DNA of 64,000 nt from Squalus acanthias (taxonomy: Eukaryota). The DNA is taken from NCBI GenBank assembly GCA_030390025.1, contig JASTWF010001532.1:1-64000 (forward strand). The letters are read 5' to 3'. Both the position numbers and the translations under genes were made by a program. Positions 1 to 64,000 of this stretch are shown piece by piece; the stretch's first letter is position 1, and each line of letters begins with the position of its first letter. The notes beneath the pieces were generated by a model, which had not been told where the DNA came from, ran no database searches, and worked only from the letters and a program-made list of their open reading frames with translations.

Positions 1-1020
1 GCTGTCGCTGCCGGAAGGCCGCACTGACGCTCCTGAGGGGGGGGGGACAACATGGCGTGCTACGTCACCGCGCTGACGGACGTCACGTTCCTCCGCCCAA
101 TCCTGGGTTGACGTCACGACGTTAACGGTTCTTCGACCACCCAATCCTGGCCATGACGTCATCACGTCGTCCGCCGTTCGCCCGCCCAATCCTGGCCGTG
201 ACGTCAACACGTTGCCCGCCGTTCGCCGGCCCCATCCTGGCCTTGACGTCACCACGTTGACCGCCGTTCGCCGGCCCAATCCTGGCCGTGACGTCACCAC
301 GTTGCCCGCCGTTCGCCGGTCCAATGCTGGCCGTGACGTCACCACGTTGCCCGCCGTTGGCCGGCGCAATCCTGGCCTTGACGTCACCACGTTGCCCGCC
401 GTTCGCCGGCCCAATCCTGGCCTTGACGTCAGCACGTTGCCCGTCGTTGGCCGGCCCAATCCTGGCCTTGACGTCAGCACGTTGCCCTCCGTTCGCCGGC
501 CCAATCCTGGCCTTGACGTCAGCACGTTGCCCGTCGTTGCTCCAACCAAATTGAAACCAGACGTCAGCACGTTGCCAAACGTCAACCGTCGACCGCTCAC
601 TCCGCCCTCGGCCTGTGACGTCGTTTCCCCGGGCCTCCACCGTTGCAGAATAATTTTCGCCTCCGGGGCTGGTGGTCGAGTGAATGTAATTTCTTCGCCT
701 TGAGGAAAGGAGAGAAACGCCGAGGCAGAAATTCAAGTTAAAGTTGGCGGTTTGATGACGTTCTCGCTGTAGCCACGCCCACCTCCCCGCCCTGCGTCTG
801 ACGTCAACACGTCCCCAATCCCGGCCCCGCCCCCTGACATCAGTTTATTTTTATTTTCTTTCGCGCAGCCACGGGGAAAAAAAAATTATCCTCACCGAAA
901 AAAAAATTGCCCACTTTTTTTGGACGGTTGGCGCTTCGATCTTCCCTGACGTCATCACGTCGCGCACCTCCGTGGGGGAGGCGTTGCGTCTTGACGTCAT
1001 GGCGTCCCCATACGTTCCTG
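1..1020. promoter_or_regulatory. CpG-island-like promoter region of an unidentified neighbouring gene
   Basis: Very CpG-dense; 13 TGACGTCA sites; CCAAT boxes; GC boxes (ccccgccc); ETS-like CCGGAAG at 11-17; YY1-like AACATGGCG at 49-57. Confidence 0.7.
97..580. repeat. 45-bp tandem repeat (~10 copies) carrying CCAAT, CRE and GTTGCC
   Basis: TGACGTCA starts at 109, 154, 199, 244, 289, 334, 379, 424, 469 and 514. Confidence 0.95.
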
Positions 1021-1032
1021 CCTCCACCTTTT

Positions 1033-1322
1033 CAGCAGAGCTCCCCTGCTGGAGGAAGGGGGAATATCACCTCTTCCTCCCCAAACCCCACCCCCACAGC
1101 AGCGCCCCCTGCTGGAGAGGGGGGGAATATCACCTCTTCCCCCCCCAACCCCACCCCCACAGCAGAGCCCCCTGCTGGAGAGGGGGGGAATATCACCTCT
1201 TCCCCCCCCAAACCCCACCCCCACAGCAGCGCCCCCTGCTGGAGGAAGGGGGAATATCACCTCTTCCCCCCCAAACCCCACCCCCACAGCAGCGCCCCCT
1301 GCTGGAGGAGGGGGGAATATCT
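1033..1322. repeat. ~63-bp tandem repeat (~4.5 copies) with CTCF-like motifs
   Basis: GCGCCCCCTGCTGG at 1102, 1229 and 1292; variants at 1039 and 1165. Confidence 0.85.
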
Positions 1323-1364
1323 CATTTATTTGCATGGTATACTCGGTCGGGTTACCTAAGAGGA

Positions 1365-2150
1365 TCAAAAACAGGAAGGCAGATTATTATCTGAACGGCA
1401 ATAGATTGGGAGAAGGGGAAGTGCAACGAGACCTGGGTGTCCTTGTGCACCAGTCGCTGAAGGTAAGCATGCAGGTGCAGCAGGCGGTGAAGAAGGCAAA
1501 TGGTATGTTGGCCTTCATAGCGAGAGGGTTCGAGTACAGGAACAAGGATGTCTTGCTGCAGTTGTACAGGGCCTTGGTGGGACCACACCTTGAGTATTGT
1601 GTGCAGTTTTGGTCGCCTTATCTGAGGAAGGATGTTCTTGCCATGGAAGGAGTTCAGCGAAGATTCACCAGACTGATACCTGGGATGGCAGGAATGACAT
1701 ACGAAGAGAGATTGGGTCGATTGGGCTTATACTCGCTGGAGTTTAGAAGAATGAGAGGGGATCTCATTGAAACTTTAAAAATTCTAACAGGACTAGACAG
1801 ACTAGATGCAGGAAGGATGTTCCCGATGGTCGGGGAGTCCAGAACCAGGGGTCACAGTCTAAGGATAAGGGGTAAGCCATTTAGGACTGAGATGAGGAGG
1901 AATTTCTTCACCCAGAGAGTGGTGAACCTGTGGAATTCTCTACCACACAAGGCAGTAGAGGCCAATTCATTAAATATATTCAAGAAGGAGTTGGATATAT
2001 TTCTTAAAGCTAAAGGGATCAAGGGATATGGGGAGAAGGCAGGGACAGGGTACTGAATTTGGATGATCAGCCATGATCTCATCGAATGGCGGAGCAGGCT
2101 CGAGGGGCTGAATGGCCTACTCCTGCTCCTATCTTCTATGATTCTATGTT
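1365..2150 (+). mobile_element. 5'-truncated CR1 LINE
   Basis: ORF2 C-terminus (RDLGV, PHLEYCVQFWSP, FFTQRVVNLWNSLP), 3' UTR and ttctatga/ttctatgt tail. Confidence 0.95.
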
Positions 2151-2195
2151 CCACATTCACCAGATGAAGCTTTTTCAGCCCACTAGCAGGTCCAA

Positions 2196-2630
2196 TTGTA
2201 CAGGGCCTTGGTGAGACCACACCTGGAGTACTGTGCACAGTTCTGGCCTCCTTATCTAAGGAAGGATATACTTGCCTTGGAGGCGGTGCAACGAAGGTTC
2301 ACCGGATTGATTCCTGGGATGAGAGGGCTGTCCTATGAGGAGAGATTGTGTAGAATGGGCCGATACTCTCTGGAGTTTAGAAGAATGAGAGGTGATCTCA
2401 TTGAAACATACAAGATTCTGAAGGGGGATTGACAGGGTAGATGCTGAGAGGTTGTTTCCCCCTGGCTGGAGTGTCTAGAACTAGGGGGCATAGTCTCAGG
2501 ATAAGGCTGAGATGAGGAGGAATTTCTTCACTCAGAGGGTTGTGAATCTTTGGAATTCTCTGCCCCAGAGGGCTGTGAATGCTGAGTCTTTGAGTATATT
2601 CAAGGCTGAGATCGATAGATTTTTGGACTC
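2196..2630 (+). mobile_element. CR1 LINE fragment
   Basis: [14 protein letters not shown]; frameshifted. Confidence 0.9.
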
Positions 2631-3620
2631 ATAGATTCATAGAAACATAGAAGATAGGAGCAGGAGTAGGCCATTCAGCCCCTCGAGCCTGTTCCGCCAT
2701 TCGATGCGATCATGGCTGATCATCCAAATTCAGTACCCTGTCCCTGCTTTCTCCCCATATCCCTTGATCCCTTTAGCCTTAAGAAATATATCCAACTCCT
2801 TCTTGAATATATTTAATGAATTGGACTCAACTGCCTTCTGTGGTAGAGAATTCCACAGGTTCACCACTCTCTGGGTGAAGAAATTCCTCCTCATCTCAGT
2901 CCTAAATGGCTTACCCCTTATCCTTAGACTGTGACCCCTGGTTCTGGACTCCCCGACCATCGGGAACATCCTTCCTGCATCTAGTCTGTCTAGTCCTGTC
3001 AGAATTTTATAAGTTTCAATGAGAACCCCTCTCATTCTTCTAAACTCCAGCGAGTATAAGCCCAATCAACCCAATCTCTCCTCATACGTCATTCCTGCCA
3101 TCCCAGGTATCAGCCTGGTGAATCTTCGCTGAACTCCTTCCATGGCAAGAACCTCCTTCCTCAGATAAGGCGACCAAAACTGCACACAGTGCTCAAGGTG
3201 TGGTCTCACCAAGGCCCTGTACAACTGCAGCAAGACATCCTTGTTCCTGTACTCAAATGCTCTCGCTATGAAGGCCAACATACCATTTGCCTTTTGAACC
3301 GCCTGCTGCACCTGCATGCTTACCTTCAGCGACTGGTGCACAAGGACACCCAGGTCTCGTTGCACTTCCCCTTCTCCCAATCTATTGCCATTCAGATAAT
3401 AATCTGCCTTCCTGTTTTTGCCACCAAAGTGGATAACCTCGCATTTATCCACGTTATATTGCATCTGCCACGCTTCTGCCCAATCACCCAACCTGTCCAA
3501 ATCATCCTGGAGTTTCTCGGCATCCTCCTCGCAGCACACACGCCCACCCAGCTTTGTGTCGTCTGCAAACTTGGAGATATTACATCTCGTTCCCTCGTCT
3601 AGATCATGAATATATATTGT
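2631..3620 (-). mobile_element. 5'-truncated CR1 LINE
   Basis: RT motif KFADDTKL through to the 3' tail; frameshift near 3065. Confidence 0.95.
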
Positions 3621-3969
3621 GTACCGAGGGAAGGGTGAGGATTGTGTCAGCAGCACGCAACAGGAACACCAGCACGGTAACAACCTGACTAATCCCATTG
3701 CAGCAGGAACTATTTGCTTCACCCCAGCCCGGTTTGGGGCTCGGGTTTTATTAAGCACAGGCCAGTAGATTATCGCTGTCGAAGATTGAAAGAACAATTG
3801 CACAGGAAGTGACTTGGTTTGGCTGTGAAATTGCACCGCTACCAGCACACCTGGTCGGGTTAATGAGACGCGTCACTCAGTCTCAAAAAGACTTTTGTTC
3901 CTTGGCCCAGATAAACCGCAACTTGCGCAGAGAAATATCTAAGATTCATCTTGGTGGGATATCGGTGCA

Positions 3970-4650
3970 GAGTCATACAGCACAGAAAGAGGCCCTTCGG
4001 CCCATCGTGTCCGCGCCGGCCATCAAGCCCTGTCTATTCTAATCCCATTTTCCAGCACTTGGTCCGTAGCCTTGTGTGCTGTGGCGTTTCAAGTGCTCAT
4101 CTAAATGCTTCTTGAATGTTGTGAGGGTTCCTGCCTCGACCACCCTTTCAGGCAGTGAGTTCCAGATTCCAACCACCCTCTGGGTGAAAAAGTTTTTCCT
4201 CAAATCCCCTCTAAACCTCCTGCCCCTTACCTTGAAACTATGCCCCCTGGTTACTGACCCCCTCTACTAAGGGGAAAAGTTCCTTTCTATCTACCCTATC
4301 TATGCCCCTCATAATTTTGTACACCTCAATCAGGTCCCCCCCCCCTCAGCCTTCTCTGCTCTAAGGAAAACAACCCCAGCCTGTCCAGTCTCTCTTCATA
4401 GCTGAAGCGCTCCAGCCCAGGTAACATCCTGGTGAATCTCCTCTGCACCCTCTCCAATGCGATCACATCCTTCCTATAGTGTGGCGACCAGAACTGCACA
4501 CAGTATTCCAGCTGTGGCCTAACTAGCGTTTTGTACAGCTCCGTCATAACCTCCCTGCTCTTATATTCTATGCCTCGGCTAATGAAGGCAAGTATCCCAT
4601 ATGCCTTCTTAACCACCTTATCTACCTGTCCTGCTGCCTTCAGGGATCTA
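3970..4650 (-). mobile_element. CR1 LINE, different subfamily
   Basis: RPQLEYCVQFWSPHYRKDV plus 3' UTR. Confidence 0.9.
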
Positions 4651-4753
4651 TGAATATGGAGGTTCACCCCCGCCGGATAAGAAATATCTCCCATGTTTTC
4701 GTCATTGTTCAGTTGGTGATTGTGTTACACTCCGGGGAACTGAACACATAAAG

Positions 4754-5890
4754 CTAGGCCGACACTCCCAGTGCAGTACTGAGGGAGCGCCGTACTGTCG
4801 GAGGGGCAGAACTGAGGGAGCGCTGCACTGTCGGAGGGTCAGTACTGAGGGAGCGCTGCACTGTCGGAGGGGCAGTACTGAGGGAGTGCCGCACTGTCGG
4901 AGGGGCAGTACTGAGGGAGCGCTGCACTGTCGGAGGGGCAGTACTGAGGGAGCGCCGCACTGTCGGAGGGGCAGTACTGAGGGAGCGCTGCACTGTCGGA
5001 GGGGCAGTACTGAGGGAGTGTTGCACTGTCGGAGGGGCAGTACTGAGGGAACGCTGCACTGTCAGAGGGGCAGTACTGAGGGAACGCTGCACTGTCGGAG
5101 GGACAGTACTGAGGGAGCGCTGCACTGTCGAAGGGGCAGTACTGAGGGAGCGCTGCACTGTCGGAGGGGCAGTGCTGAGGGAGCGCCGCACTGTCGGAGG
5201 GGCAGTACTGAGGGAGTGCTGCACTGTCGGAGGGGCAGTACTGAGGGAGTGCTGCACTGTCGGAGGGGCAGTACTGAGGGAGTGCCGCACTGTCGGAGGG
5301 GCAGTACTGAGGGAGTGCTGCACTGTCGGAGGGGCAGTACTGAGGGAGCGCTGCACTGTCAGAGGGGCAGTACTGAGGGAGCGCTGCACTGTCGGAGAGG
5401 CAGTACTGAAGGAGCGCGGCACTGTCGGAGAGGCAGTACTGAAGGAGCACTGCACTGACAGAGAGGCAGTACTGAGGGAGTGCTGCACTGAGGGAGTGCT
5501 GCACTGTCGGAGGGTCAGTTCTGAGGGAGCGCTGCACTGTCGGAGGGGCAGTACTGAGGGTCAGAGGTGCCGTCTTTCAGATGAGACGTTAAACCGAGGC
5601 CCCGTCTGCTCTCTCAGGTGGGTGTAAAAGATCCCATGGCCACTATTTCGAAGAAGAGCAGGGGGGAGTTCTCCCCGGTGCCCTGGGGCCAATATTTATC
5701 CCTCAAACAGCATAACAAAAACAGATTATCCGGTCATCATCACATTGCTGTTTGTGGGATCTTGCTGTGCGCAAATTGGCAGCCACGTTTCCCTCATTAC
5801 AACAGTGACTACACTTCAAAAAGTACTTCATTGGCTGTAAAGCGCTTTGAGACGTCTGGTGGTCGTGAAAGGCGCTATATAAATGCAAGT
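4754..5890 (+). mobile_element. Deu-domain SINE (SacSINE1-like) with an internal 33-bp unit amplified ~24 times
   Basis: Deu-like core gtgccgtctttcagatgagacgttaaaccgagg...taaaagatccc; L2-like tail gtaaagcgcttt...ggcgctatataaatgcaagt. Confidence 0.8.
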
Positions 5891-5894
5891 TGGA

Positions 5895-6445
5895 GACAGT
5901 TCAGAGAAGGTCTCCTTACCTAAGGAAAGATATACTTGCCATAGAGGGAGTGCAACCAAGGTTCACGAGATTGATTCCTGGGATGGCGGGACTGTCGTAT
6001 GAGAAGAGATTGAGTAAACTAGGCCTGTATTCTCTTGAATTCAGAAGAATGAGAGGGGATCTCATTGAAGTATACAAAATTACTACAGGGCTTGATAGGG
6101 TGGATGCTGGGAGAATGTTTCCATTGGCTGGGGAGTCTAGAACCAGGGGCCACAGCCTCAGGATAAAGGGTAGGCCATTCAGGACTGAGATGAGAAGAAA
6201 TGTCTTCACACAGAGGGTGGTGAATCTTTGGAATTCTCTACCCCAGAGGGTTGTGGAGGCTCAGTCATTGGGTATATTCAAAACAGAAGTCGATAGATTT
6301 CTGACTAGTAAAGGCATCAAGGGATATGGCGATGGGGCCGGTGAATGGAGTTGAGGCAGAAGATCGGCCATGATCTCATTGAATGGCGGAGCAGGCTCGA
6401 GGGGCCAAATGGCCTTCACCTGCTCCTATTTCCGATGTTCTAAGT
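5895..6445 (+). mobile_element. 5'-truncated CR1 LINE
   Basis: ORF2 C-terminus and 3' UTR. Confidence 0.92.
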
Positions 6446-6468
6446 CTTTCTTATATTTACCGATAATG

Positions 6469-6742
6469 GGGCAGAAATTCGGCTGTTGTCGGGAGAGTAC
6501 GCGCTGTGTACTCACCCGTGGACGGAACAAAAGTGACGGTTTCTTGCATGCGCTGTGCATGCGCGGGAAACCGGCACTTCCCGTTCCCCTGAAGGAAGGG
6601 GTTCAGAGGTCGAACGCGCACGCCGGAGGGACCAGTGCCTTCGCCTCGCGCTTCGGGTTTTTTTTTTTACAGGTTCCTCCATGAGGGTAAACACGGAGAA
6701 GATACACTTTGAAAAAGGAGGCGCAAGGCCTTCTTTTAACAA
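6469..6742 (+). mobile_element. Left part of a MITE (same family as 43092 and 47515)
   Basis: Begins ggggcagaaattcgg; shares cccgttcccctgaaggaaggggttcagagg with the other copies. Confidence 0.7.
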
Positions 6743-6762
6743 CTGTGAGAAGTCGCACAACA

Positions 6763-7040
6763 CAGAATCACAGTATCCCCACAGTGCAGATAGAGGCCAT
6801 TTCGGCCCATCGAGCCTGCACCGACACAGATCCCACCCTATCCCCATAACCCCACGTATTTAATCCCACTAACACTAAGGGTCAATTTATCATAGCCAAA
6901 TCAACCTAACCCGGAGGAAACCCACGCAGACACGGGGAGAATGTGCAAACTCCACACAGACAGTCACCCGAGGCCGGATTCGAACCCGGGTCCCTGGCGC
7001 TGTGAGGCAACGGTGCTAACACTATGCCACCGTGTTGCCC
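6763..7040 (-). mobile_element. HE1/V-SINE (tRNA-derived)
   Basis: B box GGTTCGAATCC; V-domain tgtgtggagtttgcacattctccccgtgtctgcgtgggtttcctccggg; CR1-like tail. Confidence 0.88.
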
Positions 7041-7413
7041 GGAAGTTATCCACTTTGGTAGAAAAAACAGCAAGGCAGAGTATTTTCTAAATGGTGAAAG
7101 ATTGGGGAATGCAGATGCTCAAAGGGACCTGGGTGTCCTTGTACATGAGTCACTGAAAGTGAATGTGCAGGTGCAGCAAGCCATTAGGAAGGCAAATGGT
7201 ATGCTGGCCTTCATTACAAGAGGATTTGAGTACAGGAGTAAAGAAGTCTTACTCCAATTATATAGGGCCTTGGTGAGACCACACCTGGAGTACTGTGTAC
7301 AATTTTGGTCTCCTTACCTAAGGAAGATATACTTGCCATAGAGGCAGTGCAACGAAGGTTCACGAGATTGATTCCTGGGATGGCGGGACTGTCTTATGAG
7401 AAGAGATTGAGTA
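7041..7413 (+). mobile_element. Internal CR1 fragment fused to the 67-bp satellite
   Basis: EVIHFGRKN...RPHLEYCVQFWSPY; no CR1 3' end. Confidence 0.9.
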
Positions 7414-8211
7414 AGGGCAGGTACAGCACGGGGTTAGATACAGAGTAAAGCTCCCTCTACACTGTCCCATCAAACACTCCCAGGGCAGGTACAGCATGGG
7501 TTAGATACAGAGTAAAGCTCCCTCTACACTGTCCCATCAAACACTCGCAGGGTAGGTACAGCACGGAGTTAGATACAGAGTAAAGCTCCCTCTACACTGT
7601 CCCATCAAATACTCCCAGGGCAGGTACAGCACGGGTTAGATACAGAGTAAAACTCCCTCTACACTGTCCCATCAAACAGTCCCAGGGCAGGTACAGCACG
7701 GGTTAGATACAGAGTAAAGCTCCCTCTACACTGTCTCATCAAACACTCGCAGGGCAGGTACAGCACGGGTTAGATACAGAGTAAAGCTCCCTCTACACTG
7801 TCCCATCAAACACTCCCAGGGCAGGTACAGCACGGGTTAGATACAGAGTAAAGCTCCCTCTACACTGTCCCATCAAACACTCCCAGGGCAGGTACAACAT
7901 GGGTTAGATACAGAGTAAAGCTCCCTCTACACTGTCCCATCAACCACTCCCAGGGAAGGTACAGCACGGGTTAGATACAGAGTAAAGCTCCCTCTACACT
8001 GTCCCGTCAAACACTCCCAGGGCAGGTACAGCACGGGTTAGATACAGAGTAAAGCTCCCTCTACACTGTCCCATCAAACACTCCCAGGCAGGTACAGCAC
8101 GGGTTAGATACAGAGTAAAGCTGCCTCTACACTGTCCCATCAAACACTCCCAGGGCAGGTACAGCACGGGTTAGATACAGAGTAAAGCTCCCTCTACACT
8201 GCCCCATCAAC
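7414..8211. repeat. 67-bp satellite, ~12 copies
   Basis: Unit gggttagatacagagtaaagctccctctacactgtcccatcaaacactcccagggcaggtacagcac. Confidence 0.95.
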
Positions 8212-8231
8212 CACTATGCCACCGTGTCGCC

Positions 8232-8530
8232 CACAACACCAGGTTATAGTCCAACAGCTTTATTTGAAATCACAAGCTTCGGGTAAGCGTTCTCCAAGGC
8301 GGCCTTCGAGACACACGACAACGCAAAATCGTCGAGCAGAAACTGAGAGCCAAGTTCCGCACCCATGAGGACGGCCTCGACCGGGATGTTGGGTTCATGT
8401 CACGCTACATGTAACCCCACCTGACGTAGAGTCATCCAGACTCGAGTCGTCGTTGGCTTGTTCTCTCTACACAGATGCGGCCGGACCGGCTGTGATTTCC
8501 AGCAAAAACAGTCTTTTGTTTTCCATACAG
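8232..8530 (+). mobile_element. Penelope-like retroelement fragments
   Basis: LQGGLRDTRQRKIVEQKL.AKFRTHEDGLDRD.GFMSRYM resembles the GIY-YIG C-terminus of Penelope elements. Confidence 0.65.
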
Positions 8531-8689
8531 ACCCCAGCATCTGCCACAATTGACCCCTTGTGACCCCACCTCATTGTCTTTGATGTAATGTTTTCCTGAC
8601 TGACCTGTGTGGACACCATCCACACCTTTGATTGCCGTGATTGTCTCTCTGCCGAGGTGTGATAAAGGGCAGTTAGAAAGATTAACTGT

Positions 8690-9800
8690 AGTCACCTGGA
8701 TAGAGAACTGGTTGGCGGACAGAAAGCAGAGAGTAGGAATTAATGGGTCTTTTTCCGAGTGGCAGGCAGTGACTGGTCGGGTACCGCAGGGATCGGTCCT
8801 TGGACCCCAGCTATTCACAATATACATTAATGATCTGGATAAGGGAACTAAATGTAATATCTCCAAGTTTGCAGATGACACAAAACTGGGTGGGCGTGTG
8901 TGCTGCGAGGAGGATACCGAGAAACTCCAGGATGATTTGGACAGGTTGGGTGATTGGGCAGAAGCGTGGCAGATGCAATATAACGTGGATAAATGCGAGG
9001 TTATCCACTTTGGTGTCAAAAACAGAAAGGCAGACTATTATCTGAATGGCAATAGATTGGGAGAAGGGGAAGTACAACGAGACCTGGGTGTCCTTGTGCA
9101 CCAGTCGCTGAAGGTAAGCATGCAGGTGCAGCAGGCGGTGAAGAAGGCAAATGGTATGTTGGCCTTCATAGCGAGAGGATTCGAGTATAGGAACAGGGAT
9201 GTCCTGCTGCAGTTGTACAGGGCCTTGGTGAGACCACACCTTGAGTACTGTGTGCAGTTTTGGTCGCCTTATCTGAGGAAGGATGTTCTTGCCATGGAAG
9301 GAGTTCAGCGAAGATTCACAAGGCTGATACCTGGGATGGCAGGAATGACATATGAGGAGAGATTGGGTCGATTGGGCTTATACTCGCTGGAGTTTAGAAG
9401 AATGAGAGGGGATCTCATTGAAACATATAAAATTCTGACGGGTCTGGACAAACTAGATGCAGGAAGAATGTTCCCGATGGTCGGAGAGTCCAGAACCAGG
9501 GGTCATAATCTAAGGATAAGGGGTAAGCCATTTAGGACAGAAATGAGGAAGAATTTCTTCACCCAGAGAGTGGTGAACCTGTGGAATTCTCTACCACAGA
9601 AGGCAGTAGAGGCCAATTCATTAAATATATTCAAGAAGGAGTTAGATATATTTCTTAAGGCTAAAGGGTCAAGGGATATGGGAGAGAAGCAGGGACAGGG
9701 TACTGAGTTTGGATGATCAGCCATGATCTCATTAATGGCGGAGCAGGCTCGAGGGGCCGAATGGCCTACTCCTGCTCCTATCTTCTATGTTTCTATGTTT
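8690..9800 (+). mobile_element. 5'-truncated CR1 LINE (longest copy in the window)
   Basis: VPQGSVLGP and KFADDTKL RT motifs, 3' UTR and tail. Confidence 0.95.
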
Positions 9801-10559
9801 CCAAGTGCCTGGTGACCTTAAATTCAGGTGCAGATGCTTTGAGGCTGAACTCTGCAACACCGTCCACGGCGAACTTGACTGAACGCAAAAAGTGACCAAA
9901 TGTACCGACAACTTTGAGGGCGAGAGACTGCTGGGCTAAAACATACGTAAAATAAGTGACACGTTTGCAAGCTGGGGGGTTTTTTCCCCCTCCGAAAGAT
10001 AAGATCTTGAAAGTTCTGTGAGAACAAAACGAGTCAACCACCTTCAGACGTGAAAAGAATGGACTGGATTTTCATAGGGCCGTGGAGTCGGGTTTGGAGG
10101 CGTGCGTGGGGGGTTAAAATTGCGAAAAGTGGCGGGCGGACCCGATCCCGACCCCATCCCGCCTCCACGCAATTTTGACAAAATCGGTCGCGGGGTTCCT
10201 GACTCTGTCCCGCCTTCCAAGAGGCGGGAGAGGCCATTAAAGCCCTTAACAAGCCCTAAATTGGCTCTGTAATGCCATTGTGAAACGTTTTAGCTAGTTT
10301 AACCCTTTTCCCACGTGAAGCACGCCCGATGTGAAACACGGCAGTGAAACCTGGCAGGAGCACAAGTGGATAGCTGACTATCAGCTGCAGGTCCACTATT
10401 ACAACGGAGATGTGAGGAAGGTAGTAGTAGTATTAGGTCTGAAAGTCGCCTCTGATGCTGCTGCATTGAAGGTCTTCAGAGACTGCCTGGCCTTTGCTGT
10501 GAGAGGACCTGGATGGAAAATGAGCAGCAGCTCAGAGAGAGAGAGAGAGAGTGAATTTT

Positions 10560-11412
10560 TTTTTCCATCCCACTCCCTCCCCTTTCCCCTCCCTCCCCCT
10601 CCTCCCTCCCTCCTTCTCCCCTTTCCCATCCTCCCCCTCCCCCCAATCTCTCCCCAACCCCTCCCTCTACTCCATCCTCCTCCATCTCCCCACTCGCCCT
10701 CTCTCTCCCCTTCCCCCGCCCCCTCCCCCCCCACCTCCACCGTCGAACACCTTCCCCCCACAACACCCTCCTTGACCCCTCACCCTCCAGTCCCCCTCCC
10801 CGACCGACGAACACCTCCCATCCCCCCACAACACACCCACCCCCTCCCCTCCCACTCCCTCAGCCTTCCCCTCCCTCCCTTTCCTCCCCTCCCTCCCCCT
10901 CCTCCCTCTCCCCTTTCCCCTTCTCCCTCTCCTCCCCCTCCCTCCCGCTGCCCAACCTCTCCCCCTCCCCAACCCCTCCCTCTACTCCAACCTCCTCCAT
11001 CTCCCCACTCCCCCCTCTCTCTCCCCTCCCCCCTCCCCCCTCGACTGACGAACATCTCCCTTCCCCCCACAACCCACCTTCACCCCTCCCCACCAGTTAC
11101 ACCCCCAACCCCCACCTTCACCCCTCCCCCTCCCCCCCACAGTCCCCCTCCCCCTCCCCTCGACCATTGAACGCCTCCCTTCCCCCCACAACACATCTTC
11201 ACCCCCTCCCCATCCCACTCCCTCCACCAGCAACACCCCAACCCCCACCTTCACCCCTCCCCCCTTCTAGTCCCCCTCCCCGACTGACGAACAGCTCCCT
11301 TCCCCCCACAACACACCCACACCCCTCCCCTCCCTCAGCCTTCGCCTCCCTCCCCATCCCTTTCCCCTCCCTCCCTCCCCCTCCTTCCCTTTCCGCTCTC
11401 CCCCCTCTCCCA
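10560..11412. repeat. Polypyrimidine (C/T on + strand) low-complexity tract
   Basis: Runs of CCCT/CCCC with degenerate internal repeats. Confidence 0.9.
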
Positions 11413-11458
11413 GTCACGTGACACAGAACACCTCGACAAGATTTCTATCAAACTGAAC

Positions 11459-11464
11459 TTTATT
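11459..11464 (-). terminator. Putative poly(A) signal of TAPBPR
   Basis: First AATAAA I could find on the minus strand after the stop codon, followed by a GU-rich downstream element (gtgttctgtgtc). Confidence 0.65.
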
Positions 11465-11543
11465 AACTCCAATATTGCACACAGCACATTCACATTTCGT
11501 ATGAGCATCTCCTTAATTTGAAACCGATCTCAGACGAGATGCT

Positions 11544-13035
11544 GAGGGTTAGTGGACTAGAGGGATGGGCTTCGATGGGAGAGTTAGGGGACTAGAGGGA
11601 TGGGCTTTGATGGGAGAGTTAGGGGACTAGAGGGATGGGCTTCGATGGGAGAGTTAGGGGACTAGAGGATGGGCTTCGATGGGAGTGTTAGGGGACTAGA
11701 GGGATGGGCTTCGATGGGAGGGTTAGGGGACAAGAGGGATGGGCTTCGATGGGAGAGTTAGGGGACTAGAGGGATGGGCTTCGATGGGAGAGTTAGGGGA
11801 CTAGAGGGATGGGCTTTGATGGGAGAGTTAGGGGACTAGAGGGATGGGCTTTGATGGGAGAGTTAGGGGACTAGAGGGATGGGCTTCGATGGGAGAGTTA
11901 GGGGACTAGAGGGATGGGCTTTGATGGGAGAGTTAGGGGACTAGAGGGATGGGCTTCGATGGGAGAGTTAGGGGACTAGAGGGATGGGCTTCGATGGGAG
12001 AGTTAGGGGACTAGAGGGATGGGCTTTCATGGGAGAGTTAGGGGACTAGAGGGATGGGCTTCGATGGGAGGGTTAGTGGACTAGAGGGATGGGCTTTCAT
12101 GGGAGAGTTAGGGGACTAGAGGGATGGGCTTCGATGGGAGGGTTAGTGGACCAGAGGGATGGGCTTCGATGGGAGAGTTAGGGGACTAGAGGGATGGGCT
12201 TTCATGGGAGAGTTAGGGGACTAGAGGGATGGGCTTCGATGGGAGGGTTAGTGGACTAGAGGGATGGGCTTTCATGGGAGAGTTAGGGGACTAGAGGGAT
12301 GGGCTTCGATGGGAGGGTTAGTGGACCAGAGGGATGGGCTTCGATGGGAGAGTTAGGGGACTGGAGGGATGGGCTTCGATGGGAGAGTTAGGGGACTAGA
12401 GGGATGGGCTTCGATGGGAGTGTTAGGGGACTAGAGGGATGGGCTTCGATGGGAATGTTAGGGGACTAGAGGGATGGGCTTCGATGGGAATGTTAGGGGA
12501 CTAGAGGGATGGGCTTCGATGGGAGGGTTAGTGGACCAGAGGGATGGGCTTCGATGGGAGGGTTAGGGGACTAGAGGGATGGGCTTCGATGGGAGAGTTA
12601 GGGGACTAGAGGAATGGGCTTCGATGGGAGTGTTAGGGGACTAGAGGGATGGGCTTCGATGGGAGAGTTAGTGGACTAGAGGGATGGGCTTCGATGGGAG
12701 AGTTAGGGGACTAGAGGGATGGGCTTCGATGGGAGAGTTAGGGGACTAGAGGGATGGGCTTCAATGGGAGTGTTAGTGGACTAGAGGGATGGGCTTCGAT
12801 GGGAGTGTTAGGGGACTAGAGAGATGGGCTTCGATGGGAAGGTTAGGGGACTAGAGGGATGGGCTTCGATGGGAGTGTTAGGGGACTAGAGAGATGGGCT
12901 TCGATGGGAAGGTTGGAGGACTAGAGGGATGGGCTTCGATGGGAGAGTTAGGGGACCAGAGGGATGGGCTTCGATGGGAGAGTTGGCGGTTAAGAGGGAT
13001 GGGCTTCGATGGGAGTGCTGGAGGTCTAGAGGGAG
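11544..13035. repeat. 35-bp minisatellite (~42 copies) in the putative TAPBPR 3' UTR
   Basis: Unit gggatgggcttcgatgggagagttaggggactaga. Confidence 0.95.
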
Positions 13036-13213
13036 AGGATTCTCTGGGAGAGTTAAGGAACCTGCTGACCACACTGGGCGAGGTCAGGCTAACTCGGCAC
13101 AGGCCGGTGATGGAGCCTGGGCCTTTCCTGTTCTCTCCACGACTCCTCTTCTCCACGGACGGGCTACCTGGCACAGGACCCCCCTGTCGGACCCGCCGGG
13201 AATGTCGATGATC

Positions 13214-13228
13214 TCAGTTCGCCGTCGC
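13214..13228 (-). CDS. TAPBPL: TAPBPR terminal coding exon (ATAN-stop with exon 7; GDGELRSSTFPAGPTGGSCAR-stop ending at 13164 if exon 7 is skipped)
   Basis: Acceptor ttctttcccctttcag| at 13229-13230. Confidence 0.65.
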   Translation of the reverse strand, partial: ATAN

Positions 13229-16200
13229 CTGAAAGGGGAAAGAATTAAATCCACGTGAGTCAGCCCGGGGGAAACCCGGGGCAGAATTAACTCGAGGGGC
13301 AGGCTCTGGGCCTACTCGCAGGCCTCACCGGGCGCTGGCCTGTGATTGGTGGTCGGGAGGGGTCAAGTGGCGGGGGTCGCGACCTTTCACCTTGCACCTC
13401 CTCCCCAAGGCGGCCATTTTGTATCTTTTACGCCAAGATTGGAAAGGGGTCAGGAGGGATGGGGATTGGGGGAGGGGGGGGGGGGCGAGGGTGAACGAAG
13501 GGGAAAATAACCCACCGTCTCCTGTCCTGCTCCGTTCGGAGGTCCTGTTGGAAGAAAGAGAGGGGAAATGGGTTACTTTAGGCGTCCTACAAAACCAGAA
13601 TTAGCCCCCCCCTTCCCCTCCCCCTCCCCGTCTCTCGCCACCCCTCCCCCGATGCGGTTGACACACAGCCTGCTTCCTGGTACCTCACCCAAGGGGTCCG
13701 CTCGGTGGGAGCAGGATATTGCACTGTGGAGGGCATCACAGCCAGGCCCCGATCCTGTCTTCACTCGACCCCGGCCCACCAAACCCACCCACATCGAACC
13801 ACCCCCCCATTCAGTGGTTGTCAAGAGCAGGAACCCCTGGTCGATTGACCCCTCACCCCTCCCTAAGCGGGCGGTACTGAGGCTAACTGTAGCTCTCTAC
13901 ACACCCCGACACCCAGCTCTACTGGGACTGTCGAACTCAGAACAGGCCAGGGACAAAGCTGGGGCCTTTCCCGCTCTGTGTCTCCTGATGGGGAGAGACT
14001 CCCTCTTTAAAAGGGGTCCCTGATGGAGAGACTCCCCCTTTAAACGGGTTCACTGATGGAGAGACTCCCTCTTTAAAAGGGGTCTCTGATGGAGAGACTC
14101 CCTCTTTAAAAGGGGTCCCTGATGGAGAGAGACTCCCTCTTTAAAAGGGGTCCCTGATGGAGAGACTCCCTCTTTAAAAGGGGTCCCTGATGGAGAGAGA
14201 CTCCCTCTTTAAAAGGGGTCCCTGATGGAGAGACTCCCTCTTTAAAAGGGGTCCCTGATGGGGAGAGACTCCCTCTTTAAAAGGGGTCCCTGATGGAGAG
14301 ACTCCCCCTTTAAACGGGTTCACTGATGGAGAGACTCCCTCTTTAAAAGGGGTCTCTGATGGAGAGACTCCCTCTTTAAAAGGGTTCACTGATGGAGAGA
14401 CTCCCTCTTTAAAAGGGGTCTCTGATGGAGAGACTCCCTCTTTAAAAGGGGTCCCTGATGAAGAGAGACTCCCTCTTTAAAAGGGGTCCCTGATGGAGAG
14501 ACTCCCTCTTTAAAAGGGGTCCCTGATGGAGAGAGACTCCCTCTTTAAAAGGGGTCTCTGATGGGGAGAGAGACTCCCTCTTTAAAAGGGGTCCCTGATG
14601 GAGAGAGACTCCCTCTTGAGAAGGTGTCCCTGATGGAGAGACTCCCTCTTTAAAAGGGGTCCCTGATGGAGAGACTCCCTCTTTAAAAGGGGTCTCTGAT
14701 GGAGAGAGATTCCCTCTTTAAAAGGGGTCCTTGATGGAGAGACTCCCTCTTTAAAATGGGTCCCTGATGGAGAGAGACTCCCTCTTTAAAAGGGGTCACT
14801 GATGGAGAGAGACTCCCTCTTTAAAAGGGGTCCTTGATGGAGAGAGACTCCCTCTTTAAAAGGGGTCACTGATGGAGAGACTCCCTCTTTAAAAGGGTCT
14901 CTGATGGAGAGAGACTCCCTCTTTAAAAGGGGTCCCTGATGGAGAGACTCCCTCTTTAAAAGGGGTCCTTGATGGAGAGAGACTCCCTCTTTAAAAGGGG
15001 TCACTGATGGAGAGACTCCCTCTTTAAAAGGGGTCACTGATGGCGAGACTCCCTCTTTAAAAGGGGTCACTGATGGGGAGAGACTCCCTCTTTAAAAGTG
15101 GTCTCTGATGGAGAGACTCCCTCTTTAAAAGGGGTCCCTGATGGGGAGAGACTCCCTCTTTAAAAGGGGTCCCTGATGGAGAGACTCCCTCTTTAAAAGG
15201 GGTCCCTGATGGAGAGACTCCCTCTTTAAAAGGGGTCCCTGATGGAGAGAGACTCCCTCTTTAAAAGAGGTCCCTGATGGGGAGAGACTCCCTCTTTAAA
15301 AGGGGTCCCTGATGGAGAGAGACTCCCTCTTTAAAAGGGGTCCCTGATGGGGAGAGACTCCCTCTTTAAAAGGGGTCCTTGATGGAGAGACTCCCTCTTT
15401 AAAAGGGTCTCTGATGCGGAGAGACTCCCTCTTTAAAAGGGGTCCCTGATGGAGAGACTCCCTCTTTAAAAGGGGTCACTGATGGGGAGAGACTCCCTCT
15501 TTAAAAGTGGTCTCTGATGGAGAGACTCCCTCTTTAAAAGGGGTCCCTGATGGGGAGAGACTCCCTCTTTAAAAGGGGTCCCTGATGGAGAGACTCCCTC
15601 TTTAAAAGGGGTCCCTGATGGGGAGAGACTCCCTCTTTAAAAGGGGTCACTGATGGAGAGACTCCCTCTTTAAAAGGGGTCACTGATGGGGAGAGACTCC
15701 CTCTTTAAAAGTGGTCTCTGATGGAGAGACTCCCTCTTTAAAAGGGGTCCCTGATGGGGAGAGACTCCCTCTTTAAAAGGGGTCCCTGATGGGGAGAGAC
15801 TCCCTCTTTAAAAGGATTCCCCGATGGGGAGAGAGACTCCCTCTTCAAAAGGAGTTACTGATGGAGAGAGACTCCCTCTTTAAAAGGGGTCCCTGATGGA
15901 GAGAGACTCCCTCTTTAAAAGGGGTCACTGATGGAGAGAGACTCCCTCTTTAAAAGGGGTCTCTGATGGGGAGAGAGACTCTCTCTTTAAAAGGGGTCCC
16001 TGATGGAGAGAGACTCCCTCTTTAGAAGGGGTCCCTGATGGAGAGACTCCCTCTTTAAAAGGGGTCCCTGATGGAGAGACTCCCTCTTTAAAAGGGTCTC
16101 TGATGCGGAGAGACTCCCTCTTTAAAAGGGGTCTCTGATGGAGAGAGACTCCCTCTTTAAAAGGGGTCCCTGATGGGGAGACTCCCTCTTTAAAAGGGGT

Positions 16201-19200
16201 CCCTGATGGAGAGAGACTCCCTCTTTAAAAGGGGTCCTTGATGGAGAGACTCCCTCTTTAAAAGGGTCTCTGATGCGGAGAGACTCCCTCTTTAAAAGGG
16301 GTCCCTGATGGAGAGACTCCCTCTTTAAAAGGGTCTCTGATGCGGATACCCTAGTAGCTGCGGTCCTTACCTGCTTGTTTTGGAGTTTCTCGACAGAAGT
16401 GCATAATGGCGAGGAGGAAGAGGACTGAGGCGATGAGACTACCGTACAGAGCTGACTGACTGCCCTCCTTGGACCCTGCAAGGGGGATGAGAAGGGAGCA
16501 GATTGATAACCAACATGAGGGACAGTCGGACCACTAAATTACTGTCCAATCTGTGAACTCGCTCCCCTGCCCCTTCCCCATTCAACCCTCCCGAGGGAAC
16601 GAGATTCACCCTCTGCTACCTAATCCCAATCGGCGGGGATGAACCCTCTCACCCACCTACTCCCAGTTACAGACACCGGGCAGCCTATTCCCTATCGGAG
16701 GGGATTAACCCTCTCACCCACCTCCTCCCAGTTACAGACACTGGGCAGCCTGTTCCCTATCGGAGGGGATTAACCCACTCACCCACCTCCTCCCAGTTAC
16801 AGACACCGGGCAGCCTGTTCCCCTATCGGAGGGGATTAACCCTCTCACCCACCTCCTCCCAGTTACAGACACCGGGCAGCCTGTTCCCCTATCGGAGGGG
16901 ATTAACCGTCTCACCCACCTCCTCCCAGTTACAGACACCGGGCAGCCTGTTTCCGATCAGAGGGGATTAACCCTCTCACCCACCTCCTCCCAGTTACAGA
17001 CACCGTGCAGCCTGTTCCCTATCGGAGGGGATTAACCCTCTCACCCACCTCCTCCCAGTTACAGAGACCGGGCAGCCTGTTCCCTATCGGAGCGGATTAA
17101 CCCTCTCACCCACCTCCTCCCAGTTACAGACACCGGGCAGCCTGTTCCCTATCAGAGAGGATTAACCCTCTCACCCACCTCCTCCCAGTTACAGACACCG
17201 GGCAGCCTGTTCCCTATCGGAGGGGATTAACCCTCTCACCCACCTTCTCCCAGTTACAGACACTGGGCAGCCTGTTCTCTATCGGAGGGGGATTAACCCT
17301 CTCACCCACCTCCTCCCAGTTACAGACACCGGGCAGCCTGTTCCCTATCGGAGTGGATTAACCCTCTCACCCACCTCCTCCCAGTTACAGACACCGGGCA
17401 GCCTGTTCCCTATCGGAGGAGATTAACCCTCTCACCCACCTCCTCCCAGTTACAGAAACCGGGAGGCCTGTTCCCTATCGGAGGGGGATTAACTCTCTCA
17501 CCCACCTCCTCCCAGTTACAGACACCAGGCAGCCTGTTCCCCTATCGGAGGGGATTAACCCTCTCAACCCCTCACCTCCCAGTTACAGACACCAGGCAGC
17601 CTGTTCCCTGTCGGAGGGGATTAACCCTCTCAACCCCTCACCTCCCAGTTACAGACACCGGGCAGCCTGTTCCCTATCGGAGGGGATTAACCCTCTCACC
17701 CACCTCCTCCCAGTTACAGACACCGGGCAGCCTGTTCCCTATCAGAGGGGATTAACCCTCTCACCCACCTACTGCCAGTTACAGACACTGGGCAGCCTGT
17801 TCCCCTATCAGAGGGGGATTATCCCTCTCACCCACCTCCTCCCAATTACAGACACCGGGCAGCCTGTTCCCTATCGGAAGGGATTAACCCTCTCACCCAC
17901 CTCCTCCCAGTTACAGACACCGGGCAGCCTGTTCCCTATCGGAGGGGGATTAACCCTCTCACCCACCTCCTCCCAGTTACAGACACTGGGCAGCCCATTC
18001 CCCTAGCGGAGGGGATGAACCCTCTCACCCACCTCCTCCCAGTTACAGACATCAGGCAGCCTGTTCCCTATCGGAGGGGGATTAACCCTCTCACCCACCT
18101 CCTCCCAGTTATTTGACACCGGGCAGCCTGTTCCCTATCGGAGTGGGATTAACCCTCTCACCCACCTCCTCCCAGTTACAGACACCAAACCTGTTTCCCT
18201 ATCGGAGTGGATTAACCCTCTCACCCACCTCCTCCCAGTTATAGACACTGGGCAGCCCGTTCCCTATCAGAGGGGATTAACCCTCTCACCCACCTCCTCC
18301 CAGTTACAGATACCGGGCAGCCTGTTCCCTATCGGAGGGGATTAACCCTCTCACCCACCTCCTCCCAGTTACAGACACCTGGCAGCCTGTTCCCTATCGG
18401 AGGGGATTAACCCTCTCACTCACCTCCTCCCAGTTACAGACACCGGACAGCCTGTTCCCCATCAGAGGGGGATTTATCCTCTCACCCACCTCCTCCCAGT
18501 TACAGACACCGGGCAGGCTGTTCCCCTCTCGGAGGGGATTAACCCTCTCACCCACCTCCTCCCAGTTACAGACACTGGGCAGCCTGTTCCCTATCGGAGG
18601 GGATTAACCCTCTCACCCACCTCCTCCCAGTTACAGACAACGGGCAGCCTGTTCCCTATTGGACGGGGATTAACCCTCTCACCCACCTCCTCCCAGTTAC
18701 AGACACCGGGCAGCCCATTCCCTAATCGGAGGGGGATTAACCCTCTCACCCACCTCCTCCCAGTTACAGACACTGGGCAGCCTGTTCCCTATCGGAGGGG
18801 GATTAACCCTCTCACCCACCTCCTCCCAGTTACAGACACTGGGCAGCCTGTTCCCTATCGGAGGGGATTAACCCTCTCACCCACCTCCTCCCAGTTACAG
18901 ACACCGGGCAGCCTGTTCCCCATCAGAGGGGATTAACCCTCTCACCCTCCACCTCCCAGTTACAGACACCAGGCAGTCTGTTCCCTATCGGAGGGGATTA
19001 ACCCTCTCACCCACCTCCTCCCAGTTACAGACACTGGGCAGCCTGTTCCCCTATCAGAGGGGATTAACCCTCTCACCCACCTCCTCCCAGTTACAGACAC
19101 TGGGCAGCCTGTTCCCCTATCGGAGGGGATTAACCCTCTCACCCACCTCCTCCCAGTTACAGACACCGGGCAGCCTGTTCCCTATCGGAGGGGGATTAAC

Positions 19201-22200
19201 CCTCTCACCCACCTCCTCCCAATTACAGACACTGGGCAGCCTGTTCCCCTATCGGAGGGGGATTAACCCTCTCACCCACCTCCTCCCAGTTACAGACACC
19301 GGGCAGGCTGTTCCCCTATCGGAGGGGATTAACCCTCTCACCCACCTCCTCCCAGTTACAGACACTGGGCAGCCTGTTCCCTATCGGACGGGGATTAACC
19401 CTCTCACCCACCTCCTCCCAGTTACAGACACCGGGCAGCCCGTTCCCTAATCGGAGGGGGATTAACCCTCTCACCCACCTCCTCCCAGTTACAGACACCG
19501 GGCAGCCTGTTCCCCTATCGGAGGGGGATTAACCCTCACACCCACCTCCTCCCAGTTACAGACACCGGGCAGCCTGTTCCCCTGTCTGAGGGGATTATCC
19601 CTCTCACCAACCTCCTCCCAGTTACAGACACTGGGCAGCCTGTTCCCTATCGGAGGGGGATTAACCCTCTCACCCACCTCCTCCCAGTTACAGACACTGG
19701 GCAGCCTGTTCCCTATCGGAGGGGATTAACCCTCTCACCCACCTCCTCCCAGTTACAGACACCGGGCAGCCTGTTCCCCTATCGGAGGGGGATTAACCCT
19801 CTCACCCACCTCCTCCCAATTACAGACACCGGGCAGCCTGTTCCCCTATCGGAGGGGATTAACCCTTTCCTTACCGGTCCAATTTTCCAGGCGGAGCGTT
19901 TTGACGAGGGGTGTCTCCAGGGAGATGTGCGACACCTCGCAGGTGTAGACAACCCCGGCCTCCCCCGGGCTGGGCGCCACCTCGACCGCGGCCGAGAGGT
20001 TGAAGGTCCCGTCCTTGTTGCGACGGTGGCTGGAGAAGGAGACGCCGGAGAGGGCGCGGGGTCCGAAGTCGTCCCCTGGGTACTCCACGGTCCACTTCAC
20101 GCTAGCCTCCAGAGGGTAGTAGCGACTGACCTCGCAAGCGAGCCTCTCCCGCATCCCCTCCCTGAAATACATGGTATCCGGGTTCAACCGTACCTGCGGG
20201 GACTCTGAAAGAAAAATCCAGACATCGGGTGAGAAATCTGCCGAGGCTCCCTCTCTCTCAGGGAGATATCTGTACACTGACTGGTGTCTCTCAGTCCCTC
20301 TCTCTCAGGGAGATATCTGTACACTGACTGGTGTCTCTCAGTCCCTCTCCCTCAAGGAGATATCTGTACACTGACTGGTGTCTCTCCGTCCCCTCTCTCT
20401 CAGGGAGATATCTGTACACTGACTGGTGTCTCTCAGTCCCTCTCTCTCAGCGAGATATCTGTACACTGACTGGTGTCTCTCAGACCCTCTCTCTCTCAGG
20501 GAGATATCTGTACACTGACTGGTGTCTCTCAGTCGCTCTCCAACATGGAGATATCTGTACACTGACTGGTGTCTCTCAGTCCCTCTCTCTCAGGGAGATA
20601 TCTGTACACTGACTGGTGTCTCTCAGTCCCTCCCTCTCAGGGAGATATCTGTACACTGACTGGTGTCTCTCAGTCCCCTCTCCCTCAGGGAGATATCTGT
20701 ACACTGACTGGTGTCTCTCAGTCCCCTCTCCCTCAGGGAGATATCTGTACACTGACTGGTGTCTCTCAGTCCCCTCTCCCTCATGGAAATATCTGTACAC
20801 TGACTGGTGTCTCTCAGTCCCTCTCTCTCAGGGAGATATCTGTACACTGACTGGTGTCTCTCAGTCCCCTCTCCCTCAGGGAGATATCTGTACACTGACT
20901 GGTGTCTCTCAGTCCCCTCTCTCTCATGGAGATATCTGTACAGTGACTGGTGTCCCTCAGTCCCTCTCCCTCAGGGAGATATCTGTACAGTAACTGGTGT
21001 CTCTCAGTCCCTCTCTCTCAGGGAGATATCTGTACACTGACTGGTGTCTCTCAGTCCCTCACTCTCAGGGAGATATCTGTACACTGACAGGTGTCTCAGT
21101 CCCTCACTCAGAGAGATATCTGTACACTGACTGGTGTCTCTCAGTCCCCTCTCCCTCAGGGAGATATCTGTACAATGACTGGTGTCTCTCAGTCCCTCTC
21201 CCTCAGGGTGATATCTGTACACTGACTGGTGTCTCTCAGTCCCTCTTTCTTGGGGAGATATCTGTACACTGACTGGTGTCTCTCAGCCCCTCTCTCTCAG
21301 GGAGATATCTGTACACTGACTGGTGTCACTCAGCCCCTCTCTCTCAGGGAGATATCTGTACACTGACTGGTGTCTCTCAGTCCCTCTTTCTTGGGGAGAT
21401 ATCTATACACTGACTGGTGTCTCTCAGTCCCTCTCCCTCAGGGAGATATCTGTACACTGACTGGTGTCTCTCAGTCCCTCTCTCTCGGAGATATCTGTAC
21501 ACTGACTGGTGTCTCAGTCCCTCTCTCTCAGGATGATATCTGTACACTGACTGGTGTCTCTCAGTCCCTCTCCCTCAGGGAGATATCTGTACACTGACTG
21601 GTGTCTCTCAGTTCCTCTCTCTCTCAGGGAGATATCTGTACACTGACTGGTGTCTCTCAGTCCCCTCTCCCTCAGGGTGATATCTGTACATTCACTGGTG
21701 TCTCTCAGTCCCTCTCTCTCAGGGAGATATCTGTACACTGACTGGTGTCTCTCAGTCCCTCTTTCTTGGGGAGATATCTGTACACTGACTGGTGTCTCAG
21801 TCCCCTCTCTCAGGGAGATATCTTTACACTGACTGGTGTCTCTCAGGCCCTCTCCCTCAGGGAGATATCTGTACACTGACTGGTGTCTCTCAGTCCCTCT
21901 CTCTCAGGGAGATATCTGTGCACTGACTGGTGTCTCTCAGTCCTTCTCCCTCAAGGAGATATCTGTACACTGACTGGTGTCTCTCCGTCCCCTCTCTCTC
22001 AGGGAGATATCTGTACACTGACTGGTGTCTCTCAGACACTCTCTCTCTCAGGGAGATATCTGTACACTGGCTGGTGTCTCTCAGTCCCTCTCCAACATGG
22101 AGATATCTGTACAGTGACTGGTGTCTCTCAGTCTCTCTCTCTCAGGGAGATATCTGTACACTGACTGGTATCTCTCAGTTCCTCTCTCTCAGGGAGATAT

Positions 22201-25200
22201 CTGTACACTGACTGGTGTCCCTCAGTCCCTCTCCCTCAGGGAGATATCTGTACACTGACTGGTGTCTCTCAGTCCCCTCTCCCTCAGGGAGATATCAGTA
22301 CACTGATTGGTGTCTCTCAGTCACTCTCCCTCAGGGAGATATCTTTACACTGACTGGTGTCTCTCAGTCCCTCTCTCAGGGAGATATCTGTACACTGACT
22401 GGTGTCTCTCAGTTCCTCTCTCTCTCAGGGAGATATCTGTACACTGACTGGTGTCTCTCAGTCCCCTCTCTCTCAGGGAGATATCTGTACACTGACTGGT
22501 GTCTCTCAGTCCCTCTTTCTTGGGGAGATATCTGTACACAGACTGGTGTCTCAGTCCCCTCTCTCAGGGAGATATCTTTACACTGACTGGTGTCTCTCAG
22601 GCCCTCTCCCTCAGGGAGATATCTGTACACTGACTGGCGTCTCTCAGTCCCTCTCTCTCAGGGAGATATCTGTACACTGACTGGTGTCTCTCAGTCCCTC
22701 TCCCTCAAGGAGATATCTGTACACTGACTGNNNNNNNNNNNNNNNNNNNNNNNNNNNNNNNNNNNNNNNNNNNNNNNNNNNNNNNNNNNNNNNNNNNNNN
22801 NNNNNNNNNNNNNNNNNNNNNNNNNNNNNNNNNNNNNNNNNNNNNNNNNNNNNNNNNNNNNNNNNNNNNNNNNNNNNNNNNNNNNNNNNNNNNNNNNNNN
22901 NNNNNNNNNNNNNNNNNNNNNNNNNNNNNNGATATCTGTACACTGACTGGTGTCTCTCAGTCCCTCTCTCTCAGGGAGATATCTGTACACTGACTGGTGT
23001 CTCTCAGTCCCTCTCTCTCAGGGAGATATCTGTACACTGACTGGTGTCTCTCAGCCCCTCTCTCTCAGGGAGATATCTGTACACTGACTGGTGTCTCTCA
23101 GTCCCTCTCTCTTGGGGAGATATCTGTACACTGACTGGTGTCTCTCAGTCCCTCTCCCTCAGGGAGATATCTGTACACTGACTGGTGTCTCTCAGTCCCT
23201 CTCTCTCGGAGATATCTGTACACTGACTGGTGTCTCAGTCCCTCTCTCTCAGGATGATATCTGTACACTGACTGGTGTCTCTCAGTCCCTCTCCCTCAGG
23301 GAGATATCTGTACACTGACTGGTGTCTCTCAGTCCTCCTCTCTCTCTCAGGGAGATATCTGTACACTGACTGGTGTCTCTCAGTCCCCTCTCCCTCAGGT
23401 GATATCTGTACACTGACTGGTGTCTCTCAGTCCCTCTCTCTCAGGAGATATCTGTACACTGACTGGTGTCTCTCAGTCCCTCTTTCTTGGGAGATATCTG
23501 TACACTGACTGGTGTCTCTCAGTCCCCTCTCTCAGGGAGATATCTGTACACTGACTGGTGTCTCTCAGTCCCCCTCTCCCTCAGGGAGATATCTGTACAC
23601 TGACTGGTGTCTCTCAGTCCCTCTCTCTCAGAGAGATATATGTACACTGACTGGTGTCTCTCAGTCCCTCTCCCTCAAGGAGATATCTGTACACTGACTG
23701 TGTCTCTCTCAGTCCCTCTCTCTCAGGGAGATATCTGTACACTGACTGGTGTCTCTCAGACCTCTCTCTCAGGGAGATATCTGTACACTGACTGGTGTCT
23801 CTCTCAGTCCCTTCCACTGAGATATCTGTACACTGACTGGTGTCTCTCAGTCCCTCTCTCTCAGGGAGATATCTGTACACTGACTGGTGTCTCTCAGTTC
23901 CTCTCTCTCAGGGAGATATCTGTACACTGACTGGTGTCCCTCAGTCCCTCTCCCTCAGGGAGATATCTGTACACTGACTGGTGTCTCTCAGTCCCCTCTC
24001 CCTCAGGGAGATATCTGTACACTGACTGGTGTCTCTCAGTCCCTCTCCCTCAGGGAGATATCTGTACACTGACTGGTGTCTCTCAGTCCCTCTCTCAGGG
24101 AGATATCTGTACACTGACTGGTGTCTCTCAGTCCCTCTCTCTCTCAGGGAGATATCTGTACACTGACTGGTGTCTCTCAGTCCCCTCTCTCTCAGGGAGA
24201 TATCTGTACACTGACTGGTGTCTCTCAGTCCCTCTCTCTTTGGAGATATCTGTACACTGACTGGTGTCCTCAGTCCCCTCTCTCAGGGAGATATCTTACA
24301 CTGACTGGTGTCTCTCAGTCCCTCTCCCTCAGGGAGATATCTGTACACTGACTGGTGTCTCTCAGTCCCTCTCTCTCAGGGAGATATCTGTACACTGACT
24401 GGTGTCTCTCAGTCCCCTCTCCTCAGGGAGATATCTGTACACTGACTGGTGTCTCTCTGTCCCCTCTCTCTCAGGGAGATATCTGTACACTGACTGGTGT
24501 CTCTCAGTCCCTCTTTCTTGGGGTGATATCTGTACACTGACTGGTGTATCTCAGTCCCTCTCTCGCAGGGAGATATCTGTACACTGACTGGTGTCTCTCA
24601 GTCCCCCTCCCTCAAGGAGATATCTGTACACTGACTGGTGTCTCTCCGTCCCCTCTCTCTCAGGGAGATATCTGTACACTGACTGGTGTCTCTCAGTCCC
24701 TCTCTCTCAGGGAGATATCTGTACACTGACTGGTGTCTCTCAGACCCTCTCTCTCTCAGGGAGATATCTGTACACTGACTGGTGTCTCTCAGTCCCTCTC
24801 CAACATGGAGATATCTGTACACTGACTGGTGTCTCTCAGTCCCCTCTCCCTCAGGGAGATATCTGTACACTGACTGGTGTCTCTCAGTCCCCTCTCCCTC
24901 GGGAGATATCTGTACACTGACTGGTGTCTCTCAGTCCCCTCTCCCTCAGGGAGATATCTGTACACTGACTGGTGTCTCTCAGTCCCCTCTCTCTCAGGGA
25001 GATATCTGTACACTGACTGGTGTCTCTCAGTCCCCTCTCCCTCAGGGAGATATCTGTACACTGACTGGTGTCTCTCAGTCCCTCTCCCTCAGGGAGATAT
25101 CTGTACACTGACTGGTGTCTCAGGCCCCTCTCCCTCAGGGAGATATCTATACACTGACTGGTGTCTCTCAGTCCCTCTTTCTTGGGGAGATATCTGTACA

Positions 25201-28200
25201 CTGACTGGTGTCTCAGTCCCCTCTCTCAGGGAGATATCTTTACACTGACTGGTGTCGCTGAGGCCCTCTCCCTCAGGGAGATATCTGTACACTGACTGGT
25301 GTCTCTCAGTCCCTCTCTCTCAGGGAGATATCTGTACACTGACTGGTGTCTCTCAGTCCCTCTCCCTCAAGGAGATATCTGTACACTGACTGGTGTCTCT
25401 CCGTCCCCTCTCTCTCAGGGAGATATCTGTACACTGACTGGTGTCTCTCAGTCCCTCTCTCTCAGCGAGATATCTGTACACTGACTGGTGTCTCTCAGAC
25501 CCTCTCTCTCTCAGGGAGATATCTGTACACTGACTGGTGTCTCTCAGTCGCTCTCCAACATGGAGATATCTGTACACTGACTGGTGTCTCTCAGTCCCTC
25601 TCTCTCAGGGAGATATCTGTACAGTGACTGGTGTCTCTCAGTCCCTCTCTCTCAGGGAGATATCTGTACACTGACTGGTGTCTCTCAGTCCCTCTACTCA
25701 GGGAGATATCTGTACACTGACTGGTGTCTCTCAGTCCCCTCTCCCTCAGGGAGATATCTGTACACTGACTGGTGTCTCTCAGTCCCCTCTCCCTCAGCGA
25801 GATATCTGTACACTGACTGGTGTCTCTCAGTCCCCTCTCCCTCATGGAAATATCTGTACACTGACTGGTGTCTCTCAGTCCCTCTCTCTCAGGGAGATAT
25901 CTGTACACTGACTGGTGTCTCTCAGTCCCCTCTCCCTCAGGGAGATATCTGTACACTGACTGGTGTCTCTCAGTCCCCTCTCTCTCATGGAGATAATCTG
26001 TACAGTGACTGGTGTCCCTCAGTCCCTCTCCCTCATGGAGATATCTGTACAGTAACTGGTGTCTCTCAGTCCCTCTCTCTCAGGAGATATCTGTACCACT
26101 GACTGGTGTCTCTCAGTCCCTCACTCTCAGGGAGATATCTGTACACTGACAGGTGTCTCAGTCCCTCACTCAGAGAGATATCTGTACACTGACTGGTGTC
26201 TCTCAGTCCCCTCTCCCTCAGGGAGATATCTGTACAATGACTGGTGTCTCTCAGTCCCTCTCCCTCAGGGTGATATCTGTACACTGACTGGTGTCACTCA
26301 GTCCCTCTCTCTCAGGGAGATATCTGTACACTGACTGGTGTCTCTCAGTCCCTCTTTCTTGGGGAGATATCTGTACACTGACTGGTGTCTCTCAGTCCCT
26401 CTCCCTCAGGGAGATAATCTGTACACTGACTGGTGTCTCTCAGTCCCTCTCTCTCGGAGATATCTGTACACTGACTGGTGTCTCAGTCCCTCTCTCTCAG
26501 GATGATATCTGTACACTGACTGGTGTCTCTCAGTCCCTCTCCTCAGGGAGATATCTGTACACTGACTGGTGTCCCTCAGTCCCTCTCCCTCAGGGAGATA
26601 TCTGTACACTGACTGGTGTCTCTCAGTCCGCTCTCCCTCAGGGAGATATCAGTACACTGATTGGTGTCTCTCAGTCACTCTCCCTCAGGGAGATATCTGT
26701 ACACTGACTGGTGTCTCTCAGTCCCTCTCTCAGGGAGATATCTGTACACTGACTGGTGTCTCTCAGTTCCTCTCTCTCTCAGGGAGATATCTGTACACTG
26801 ACTGGTGTCTCTCAGTCCCCTCTCTCTCAGGGAGATATCTGTACACTGACTGGTGTCTATCAGTCCCTCTTTCTTGGGGAGATTCTGTACACAGACTGGT
26901 GTCTCAGTCCCCTCTCTCAGGGAGATATCTTTACACTGACTGGTGTCTCTCAGGCCCCCTCTCCTCAGGGAGATATCTGTACACTGACTGGTGTCTCTCA
27001 GTCCCTCTCTCTCAGGGAGATATCTGTACACTGACTGTGTCTCTCAGTCCCCCTCCCTCAAGGAGATATCTGTACACTGACTGGTGTCTCTCCGTCCCCT
27101 CTCTCTCAGGGAGATATCTGTACACTGACTGGTGTCTCTCAGTCCCTCTCTCTCAGGGAGATATCTGTACACTGAATGGTGTCTCTCAGACCCTCTCTCT
27201 CTCAGGGAGATATCTGTACACTGACTGGTGTCTCTCAGTCCCTCTCCAACATGGAGATATCTGTACACTGACTGGTGTCTCTCAGTCCCTCTCTCTCAGG
27301 GAGATATCTGTACACTGACTGGTGTCTCTCAGTCCCTCTCCCTCAGGGAGATATCTGTACACTGACTGGTGTCTCTCAGTCCCCTCTCCCTCAGGGAGAT
27401 ATCTGTACACTGACTGGTGTCTCTCAGTCCCCTCTCTCTCATGGAAATATCTCTACACTGACTGGTGTCTCTCAGTCCCTCTCTCTCAGGGAGATATCTG
27501 TACACTGACTGGTGTCTCTCAGTCCCCTCTCCCTCAGGGAGATATTTGTACACTGACTGGTGTCTCTCAGTCCCCTCTCTCTCATGGAGATATCTGTACA
27601 GAGACTGGTGCCCCTCAGTCCCTCTCCCTCAGGGAGATATCTGTACACTGACTGGTGTCTCTCAGTCCCTCTCTCTCAGGGAGATACCTGTACACTGACT
27701 GGTGTCTCTCAGTCCCCTCTCCCTCAGGGAGATATCTGTACACTGACTGGTGTCTCTCAGTCCCCTCTCTCTCATGGAGATATCTGTACAGTGACTGGTG
27801 TCCCTCAGTCCCTCTCTCTCAGGGAGATATCTGTACACTGACTGGTGTCCCTCAGTCCCTCTCCCTCAGGGAGATATCTGTACACTGACTGGTGTCTCTC
27901 AGTCCCTCTCTCTCAGGGAGATATCTGTACACTGACTGGTGTCTCTCAGTCCCCTCTCTCTCAGGGAGATATCTGTACACTGACTGGTGTCTCTCAGTCC
28001 CTCTCCCTCAGGGAGATATCTGTACACTGACTGGTGTCTCTCAGTCCCTCTCCCTCAGGGAGATATCTGTACACTGACTGGTGTCTCATTCCCTCTCTCT
28101 CAGGGAGATATCTGTACACTGACTGGTGTCTCTCAGTCCCCTCTCCCTCAGGGAGATATCAGTACACTGACTGGTGTCTCTCAGTCACTCTCCCTCAGGG

Positions 28201-31200
28201 AGATATCTGTACACTGACTGGTGTCTCTCAGTCCCCTCTCTCTCAGGATGATATCTGTACACTGACTGGTGTCTCTCAGTCCCTCTCCCTCAGGGAGATA
28301 GCTGTGCACTGACTGGTGTCTCTCAGTCCCCTCTACCTCAGGGAGATATCTGTACACTGACTGGTGTCTCTCAGTCCCTCTCAGGGAGATATCTGTACAC
28401 TGACTGGTGTCTCTCAGTTCCTCTCTCTCTCAGGGAGATATCTGTACACTGACTGGTGACGCTCAGTCCCCTCTCCCTCAGGGTGATATCTGTACACTGA
28501 CTGGTGTCTCTCAGTCCCCCTCTCAGGGAGATATCAGTACACTGATTGGTGTCTCTCAGTCACTCTCCCTCAGGGAGATATCTGACAATGACTGGTGTCT
28601 CTCAGTCCCTCTCTCTCGGAGATATCTGTACACTGACTGGTGTCTCTCAGTCCCTCTCCCTCAGGATGATATCTGTACACTGACTGGTGTCTCTCAGTCC
28701 CTCTCCCTCAGGGAGATATCTGTACACTGACTGGTGTCTCATTCCCTCTCTCTCAGGGAGATATCTGTACACTGACTGGTGTCTCTCAGTCCCCTCTCCC
28801 TCAGGGAGATATCAGTATACTGACTGGTGTCTCTCAGTCACTCTCCCTCAGGGAGATATCTGTACACTGACTGGTGTCGCTCAGTCCCCTCTCCCTCAGG
28901 GTGATATCTGTACACTGACTGGTGTCTCTCAGTCCCTCTCTCTCAGGGAGATATCTGTACACTGACTGGTGTCTCTCAGTCCCCTCTCCCTCAGGGAGAT
29001 ATCTGTACACTGACTGGTGTCTCTCAGTCCCCTCTCCCTCAGGGAGATATCTGTACACTGACTGGTGTCTCTCAGTCCCCTCTCTCTCATGGAAATATCT
29101 GTACACTGACTGGTGTCTCTCAGTCCCTCTCCCTCAGGGAGATATCTGTACACTGACTGGTGTCTCTCAGTCCCCTCTCCCTCAGGGAGATATCTGTACA
29201 CTGACTGGTGTCTCTCACACCCCTCTCTCTCAGGGAGATATCTTTACACTGACTGGTGTCTCTCAGGCCCTCTCCCTCAGGGAGATATCTGTACACTGAC
29301 TGGCGTCTCTCAGTCCCTCTCTCTCAGGGAGATATCTGTACACTGACTGGTGTCTCTCAGTCCCTCTCCCTCAAGGAGATATCTGTACACTGACTGGTGT
29401 CTCTCTGTCCCCTCTCTCTCAGGGAGATATCTGTACACTGACTGGTGTCTCTCAGTCCCTCTTTCTTGGGGTGATATCTGTACACTGACTGGTGTATCTC
29501 AGTCCCTCTCTCGCAGGGAGATATCTGTACACTGACTGGTGTCTCTCAGTCCCCCTCCCTCAAGGAGATATCTGTACACTGACTGGTGTCTCTCCGTCCC
29601 CTCTCTCTCAGGGAGATATCTGTACACTGACTGGTGTCTCTCAGTCCCTCTCTCTCAGGGAGATATCTGTACACTGACTGGTGTCTCTCAGACCCTCTCT
29701 CTCTCAGGGAGATATCTGTACACTGACTGGTGTCTCTCAGTCCCTCTCCAACATGGAGATATCTGTACACTGACTGGTGTCTCTCAGTCCCCTCTCCCTC
29801 AGGGAGATATCTGTACACTGACTGGTGTCTCTCAGTCCCCTCTCCCTCAGGGAGATATCTGTACACTGACTGGTGTCTCTCAGTCCCCTCTCCCTCAGGG
29901 AGATATCTGTACACTGACTGGTGTCTCTCAGTCCCCTCTCTCTCAGGGAGATATCTGTACACTGACTGGTGTCTCTCAGTCCCTCTTTCTTGGGGAGATA
30001 TCTGTACACTGACTGGTGTCTCAGTCCCCTCTCTCAGGGAGATATCTTTACACTGACTGGTGTCGCTGAGGCCCTCTCCCTCAGGGAGATATCTGTACAC
30101 TGACTGGTGTCTCTCAGTCCCTCTCTCTCAGGGAGATATCTGTACACTGACTGGTGTCTCTCAGTCCCTCTCCCTCAAGGAGATATCTGTACACTGACTG
30201 GTGTCTCTCCGTCCCCTCTCTCTCAGGGAGATATCTGTACACTGACTGGTGTCTCTCAGTCCCTCTCTCTCAGCGAGATATCTGTACACTGACTGGTGTC
30301 TCTCAGACCCTCTCTCTCTCAGGGAGATATCTGTACACTGACTGGTGTCTCTCAGTCGCTCTCCAACATGGAGATATCTGTACACTGACTGGTGTCTCTC
30401 AGTCCCTCTCTCTCAGGGAGATATCTGTACAGTGACTGGTGTCTCTCAGTCCCTCTCTCTCAGGGAGATATCTGTACACTGACTGGTGTCTCTCAGTCCC
30501 TCTACCTCAGGGAGATATCTGTACACTGACTGGTGTCTCTCAGTCCCCTCTCCCTCAGGGAGATATCTGTACACTGACTGGTGTCTCTCAGTCCCCTCTC
30601 CCTCAGGGAGATATCTGTACACTGACTGGTGTCTCTCAGTCCCCTCTCCCTCATGGAAATATCTGTACACTGACTGGTGTCTCTCAGTCCCTCTCTCTCA
30701 GGGAGATATCTGTACACTGACTGGTGTCTCTCAGTCCCCTCTCCCTCAGGGAGATATCTGTACACTGACTGGTGTCTCTCAGTCCCCTCTCTCTCATGGA
30801 GATATCTGTACAGTGACTGGTGTCCCTCAGTCCCTCTCCCTCATGGAGATATCTGTACAGTAACTGGTGTCTCTCAGTCCCTCTCTCTCAGGGAGATATC
30901 TGTACACTGACTGGTGTCTCTCAGTCCCTCACTCTCAGGGAGATATCTGTACACTGACCGGTGTCTCAGTCCCCTCACTCAGAGAGATATCTGTACACTG
31001 ACTGGTGTCTCTCAGTCCCTCTCCCTCAGGGAGATATCTGTACAATGACTGGTGTCTCTCAGTCCCTCTCCCTCAGGGTGATATCTGTACACTGACTGGT
31101 GTCACTCAGTCCCTCTCTCTCAGGGAGATATCTGTACACTGACTGGTGTCTCTCAGTCCCTCTTTCTTGGGGAGATATCTGTACACTGACTGGTGTCTCT

Positions 31201-34200
31201 CAGTCCCTCTCCCTCAGGGAGATATCTGTACACTGACTGGTGTCTCTCAGTCCCTCTCTCTCGGAGATATCTGTACACTGACTGGTGTCTCAGTCCCTCT
31301 CTCTCAGGATGATATCTGTACACTGACTGGTGTCTCTCAGTCCCTCTCCCTCAGGGAGATATCTGTACACTGACTGGTGTCCCTCAGTCCCTCTCCCTCA
31401 GGGAGATATCTGTACACTGACTGGTGTCTCTCAGTCCGCTCTCCCTCAGGGAGATATCAGTACACTGATTGGTGTCTCTCAGTCACTCTCCCTCAGGGAG
31501 ATATCTGTACACTGACTGGTGTCTCTCAGTCCCTCTCTCAGGGAGATATCTGTACACTGACTGGTGTCTCTCAGTTCCTCTCTCTCTCAGGGAGATATCT
31601 GTACACTGACTGGTGTCTCTCAGTCCCCTCTCTCTCAGGGAGATATCTGTACACTGACTGGTGTCTCTCAGTCCCTCTTTCTTGGGGAGATATCTGTACA
31701 CAGACTGGTGTCTCAGTCCCCTCTCTCAGGGAGATATCTTTACACTGACTGGTGTCTCTCAGGCCCTCTCCCTCAGGGAGATATCTGTACACTGACTGGT
31801 GTCTCTCAGTCCCTCTCTCTCAGGGAGATATCTGTACACTGACTGGTGTCTCTCAGTCCCCCTCCCTCAAGGAGATATCTGTACACTGACTGGTGTCTCT
31901 CCGTCCCCTCTCTCTCAGGGAGATATCTGTACACTGACTGGTGTCTCTCAGTCCCTCTCTCTCAGGGAGATATCTGTACACTGACTGGTGTCTCTCAGAC
32001 CCTCTCTCTCTCAGGGAGATATCTGTACACTGACTGGTGTCTCTCAGTCCCTCTCCAACATGGAGATATCTGTACACTGACTGGTGTCTCTCAGTCCCTC
32101 TCTCTCAGGGAGATATCTGTACAGTGACTGGTGTCTCTCAGTCCCTCTCTCTCAGGGAGATATCTGTACACTGACTGGTGTCTCTCAGTCCCTCTCCCTC
32201 AGGGAGATATCTGTACACTGACTGGTGTCTCTCAGTCCCCTCTCCCTCAGGGAGATATCTGTACACTGACTGGTGTCTCTCAGTCCCTCTCCCTCAGGGA
32301 GATATCTGTACACTGACTGGTGTCTCTCAGTCCCTCTCTCTCAGGGAGATATCTGTACACTGACTGGTGTCTCTCAGTCCCTCTCTCTCATGGAAATATC
32401 TCTACACTGACTGGTGTCTCTCAGTCCCTCTCTCTCAGGGAGATATCTGTACACTGACTGGTGTCTCTCAGTCCCCTCTCCCTCAGGGAGATATTTGTAC
32501 ACTGACTGGTGTCTCTCAGTCCCCTCTCTCTCATGGAGATATCTGTACAGAGACTGGTGTCCCTCAGTCCCTCTCCCTCAGGGAGATATCTGTACACTGA
32601 CTGGTGTCTCTCAGTCCCTCTCTCTCAGGGAGATACCTGTACACTGACTGGTGTCTCTCAGTCCCCTCTCCCTCAGGGAGATATCTGTACACTGACTGGT
32701 GTCTCTCAGTCCCCTCTCTCTCATGGAGATATCTGTACAGTGACTGGTGTCCCTCAGTCCCTCTCTCTCAGGGAGATATCTGTACACTGACTGGTGTCCC
32801 TCAGTCCCTCTCCCTCAGGGAGATATCTGTACACTGACTGGTGTCTCTCAGTCCCTCTCTCTCAGGGAGATATCTGTACACTGACTGGTGTCTCTCAGTC
32901 CCTCTCTCTCAGGGAGATATCTGTACACTGACTGGTGTCTCTCAGTCCCTCTCCCTCAGGGAGATATCTGTACACTGACTGGTGTCTCTCAGTCCCTCTC
33001 CCTCAGGGAGATATCTGTACACTGACTGGTGTCTCATTCCCTCTCTCTCAGGGAGATATCTGTACACTGACTGGTGTCTCTCAGTCCCCTCTCCCTCAGG
33101 GAGATATCAGTACACTGACTGGTGTCTCTCAGTCACTCTCCCTCAGGGAGATATCTGTACACTGACTGGTGTCTCTCAGTCCCTCTCTCTCAGGATGATA
33201 TCTGTACACTGACTGGTGTCTCTCAGTCCCTCTCCCTCAGGAGATAGCTGTGCACTGACTGGTGTCTCTCAGTCCCCTCTACCTCAGGGAGATATCTGTA
33301 CACTGACTGGTGTCTCTCAGTCCCTCTCAGGGAGATATCTGTACACTGACTGGTGTCTCTCAGTTCCTCTCTCTCTCAGGGAGATATCTGTACACTGACT
33401 GGTGACGCTCAGTCCCCTCTCCCTCAGGGTGATATCTGTACACTGACTGGTGTCTCTCAGTCCCCCTCTCAGGGAGATATCAGTACACTGATTGGTGTCT
33501 CTCAGTCACTCTCCCTCAGGGAGATATCTGACAATGACTGGTGTCTCTCAGTCCCTCTCTCTCGGAGATATCTGTACACTGACTGGTGTCTCTCAGTCCC
33601 TCTCCCTCAGGATGATATCTGTACACTGACTGGTGTCTCTCAGTCCCTCTCCCTCAGGGAGATATCTGTACACTGACTGGTGTCTCATTCCCTCTCTCTC
33701 AGGGAGATATCTGTACACTGACTGGTGTCTCTCAGTCCCCTCTCCCTCAGGGAGATATCAGTATACTGACTGGTGTCTCTCAGTCACTCTCCCTCAGGGA
33801 GATATCTGTACACTGACTGGTGTCGCTCAGTCCCCTCTCCCTCAGGGTGATATCTGTACACTGACTGGTGTCTCTCAGTCCCTCTCTCTCAGGGAGATAT
33901 CTGTACACTGACTGGTGTCTCTCAGTCCCCTCTCCCTCAGGGAGATATCTGTACACTGACTGGTGTCTCTCAGTCCCCTCTCCCTCAGGGAGATATCTGT
34001 ACACTGACTGGTGTCTCTCAGTCCCCTCTCTCTCATGGAAATATCTGTACACTGACTGGTGTCTCTCAGTCCCTCTCCCTCAGGGAGATATCTGTACACT
34101 GACTGGTGTCTCTCAGTCCCCTCTCCCTCAGGGAGATATCTGTACACTGACTGGTGTCTCTCACACCCCTCTCTCTCATGGAGATATCTGTACAGTGACT

Positions 34201-37200
34201 GGTGTCCCTCAGTCCCTCTCCCTCAGGGAGATATCTGTACACTGACTGGTGTCTCATTCCCTCTCTCTCAGGGAGATATCTGTACACTGACTGGTGTCTC
34301 TCAGACCCTCTCTCTCAGGGAGATATCTGTACACTGACTGGTGTCTCTCAGTCCCTCACTCTCAGGGAGATATCTGTACACTGACCGGTGTCTCAGTCCC
34401 TCACTCAGAGAGATATCTGTACACTGACTGGTGTCTCTCAGTCCCCTCTCCCTCAGGGAGATATCTGTACAATGACTGGTGTCTCTCAGTCCCTCTCCCT
34501 CAGGGAGATATCTGTACACTGACTGGTGTCTCTCAGTCCCCTCTCCCTCAGGGAGATATCTGTACACTGACTGGTGTCTCTCAGTCCCTCTCCCTCAGGG
34601 AGATATCTGTACACTGACTGGTGTCTCTCAGTCCCTCTCTCTCAGGGAGATATCTGTACACTGACTGGTGTCTCTCAGTCCCTCTCTCTCATGGAAATAT
34701 CTCTACACTGACTGGTGTCTCTCAGTCCCTCTCTCTCAGGGAGATATCTGTACACTGACTGGTGTCTCTCAGTCCCCTCTCCCTCAGGGAGATATTTGTA
34801 CACTGACTGGTGTCTCTCAGTCCCCTCTCTCTCATGGAGATATCTGTACAGAGACTGGTGTCCCTCAGTCCCTCTCCCTCAGGGAGATATCTGTACACTG
34901 ACTGGTGTCTCTCAGTCCCTCTCTCTCAGGGAGATACCTGTACACTGACTGGTGTCTCTCAGTCCCCTCTCCCTCAGGGAGATATCTGTACACTGACTGG
35001 TGTCTCTCAGTCCCCTCTCTCTCATGGAGATATCTGTACAGTGACTGGTGTCCCTCAGTCCCTCTCTCTCAGGGAGATATCTGTACACTGACTGGTGTCC
35101 CTCAGTCCCTCTCCCTCAGGGAGATATCTGTACACTGACTGGTGTCTCTCAGTCCCTCTCTCTCAGGGAGATATCTGTACACTGACTGGTGTCTCTCAGT
35201 CCCTCTCTCTCAGGGAGATATCTGTACACTGACTGGTGTCTCTCAGTCCCTCTCCCTCAGGGAGATATCTGTACACTGACTGGTGTCTCTCAGTCCCTCT
35301 CTCTCAGGGAGATATCTGTACACTGACTGGTGTCTCTCAGTCCCTCTCTCTCATGGAAATATCTCTACACTGACTGGTGTCTCTCAGTCCCTCTCTCTCA
35401 GGGAGATATCTGTACACTGACTGGTGTCTCTCAGTCCCCTCTCCCTCAGGGAGATATTTGTACACTGACTGGTGTCTCTCAGTCCCCTCTCTCTCATGGA
35501 GATATCTGTACAGAGACTGGTGTCCCTCAGTCCCTCTCCCTCAGGGAGATATCTGTACACTGACTGGTGTCTCTCAGTCCCTCTCTCTCAGGGAGATACC
35601 TGTACACTGACTGGTGTCTCTCAGTCCCCTCTCCCTCAGGGAGATATCTGTACACTGACTGGTGTCTCTCAGTCCCCTCTCTCTCATGGAGATATCTGTA
35701 CAGTGACTGGTGTCCCTCAGTCCCTCTCTCTCAGGGAGATATCTGTACACTGACTGGTGTCCCTCAGTCCCTCTCCCTCAGGGAGATATCTGTACACTGA
35801 CTGGTGTCTCTCAGTCCCTCTCTCTCAGGGAGATATCTGTACACTGACTGGTGTCTCTCAGTCCCTCTCTCTCAGGGAGATATCTGTACACTGACTGGTG
35901 TCTCTCAGTCCCTCTCCCTCAGGGAGATATCTGTACACTGACTGGTGTCTCTCAGTCCCTCTCCCTCAGGGAGATATCTGTACACTGACTGGTGTCTCAT
36001 TCCCTCTCTCTCAGGGAGATATCTGTACACTGACTGGTGTCTCTCAGTCCCCTCTCCCTCAGGGAGATATCAGTACACTGACTGGTGTCTCTCAGTCACT
36101 CTCCCTCAGGGAGATATCTGTACACTGACTGGTGTCTCTCAGTCCCTCTCTCTCAGGATGATATCTGTACACTGACTGGTGTCTCTCAGTCCCTCTCCCT
36201 CAGGGAGATAGCTGTGCACTGACTGGTGTCTCTCAGTCCCCTCTACCTCAGGGAGATATCTGTACACTGACTGGTGTCTCTCAGTCCCTCTCAGGGAGAT
36301 ATCTGTACACTGACTGGTGTCTCTCAGTTCCTCTCTCTCTCAGGGAGATATCTGTACACTGACTGGTGACGCTCAGTCCCCTCTCCCTCAGGGTGATATC
36401 TGTACACTGACTGGTGTCTCTCAGTCCCCCTCTCAGGGAGATATCAGTACACTGATTGGTGTCTCTCAGTCACTCTCCCTCAGGGAGATATCTGACAATG
36501 ACTGGTGTCTCTCAGTCCCTCTCTCTCGGAGATATCTGTACACTGACTGGTGTCTCTCAGTCCCTCTCCCTCAGGATGATATCTGTACACTGACTGGTGT
36601 CTCTCAGTCCCTCTCCCTCAGGGAGATATCTGTACACTGACTGGTGTCTCATTCCCTCTCTCTCAGGGAGATATCTGTACACTGACTGGTGTCTCTCAGT
36701 CCCCTCTCCCTCAGGGAGATATCAGTATACTGACTGGTGTCTCTCAGTCACTCTCCCTCAGGGAGATATCTGTACACTGACTGGTGTCGCTCAGTCCCCT
36801 CTCCCTCAGGGTGATATCTGTACACTGACTGGTGTCTCTCAGTCCCTCTCTCTCAGGGAGATATCTGTACACTGACTGGTGTCTCTCAGTCCCCTCTCCC
36901 TCAGGGAGATATCTGTACACTGACTGGTGTCTCTCAGTCCCCTCTCCCTCAGGGAGATATCTGTACACTGACTGGTGTCTCTCAGTCCCCTCTCTCTCAT
37001 GGAAATATCTGTACACTGACTGGTGTCTCTCAGTCCCTCTCCCTCAGGGAGATATCTGTACACTGACTGGTGTCTCTCAGTCCCCTCTCCCTCAGGGAGA
37101 TATCTGTACACTGACTGGTGTCTCTCACACCCCTCTCTCTCATGGAGATATCTGTACAGTGACTGGTGTCCCTCAGTCCCTCTCCCTCAGGGAGATATCT

Positions 37201-40200
37201 GTACACTGACTGGTGTCTCATTCCCTCTCTCTCAGGGAGATATCTGTACACTGACTGGTGTCTCTCAGTCCCCCTCTCAGGGAGATATCAGTACACTGAT
37301 TGGTGTCTCTCAGTCACTCTCCCTCAGGGAGATATCTGTACACTGTCTGGTGTCTCTCAGTCCCTCTCTCTCAGGATGATATCTGTACACTGACTGGTGT
37401 CTCTCAGTCCCTCTCCCTCAGGGAGATAGCTGTGCACTGACTGGTGTCTCTCAGTCCCCTCTACCTCAGGGAGATATCTGTACACTGACTGGTGTCTCTC
37501 AGTCCCTCTCAGGGAGATATCTGTACACTGACTGGTGTCTCTCAGTTCCTCTCTCTCTCAGGGAGATATCTGTACACTGACTGGTGTCGCTCAGTCCCCT
37601 CTCCCTCAGGGTGATATCTGTACACTGACTGGTGTCTCTCAGTCCCCCTCTCAGGGAGATATCAGTACACTGATTGGTGTCTCTCAGTCACTCTCCCTCA
37701 GGGAGATATCTGTACACTGACTGGTGTCTCTCAGTCCCTTTCTCTCGGAGATATCTGTACACTGACTGGTGTCTCTCAGTCCCTCTCTCTCAGGATGATA
37801 TCTGTACGCTGACTGGTGTCTCTCGGTCCCTCTCCCTCAGGGAGATAGCTGTGCACTGACTGGTGTCTCTCAGTCCCCTCTACCTCAGGGAGATATCTGT
37901 ACACTGACTGGTGTCTCTCAGTCCCCTCTCCCTCAGGGAGATATCTGCACACTGACTGGTGTCTCTCAGTCCCCTCTCCCTCAGGGAGATATCTGTACAC
38001 TGACTGGTGTCTCTCAGTCCCCTCTCTCTCATGGAAATATCTGTACACTGACTGGTGTCTCTCAGTCCCTCTCCCTCAGGGAGATATCTGTACACTGACT
38101 GGTGTCTCTCAGTCCCCTCTCCCGCAGGGAGATATCTGTACACTGACTGGTGTCTCTCACACCCCTCTCTCTCATGGAGATATCTGTACAGTGACTGGTG
38201 TCCCTCAGTCCCTCTCCCTCAGGGAGATATCTGTACACTGACTGGTGTCTCTCAGTCCCTCTCCCTCAGGGACATATCTGTACACTGACTGGTGTCACTC
38301 AGACCCTCTCCCTCAGGGAGATATCAGTACACTGACTGGTGTCTCTCAGTCCCTCTCTCTCAGGGAGATATCTGTACACTGATTTGTGTCTCTCAGTCCC
38401 CTCTCTCTCAGGGAGATATCTGTACAGTGACTGGAGTCTCTCAGTCCCTCTCTCTCAGGGAGATAACTGTACACTGACTGGTGTCTCTCAGTCCCCTCTC
38501 CCTCAGGGAGATATCTGTACACTGACTGGTGTCTCTCAGTCCCCTCTCCCTCAGGGAGATATCTGTACACTGACTGGTGTCTCTCAGTCCCCTCTCCCTC
38601 AGGGAGATATCTGTACACTGACTGGTGTCTCTCAGTCCCCTCTCCCTCAGGGAGATATCTGTACACTGACTGGTGTCTCTCAGTCCCCTCTCCCTCAGGG
38701 AGATATCTGTACACTGACTGTTGTCTCTCAGTCCCCTCTCTCTCATGGAAATATCTGTACACTGACTGGTGTCTCTCAGTCCCTCTCTCAGGGAGATATC
38801 TGTACACTGACTGGTCTCTCTCAGTCCCTCTCTCTCAGGGAGATATCTGTATACTGACTGGTGTCCCTCAGTCCCTCTCCCTCAGGGAGATATCTGTACA
38901 CTGACTGGTGTCTCTCAGTCCCCTCTCCCCCGGGGAGATATCTGTACAGTGACTGGTGTCTCTCAGTCCCTCTCTCTCAGGGAGATATCTGTACACTGAC
39001 TGGTGTCTCTCAGTCCCTCTCCCTCAGGGAGATATCTGTACACTGACTGGTGTCTCTCAGTCCCTCTCTCTCAGGGAGATATCTGTACACTGACTGGTGT
39101 CTCTCAGTCCCCTCTCCCTCAGGGAGATATCTGTACACTGACTGGTGTCTCTCAGTCCCCTCTCTCTCAGGGAGATATCTGTACACTGACTGGTGTCTCT
39201 CAGTCCCCTCTCCCCCGGGGAGATATTTGTACACCGATTGTTCTGTCCTACGCACCCATTACTTCGACCAGGATAGTCTGTTGGGCGTGACCACGGGAAC
39301 CTTGGACGATGCAGATGTATGTCCCCTCATCCCGCAGTGCGAAATGGTCGAGACGCAGAGCAGCCTTGCCCTCCGCCTGCACCTTCTCCACCTCCATCGT
39401 CGCTCCGTCCCTCTCGGCAGCCCCCTCGCCCCCTGCCAGGAAGTAGACCCTCCGGCCGCTGCCTTTGTGCTGTAACCTCCACTCTACCGAGATTCCAGAG
39501 GTATCTCCTCCGGTGAAGCCACAGTCCAGGAAGACACTCTGTCCCAGAGTGGTCCGAATGGTGGGCGTGCGGGTGTAGACCAGGAAATCCACTGGGGAAT
39601 GACACAGGAATGGCAGAGATCAATCCCAAAGGACACAACCCCTTCCCATTCACTCCCACTGTACACAATCCCAATGGACCCAAACCCCTTCCCATTCACT
39701 CCCACTGTACACAATCCCAATGGACCCAAACCCCTTCCCATTCACTCCCACTGTACACAATCCCAATGGACCCAATCCCCTTCCCATTCACTCCCACTGT
39801 TCACAATCCCAATGGACCCAAACCCCTTCCCATTCACTCCCACTGTACACAATCCCAATGGACCCAAACCCCTTTCCATTCACTCCCACTGTACACAATC
39901 CCAATGGACCCAAACCCCTTTCCATTCACTCCCACTGTACACAATCCCAATGGACCCAAACCCCTTCCCATTCACTCCCACTGTACACAATCCCAATGGA
40001 CCCAAACCCCTTCCCATTCACTCCCACTGTACACAATCCCAATGGACCCAAACCCCTTCCCATTCACTCCCACTGTACACAATCCCAATGGACCAAACCC
40101 CTTCCCATTCACTCCCACTGTACATAATCCCAATGGACCCAAACCCCTTCCCATTCACTCCCACTGTTCACAATCCCAATGGACCCAAACCCCTTCCCAT

Positions 40201-43200
40201 TCACTCCCACTGTACACAATCCCAATGAACCCAAACCCCTTCCCATTCACTCCCACTGTACACAATCCCAATGGACCCAAACCCCTTCCCATTCACTCCC
40301 ATTGTACACAATCTCAATGGACCCAAACCCCTTCCCATTCACTCCCACTGCACACAATCCCAATGGACCCAAACCCCTTCCCATTCACTCCCACTGTACA
40401 CAATCCCAATGGACCCAAACCCCTTCCCATTCACTCCCACTGTACACAATCCTACATTGGGTGAAATCAGGCTAACTCAGCACAGGCCCGTAATGGAGCC
40501 TGGGCCTTTCCTGTTCTTTGCCTGGGGCTAAATCCCCCTCCTCGGAATACCGGAAATGCCGACGGTCCCGGCCGGGGTGAGCGCCACATTCAGCCTCTCG
40601 CTGAAGGCCCGCTCCGCCCTCTCCTCCTCAGCCAACGGGAGGCTCTTCATCACCATGGCGATGCCCAGGCCCCCTCCGGCAATGCGCAGGCTCGCAATGA
40701 AGTAGGCCCCGGGGTCCTCGGGCCCGTCCCCAGCCGGTCCCGGCGGTTCGAAGCTGCTAATCTCGCACGCCACCTCCTGCCCTTCGCAGTCCGCGTGTAA
40801 CAGCAGCTCACCGTCTGGGATCGAGACCTCCGAAACTGTGGGGGGAAGATGAGAATCAGAGAGTCAAAGCAGCTCAGAGGAAGGCCAATTGGCCCAGGGT
40901 CCCTGGGCTGGCTCTTCGAAAAAGCTGTCCAATTAATCCCTCTAGCCCATAGCCCTGTCGGAGGGGCAGCACTGAGGGACGCCGCACTGTCGGAGGAGCA
41001 GTACTGAGGGAGCGGTGCACTGTCGGAGGGGCAGTACTGAGGGAGCGCCGCACTGTCGGAGGAGCAGTACTGAGGGAGTGCTGCACTGTCGGAGGGGCAG
41101 TGCTGAGGGAGCGCCGCACTGTCGGAGGGGCAGTACTGAGGGAGCGCTGCACTGTCGGAGGGGCAGTACTGAGGGAGCGCCGCACTGTCGGAGTAGCAGT
41201 ACTGAGGGAGTGCTGCACTGTCGGAGGGGCAGTACTGAGGGAGTGCCGCACTGTCGGAGGGGCAGTACTGAGGGAGCGCCGCACGGTCGGAGGGGCAGTA
41301 CTGAGGGAGCGCCGCACTATCGGAGGGGCAGTACTGAGGGAGCGCTGCACTGTCAGAGGTGCAGTACTGAGGGAGTGCTGCACTGTCGGAGGGGCAGTAC
41401 TGAGGGAGCGCCGCACTGTCGGAGGGGCGGTACTGAGGGAGTGCTGCACTGCCGCACTGTCGGAGGGGCAGTGCTGAGGGAGTGCTGCACTGTCGGAGGG
41501 GCAGTACTGAGGGAGCGCCGCACTGTTGGAGGGGCAGTACAGAGGGAGCGCTGCACTGTCGGAGGGGCAGTACTGAGGGAGCGCTGCACTGTCGGAGGGG
41601 CAGTACTGAGGGAGTGCCGCACAGTCGGAGGGGCAGTACTGAGGGAGCGCCGCACTATCGGAGGGGCAGTACTGAGGGAGCGCCGCACTGTCGGAGGGGC
41701 GGTACTGAGGGAGTGCTGCACTGTCGGAGGGGTAGTACTGAGGGAGCGCCGCACTGTCGGAGGGGCAGTACTGAGGGAGCGCTGCACTGTTGGAGGGCAG
41801 TACTGAGGGTGTGCCGCACTGTCGGAGGGGCAGTACTGAGGGAGCGCCGCACTGTCGGAGGGGCAGTACTGAGGGAGCGCTGCACTGTTGGAGGGCAGTA
41901 CTGAGGGTGTGCCGCACTGTCGGAGGGGCAGTACTGAGGGAGTGCTGCACTGCCGCACTGTCGGAGGGGCAGTACTGAGGGAGTGCTGCGCTGTCGGAGG
42001 GGCAGTACTGAGGGAGCGCCGCACTGTCGGAGGGGCAGTACTGAGGGAGCGCTGCACTGTCGGAGGGGCAGTACTGAGGGAGCGCCGCACTGTCGGAGGG
42101 GCGCTACTGAGGGAGTGCTGCACTGCCGCACTGTCAGAGGGGCAGTACTGAGGGAGCGCTGCACTGTCAGAGGGGCAGTACTGAGGGAGCGCTGCACTGT
42201 CAGAGGGGCAGTACTGAGGGAGCGCTGCACTGTCAGAGGGGCAATACTGAGGGTGCTCCGCACTGTCGGAGGGGCAGTACTGAGGGAGTGCCGCACTGTC
42301 GGAAGGGCAATACTGAGGGAGCGCTGCACTGTCGGAGGGGCAGTACTGAGGGAGTGCTGCACTGTCGGAGGGGCAGTACTGAGGGAGCGCCGCACTGTCG
42401 GAGGGTCAGTACTGAGGGAGCGCTGCATTGTCGGAGGGGCAGTACTGAGCGAGCGCCGCACTGTCGGAGGGGCAGTACTGAGGGAAGGCTGCACTGTCGG
42501 AGGGGCAGTACTGAGGGAGCGCTGCACTGTCGGAGGGGCAGTACTGAGGGAGTGCCGCACTGTCGGAGGGGCAGTACTGAGGGAGTGCCGCACTGTCGGA
42601 GGGGCAGTACTGAGGGAGCGCCGCACTGTCGGAGGGTCAGTACTGAGGGAGCGCTGCATTGTCGGAGGGGCAGTACTGAGCGAGCGCCGCACTGTCGGAG
42701 GGGCAGTACTGAGGGAAGGCTGCACTGTCGGAGGGGCAGTACTGAGGGAGCGCCGCACTGTCTGCCCTCTCAGGTGGATGTAAAAGATCCCACAGACACG
42801 ATTTCGAAGAAGAGCAGGGGGGAGTTCTCCCTGGTGTCCTGGAGCCTGTATTTATCCCTCAACCAACCTCACTAAAAACAGATTATCTGGTCATTAATGT
42901 CACGTGTCATCACATGGTTTGTCACATGGTTTAGTGTGAGCATGCTCCGTTCACTCTGACCTCGTAAAGCAGGACCTTGACTCGCAACTCATCCTGTCTC
43001 TGTCCATCGTTTGTCCTGCCCACATAGATTACATTGTTGGCGACAACGACGGTATCCCAAAGCCATTTCGAGGGATCATGGAAGGACACACAGGGCCAAA
43101 AATTCGGCCCTTGCCGGGTGAGTACGCGCTGTGTACTCACCCGTACGGCCTCCTGAAGTGCCAGTTTCCTGCATGCACTGCGCATACGCACTGTGTACTC

Positions 43201-46200
43201 ACCCGTACGGCCTCCTGAAGTGCCGGTTTCCTGCATGCACTGCGCATACGCACTGTGTACTCACCCGTACGGCCTCCTGAAGTGCTGGTTTCCTGCATGC
43301 ACTGCGCATACGCACTGCGTACTCACCCGTACGGCCTCCTGAAGTGTCGGTTTCCTGCATGCACTGCGCATGCGCGGGAAACCAGAACTTCCGTTCCCCT
43401 GAAGGGAGGGGTTCAGAGGTGAACCGCGTGCGCGGGAGAGGCTGCACGCACGCAGCGAACTGTGGGTTTTTATTCAGGTTTCTCCGGGAAGGTAAGTATT
43501 GAAGAACTTGCGCTTTAAAAAAGGAGGCGCAGGATCCGTTTTTTACAAGGTAAGTGGTTAATTAATTACAATTTAAAACATTTTTCAACAGGTTTATCTT
43601 TTTTAGATACTTTAAAGAAAGGTAAGTTTATTTTTAGCGCCGTTAAAAAGTATTTTAATTTTTTCAAAAATTAAAATTTTGGTTTAAAGTAGTTAATTTA
43701 TTTAACTTATAGTTATTTTAAAAATGTGATGGTTTTTGTAAAAATTTATTTGAAGTTTAGCTGTTGTTTTGGGGCTGATTTCAATTCATCGACTCGACAA
43801 GTCTTCCTGTCAAATCTATGAATGAAAGATGGTCTGCTGCCATTGGCTCTCCATGGCCCACGTGATCCCAGGGGAGGCATCGCACTAACTGCGCCCCTGG
43901 GATACGCAAGCCCTGCGCGCCGGCAGCTGCAGGAGGCCCAGGAACTGAAGTCCCCGTGGGCCCAAAACACAACGGCAGGTGCGGTAGGTAGGTGCGCGCG
44001 ATCCTTGCACCCGCGGGAAGCCAGGGAGCCGTCTTTCGGGGCCACAGTGTTCAACCTTCGACTGCACAAGCTGAAGGTGAATTTGAGACGCCTCATCTGA
44101 ATTTTTGTCATGTTTTACCGTTAATGCTGGTGCAGAGTCGTCTGGGCTTGGCCTTCGCCTATATGCACAGCAACTAGGCAAATGCCGGTTGTTGCTGCTG
44201 CGCTGCCATTGGTTGAGCTTTGCCAGGCAGAATCAGCCAGGGACGATTTCTGTGCTGCACCACACGGTCGAAATGCTGGCTAGGGCTCCCAGCTCAGAAT
44301 TACCACTCGGCAAGGTACTGGTGGGCAAACAGTGACTGGGGCCGAACCCCACCATCACCAAAAACAGAAAGGCAGACTATTATCTGAATGGCAATAGATT
44401 GGGAGAAGGGGAAGTGCAACGAGACCTGGGTGTCCTTGTGCACCAGTCGCTGAAGGTAAGCATGCAGGTGCAGCAGGCGGTGAAGAAGGCAAATGGTATG
44501 TTGGCCTTCATAGCCAAAGGGTTTGAGTACAGGAACAAGGATGTCCTGCTGCAGTTGTACAGGGCCTTGGTGAGACCACACCTTGAGTACTGTGTGCAGT
44601 TTTGGTCGCCTTATCTGAGGAAGGATGTTCTTGCCATGGAGAGAGTTCAGCGAAGATTCACAAGGCTGATACCTGGGATGGCAGGAATGACATATGAGGA
44701 GAGATTGGGTCGATTGGGCTTATACTCGCTGGAGTATAGAAGTATGAGAGGGGATCTCATCGAAACATATAAAATTCTGACAGGTCTGGACAAACTAGAT
44801 GCAGGAAGAATGTTCCCGATGGTCGGAGAGTCCAGAACCAGGGGTCATAATCTAAGGATAAGGGGTAAGCCATTTAGGACAGAAATGAGGAAGAATTTCT
44901 TCACCCAGAGAGTGGTGAACCTGTGGAATTCTCTACCACAGAAGGCAGTTGAGGCCAAGTCATTAAATATATTCAAGAATAATTTAGATATATTTCTTAA
45001 AGCAAAAGGGATCAAGGGATATGGGGAGAAAGCAGGGACAGGGTACTGAATTTGGATGATCAGCCATGATCTCATCGAATGGCGGAGCAGGCTCGAGGGG
45101 CCGAATGGCCTACTCCTGCTCCTATCTTCTATGTTTCTATGTATCACACAGCACCTTCAGTATTGGCTCACAGCTCAGAATTACCACTCGGCAAGGTACT
45201 GGAGGGCAAACAGTGACTGGGGCTGAACCCCACCATCACCAAAAACAGAAAGGCAGACTATTATCTGAATGGCAATAGATTGGGAGAAGGGGAAGTGCAA
45301 CGAGACCTGGGTGTCCTTGTGCACCAGTCGCTGAAGGTAAGCATGCAGGTGCAGCAGGCGGTGAAGAAGGCAAATGGTATGTTGGCCTTCATAGCCAAAG
45401 GGTTTGAGTACAGGAGCAAGGATGTCTTGCTGCAGTTGTACAGGGCCTTGGTGAGACCACACCTTGAGTATTGTGTGCAGTTTTGGTCGCCTTATCTGAG
45501 GAAGGAGGTTCTTGCCATGGAGGGAGTGCAGCGAAGATTCACCAGGCTGATACCTGGGATGGCAGGAATGACGTATGAGGAGAGATTGGGTCGATTGGGC
45601 TTATACTCGCTGGAGTTTAGAAGAATGAGAGGGGATCTCATTGAAACTTATAAAATTCTGACAGGTCTGGACAAACTAGATGCAGGAAGAATGTTCCTGA
45701 TGGTCGGGGAGTCCAGAACCAGGGGTCACAGTCTAAGGATAAGGGGTAAGCCATTTAGGACTGAGATGAGGAGGAATTTCTTCACCCAGAGAGTGGTGAA
45801 CCTGTGGAATTCTCTACCACAGAAGGCAGTTGAGGCCAATTCATTAAATAGATTCAAGAGGAGTTAGATATATTTCTTAAGGCTAAAGGGATCAAGGGAT
45901 ATGGGGAGAAAGCAGGGACAGGGTTCTGAATTTGGATGATCAGCCATGATTGCATTGAATGGCGGAGCAGGCTCGAGGGGCTGAATGGCCTACTCCTGCT
46001 CCTATCTTCTATGATTCTATGAACCCCACCATCACACAGCACCTTCAGTATAGGCTCACAGCTCAGAATTACCACTCGGCAAGGTACTGGAGAGCAAACA
46101 GTGACTGGGGCCAAACTCCCACCATCGCGCTGTTTGGGGAGTCTAGATCCAGGGGTCACAGTCTCAGAATAAGGAGTCGGCCATTTAGGACCGAGATGAG

Positions 46201-49200
46201 GAGAAATTTCTTCACTCAGAGGGTGGTGAACCTGTGGAATTCTCTACCCCAGAGGGCTGTGGAGGCTCAGTCGTTGAGTATATTCAAGACAGAGATTGAT
46301 AGATTTTTGAATATTAAGGGAAGCAAGGGATATGGGGATAGTGCAGGAAAGTGGAGATGAGGTAGAAGATCGGCCATGATCTCATTGAATGGCGGAGCAG
46401 GCTCGAGGGGCCGAATGGCCGACTCCTGCTCCTATTTCTTATGGTCTTATGTAACAGTAGCGTTGATTCTCACAGGTACACAGGTTGCGTGTTCGACGGG
46501 ATTGGGATTCATCGGAAGCCTCGGCATAAATGACCGAGCTCGCGAACCATAAATGTTTACAAAATGCTACAGTTCAGAGGGACCTGGGGGTCCTTGTGCA
46601 TGAAACACAAAAAGTTGGCATGCAGGTACAGCAAGTAATCAAAAAGGCAAATGGAATGTTGGCCTTTATTGCAAGGGGGTTGGAGTATAAAAGCAGGGAA
46701 GTCCTGCTACAACTGTACAGGGTGTTGGTGAGACCACACCTTGAGTACTGCGTACAGTTTTGGTCTCCTTATTTAAGGAAGGATATACTTGCATTGGAGG
46801 CAGTTCAGAGATGGTTCACGAGGTTGATTCCTGAGATGAAGGGGTTGTCTTATGAAGAAAGGTTGAGCAGGTTGGGCCTATACTCATTGGCGTTTAGAAG
46901 AATGAGAGGAGATCTTATTGACACATATAAGATTCTGAAGGGGATTGGACAGGGTGGATGCAGAGAGGATGTTTCCCCTCGTGGGGCAATCTAGAACTCG
47001 GGGGCACAGTTTCAGAATAAAGGGTCGCCCTTTTAGAACTGAGATGAGGAGGAATTTCTTCTCTCGGAGGGTCGTAAATCTGTGGAATTCTCTTCCCCAG
47101 AGAGCTGTGGAGGCTGGGTCATTAAATACATTTAAGGTGGAGCTAGACAGATTTTTTGCAAGATAAGGGAGTGAAGGGTTATGGGGAGCGGGCAGGGAAG
47201 TGGCTTTGAGCCCAAGATCAGCCATGATCTTATTGAATGGCGGAGCAGGCTCGAGGGGCCAAGTGGCCGATTCCTGCTCCTATCTTCTTATTCGGTCCTT
47301 ACGTCGAGCGGACGGAGATGTTTTTTGAAGGCCAGCAATATTATTGAGAGCGGGAGGTACAGATTGAGAATGTTCAAGCTGAAAATAAAGTCAGTTGCGG
47401 ACAGGAAAAAAAGCAACTTTTCTAACGGGGATCGGGCCAGGTGTCGACCGCACGTTGGCAAATCTGCTGGCGCCAGGGAGAGCGAAGGACGCGTCTTTGG
47501 AAGACAATATTAACGGGCCAGAAATTCGGGTCTCCACGGGTGAGGACGCGCCGGGTACTCCCCCGTAGACCCAACGAAAGTGCCGGTTTCGCGGCATGCA
47601 CTGCGCAGGCCCGGGAAACCGGAACTCCCGTTCCCCTGAAGGAAGGGGTTCAGAGGTCGAACGCGTGCGCGGGAGAGGCTGCGCAAACGCAGCGAACTTC
47701 GTTTTTTTTTCAGGTTTCTCCGTGAGGTTAAGTATGGAGAAGCTGCACTTTTAAAACGGAGGCGCAAGGCCTGTTTTTAAACAAGGTAAGAACATAAGAA
47801 ATAGGAGCAGGAGTAGGCCAATTGGCCCCTCGAGCCTGCTCCGCCATTCAATAAGATCATGGCTGATCTGATCCTAACCGCCAATCTACTATCACAGAAC
47901 CATCTCCTGAACCGAACAGAATTGGACACACGAAATAGGAGCAGGATCAGGCTACACGGCCCGTGGGCCCGCTCCGCTACCCACAGGGCCATGACCGATC
48001 CGAACCTAGACTCATGTCCAAATTCCTGCCCCCTCCCCGTAACCCTTAATTCCCTTTACTTCTAGGAAACTTGTCTATTTCTGTTTTAAATTTATGTAAT
48101 GATGTAGCTTCTACAGCTTTCTGGGGCAGCATATTCCATGGACCCACCACCCTCTGAGTGAAGTAGTTCCTTCTCATCTCAGTTTTGAAAGAGCAGCCCC
48201 TTATTCTAAGACTATGCCCCCTAGTTCTAGTTTCACCCATCATCGGGAACATCCTCCCCGCATCCACCCGATCAAGCCCCTTCACAATCTTATATGTTTC
48301 AATAAGATCGCCTCTCGTTCTTCTGAACTCCAATGAGTAGAGTCCCAATCTACCCAACCTCTCCTCGTATGTCCACCCCCTCATCCCCGGGATTAACCGA
48401 GTGAATCTTCTTTGTACTGACTCGAGAGCAAGTGTGTCTTTTCTTAAGTACGGACACCAAAACTGTACGCAGTATTCCAGGTGCGGTCTCACCAATACCT
48501 TGTACAACTGAAGCAATACCTCCCTATTTTTATATTCTATCCCCCTAGCAATGAAAGCCAACATTCCATTGGCCTTCTTAATCACTTGCTGCACCTGCAT
48601 ACTAACCTTTTGAGTTTCGTGCACCAGGACCCCCGGATCCCTTTGTACTTCAGTACTCTCCAGTTTCTCGCCATTAAGATAATAACTTGCTCTCTGATTT
48701 TAATTTTTTCAAAATTTTAAATTTTTGTTTAAAGTCGTTAATTTATGTAATTTATAGTTATTTTAAAAATGTTATTTTTTTATTTTTTATTTATTTGAAG
48801 TTTTAGTGTGGTTTTGGGGCCGATCTCGATTCATAGATTTGACAGGTCTTCCTCCTCCAGCTGCCGGCGCGCAGTGCTCGCGTATCCCAGGGGCGCAGTC
48901 AGTTCGAAGCGTCCCCTGGGCTCACGTGGGCCTGTGTAGCTTCTCCGTACTTACCCTCACGGAGAAACCTGACAAAAAACCCGATTGGCTCCCCATGGCC
49001 CACGTGATCCCAGGGGCCGCTTCGCACTGACTACGCCCCTGGGATACGCGAGCACTGCGCACCTGCGAGCTGCAGGAGGCCCACGACCCGAAGTTCTCGC
49101 GGGCCCGAATGCACAACGGCAGGTGCGGTAGGCAAGTCCGCGCGCGATTCTTGCACCCGCGGGACGCCGGAGAGCCGAATTTCTGGCCCATATATATATA

Positions 49201-52200
49201 TATTGTCGAGAAACTCGAGGACCGTTTCGACCCGAAGCCGTTAGAAATAGCAGAGAGTGATCAGTTTGGCGGCGGAAACCAAAAACAAAGTGAAACCCAT
49301 CAGCGAGTACGTTGTAGCTCTGAAGAACCGGTCTTTTTGCATTGTAACTTGGGCACATTTTTGGGAACGTGAGTTGCGAGATAAGGTTGTGTGTGGACTG
49401 GTGGGTGAGCGCGCACGGTCCAAGTTACTGAACACGCCGAACCTAACGTTTGACACAGCGTGCAAAATTGCCCTAACTCTGGAGATGGCGTCTACAAATG
49501 CTAGGGAGCTCCGACCAACTTTTTATTTTATTCGTTTATGGGATGTGGGTGTTGCTGGCAAGGCCAGCATTTATTGCCCATTCCTAATTGCCCCTTGAGA
49601 AGGTGGTGGTGAGCCACCTTCTTGAACCGCTGCAGTCCGTGTGGTGAAGGTACTCCCCACGGCGCTGTTAGGGAGAGAGTTCCAGGATTTTGACCCAGCG
49701 ACGATGAAGGAACGGCCGATATACTCACACAGGAAGCATAGAAGCATAGAAGATAGGAGCAGGAGTAGGCCATTCGGCCCCTCGAGCCTGCTCCGGCATT
49801 CAATGCGATCATGGCTGATCATCCAAATTCAGTACCCTGTCCCTGCTTTCTCCCCATATCCCTTGATCCCTTTAGCCTTAAGAAATATATCCAACTCCTT
49901 CTTGAATCTATTTAATGAATTGGCCTCTACCGCCTTCTGTGGTAGAGAATTCCACAGGTTCACCACTCTCTGGGTGAAGAAATTCCTCCTCATCTCAGTC
50001 CTAAATGGCTTACCCCTTATCCTTAGACTGTGACCCCCTGGTTTTGGACACAGACACACAGAATCTCAAACAGAAACACACACAGACAAACACTGAAACA
50101 AACACACACAGGAACACACAGCGACACACACACATATCAACACACAGTCACAGACAGACACAGACACTCTCCACCCTCGGTCTACCCTCGATTGAACTTC
50201 CTGCCCACACCATCTCCGCCGATCTCACTGTGACTCCGTACATCTCCTCCCCATTACAGGGAGGGTATTGGAGAAGTTGGGGGTTGTTTTCACTGGATGG
50301 AGACGGTTAAGTGACAGAGACTGACAGAGGGCATCACGATTTTAAAAATTCATTCACGGGATGTGGGCGTTGCTGGGCAAGGCCAGCATTTATTGCCCAT
50401 CCCTAATTGCCCCTTGAGAAGGTGGTGGTGAGCCGCCTTCTTGAACCGCTGCAGTCCGTGTGGTGAAGGTGCTCCCACAGTGCTGTTAGGGAGGGAGTTC
50501 CAGGATTTTGACCCAGCGACAATGAAGGAACGGCCCGATATATTTCCAAATCAGGATGGTGTGTGACTGGGAGAGGGAACTTGGAGGTGGTGGTGTTCCC
50601 ATGCGCCTGCTGCCCTTGTCCTTCTAGGTTGTCAGGTTTCCAAATAATGCAGATCCCCAAAACCTAAGGAAAAAGGACTTTGGAACTACCTCAGAGTGAT
50701 AAAAATGCATTTGGACCTAACCTAAGGAATTTAAGACCAAAAACCAATATTGGCATTTTAAAAGACATGTCTGGACCTGTAAGGGAGAAAAGGCTGCACA
50801 GGAGGTGGGCGCGACCTCTGTAATAGCAGTTTTGGGTATTGCAGTTAAATTGCATTGTCTGGGGAATCGGGATGACCTCATTCAAGCCCCAGCAAGCATT
50901 AACATTTTGACAATAGACCCTAGGAGAAGACAGTCTCATCCCATCAAAAACCAATCAGCCAAGAAGATCGACAGGATGCAAACCATCCCAAAAAAAAACC
51001 ATTTGACACTTACAGAACCCATTAAAGACATGCATAAAGATAGGAGTCCTAGGCCCAGTCAAGAAACCCAAAACATGAGGACAATGCAAACTCCGATTAA
51101 ACAACAGATCGACAGGACGCAAACCATTTGACACTTGAGTAAAGTCGTTACTGTTAACGAGGTCTTAACGAGGATTTGATTTGGTTTTGATAAGGCCACT
51201 TCAATTTAGTATAATTGAAGGCCCATCAAGCAGTGACAACAGTTTTCAGTAAGAAGGGAGTTGGAGTTCTCCAGTTACAGTTCAAGTTCAACAGAAGGCA
51301 GTTCTGCAGTTCAATCGAAAAGCCTGTGTTGAACAGAGTTCAGGACAAGCAGGCAGAAGGCAGTTTCCACAGTTCTGCAAGAAGGCAGTTCCACAGCTCG
51401 GAAGAAGACAGTTTAAACAGAGGCAGAGTTACAGCAAGAAGTTCAACAAAGAAGGCCAACAGCTCCAGAAGCAGGCCGACACGCAAGAAGAGACCAGAGC
51501 GACCGCCTCAGTGACCATCGGACATCTCGCGGCAACGAGGGCCTTACGAAACCTCTTACTCAAAAGACTCTAAACCCTAACTCTCAACTGTCAAGGATTT
51601 GTTTGGTGAGCATTATCCCTGGTTCTCCGGAGTCCAACCGAGCTAGTGAAGTGGGATTGGGAGAATCATAGAAACATAGAAGATAGGAGCAGGAGTAGGC
51701 CATTCGGCCCCTCGAGCCTGCTCCGCCATTCAATGCGATCATGGCTGATCATCCAAACTCAGAACCCTGTCCCTGCTTTCTCCCCATAACGATTGATCCC
51801 CTTAGCCTTAAGAAATATATTCAACTCCTTCTTGAATCTATTTCATGAATTGGCCTCCACTGCCTTCTGTGGTAAAGAATTCCACAGGTTCACCACTCTC
51901 TGGGTGAAGAAATTCCTCCTCATCTCAGTCCTAAATGGCTTACCCCTTATCCTTAGACTGTGACCCCTGGTTCTGGACTCCCCGACCATCGGGAACATCC
52001 TTGCTGCATCTAGTTTGTCCTGTCCTGTCAGAATTTTATAAGTTTAAATGAAATCCCCTCTCATTCTTCTAAACTCCAGCGAGTATAAGCCCAATCGACC
52101 CAATCTCTCTTCATATGTCATTCCTGCCATCCCAGGCATCAGCCTGGTGAATCTTCGCTGAACTCCTTCCATGGCAAGAACATCCTTCCTCAGATAAGGC

Positions 52201-55200
52201 GACCAAAACTGCACACAATACTCAAGGTGTGGTCTCACCAAGGCCCTGTACAACTGCAGCAAGAACATCCTTCCTCAGATAAGGAGGGGTGAAGTATTCT
52301 TCTAAGGTTATTTCCCTTGCCTGTACCAATGTGTTCCCCAACCTGTGTTTAAGCATTAAGAGTGTTTTAAGTTTGTTACCTTTTTCTTTTAATAAAGTCA
52401 AAATTCTTTCATCAGAACCTGTTGTCTACTACATCTTTGTTCACAACCCCTAAATAAGTCCAAGGTCTAGAACCAGGAGCGTGGGAGCGATTCGACCCGC
52501 TCACTGAGTCAGAGGTGAGGCTGACCCCTACACACCACCCCCTACACATGGACGGGCCACATCGTCCGCATGCCCGATGCGAGACTCCCAAAACAAGCGC
52601 TCTACTCGGAGCTCCGGCACGGCAAGAGAGGCCCAGGTGGGCAGAGGAAACGCTTCAAGGACACCCTCAAAGCCTCCTTGGAAAAAGTGTAACATCCCCC
52701 ACCGACCCCTGGGAATCCCTGGCCCAAGACCAGAGCACAAAGTGGAGGAGAAGCATCCGGGAAGGGGCCGAACACCTCGAGTCTCTTCGCCGGGAGCGAG
52801 TGGAAGCCAAGCGCAGGCAGCGCAAGGAGCGCACGTCAACCCAAGCACCCCACCCACCTGCCCCTTCAACCACCGTCTGCCCCACCTGTGACAGAGACTG
52901 TCGGTCCCGCATTGGACTCATCAGTCACCTGAGAACTCATTCTTAATGTGGAAGCAAGTCATCCTCGGTTCCGAGGGACTGCCTCAGAAGAAGAGGTCGT
53001 GGTCCAGACAGATCGGGCGGTGAATGGCTGAACCAGTTGTCCACCATACCCGTTCAAGTCTGCTGCCTTTCATTACAAGAGGATTTGAGTGCAGGAGTAA
53101 AGAAGTCTTACTCCAATTATACAGGGCCTTGGTGAGACCACACCTGGAGTATTGTGTACAATTTTGGTCTCCTTACCTAAGGAAGGATATACTTGCCATA
53201 GAGGGAGTGCAACGAAGGTTCACGAGATTGATTCCTGGGATGGCGGGACTGTGGTATGAGAAGAGATTGAGTAAACTGGGCCTGTATTCTCTTGAATTCA
53301 GAAGAATGAGAGGGGATCTCATTGAAGTATACAAAATTACTACAGGGCTTGATAGGGTGGATGCTGGGAGAATGTTTCCCCTTGGCTGGGGAGTTTGGAA
53401 CCAGGGGCCACTGCCTCAGGATAAAGGGTAGGCCATTCAGGACTGAGATGAGAAGAAATGTCTTCACACAGAGGGTGGTGAATCTTGGGAATTCTCTACC
53501 CCAGAGGGCTGTGGAGGCTCAGTCATTGGGTATATTACATAGAAACATAGAAGATAGGAGCAGGAGTAGGCCATTCGGCCCCTCGAGCCTACTCCGCCAT
53601 TCAATGCAATCATGGCTGATCATCCAAACTCAGTACCCTGTCCCTGCTTCCTCTCCATATCCCTTGATCCCTTTAGCCTTAAGAAATATATCTAACTCCT
53701 TCTTGAATATATTTAACGAATTGGCCTCTACTGCCTTCAGTGGTAGAGAATTCCACAGGTTCACCACTCTCTGGGTGAAGAAATTCCTCCTCATCTCAGT
53801 CCTAAATGGCTTACCCCTTATCCTTAGACTGTGACCCCTGGTTCTGGACTCCCCCGCCATCGGGAACATCCTTCCTGCATCTAGTCTGTCTAGTCCTGTT
53901 AGAATTCAAAACAGAAGTCGATAGACTTCTGACTAGTAAGGGCAACAAGGGATATGGCGATAGGGCCGGTGATTGGAGTTGAGGCAGAAGATCGGCCATG
54001 AACTCATTGGCTCGAAGGGCCGAATGGCCTACTCCTCATGTTCTTCAGTCCTGCCCTCAACTTCAGGCAGAAGTCACTTATTCGAGAATCAGGCCCAGGA
54101 AGCCCAGGGCTGACTTTGATTCACCCCCTCCTAAACCCAGAGAGCACTGAAGGCAATTGGGTCCCCCTTACCCCACTACCCAACCCAGGGGAGATCAGTC
54201 TGAAGGATGGAGCCTGGGCCTTTCCTGCTGTGTGTGGGGGTGTGGAGGGAATTTAAATGCACGAGGTTAATATGTATATAGAGCTCACCGACAGCTTCGA
54301 AGATGATCAGCTCCTTATCCTCCTCACGAACCTCATAGTCAGTCCAGGTAGAAGTCTGTTCATCTTCAGTGACACTCACGTTGCGAAGGACCAGCAAGGC
54401 CTTGTCCCGCGAAAAGCCCCCACCAATGGTAGTCAGTCGACCCCCACTTTCCTCCACATACCAGCAGTCCAGCACCAAATCCACAGCTTGACGCAACGGA
54501 AGAACTTCAGACTCCCCTCGTAGCCTCGAGACTTGAGGGCAAGGAACATTCAACGGGTTAGATACAGAGTAAAGCTCCCTCTACACTGTCCCATCAAACA
54601 CTCCCAGGGCAGGTACAGCACGGGGTTAGATACAGAGTAAAGCTCCCTCTGCACTGTCCCCATCAAACACTCCCAGGGCAGGTACAGCACGGGTTAGATA
54701 CAGAGTAAAGCTCCCTCTACACTGTCCCATCAAACACTCCCAGGGCAGGTACAGCACGGGGTTAGATACAGAGTAAAGCTCCCTCTGCACTGTCCCATCA
54801 AACACTCCCAGGGCAGGTACAGCACGGGTTAGATACAGAGTAAAGCTCCCTCTACACTGTCCCATCAAACACTCCCAGGGCAGGTACAGCACGGGTTAGA
54901 TACAGAGTAAAGCTCCCTCTACAATGCCCCATCAAACACTCCCAGGGCAGGTACAGCACGGAGTTAGATACAGAGTAAAGCTCCCTCTACACTGTCCCAT
55001 CAAACACTCCCAGGGCAGGTACAGCACGGGTTAGATACAGAGTAAAGCTCCCTCTACACTGTCCCATCAAACACTCCCAGAGCAGGTACAGCACGGGTTA
55101 GATACAGAGTACAGCTCCCTCTACACTGTCCCATCAAACACTCCCAGGGCAGGTACAGCACGGGTTAGATACAGAGTAAAGCTCCATCTACACTGTCCCA

Positions 55201-55810
55201 TCAAACACTCCCAGGGCAGGTACAGCACGGGTTAGATACAGAGTAAAGCTCCCTCTACACTGTCCCATCAAACACTCCCAGGGCAGGTACAGCACGGGTT
55301 AGATACAGAGTAAAGCTCCCTCTACACTGTCCCATCAAACACTCCCAGGGCAGGTACAGCATGGGTTAGATACAGAGTAAAGCTCCCTCTACACTGCCCC
55401 ATCAAACACTCCCAGGGCAGGTACAGCATTGGTTAGATACAGAGTAAAGCTCCCCCTACACTGTCCCCATCAAACACTCCCAGGGCAGGTACAGCATTGG
55501 TTAGATACAGAGTAAAGCTCCCTCTACACTGTCCCATCAAACACTCCCAGGGCAGGGACAGCACGGGTTAGATACAGAGTAAAGCTCCCTCTACACTGTC
55601 CCATCAAACACTCCCAGGACAGGTACAGCATGGGTTAGATACAGAGTAAAGCTCCCCCTACACTGTCCCCATCAAACACTCCCAGGGCAGGTACAGCATT
55701 GGTTAGATACAGAGTAAAGCTCCCTCTACACTCTCCCATCAAACACTCCCAGAGGTAGACAAGAGTTTCTCACCCAGAATAAGCAGGAGACAGAGGATTG
55801 TAAGGTGCAT
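13214..55810 (-). CDS. TAPBPL: Tapasin-related protein (TAPBPR), full gene model: join of 55774-55810, 54289-54531, 40551-40835, 39256-39591, 19875-20204, 16371-16475, 13516-13544, 13214-13228 (1380 nt, 459 aa)
   Basis: All exons are bounded by GT/AG with compatible phases (1,1,1,1,1,1,0) and the frame stays open. Domain order is signal peptide, N-domain (DCWYVEE..., LLHADCEGQEVACEIS), IgV-like (LDCGF, VEWRLQHKG, DEGTYIC), IgC1 (LACEVSRYYP, DGTFNLS, YTCEVSH), TM and short tail. The LLHADC motif and the neighbouring SCNN1A point to TAPBPR rather than tapasin. Confidence 0.9.
13516..13544 (-). CDS. TAPBPL: TAPBPR putative exon 7, 29-nt cytoplasmic mini-exon (GPPNGAGQET)
   Basis: Strong acceptor tttcccctctctttcttccaacag| and donor ACG|GTGGGT; phase 1 in, phase 0 out. 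Confidence 0.6.
13680..13980 (-). mobile_element. Old tRNA-derived SINE-like element; related pieces at ~13085-13130, 40465-40515, 54050-54230 and 56180-56475
   Basis: Shared head caggaaaggcccaggctc(c/a)atc...ggcctgtgctgagttagcc with a B-box-like core; diverged bodies. Confidence 0.5.
13984..16345. repeat. 33-35-bp minisatellite (~70 copies), TAPBPR intron 6
   Basis: Unit ccctgatggagagactccctctttaaaaggggt. Confidence 0.95.
16371..16475 (-). CDS. TAPBPL: TAPBPR exon 6, transmembrane segment
   Basis: Acceptor tcccccttgcag|; GSKEGSQSALYGSLIASVLFLLAIMHFCRETPKQA (a different frame from ORF 16122..16481); donor CAG|GTAAG; 105 nt. Confidence 0.88.
16630..19866. repeat. 65-66-bp minisatellite (~49 copies), TAPBPR intron 5
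   Basis: Unit ggggattaaccctctcacccacctcctcccagttacagacaccgggcagcctgttccctatcgga. Confidence 0.95.
19875..20204 (-). CDS. TAPBPL: TAPBPR exon 5, IgC1 domain
   Basis: Acceptor tttttctttcag|; ESPQVRL...LACEVSRYYPLEASVKW...DGTFNLS...YTCEVSHISL; donor G|GTAAG; 330 nt. Confidence 0.93.
20249..39235. repeat. 47-48-bp satellite (~400 assembled copies) filling TAPBPR intron 4
   Basis: Unit gggagatatctgtacactgactggtgtctctcagtccctctctctca. Confidence 0.97.
22731..22930. other. Assembly gap (200 N)
   Basis: Run of N inside the satellite; true array length is unknown. Confidence 1.
39256..39591 (-). CDS. TAPBPL: TAPBPR exon 4, IgV-like domain
   Basis: Acceptor attccccag|; VDFLVYTRTP...LDCGF...VEWRLQHKGSG...DEGTYICIV...AQQTILVEVM; donor G|GTGCGT; 336 nt. 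Confidence 0.93.
39637..40452. repeat. 46-bp minisatellite (~18 copies), TAPBPR intron 3
   Basis: Unit cccttcccattcactcccactgtacacaatcccaatggacccaaac. Confidence 0.95.
40551..40835 (-). CDS. TAPBPL: TAPBPR exon 3, N-terminal domain
   Basis: Acceptor cttccccccacag|; VSEVSIPDGELLLHADCEGQEVACEISSF...GTVGIS; donor G|GTATT; 285 nt. Confidence 0.9.
40955..42895 (+). mobile_element. Second Deu-domain SINE remnant with the same 33-bp unit amplified ~54 times
   Basis: cactgtcggaggggcagtactgagggagcgctg array running into ctctcaggtggatgtaaaagatccc...cagattatctggtcat. Confidence 0.8.
42896..43090 (+). mobile_element. Possible Gypsy LTR 3' end and primer-binding site
   Basis: ...gattaca followed closely by tggcgac, upstream of the gag fragments. 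Confidence 0.4.
43092..44044 (+). mobile_element. MITE / non-autonomous DNA transposon with an internal 62-bp x4 duplication
   Basis: Left TIR gggccaaaaattcgg, degenerate right end, AT-rich centre; homologous to 47515-49189. Confidence 0.7.
44359..45142 (+). mobile_element. 5'-truncated CR1 LINE
   Basis: ORF2 C-terminus and tail. Confidence 0.95.
45240..46020 (+). mobile_element. 5'-truncated CR1 LINE with a 15-bp flanking direct repeat (gaaccccaccatcac)
   Basis: ORF2 C-terminus and tail; same 5' junction as the previous copy. Confidence 0.95.
46130..46452 (+). mobile_element. CR1 3' fragment
   Basis: FFTQRVVNLWNSLP and 3' UTR. Confidence 0.9.
46548..47290 (+). mobile_element. CR1 LINE inserted in the gag remnant
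   Basis: RDLGVLVHETQK...RPHLEYCVQFWSP and 3' UTR. Confidence 0.92.
47515..49189 (+). mobile_element. MITE with perfect 15-bp TIRs, interrupted by a CR1
   Basis: GGGCCAGAAATTCGG (47515-47529) and CCGAATTTCTGGCCC (49175-49189). Confidence 0.8.
47786..48700 (-). mobile_element. CR1 LINE nested in the MITE
   Basis: ORF 48046..48624 and a 3' tail near 47790. Confidence 0.9.
49525..50628 (-). mobile_element. Cluster of CR1 3' fragments (49525-49725, 49735-50045, 50350-50628) with a CA-rich tract at 50047-50167
   Basis: Two copies of tttattgccc...cttgagaaggtggtggtgagcc...ttcttgaaccgctgcagtcc, plus a standard CR1 3' end. Confidence 0.8.
50778..52532 (+). mobile_element. Probable solo LTR interrupted by an antisense CR1 (51666-52285)
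   Basis: Ends TGTAAGGG...CCCCTACA; AATAAA at 52391; non-coding; near-match 4-bp flanks gacc/cacc. Confidence 0.45.
51666..52285 (-). mobile_element. 5'-truncated CR1 LINE
   Basis: ORF2 C-terminus and tail. Confidence 0.92.
52547..52995 (+). mobile_element. RTE-clade LINE 3' end
   Basis: W.GHIVRMPDARLPKQALYSEL...GGQRKRFKDTLKASL; C-terminal C2H2 CPTCDRDCRSRIGLISHLRTH; AGA-repeat tail. Confidence 0.85.
53060..54045 (+). mobile_element. CR1 LINE (+) interrupted by an antisense CR1 3' end (~53537-53905)
   Basis: The plus copy breaks at gggtatatt| and resumes at |caaaacagaagtcgatag. Confidence 0.88.
54289..54531 (-). CDS. TAPBPL: TAPBPR exon 2, N-terminal domain including the editing (scoop) loop
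   Basis: VSRLRGESEVLPLRQAVDLVLDCWYVEESGGRLTTIGGGFSRDKALLVLRNV...LIIFEAV. Acceptor ccctcaag| is weak (AAG) and an in-frame alternative lies 15 nt downstream. Donor G|GTGAG. Confidence 0.88.
54554..55750. repeat. 67-bp satellite (~18 copies) filling TAPBPR intron 1
   Basis: Same unit and orientation as 7414-8211. Confidence 0.95.
55774..55810 (-). CDS. TAPBPL: TAPBPR exon 1, signal peptide (MHLTILCLLLIL)
   Basis: ATG with A at -3, hydrophobic leader, phase-1 donor G|GTGAG; not in the ORF track because it is short. Confidence 0.8.
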
Positions 55811-55896
55811 TATCCCGGGATCTTGCGAGCAGGAGGTCTTGTATCCGATCTCGATGCAATCGGTGGGGTGAAGAATCGAAGGACAGCTTCATTTTT

Positions 55897-55908
55897 GCTT
55901 TCGCTTTG
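55897..55908 (-). promoter_or_regulatory. IRF-E/ISRE-like element upstream of the TAPBPR start codon
   Basis: CAAAGCGAAAGC fits AAASYGAAASY about 90 nt upstream of the ATG; a second similar site AAAACGGAAAGC at 56095-56106. Confidence 0.55.
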
Positions 55909-56496
55909 TGTACACAGGAAGCACAGGCCTGTTCGGTTCTGGGACCCGTGCCAAATTTCTCGCTGCTTTTAAAGGCTGGTGTTTAACTATTTCTCGCCCG
56001 TTCTAAACCATCACACCTCCTCCCTACTGCCCCCTCGGAAAGATCAGAGGTTTGTGGGGTTACGGGTATTACCGGTAACGAGCGACCCCCTCCAGCTTTC
56101 CGTTTTAACCGTCTGTCAGCCCCAAGCGAGGCGCGCCGGCTGGCTATTCGACTGCAGTGTGCATCACATAAAATCCTGTCCTCCCCCCCCAAGCACCCTG
56201 GCTGGGGTAACTGGGCGGGGATCAGGTGCAGGGACCCCCCCGCGCTCACTCTTATTCACCCCGTCCTGAACCCAGTGGGCACCGAGGCACTTTTTGGCCC
56301 CTAACCCCGCTTTGCAACTGATCCGGGTGGGATCAGGCTCACTCAGCGCAGGCCGGGGATGGAGCCTGGGCCTTTCCTGCTCTGTGTGTGTGTGTGTGGG
56401 GCCCAGTACCACACCGGGTGTGAGATCAGGCTAACTCAGCACAGGCCGGGGATTGAGCCTGGGCCTTTCCTGCTCTGTGTGTGTGTGTGTGTGTGG

Positions 56497-57520
56497 GGAT
56501 TGGGAGATGGGCGGGGGGGTGGGTGAGATGGGGGGGGAGGGGAAATGGTGGAGATAGGGGAGGGGGAGATGATTGGAGGGTAGATGGGGAGGGGGAGATA
56601 GGGGGGAGGGGAGATGGGGGAGGGGAGATGGGAGATGGGGGAGGGGGACATTGTGGGATGGGGGCATTGGAGGAGGGGGAGACGGGGAGGGGGATGGGGG
56701 AAATGGAGTTGGGGAGACGGGGAGGAGGGAGATGGGGAAATCGGGAGAGGGAGATAGGGGAGTGGGAGCGGACTGGAGGGGAGATGGGGGAGTGGGAGAT
56801 GATTGGAGGGGAGATGGATGGGGAGATGGGAGATGGGGAGGGGGAGATGGGGAGAGGGGGAGAGGGGGAGGTGGATATGGGGAGAGGGGGATATGGGGAG
56901 TTGGGGATATGGGGAGGAGGGAGGGGGAGATGGGGAGGAGGGAGAGGGGGAGGGGGAGATGGGGAGAGGGGGAGGTGGGGAGAGGGGGAGGTGGGGAGAG
57001 GGGGATATGGGGAGAGGGGGATATGGGGAGTTGGGGATATGGGGAGGAGGGAGGGGGATATGGGGAGGATGGAGGGGGAGATGGGGAGGAGGGAGAGGGG
57101 GAGGTGGGAGATGGGGAGAGGGGATGGGGAGGGGGGAGGGGGAGAGGGGAGATGGGGAGGAGGGAGGGGGAGATGGAGAGGGGGATGGGGAGGGGGAGGG
57201 GGAGATGGGGAGGGGGAGGGGAGATGGGGGATGGGGAGGGGGGAGGGGGAGATGGAGAGGGGAGAGGGGGGATGGGGAGGGGGAGATGGGGAGGAGGGAG
57301 GGGGAGAGTGGAGATGGGGAGGGGGAGAGGGAGATGGGGAGTAGGGGGAGATGGGGAGGAGGCAGGGGGAGGAGGGAGGGAGATGGGGAGGAGGAGGGGA
57401 GAGGGGAGATGGGGAGGGGGAGGGGAGATGGGGGAGGGGAGATGGGGAGGAGGGAGGGGGAGGTGGGGAGAGGGGGAGGAGGGAGGGGGTGCGGAGTGGA
57501 GGGGGGGAGGGAGATTGGGT
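56497..57520. repeat. Polypurine (G/A on + strand) low-complexity tract
   Basis: GGGGAGAT(G)-type runs with almost no C. Confidence 0.9.
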
Positions 57521-57789
57521 GGAAGATTACAGGACACCAGCCCAGATACCTCTCGAGGCCCAAGTGTCTCCAGTTTTAACTCTAATGTCCCTCCAACAGC
57601 CAGACTTGGTACGGCCCCCTTAAAATCCATGCCCCCTTCCTCCCTTTTCCCCCCTCAATCGATCTCCGGTTTCGAGTGCTGGAAGGGTTCGGGTGCCGTT
57701 CCCCTTGCTCATCCTCACCGGTTATCAGTGATCAGAAATCCCGACACACGAGGCCCGGAGAAGAAAATCGCTGAAACAACTCACGACGT

Positions 57790-57795
57790 TTTATT
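57790..57795 (-). terminator. Putative poly(A) signal of SCNN1A
   Basis: AATAAA on the minus strand followed by U/GU-rich sequence; first such signal seen downstream of the stop. Confidence 0.55.
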
Positions 57796-57882
57796 GACCG
57801 TGCTGTATTTGTAAATGAGCCGACAGGTCTACAGTATCAACTACAGCCGGTTCATTAACTCCAAGGCCGCAAACCAGACCAG

Positions 57883-57949
57883 GTTGCCATGGTAACCCCG
57901 AGTAGACCGAAGCCTTCACCACTAAAGGTCGGCAGGTTGCCATGGTAAC
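57883..57949. promoter_or_regulatory. Two RFX X-box-like near-palindromes in a short direct duplication
   Basis: GTTGCCATGGTAAC at 57883-57896 and 57936-57949. Confidence 0.5.
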
Positions 57950-58272
57950 CCCCCCCCCGAGTAGGCCGAAGCCTTCACCACTAAGGGATGCCGGTCGCCA
58001 AGGGCGTCTACAGGCTCAGGCTGTCATTTTACTACATTTTGGTCCCGAAACAATGGCTGTGTTGACTTCAGTCATTTGAATTACACAGAAACCCGAAAAG
58101 CAGGTGCCAAATAGATGCTTCATCTTTCACCCTGCGCTTCCGACAGCTTCCATTGTAGGTCGGCCGGAGATGGCTGTTATTTTCCCTTCTTTTTACTCAG
58201 TTCCTGTGCCGAAAATCTTCTCCGACAGTGACCTTGATTGCTGTTAATCTCCTGGATCTAGGGTTCTGCTGG

Positions 58273-61200
58273 CGGGGGAGGAGTCCCATAGTTTGGGGGG
58301 TGAGAAGTCCCCACAGTTTGTGGGGGTGAGGAGTCCCCACAGTTTGGGGGTGAGGAGTCCCCACAGTTTGGGGGGGTGAGGAGTCCCCACAGTTTGGGGG
58401 GTGAGGAGTCCCCACAGTTTGGGGGGTGAGGAGTCCCACAGTTTGGGGGGTGAGGAGTCTCCACAGTTTGGGGGGCGAGGAGTCCCCACAGTTTGGGGGG
58501 CGAGGAGTCCCCACAGTTTGGGGGGTGAGGAATCCCCACAGTTTGGGGGGGTGAGGAGTCCCACAGTTTGGGGGGTGAGGAGTCCCACAGTTTGGGGGGT
58601 AAGGAGTCCCCACAGTTTGGGGAGTGTGAGGAGTCCCCACAGTTTGGGGGGTGAGGAGTCCCACAGTTTGGGGGGTGAGGGGAGTCCCACAGTTTGGGGG
58701 GTGAGGAGTCCCCTCAGTTTGGGGGGTGAGGACTCCCCACAGTTTGGGGGGTGAGGAGTCCCACAGTTTGGGGGGTGAGGAGTCCCCACAGTTTTGGGAG
58801 TGAGGAGACCCACAGTTTGGGGGGTGAGGGGAGTCCCACAGTTTGGGGGGTGAGGAGTCCCACAGTTTGAGGGGTGAGGAGTCCACACAGTTTGGGGGGT
58901 GAGGGGAGTCCCACAGTTTGGGGGGTGAGGAGTCCCCACAGTTTGAGGGGTGAGGAGTCCCACAGTTTGGGGAGTGTGAGGAGTCCCCACAGTTTGGGGG
59001 GTGAGGAGTCCCACAGTTTGGGGGGTGAGGGGAGTCCCACAGTTTGGGGGGTGAGGAGTCCCCTCAGTTTGGGGGGTGAGGACTCCCCACAGTTTGGGGG
59101 GTGAGGAGTCCCACAGTTTGGGGGGTGAGGAGTCCCCACAGTTTGGGGAGTGAGGAGACCCACAGTTTGGGGGGTGAGGGGAGTCCCACAGTTTGGGGGG
59201 TGAGGAGTCCCACAGTTTGAGGGGTGAGGAGTCCACACAGTTTGGGGGGTGAGGGGAGTCCCACAGTTTGGGGGGTGAGGAGTCCCCACAGTTTGGGGGG
59301 TGAGGAGTCCCCACAGTTTGAGGGGTGAGGAGTCCCACAGTTTGGGGGGTGAGGAGTCCCCACAGTTTGGTGGGGTGAGGAGTCCCCACAGTTTGGGGAG
59401 TGAGGAGTCCCCACAGTTTGGGGGGTGAGGAGTCCCACAGTTTGGGGAGTGTGAGGAGTCCCCACAGTTTGGAGGGTGAGGAGTCCCATAATTTGGGGGG
59501 TGAGGAGTCCCCACAGTTTGGGGGGGTGAGGAGTCCCCACAGTTTGGGGGTGAGGAGTCCCACAGTTTGGGGGGTGAGGGGAGTCCCACAGTTTGGGGGG
59601 TGAGGAGTCCCCACAGTTTGGGGGGTGAGGAGTCCCACAGTTTGGGGGGTGAGGGGAGTCCCTCAGTTTGGGGGGTGAGGAGTCCCCTCAGTTTGGGGGG
59701 TGAGGACTCCCCACAGTTTGGGGGGTGAGGAGTCCCCACAGTTTGGGGAGTGAGGAGTCCCACAGTTTGGGGGGTGAGGAGTCCCACAGTTTGAGGGGTG
59801 AGGAGTCCACACAGTTTGGGGGGTGAGGGGAGTCCCACAGTTTGGGGGGTGAGGAGTCCCCACAGTTTGAGGGGTGAGGAGTCCCACAGTTTGGGGGTTG
59901 AGGAGTCCCCCAGTTTGGAGGGTGAGGAGTCCCGACAGTTTGGGGAGCGTGAGGAGTCCCCACAGTTTGGGGTGAGGAGTCCCACAGTTTGGGGGGTGAG
60001 GAGTCCCCACAGTTTGGGGGGGTGAGGAGTCCCCACAGTTTGGGGGGTGAGGAGTCCCCACAGTTTGGGGGGTGAGGAGTCCCACAGTTTGGGGAGTGTG
60101 AGGAGTCCCCACAGTTTGGGGGGTGAGGAGTCCCATAATTTGGGGGGTGAGGAGTCCCCACAGTTTGGGGGGTGAGGAGTCCCCACAGTTTGGGGGGTGA
60201 GGAGTCCCCAGAGTTTGGGGGGTGAGGAGTCCCACAGTTTGGGGGGTGAGGGGAGTCCCACAGTTTGGGGGGTGAGGAGTCCCCACAGTTTGCGGAGTGA
60301 GGAGTCCCACAGTTTGGGGGGTGAGGAGTCCCCACAGTTTTGGGGGGTGAGGAGTCCCCACAGTTTGGGGGGTGAGGAGTCCCACAGTTTGGGGGGTGAG
60401 GAGTCCCACAGTTTGGGGGGTGAGGAGTCCCACAGTTTGGGGGGTGAGGCATCCCACAGATTGGGGGGTGAGGAGTCCCACAGTTTGGGGGGTGAGGAGT
60501 CCCCACAGTTTGGGGGGGTGAGGAGTCCCCACAGTTTTGGGGGGTGAGGAGTCCCCACAGTTTGGGGGGTGAGGAGTCCCACAGTTTGGGGGGTGAGGAG
60601 TCCCACAGTTTGGGGGGTGAGGAGTCCCACAGTTTGGGGGGTGAGGCGTCCCACAGATTGGGGGGTGAGGAGTCCCACAGTTTGGGGGGTGAGGAGTCCC
60701 CACAGTTTGGGGGGTGAGGAGTCCCCAGAGTTTGGGGGGTGAGGAGTCCCACAGTTTGGGGGGTGAGGAGTCCCCACAGTTTGGGGGGTGAGGAGTCCCC
60801 AGAGTTTGGGGGGTGAGGAGTCCCACAGTTTGGGGGGTGAGGGGAGTCCCACAGTTTGGGGGGTGAGGAGTCCCCACAGTTTGCGGAGTGAGGAGTCCCA
60901 CAGTTTGGGGGGTGAGGAGTCCCCACAGTTTTGGGGGGTGAGGAGTCCCCACAGTTTGGGGGGTGAGGAGTCCCACAGTTTGGGGGGTGAGGAGTCCCAC
61001 AGTTTGGGGGGTGAGGAGTCCCACAGTTTGGGGGGTGAGGCGTCCCACAGTTTGGGGGGTGAGGCGTCCCACAGATTGGGGGGTGAGGAGTCCCACAGTT
61101 TGGGGGGTGAGGAGTCCCACAGTTTGGGGAGGTGAGGAGTCCCCACAGTTTGGGGGGTGAAGAGTCCCCAGAGTTTGGGGGGTGAGGAGTCCCACAGTTT

Positions 61201-62162
61201 GGGGGGTGAGGGGAGTCCCACAGTTTGGGGGGTGAGGAGTCCCCACAGTTTGCGGAGTGAGGAGTCCCACAGTTTGGGGGGTGAGGAGTCCCCACAGTTT
61301 TGGGGGGTGAGGAGTCCCCACAGTTTGGGGGGTGAGGAGTCCCACAGTTTGGGGGGTGAGGAGTCCCACAGTTTGGGGGGTGAGGAGTCCCACAGTTTGG
61401 GGGGTGAGGCGTCCCACAGATTGGGGGGTGAGGAGTCCCACAGTTTGGGGGGTGAGGAGTCCCACAGTTTGGGGAGGTGAGGAGTCCCCACAGTTTGGGG
61501 GGGTGAGGAGTCCCCACAGTTTTGGGGGGTGAGGAGTCCCCACAGTTTTGGGGGGTGAGGAGTCCCCACAGTTTGGGGGTTTGAGGAGTCCCCACAGTTT
61601 GGGGGTGAGGAGTCGCCACAGTTTGGGGGGTGAGGTGTCCCCACAGTTTGGGGGGGGTGAGGAGTCCCACAGTTTGGGGGGGTGAGGAGTCCCCACAGTT
61701 TGGGGGGTGAGGAGTCCCCACAGTTTTGGGGGGTGAGGAGTCTCACAGTTTGGGGGGTGAGGAGTCCCCACAGTTTGGGGGGTGAGGAGTCCCCACAGTT
61801 TGGGGGGTGAGGAGTCCCCACAGTTTGGGGGTTTGAGGAGTCCCCACAGTTTGAGGGTGAGGAGTCGCCACAGTTTGGGGGGTGAGGTGTCCCCACAGTT
61901 TGGGGGGGTGAGGAGTCCCACAGTTTGGGGGGGTGAGGAGTCCCCACAGTTTGGGGGGTGAGGAGTCCCCACAGTTTTGGGGGGTGAGGAGTCTCACAGT
62001 TTGGGGGGTGAGGAGTCCCCACAGTTTGGGGGGTGAGGAGTCCCCACAGTTTGGGGGGTGAGGAGTCCCCACAGTTTGGGGGGTGAGGAGTCCTACACAG
62101 TTTTGGGAGTGGGGTGAGGAGTCCAACACAGTTTGGGGGGTGAGGAGTCCCCACACTTTGGG
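58273..62162. repeat. 24-25-bp minisatellite (~160 copies) in the putative SCNN1A 3' UTR
   Basis: Unit ggggggtgaggagtccc(c)acagttt. Confidence 0.95.
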
Positions 62163-62187
62163 GTTAACCTCCAGATGGCGTCCCTGA

Positions 62188-62595
62188 TCAGAGGGAGGTT
62201 CCTGACTCCTCTCGTGTCGGTAAGTCAGACGCATGTCCCCTCCCCCACCCGGGGCAGCCCCTCCCCCCCAGCTCAGGCCCCGCCCCCTCCAACGACTCGT
62301 AGGCGGGGGGCGGGCTGATGTCGGCCAAGGTGTCGAAGGCGCCCAGGTGAAGGGTGGGGTCCCGGTGGGGGTGGGGGAGGGTCGAGGGGGGGCAGGGCGA
62401 GGCGGGGCTGCCATGGGCCGATGAAATGGGGAGGATGGACAGCGCCAGCAGCCGGGAGCGGAGCACGCCCAGGCCCAAGATGGTGGTCAGCGCCACAAAG
62501 TCCAGCAGCACCTCCAAGATCTCGGCGACCGAGAGGACCGAGGATCCGAACCATAAACTCCACTGGCTCCCCAGGTTGGAGAGCATCACCACCAT
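62188..62595 (-). CDS. SCNN1A: Epithelial sodium channel (ENaC) alpha subunit, last coding exon; upstream exons lie beyond the window
   Basis: Acceptor cttcctccctccacag|; MVVMLSNLGSQWSLWFGSSVLSVAEILE is the alpha-type TM2 with the GSS filter; C-terminal Nedd4-2 PY motif PPPAYESL; open to the stop. Confidence 0.9.
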   Translation of the reverse strand: MVVMLSNLGSQWSLWFGSSVLSVAEILEVLLDFVALTTILGLGVLRSRLLALSILPISSAHGSPASPCPPSTLPHPHRDPTLHLGAFDTLADISPPPAYESLEGAGPELGGRGCPGWGRGHASDLPTREESGTSL

Positions 62596-62724
62596 CTGTG
62601 GAGGGAGGAAGAAGAAGACGGTCAAGGTTTTTTTCCCCTCTCACTGGTTTGCTCCGACCCCCTCCCCCAATTTCCTTCCCTCCCCCAATCGCCCCCCCCC
62701 CTCTAACCACCTTGGACGCTCCGT

Positions 62725-62900
62725 AACCATCAACTCATCTAAAAATCCTGCTGCCCCATATCCTAACTCGCACCAAGTCCCGTTCACCCATCACCCCCTG
62801 TGCTCGCTGACCGACATTGGCTCCCCTCAATTTTAAAAGTCCCGTCCTTGTTTTCAAATCCCCACACGACCTCTCGCGCCCCCTCCTTATCTCTGTAACC
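62725..62900 (+). mobile_element. L2-clade LINE fragment
   Basis: Degenerate ILTRTKSRSPITPVLAD.HWLP, typical of the L2 ORF2 C-terminus. Confidence 0.7.
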
Positions 62901-64000
62901 TCCTCCAGCCCCTACAACCCTCCCTATCTCTGTAACCTCCTCCAGCCCCTACAACACTCCCTATCTCTGTAACCTCCTCCAGCCCCTACAACCCTCCCTA
63001 TCTCTGTAACCTCCTCCAGCCCCCGACAACCCTCCCTATCTCTGTAACCTCCTCCAGCCCCTACAACCCTCCCTATCTCTGTAACCTCCTCCAGCCCCTA
63101 CAACACTCCCTATCTCTGTAACCTCCTCCAGCCCCGACAACCCTCCCTATCTCTGTAACCTCCTCCAGCCCCCGACAACCCTCCCTATCTCTGTAACCTC
63201 CTCCAGCCCCTACAACACTCCCTATCTCTGTAACCTCCTCCAGCCCCTACAACATTCCCTATCTCTGTAACCTCCTCCAGCCCCTACAATCCTCCCTATC
63301 TCTGTAACCTCCTCCAGCCCCTACAACCCTCCCTATCTCTGTAACCTCCTCCAGCCCCTACAACACTCCCTATCTCTGTAACCTCCTCCAGCCCCTACAA
63401 CACTCCCTATCTCTGCAACCTCCGCCAGCCCCTACAACCCTCCCTATCTCTGTAACCTCCTCCAGCCCCTACAACCCTCCCTATCCTGTAACCTCCTCCA
63501 GCCCCATCAACCCTCCCTATCTCTGTGACCTCCTCCAGCCCCTACAACCCTCCCTATCTCTGTAATCTCCTCCAGCCCCTACAACCCTCCCTATCTCTGT
63601 GACCTCCTCCAGCCCCTACAACCCTCCCTATCTCTGTAACCTCCTCCAGCCCCTACAACCCTCCCTATCTCTGTAACCTCCTCCAGCCCCTACAACCCTC
63701 CCTATCTCTGTAACCTCCTACAGCCCCTACAACCCACCCTATCTCTGTAACCTCCTCCAGACCCTACAACCCTCCCTATCTCTGTAACCACCTCCAGTCC
63801 CTACAACCCTCCCTATCCCTGTAACCTCCTCCAGCCCCTACAACCCTCCCTATCTCTGTAACCTCCTCCAGCCCCTACAACCCTCCCTATCTCTGTAACA
63901 TCCTCCAGCCCCTACAACCCTCCCTATCTCTGTAACCTCCTCCAGTCCCTACAACCCTCCCTATCTCTGTAACCTCCTCCAGCCCCTACAACCCTCCCCT
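62880..64000. repeat. 37-bp minisatellite (30 or more copies) in the last SCNN1A intron
   Basis: Unit ctccctatctctgtaacctcctccagcccctacaacc, contiguous with the L2 fragment. Confidence 0.95.

Follow-up and report, generated by a model that had tools for sequence, protein, structure and literature searches.

What function, if any, could a strictly regular array of ten full CREs have at the very beginning of a Squalus acanthias contig? The window analysed here consists of the first 64,000 bases of this contig (C617:1-64000), whose whole length is 75,042 bases. A preliminary description of the same DNA had read the array as an MHC-type module of X, X2 and Y boxes linked to an antigen-presentation gene. 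The arrangement of the motifs proved to be real, whereas neither the MHC reading nor the link to such a gene held; the array is best read as a candidate promoter minisatellite.

Structure of the 45-bp array

The array has a regular part and a degenerate end:

93..542, no strand assigned: 45-bp minisatellite of 10 units; a palindromic CRE is present in all of them, CCAAT in 8, GTTGCC in 7 and CACGT in 9
543..587, no strand assigned: degenerate 11th unit, without CCAAT and with the CRE minus its first base

The ten perfect palindromes at 45-bp spacing noted earlier are confirmed by a motif count, which places TGACGTCA at 109, 154 and further exact 45-bp steps up to 514, and by TRF, which reports a repeat at 95-538 with period 45, 9.9 copies and 89% matches. 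CCAAT lies 5' of the CRE at a distance of 8 nt in seven units and 7 nt in one (8/10 units), and GTTGCC lies 3' of it after a 4-nt gap in 7/10 units, both as previously described; CRE, CCAAT and GTTGCC are all intact in six of the ten units. Copies of the CRE-CACGT core with diverged flanks occur at 79, 560, 799 and 947, those at 79, 799 and 947 being partial.

Further full CREs at 799, 947 and 992 bring the number of TGACGTCA sites to 13 per 64,000-base window, compared to 0.57 expected, and none of 100 shuffles of the window reached this count. Since the ten array CREs are copies of one unit, their count and phasing represent a single event. Phasing at 45 bp is what any tandem duplication yields, and the window itself is about 60% tandem repeat, its 15 main arrays covering 38,487 of the 64,000 bases. 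A high content of tandem repeats and GC is described for short shark chromosomes in excerpts of a published study (PMC10620051). At the level of the single unit, shuffling of its composition produced a CRE in 64 of 200,000 cases and a CRE together with CCAAT in two of 200,000, for motifs that were picked post hoc.

The array begins 92 bases from the contig end, and one contig of DNA run X1 reaches 59 bases left of base 1. The small contig C1261 of genome G000 opens (L076:1-65) inside a cluster of CRE, CCAAT, GC-box and ETS motifs, with a likely signal-peptide exon downstream of it at about 570-650; it may be common for contigs to end in promoters.

Neighbouring genes

The genes seen in the window are on the minus strand, to the right of the array:

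11459..55810, minus strand: TAPBPR-like gene (start codon at 55810, splice 13227/13515 for the last intron, putative poly(A) hexamer at 11459-11464)
55899..55907, minus strand: IRF-type motif, some 90 bp ahead of the TAPBPR start codon
62191..62598, minus strand: last exon of an ENaC/ASIC-family gene (Pfam ASC, E 1.3e-5)

The minus-strand exons of the TAPBPR-like gene encode V-set and C1-set domains (Pfam), and for two of them the best solved-structure match is TAPBPR, with E 2e-18 and 1e-4. This test is also compatible with a third paralogue, and the gene may represent the latter instead. The site with the IRF-type motif is likely the gene's own promoter. The gene occupies about 44 kb; most of its introns contain a minisatellite, one holding 19 kb of 47-bp units, and a 1.5-kb array of 35-bp units is located inside its predicted 3' UTR. 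The ENaC/ASIC-family gene is presumably SCNN1A, given the human SCNN1A-TAPBPR neighbourhood, outside the MHC. As for the third paralogue, it has been lost in placental mammals according to excerpts of PMC5824609.

The array lies about 11 kb beyond the 3' end of the TAPBPR-like gene and 55 kb from its start. Thus the proposed link to an antigen-presentation gene fails: it is the 3' end that faces the array, the start is 55 kb off, and an array of CTCF motifs lies between. No MHC gene was seen within the window, and the array is not upstream of the start of any MHC-pathway gene seen there.

Between the 3' end of the ENaC-family gene and the TAPBPR start there are two full RFX-type palindromes (57883-57896 and 57936-57949), at a distance of 53 bp and within a short local duplication. 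As X-box matches they are better than every site of the array.

When the assembly was searched for a gene to the left of the array, no second contig overlapping 1-100 was found. MRPL51 and the N-terminus of NCAPD2 gave no match in family searches, but the controls were equally empty and these searches are uninformative. Synaptobrevin was considered as the left-hand gene and rejected: all nine matches are on other contigs, and the small-contig match, 812 kb into the AT-richer C757, shows no link.

The CpG island

The array is embedded in a CpG island with promoter-type motifs (ETS, YY1, GC-box, CCAAT, CRE) on both sides of the repeat:

1..1030, no strand assigned: CpG island opening the contig and continuing left beyond the assembly (GC 0.61, CpG o/e 1.23)
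11..56, plus strand: ETS-type (11) and YY1-type (49) motifs, from motif patterns
756..999, no strand assigned: non-tandem cluster of a CRE half-site (756), GC boxes (787 and 827), CREs (799, 947 and 992) and CCAAT (815)
844..855, minus strand: two AATAAA hexamers

Past position 1030 the CpG o/e drops to 0.11-0.31. ETS-type and YY1-type motifs such as those at 11..56 are usual close to the starts of CpG islands. The ERSE, ERSE-II, UPRE, ISRE, NF-kB, TATA and canonical donor patterns have no matches within 1-1100.

The preliminary description had suggested that the retained CpGs reflect a germ line in which the island is unmethylated. CpG density alone is weak evidence of this, since copies of a dispersed CpG-rich repeat have a mean CpG o/e of 1.06 although decay at their CpGs is five times as fast as at other C/G positions (327/1,812 versus 91/2,512). 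The mutation pattern is more informative and agrees with the suggestion. Between array units, CpG transitions are seen in 1/108 cells, compared to 6/171 at other C/G, while the neighbouring arrays have 92/670 versus 102/5,899, in a tally that leaves out the 47-bp array, whose reference fell on N letters. Counted by columns, the array has CpG transitions in 1/12 versus 16/30 (p=0.013). Between samples, one of the 40 differences listed for 1-700 is a CpG transition, versus nine of 26 in the control region 13056-13984 at the 3' end of TAPBPR (p=0.0006); this tally covers listed differences only, and some of those within the array may be differences between units. The simplest reading of this pattern is an island that is unmethylated in the germ line, although strong selection on CpG-containing motifs would look alike.

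Transcription of the island

Parts of 1-1030 are contained in four sequencing runs, one of DNA (X1) and three of RNA (X2-X4), the latter covering:

247..737, no strand assigned: RNA-covered stretch (X2 247-695, X3 495-700, X4 593-737; depth 4-7, no joint)

The three runs represent spliced RNA, as each joins TAPBPR exons and leaves unique intron parts bare, and these parts are covered by the DNA run X1. In line with the promoter view of the preliminary description, the region is transcribed at a low level; the depth over TAPBPR in the same runs is 24-69. The RNA evidence consists of contigs from three runs of one study. RNA cover is absent at 1-246 and 738-1030, but this is uninformative, as DNA run X1 equally has a hole at 565-1034. 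The depth of X1 over 424-517 is about 130 versus 17, which fits collapsed copies and is no measure of copy number. Taken with its motifs, the array region looks like a promoter island.

Conservation of motifs and variation between samples

In this assembly, none of the eight CRE columns of the unit is variable, compared to 15/37 elsewhere (p=0.027); unit 1, which has a one-base register shift, is excluded from the column test. However, an invariant run of eight columns appears in 46% of permutations. With CACGT added to the CRE, the numbers are 0/13 versus 15/32 (p=0.0016), for a grouping chosen post hoc. CCAAT (2/5 columns variable) and GTTGCC (2/6) vary like the remainder of the unit.

Changes at 250, 293, 340 and 473 in X1 and X2 amount to four broken CREs. 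They account for 2/15 (X1) and 2/26 (X2) of the differences within the array, approximately the motif's share of the unit. Since CCAAT and GTTGCC vary and CREs are broken in X1 and X2, the three-part module is not kept together, and the CRE itself is unprotected in some units. Other samples hold different unit variants, and no contig crosses the whole array; variation in copy number is plausible.

A CTCF-motif minisatellite at the island edge

A second minisatellite is located precisely at the end of the island, between it and TAPBPR:

1033..1321, minus strand: 63-bp minisatellite of 4.6 units; its CTCF-consensus sites are exact at 1102, 1229 and 1292 and have one mismatch at 1165

The CTCF consensus pattern has three exact matches compared to 0.06 expected, and these three and the one near match are the only ones in the window. 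A match occurred in 23/200,000 shuffles of the 63-bp unit and twice in 340 kb of other fetched DNA. The array is single-locus. Its candidate sites thus form a tandemly repeated consensus in a single orientation at what would be a domain edge. By the orientation rule for CTCF, minus-strand sites at this place would anchor loops leftward. Directly after the last CTCF-bearing unit, at 1327-1334, there is a motif that is presumably of the octamer type.

Tandem repeats bearing CTCF sites are described as boundaries at DXZ4/FIRRE/ICCE and at the 1q23 tRNA VNTR, according to excerpts of PMC6985041 and PMC4041453. The 63-bp array resembles these repeats, as there described, in having the CTCF consensus in tandem and in one orientation. 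However, they have kilobase units and demonstrated binding, whereas here 63-bp units are repeated 4.6 times and the likeness is one of motif.

A candidate promoter minisatellite

We estimate at roughly 55% the probability that the island serves as promoter region to a gene lying past the end of the contig, with a CRE and CCAAT module that has been multiplied, is bound and acts additively, and with the CTCF array shielding TAPBPR. Under this model, an ordinary promoter module of CRE and CCAAT would owe its multiplication to the tandem-repeat turnover that has filled the whole region, and the array would make up the upstream portion of a promoter whose gene lies to the left of the contig end. 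By analogy with the TRIB3 VNTR, CREB/ATF dimers and NF-Y would occupy the units and hold the island open, and the output would add up approximately with the number of intact units. The RNA over 247-737 would represent promoter transcription, either divergent or unspliced, and the CTCF-motif array would separate the island from TAPBPR to the right.

The closest known system is the 33-bp VNTR in the human TRIB3 promoter, where, according to excerpts of PMC7425993, one to five copies of a bZIP site raise reporter output approximately 5-fold. Both represent a promoter or promoter-like segment with a bZIP site that has undergone tandem multiplication at a single locus, and the array has the two corresponding properties: an intact site per tandem unit (full CRE in 10/10 units) and a single locus in an island that would be unmethylated by its mutation pattern. 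As described in these excerpts, however, the TRIB3 repeat contains a C/EBP-ATF site, its gene is known and its effect has been measured, whereas the array has ten full CREs with CCAAT boxes and is known from sequence. A promoter minisatellite of the TRIB3-VNTR kind is the best reading of the array, and the feature is real and probably regulatory. In a literature search, no paper was found on a tandem TGACGTCA and CCAAT minisatellite or on this locus.

Promoter composites of NF-Y with bZIP or bHLH factors (excerpts of PMC7793273 and PMC4889920) resemble the array in that CCAAT stands by CRE- or E-box-like motifs and GC boxes. However, in the excerpts on ENCODE data the bZIP and bHLH sites are placed 10-12 bp 5' of CCAAT (PMC7793273), the usual partner position, whereas the array CRE is 8 bp 3' of CCAAT or, counted to the next unit, 24 bp 5' of it. 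This uncommon geometry stands against the promoter reading, and CCAAT-N8-CRE is not enriched genome-wide: there are 40 matches, seven of them here, and 228 for the reversed control, which has no CpG. Eight of the 30 fetched matches belong to one other dispersed family (L048, L049, L050, L052, L058, L060, L065 and L069) with a spacer unrelated to the array unit.

Other points also argue against a promoter. No target gene or start site is visible, the contig stopping 92 bases left of the array; one section of the flank is similar to a dispersed repeat; the RNA consists of contigs of one study; and there are the permutation result for the invariant CRE run and the four CREs broken in X1 and X2.

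A possible orphan minisatellite of repeat origin

It is possible, though not probable, that the array is an orphan: an unmethylated minisatellite that arose from a piece of a CpG-rich dispersed repeat and controls no gene, with the RNA being noise or read-through from TAPBPR. All six pattern matches are at this locus, and 95-580, 560-1035 and 1-100 match no other place in the DNA, in first-look genome searches that may miss diverged copies. The unit as a whole is thus not a common dispersed transposon fragment, an outcome that the preliminary description had named as fatal to its view; unit and flanks are single-locus.

A 16-base core pattern was found at seven other genomic places, versus 14 for the control. 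A single dispersed family, for which a first-look search lists 3,319 candidates, accounts for four of these seven. The family core, from 30 of 40 scored copies, agrees with the unit core at 17/19 bases, and TGACGTCA is intact in 17/30 fetched copies. The remaining 26 bases of the unit have no match to this family, and its copies decay at CpG while the array does not, which argues against an orphan. The flank contains a further candidate trace:

730..817, plus strand: borderline likeness to a CpG-rich dispersed repeat family with a CRE core (profile match)

The score of the whole arm was equalled by 2/1,000 shuffles in the profile search and by 229/1,000 in local alignment. For the part independent of the core, 32/1,000 shuffles reached the score in local alignment (p about 0.03) and there was no profile match, so this part of the evidence is weak. 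That the decaying family copies keep a CpG o/e as high as they do fits the orphan reading, as does the lack of demonstrated motif selection; the two minus-strand AATAAA hexamers, situated between TAPBPR and the RNA-covered part, speak against read-through. Minisatellites derived from repeats are reported to be common in excerpts of PMC3389668, which also favours a seed of this kind, and on sequence likeness a repeat-derived seed for the array is possible.

In the copies L077-L106 of this abundant CpG-rich dispersed family, the core, near 1500-1750 of each, contains a CRE beside a YY1-like motif. In the LINE-type leader at L010:2318, a full CRE is followed 18 bp on by a reverse CCAAT, a gap that exceeds that of the array by one helical turn.

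Enhancer, MHC-type module and other readings

An action of the island as a 3' enhancer of the TAPBPR-like gene, through CREB/ATF and NF-Y, is unlikely. Of the genes seen it is the closest, and its expression is evident in runs X2-X4; enhancers produce low-level RNA, and the cover of the island would be of the expected kind. However, the array is 55 kb from a gene start that has its own IRF-type motif, and between them there is the CTCF-motif array, in the orientation that, by the CTCF rule, would anchor loops leftward. A CpG island with ETS, YY1 and GC-box motifs is more in keeping with a promoter.

The MHC-type module of RFX, CREB and NF-Y, as originally proposed, is highly improbable. The minus-strand order holds: an RFX half-site, a CRE and a reverse CCAAT follow each other as X1, X2 and Y in 6/10 units, and published descriptions of the S-X-Y or W-X1-X2-Y modules of MHC genes give the same order of RFX-like, CREB and NF-Y sites on one strand. 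The spacing and the full X1 do not. Compared to those descriptions, the array is about one helical turn too short, has X1 as a half-site only, and is repeated tenfold; the full RFX X1 pattern has no matches in 1-1100. According to excerpts of PMC4381081, functional MHC-II X-Y modules span 47-49 bp and the spacing decides function, so the module cannot fit into a 45-bp unit; with an 8-bp gap from CRE to CCAAT, the array does not keep the fixed X-Y spacing of MHC genes. It also differs from the NLRC5 targets, where excerpts of PMC4374748 place Y 20-22 bp from X and describe the S box as required. In the S-X-Y module the S box stands about 16 bp 5' of X. In favour of the module, the excerpts of PMC4381081 include CIITA recruitment at sites with very variable spacing. 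However, GTTGCC and CCAAT are not conserved between units, and no MHC gene is among those recognised in the window. Since the LINE-type leader also pairs a CRE with a reverse CCAAT, this pairing is not peculiar to MHC genes.

The ATF6 element ERSE resembles the array in having CCAAT followed 3' by a bZIP site that contains ACG. However, the spacing in the array is one base short, and ERSE, ERSE-II and UPRE patterns are absent from 1-1100.

An array of LINE or LTR promoter monomers, or a repeat coding for 15 residues, is as remote a prospect as the MHC module: LINEs of this genome do carry leaders with CRE and CCAAT (L010:2318), and 45 bp equal 15 codons with open frames running across the array, but the unit and both flanks are single-locus with no matches in viral contigs, and the coding repeat is rejected by synonymous counts of 4, 2, 5 and 3 of 19 in the four open frames versus 26-32% expected. 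Pfam gave no match above the cut-off for the array open frames; Rfam gave six matches, all far under the gathering score and none within 1-1030.

Implications

For the question of how MHC gene control arose, the array is not informative. Testing the mutation pattern, as was done here, is a way to find islands that are unmethylated in the germ line in genomes with CpG-rich repeats.

The promoter reading can be extended to a rather doubtful but specific model, in which the CRE and CCAAT units, possibly seeded by a repeat fragment, would serve as a natural copy-number dial for cAMP/ATF signals and the adjacent CTCF minisatellite as a boundary. If this is true, minisatellite turnover on the repeat-rich chromosomes of sharks tunes both promoter strength and insulation. 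If functional, the locus would be a natural tenfold CRE reporter with its own insulator, and would offer a simple, testable case of minisatellite tuning of gene output in cartilaginous fish, where repeats fill gene-rich regions.
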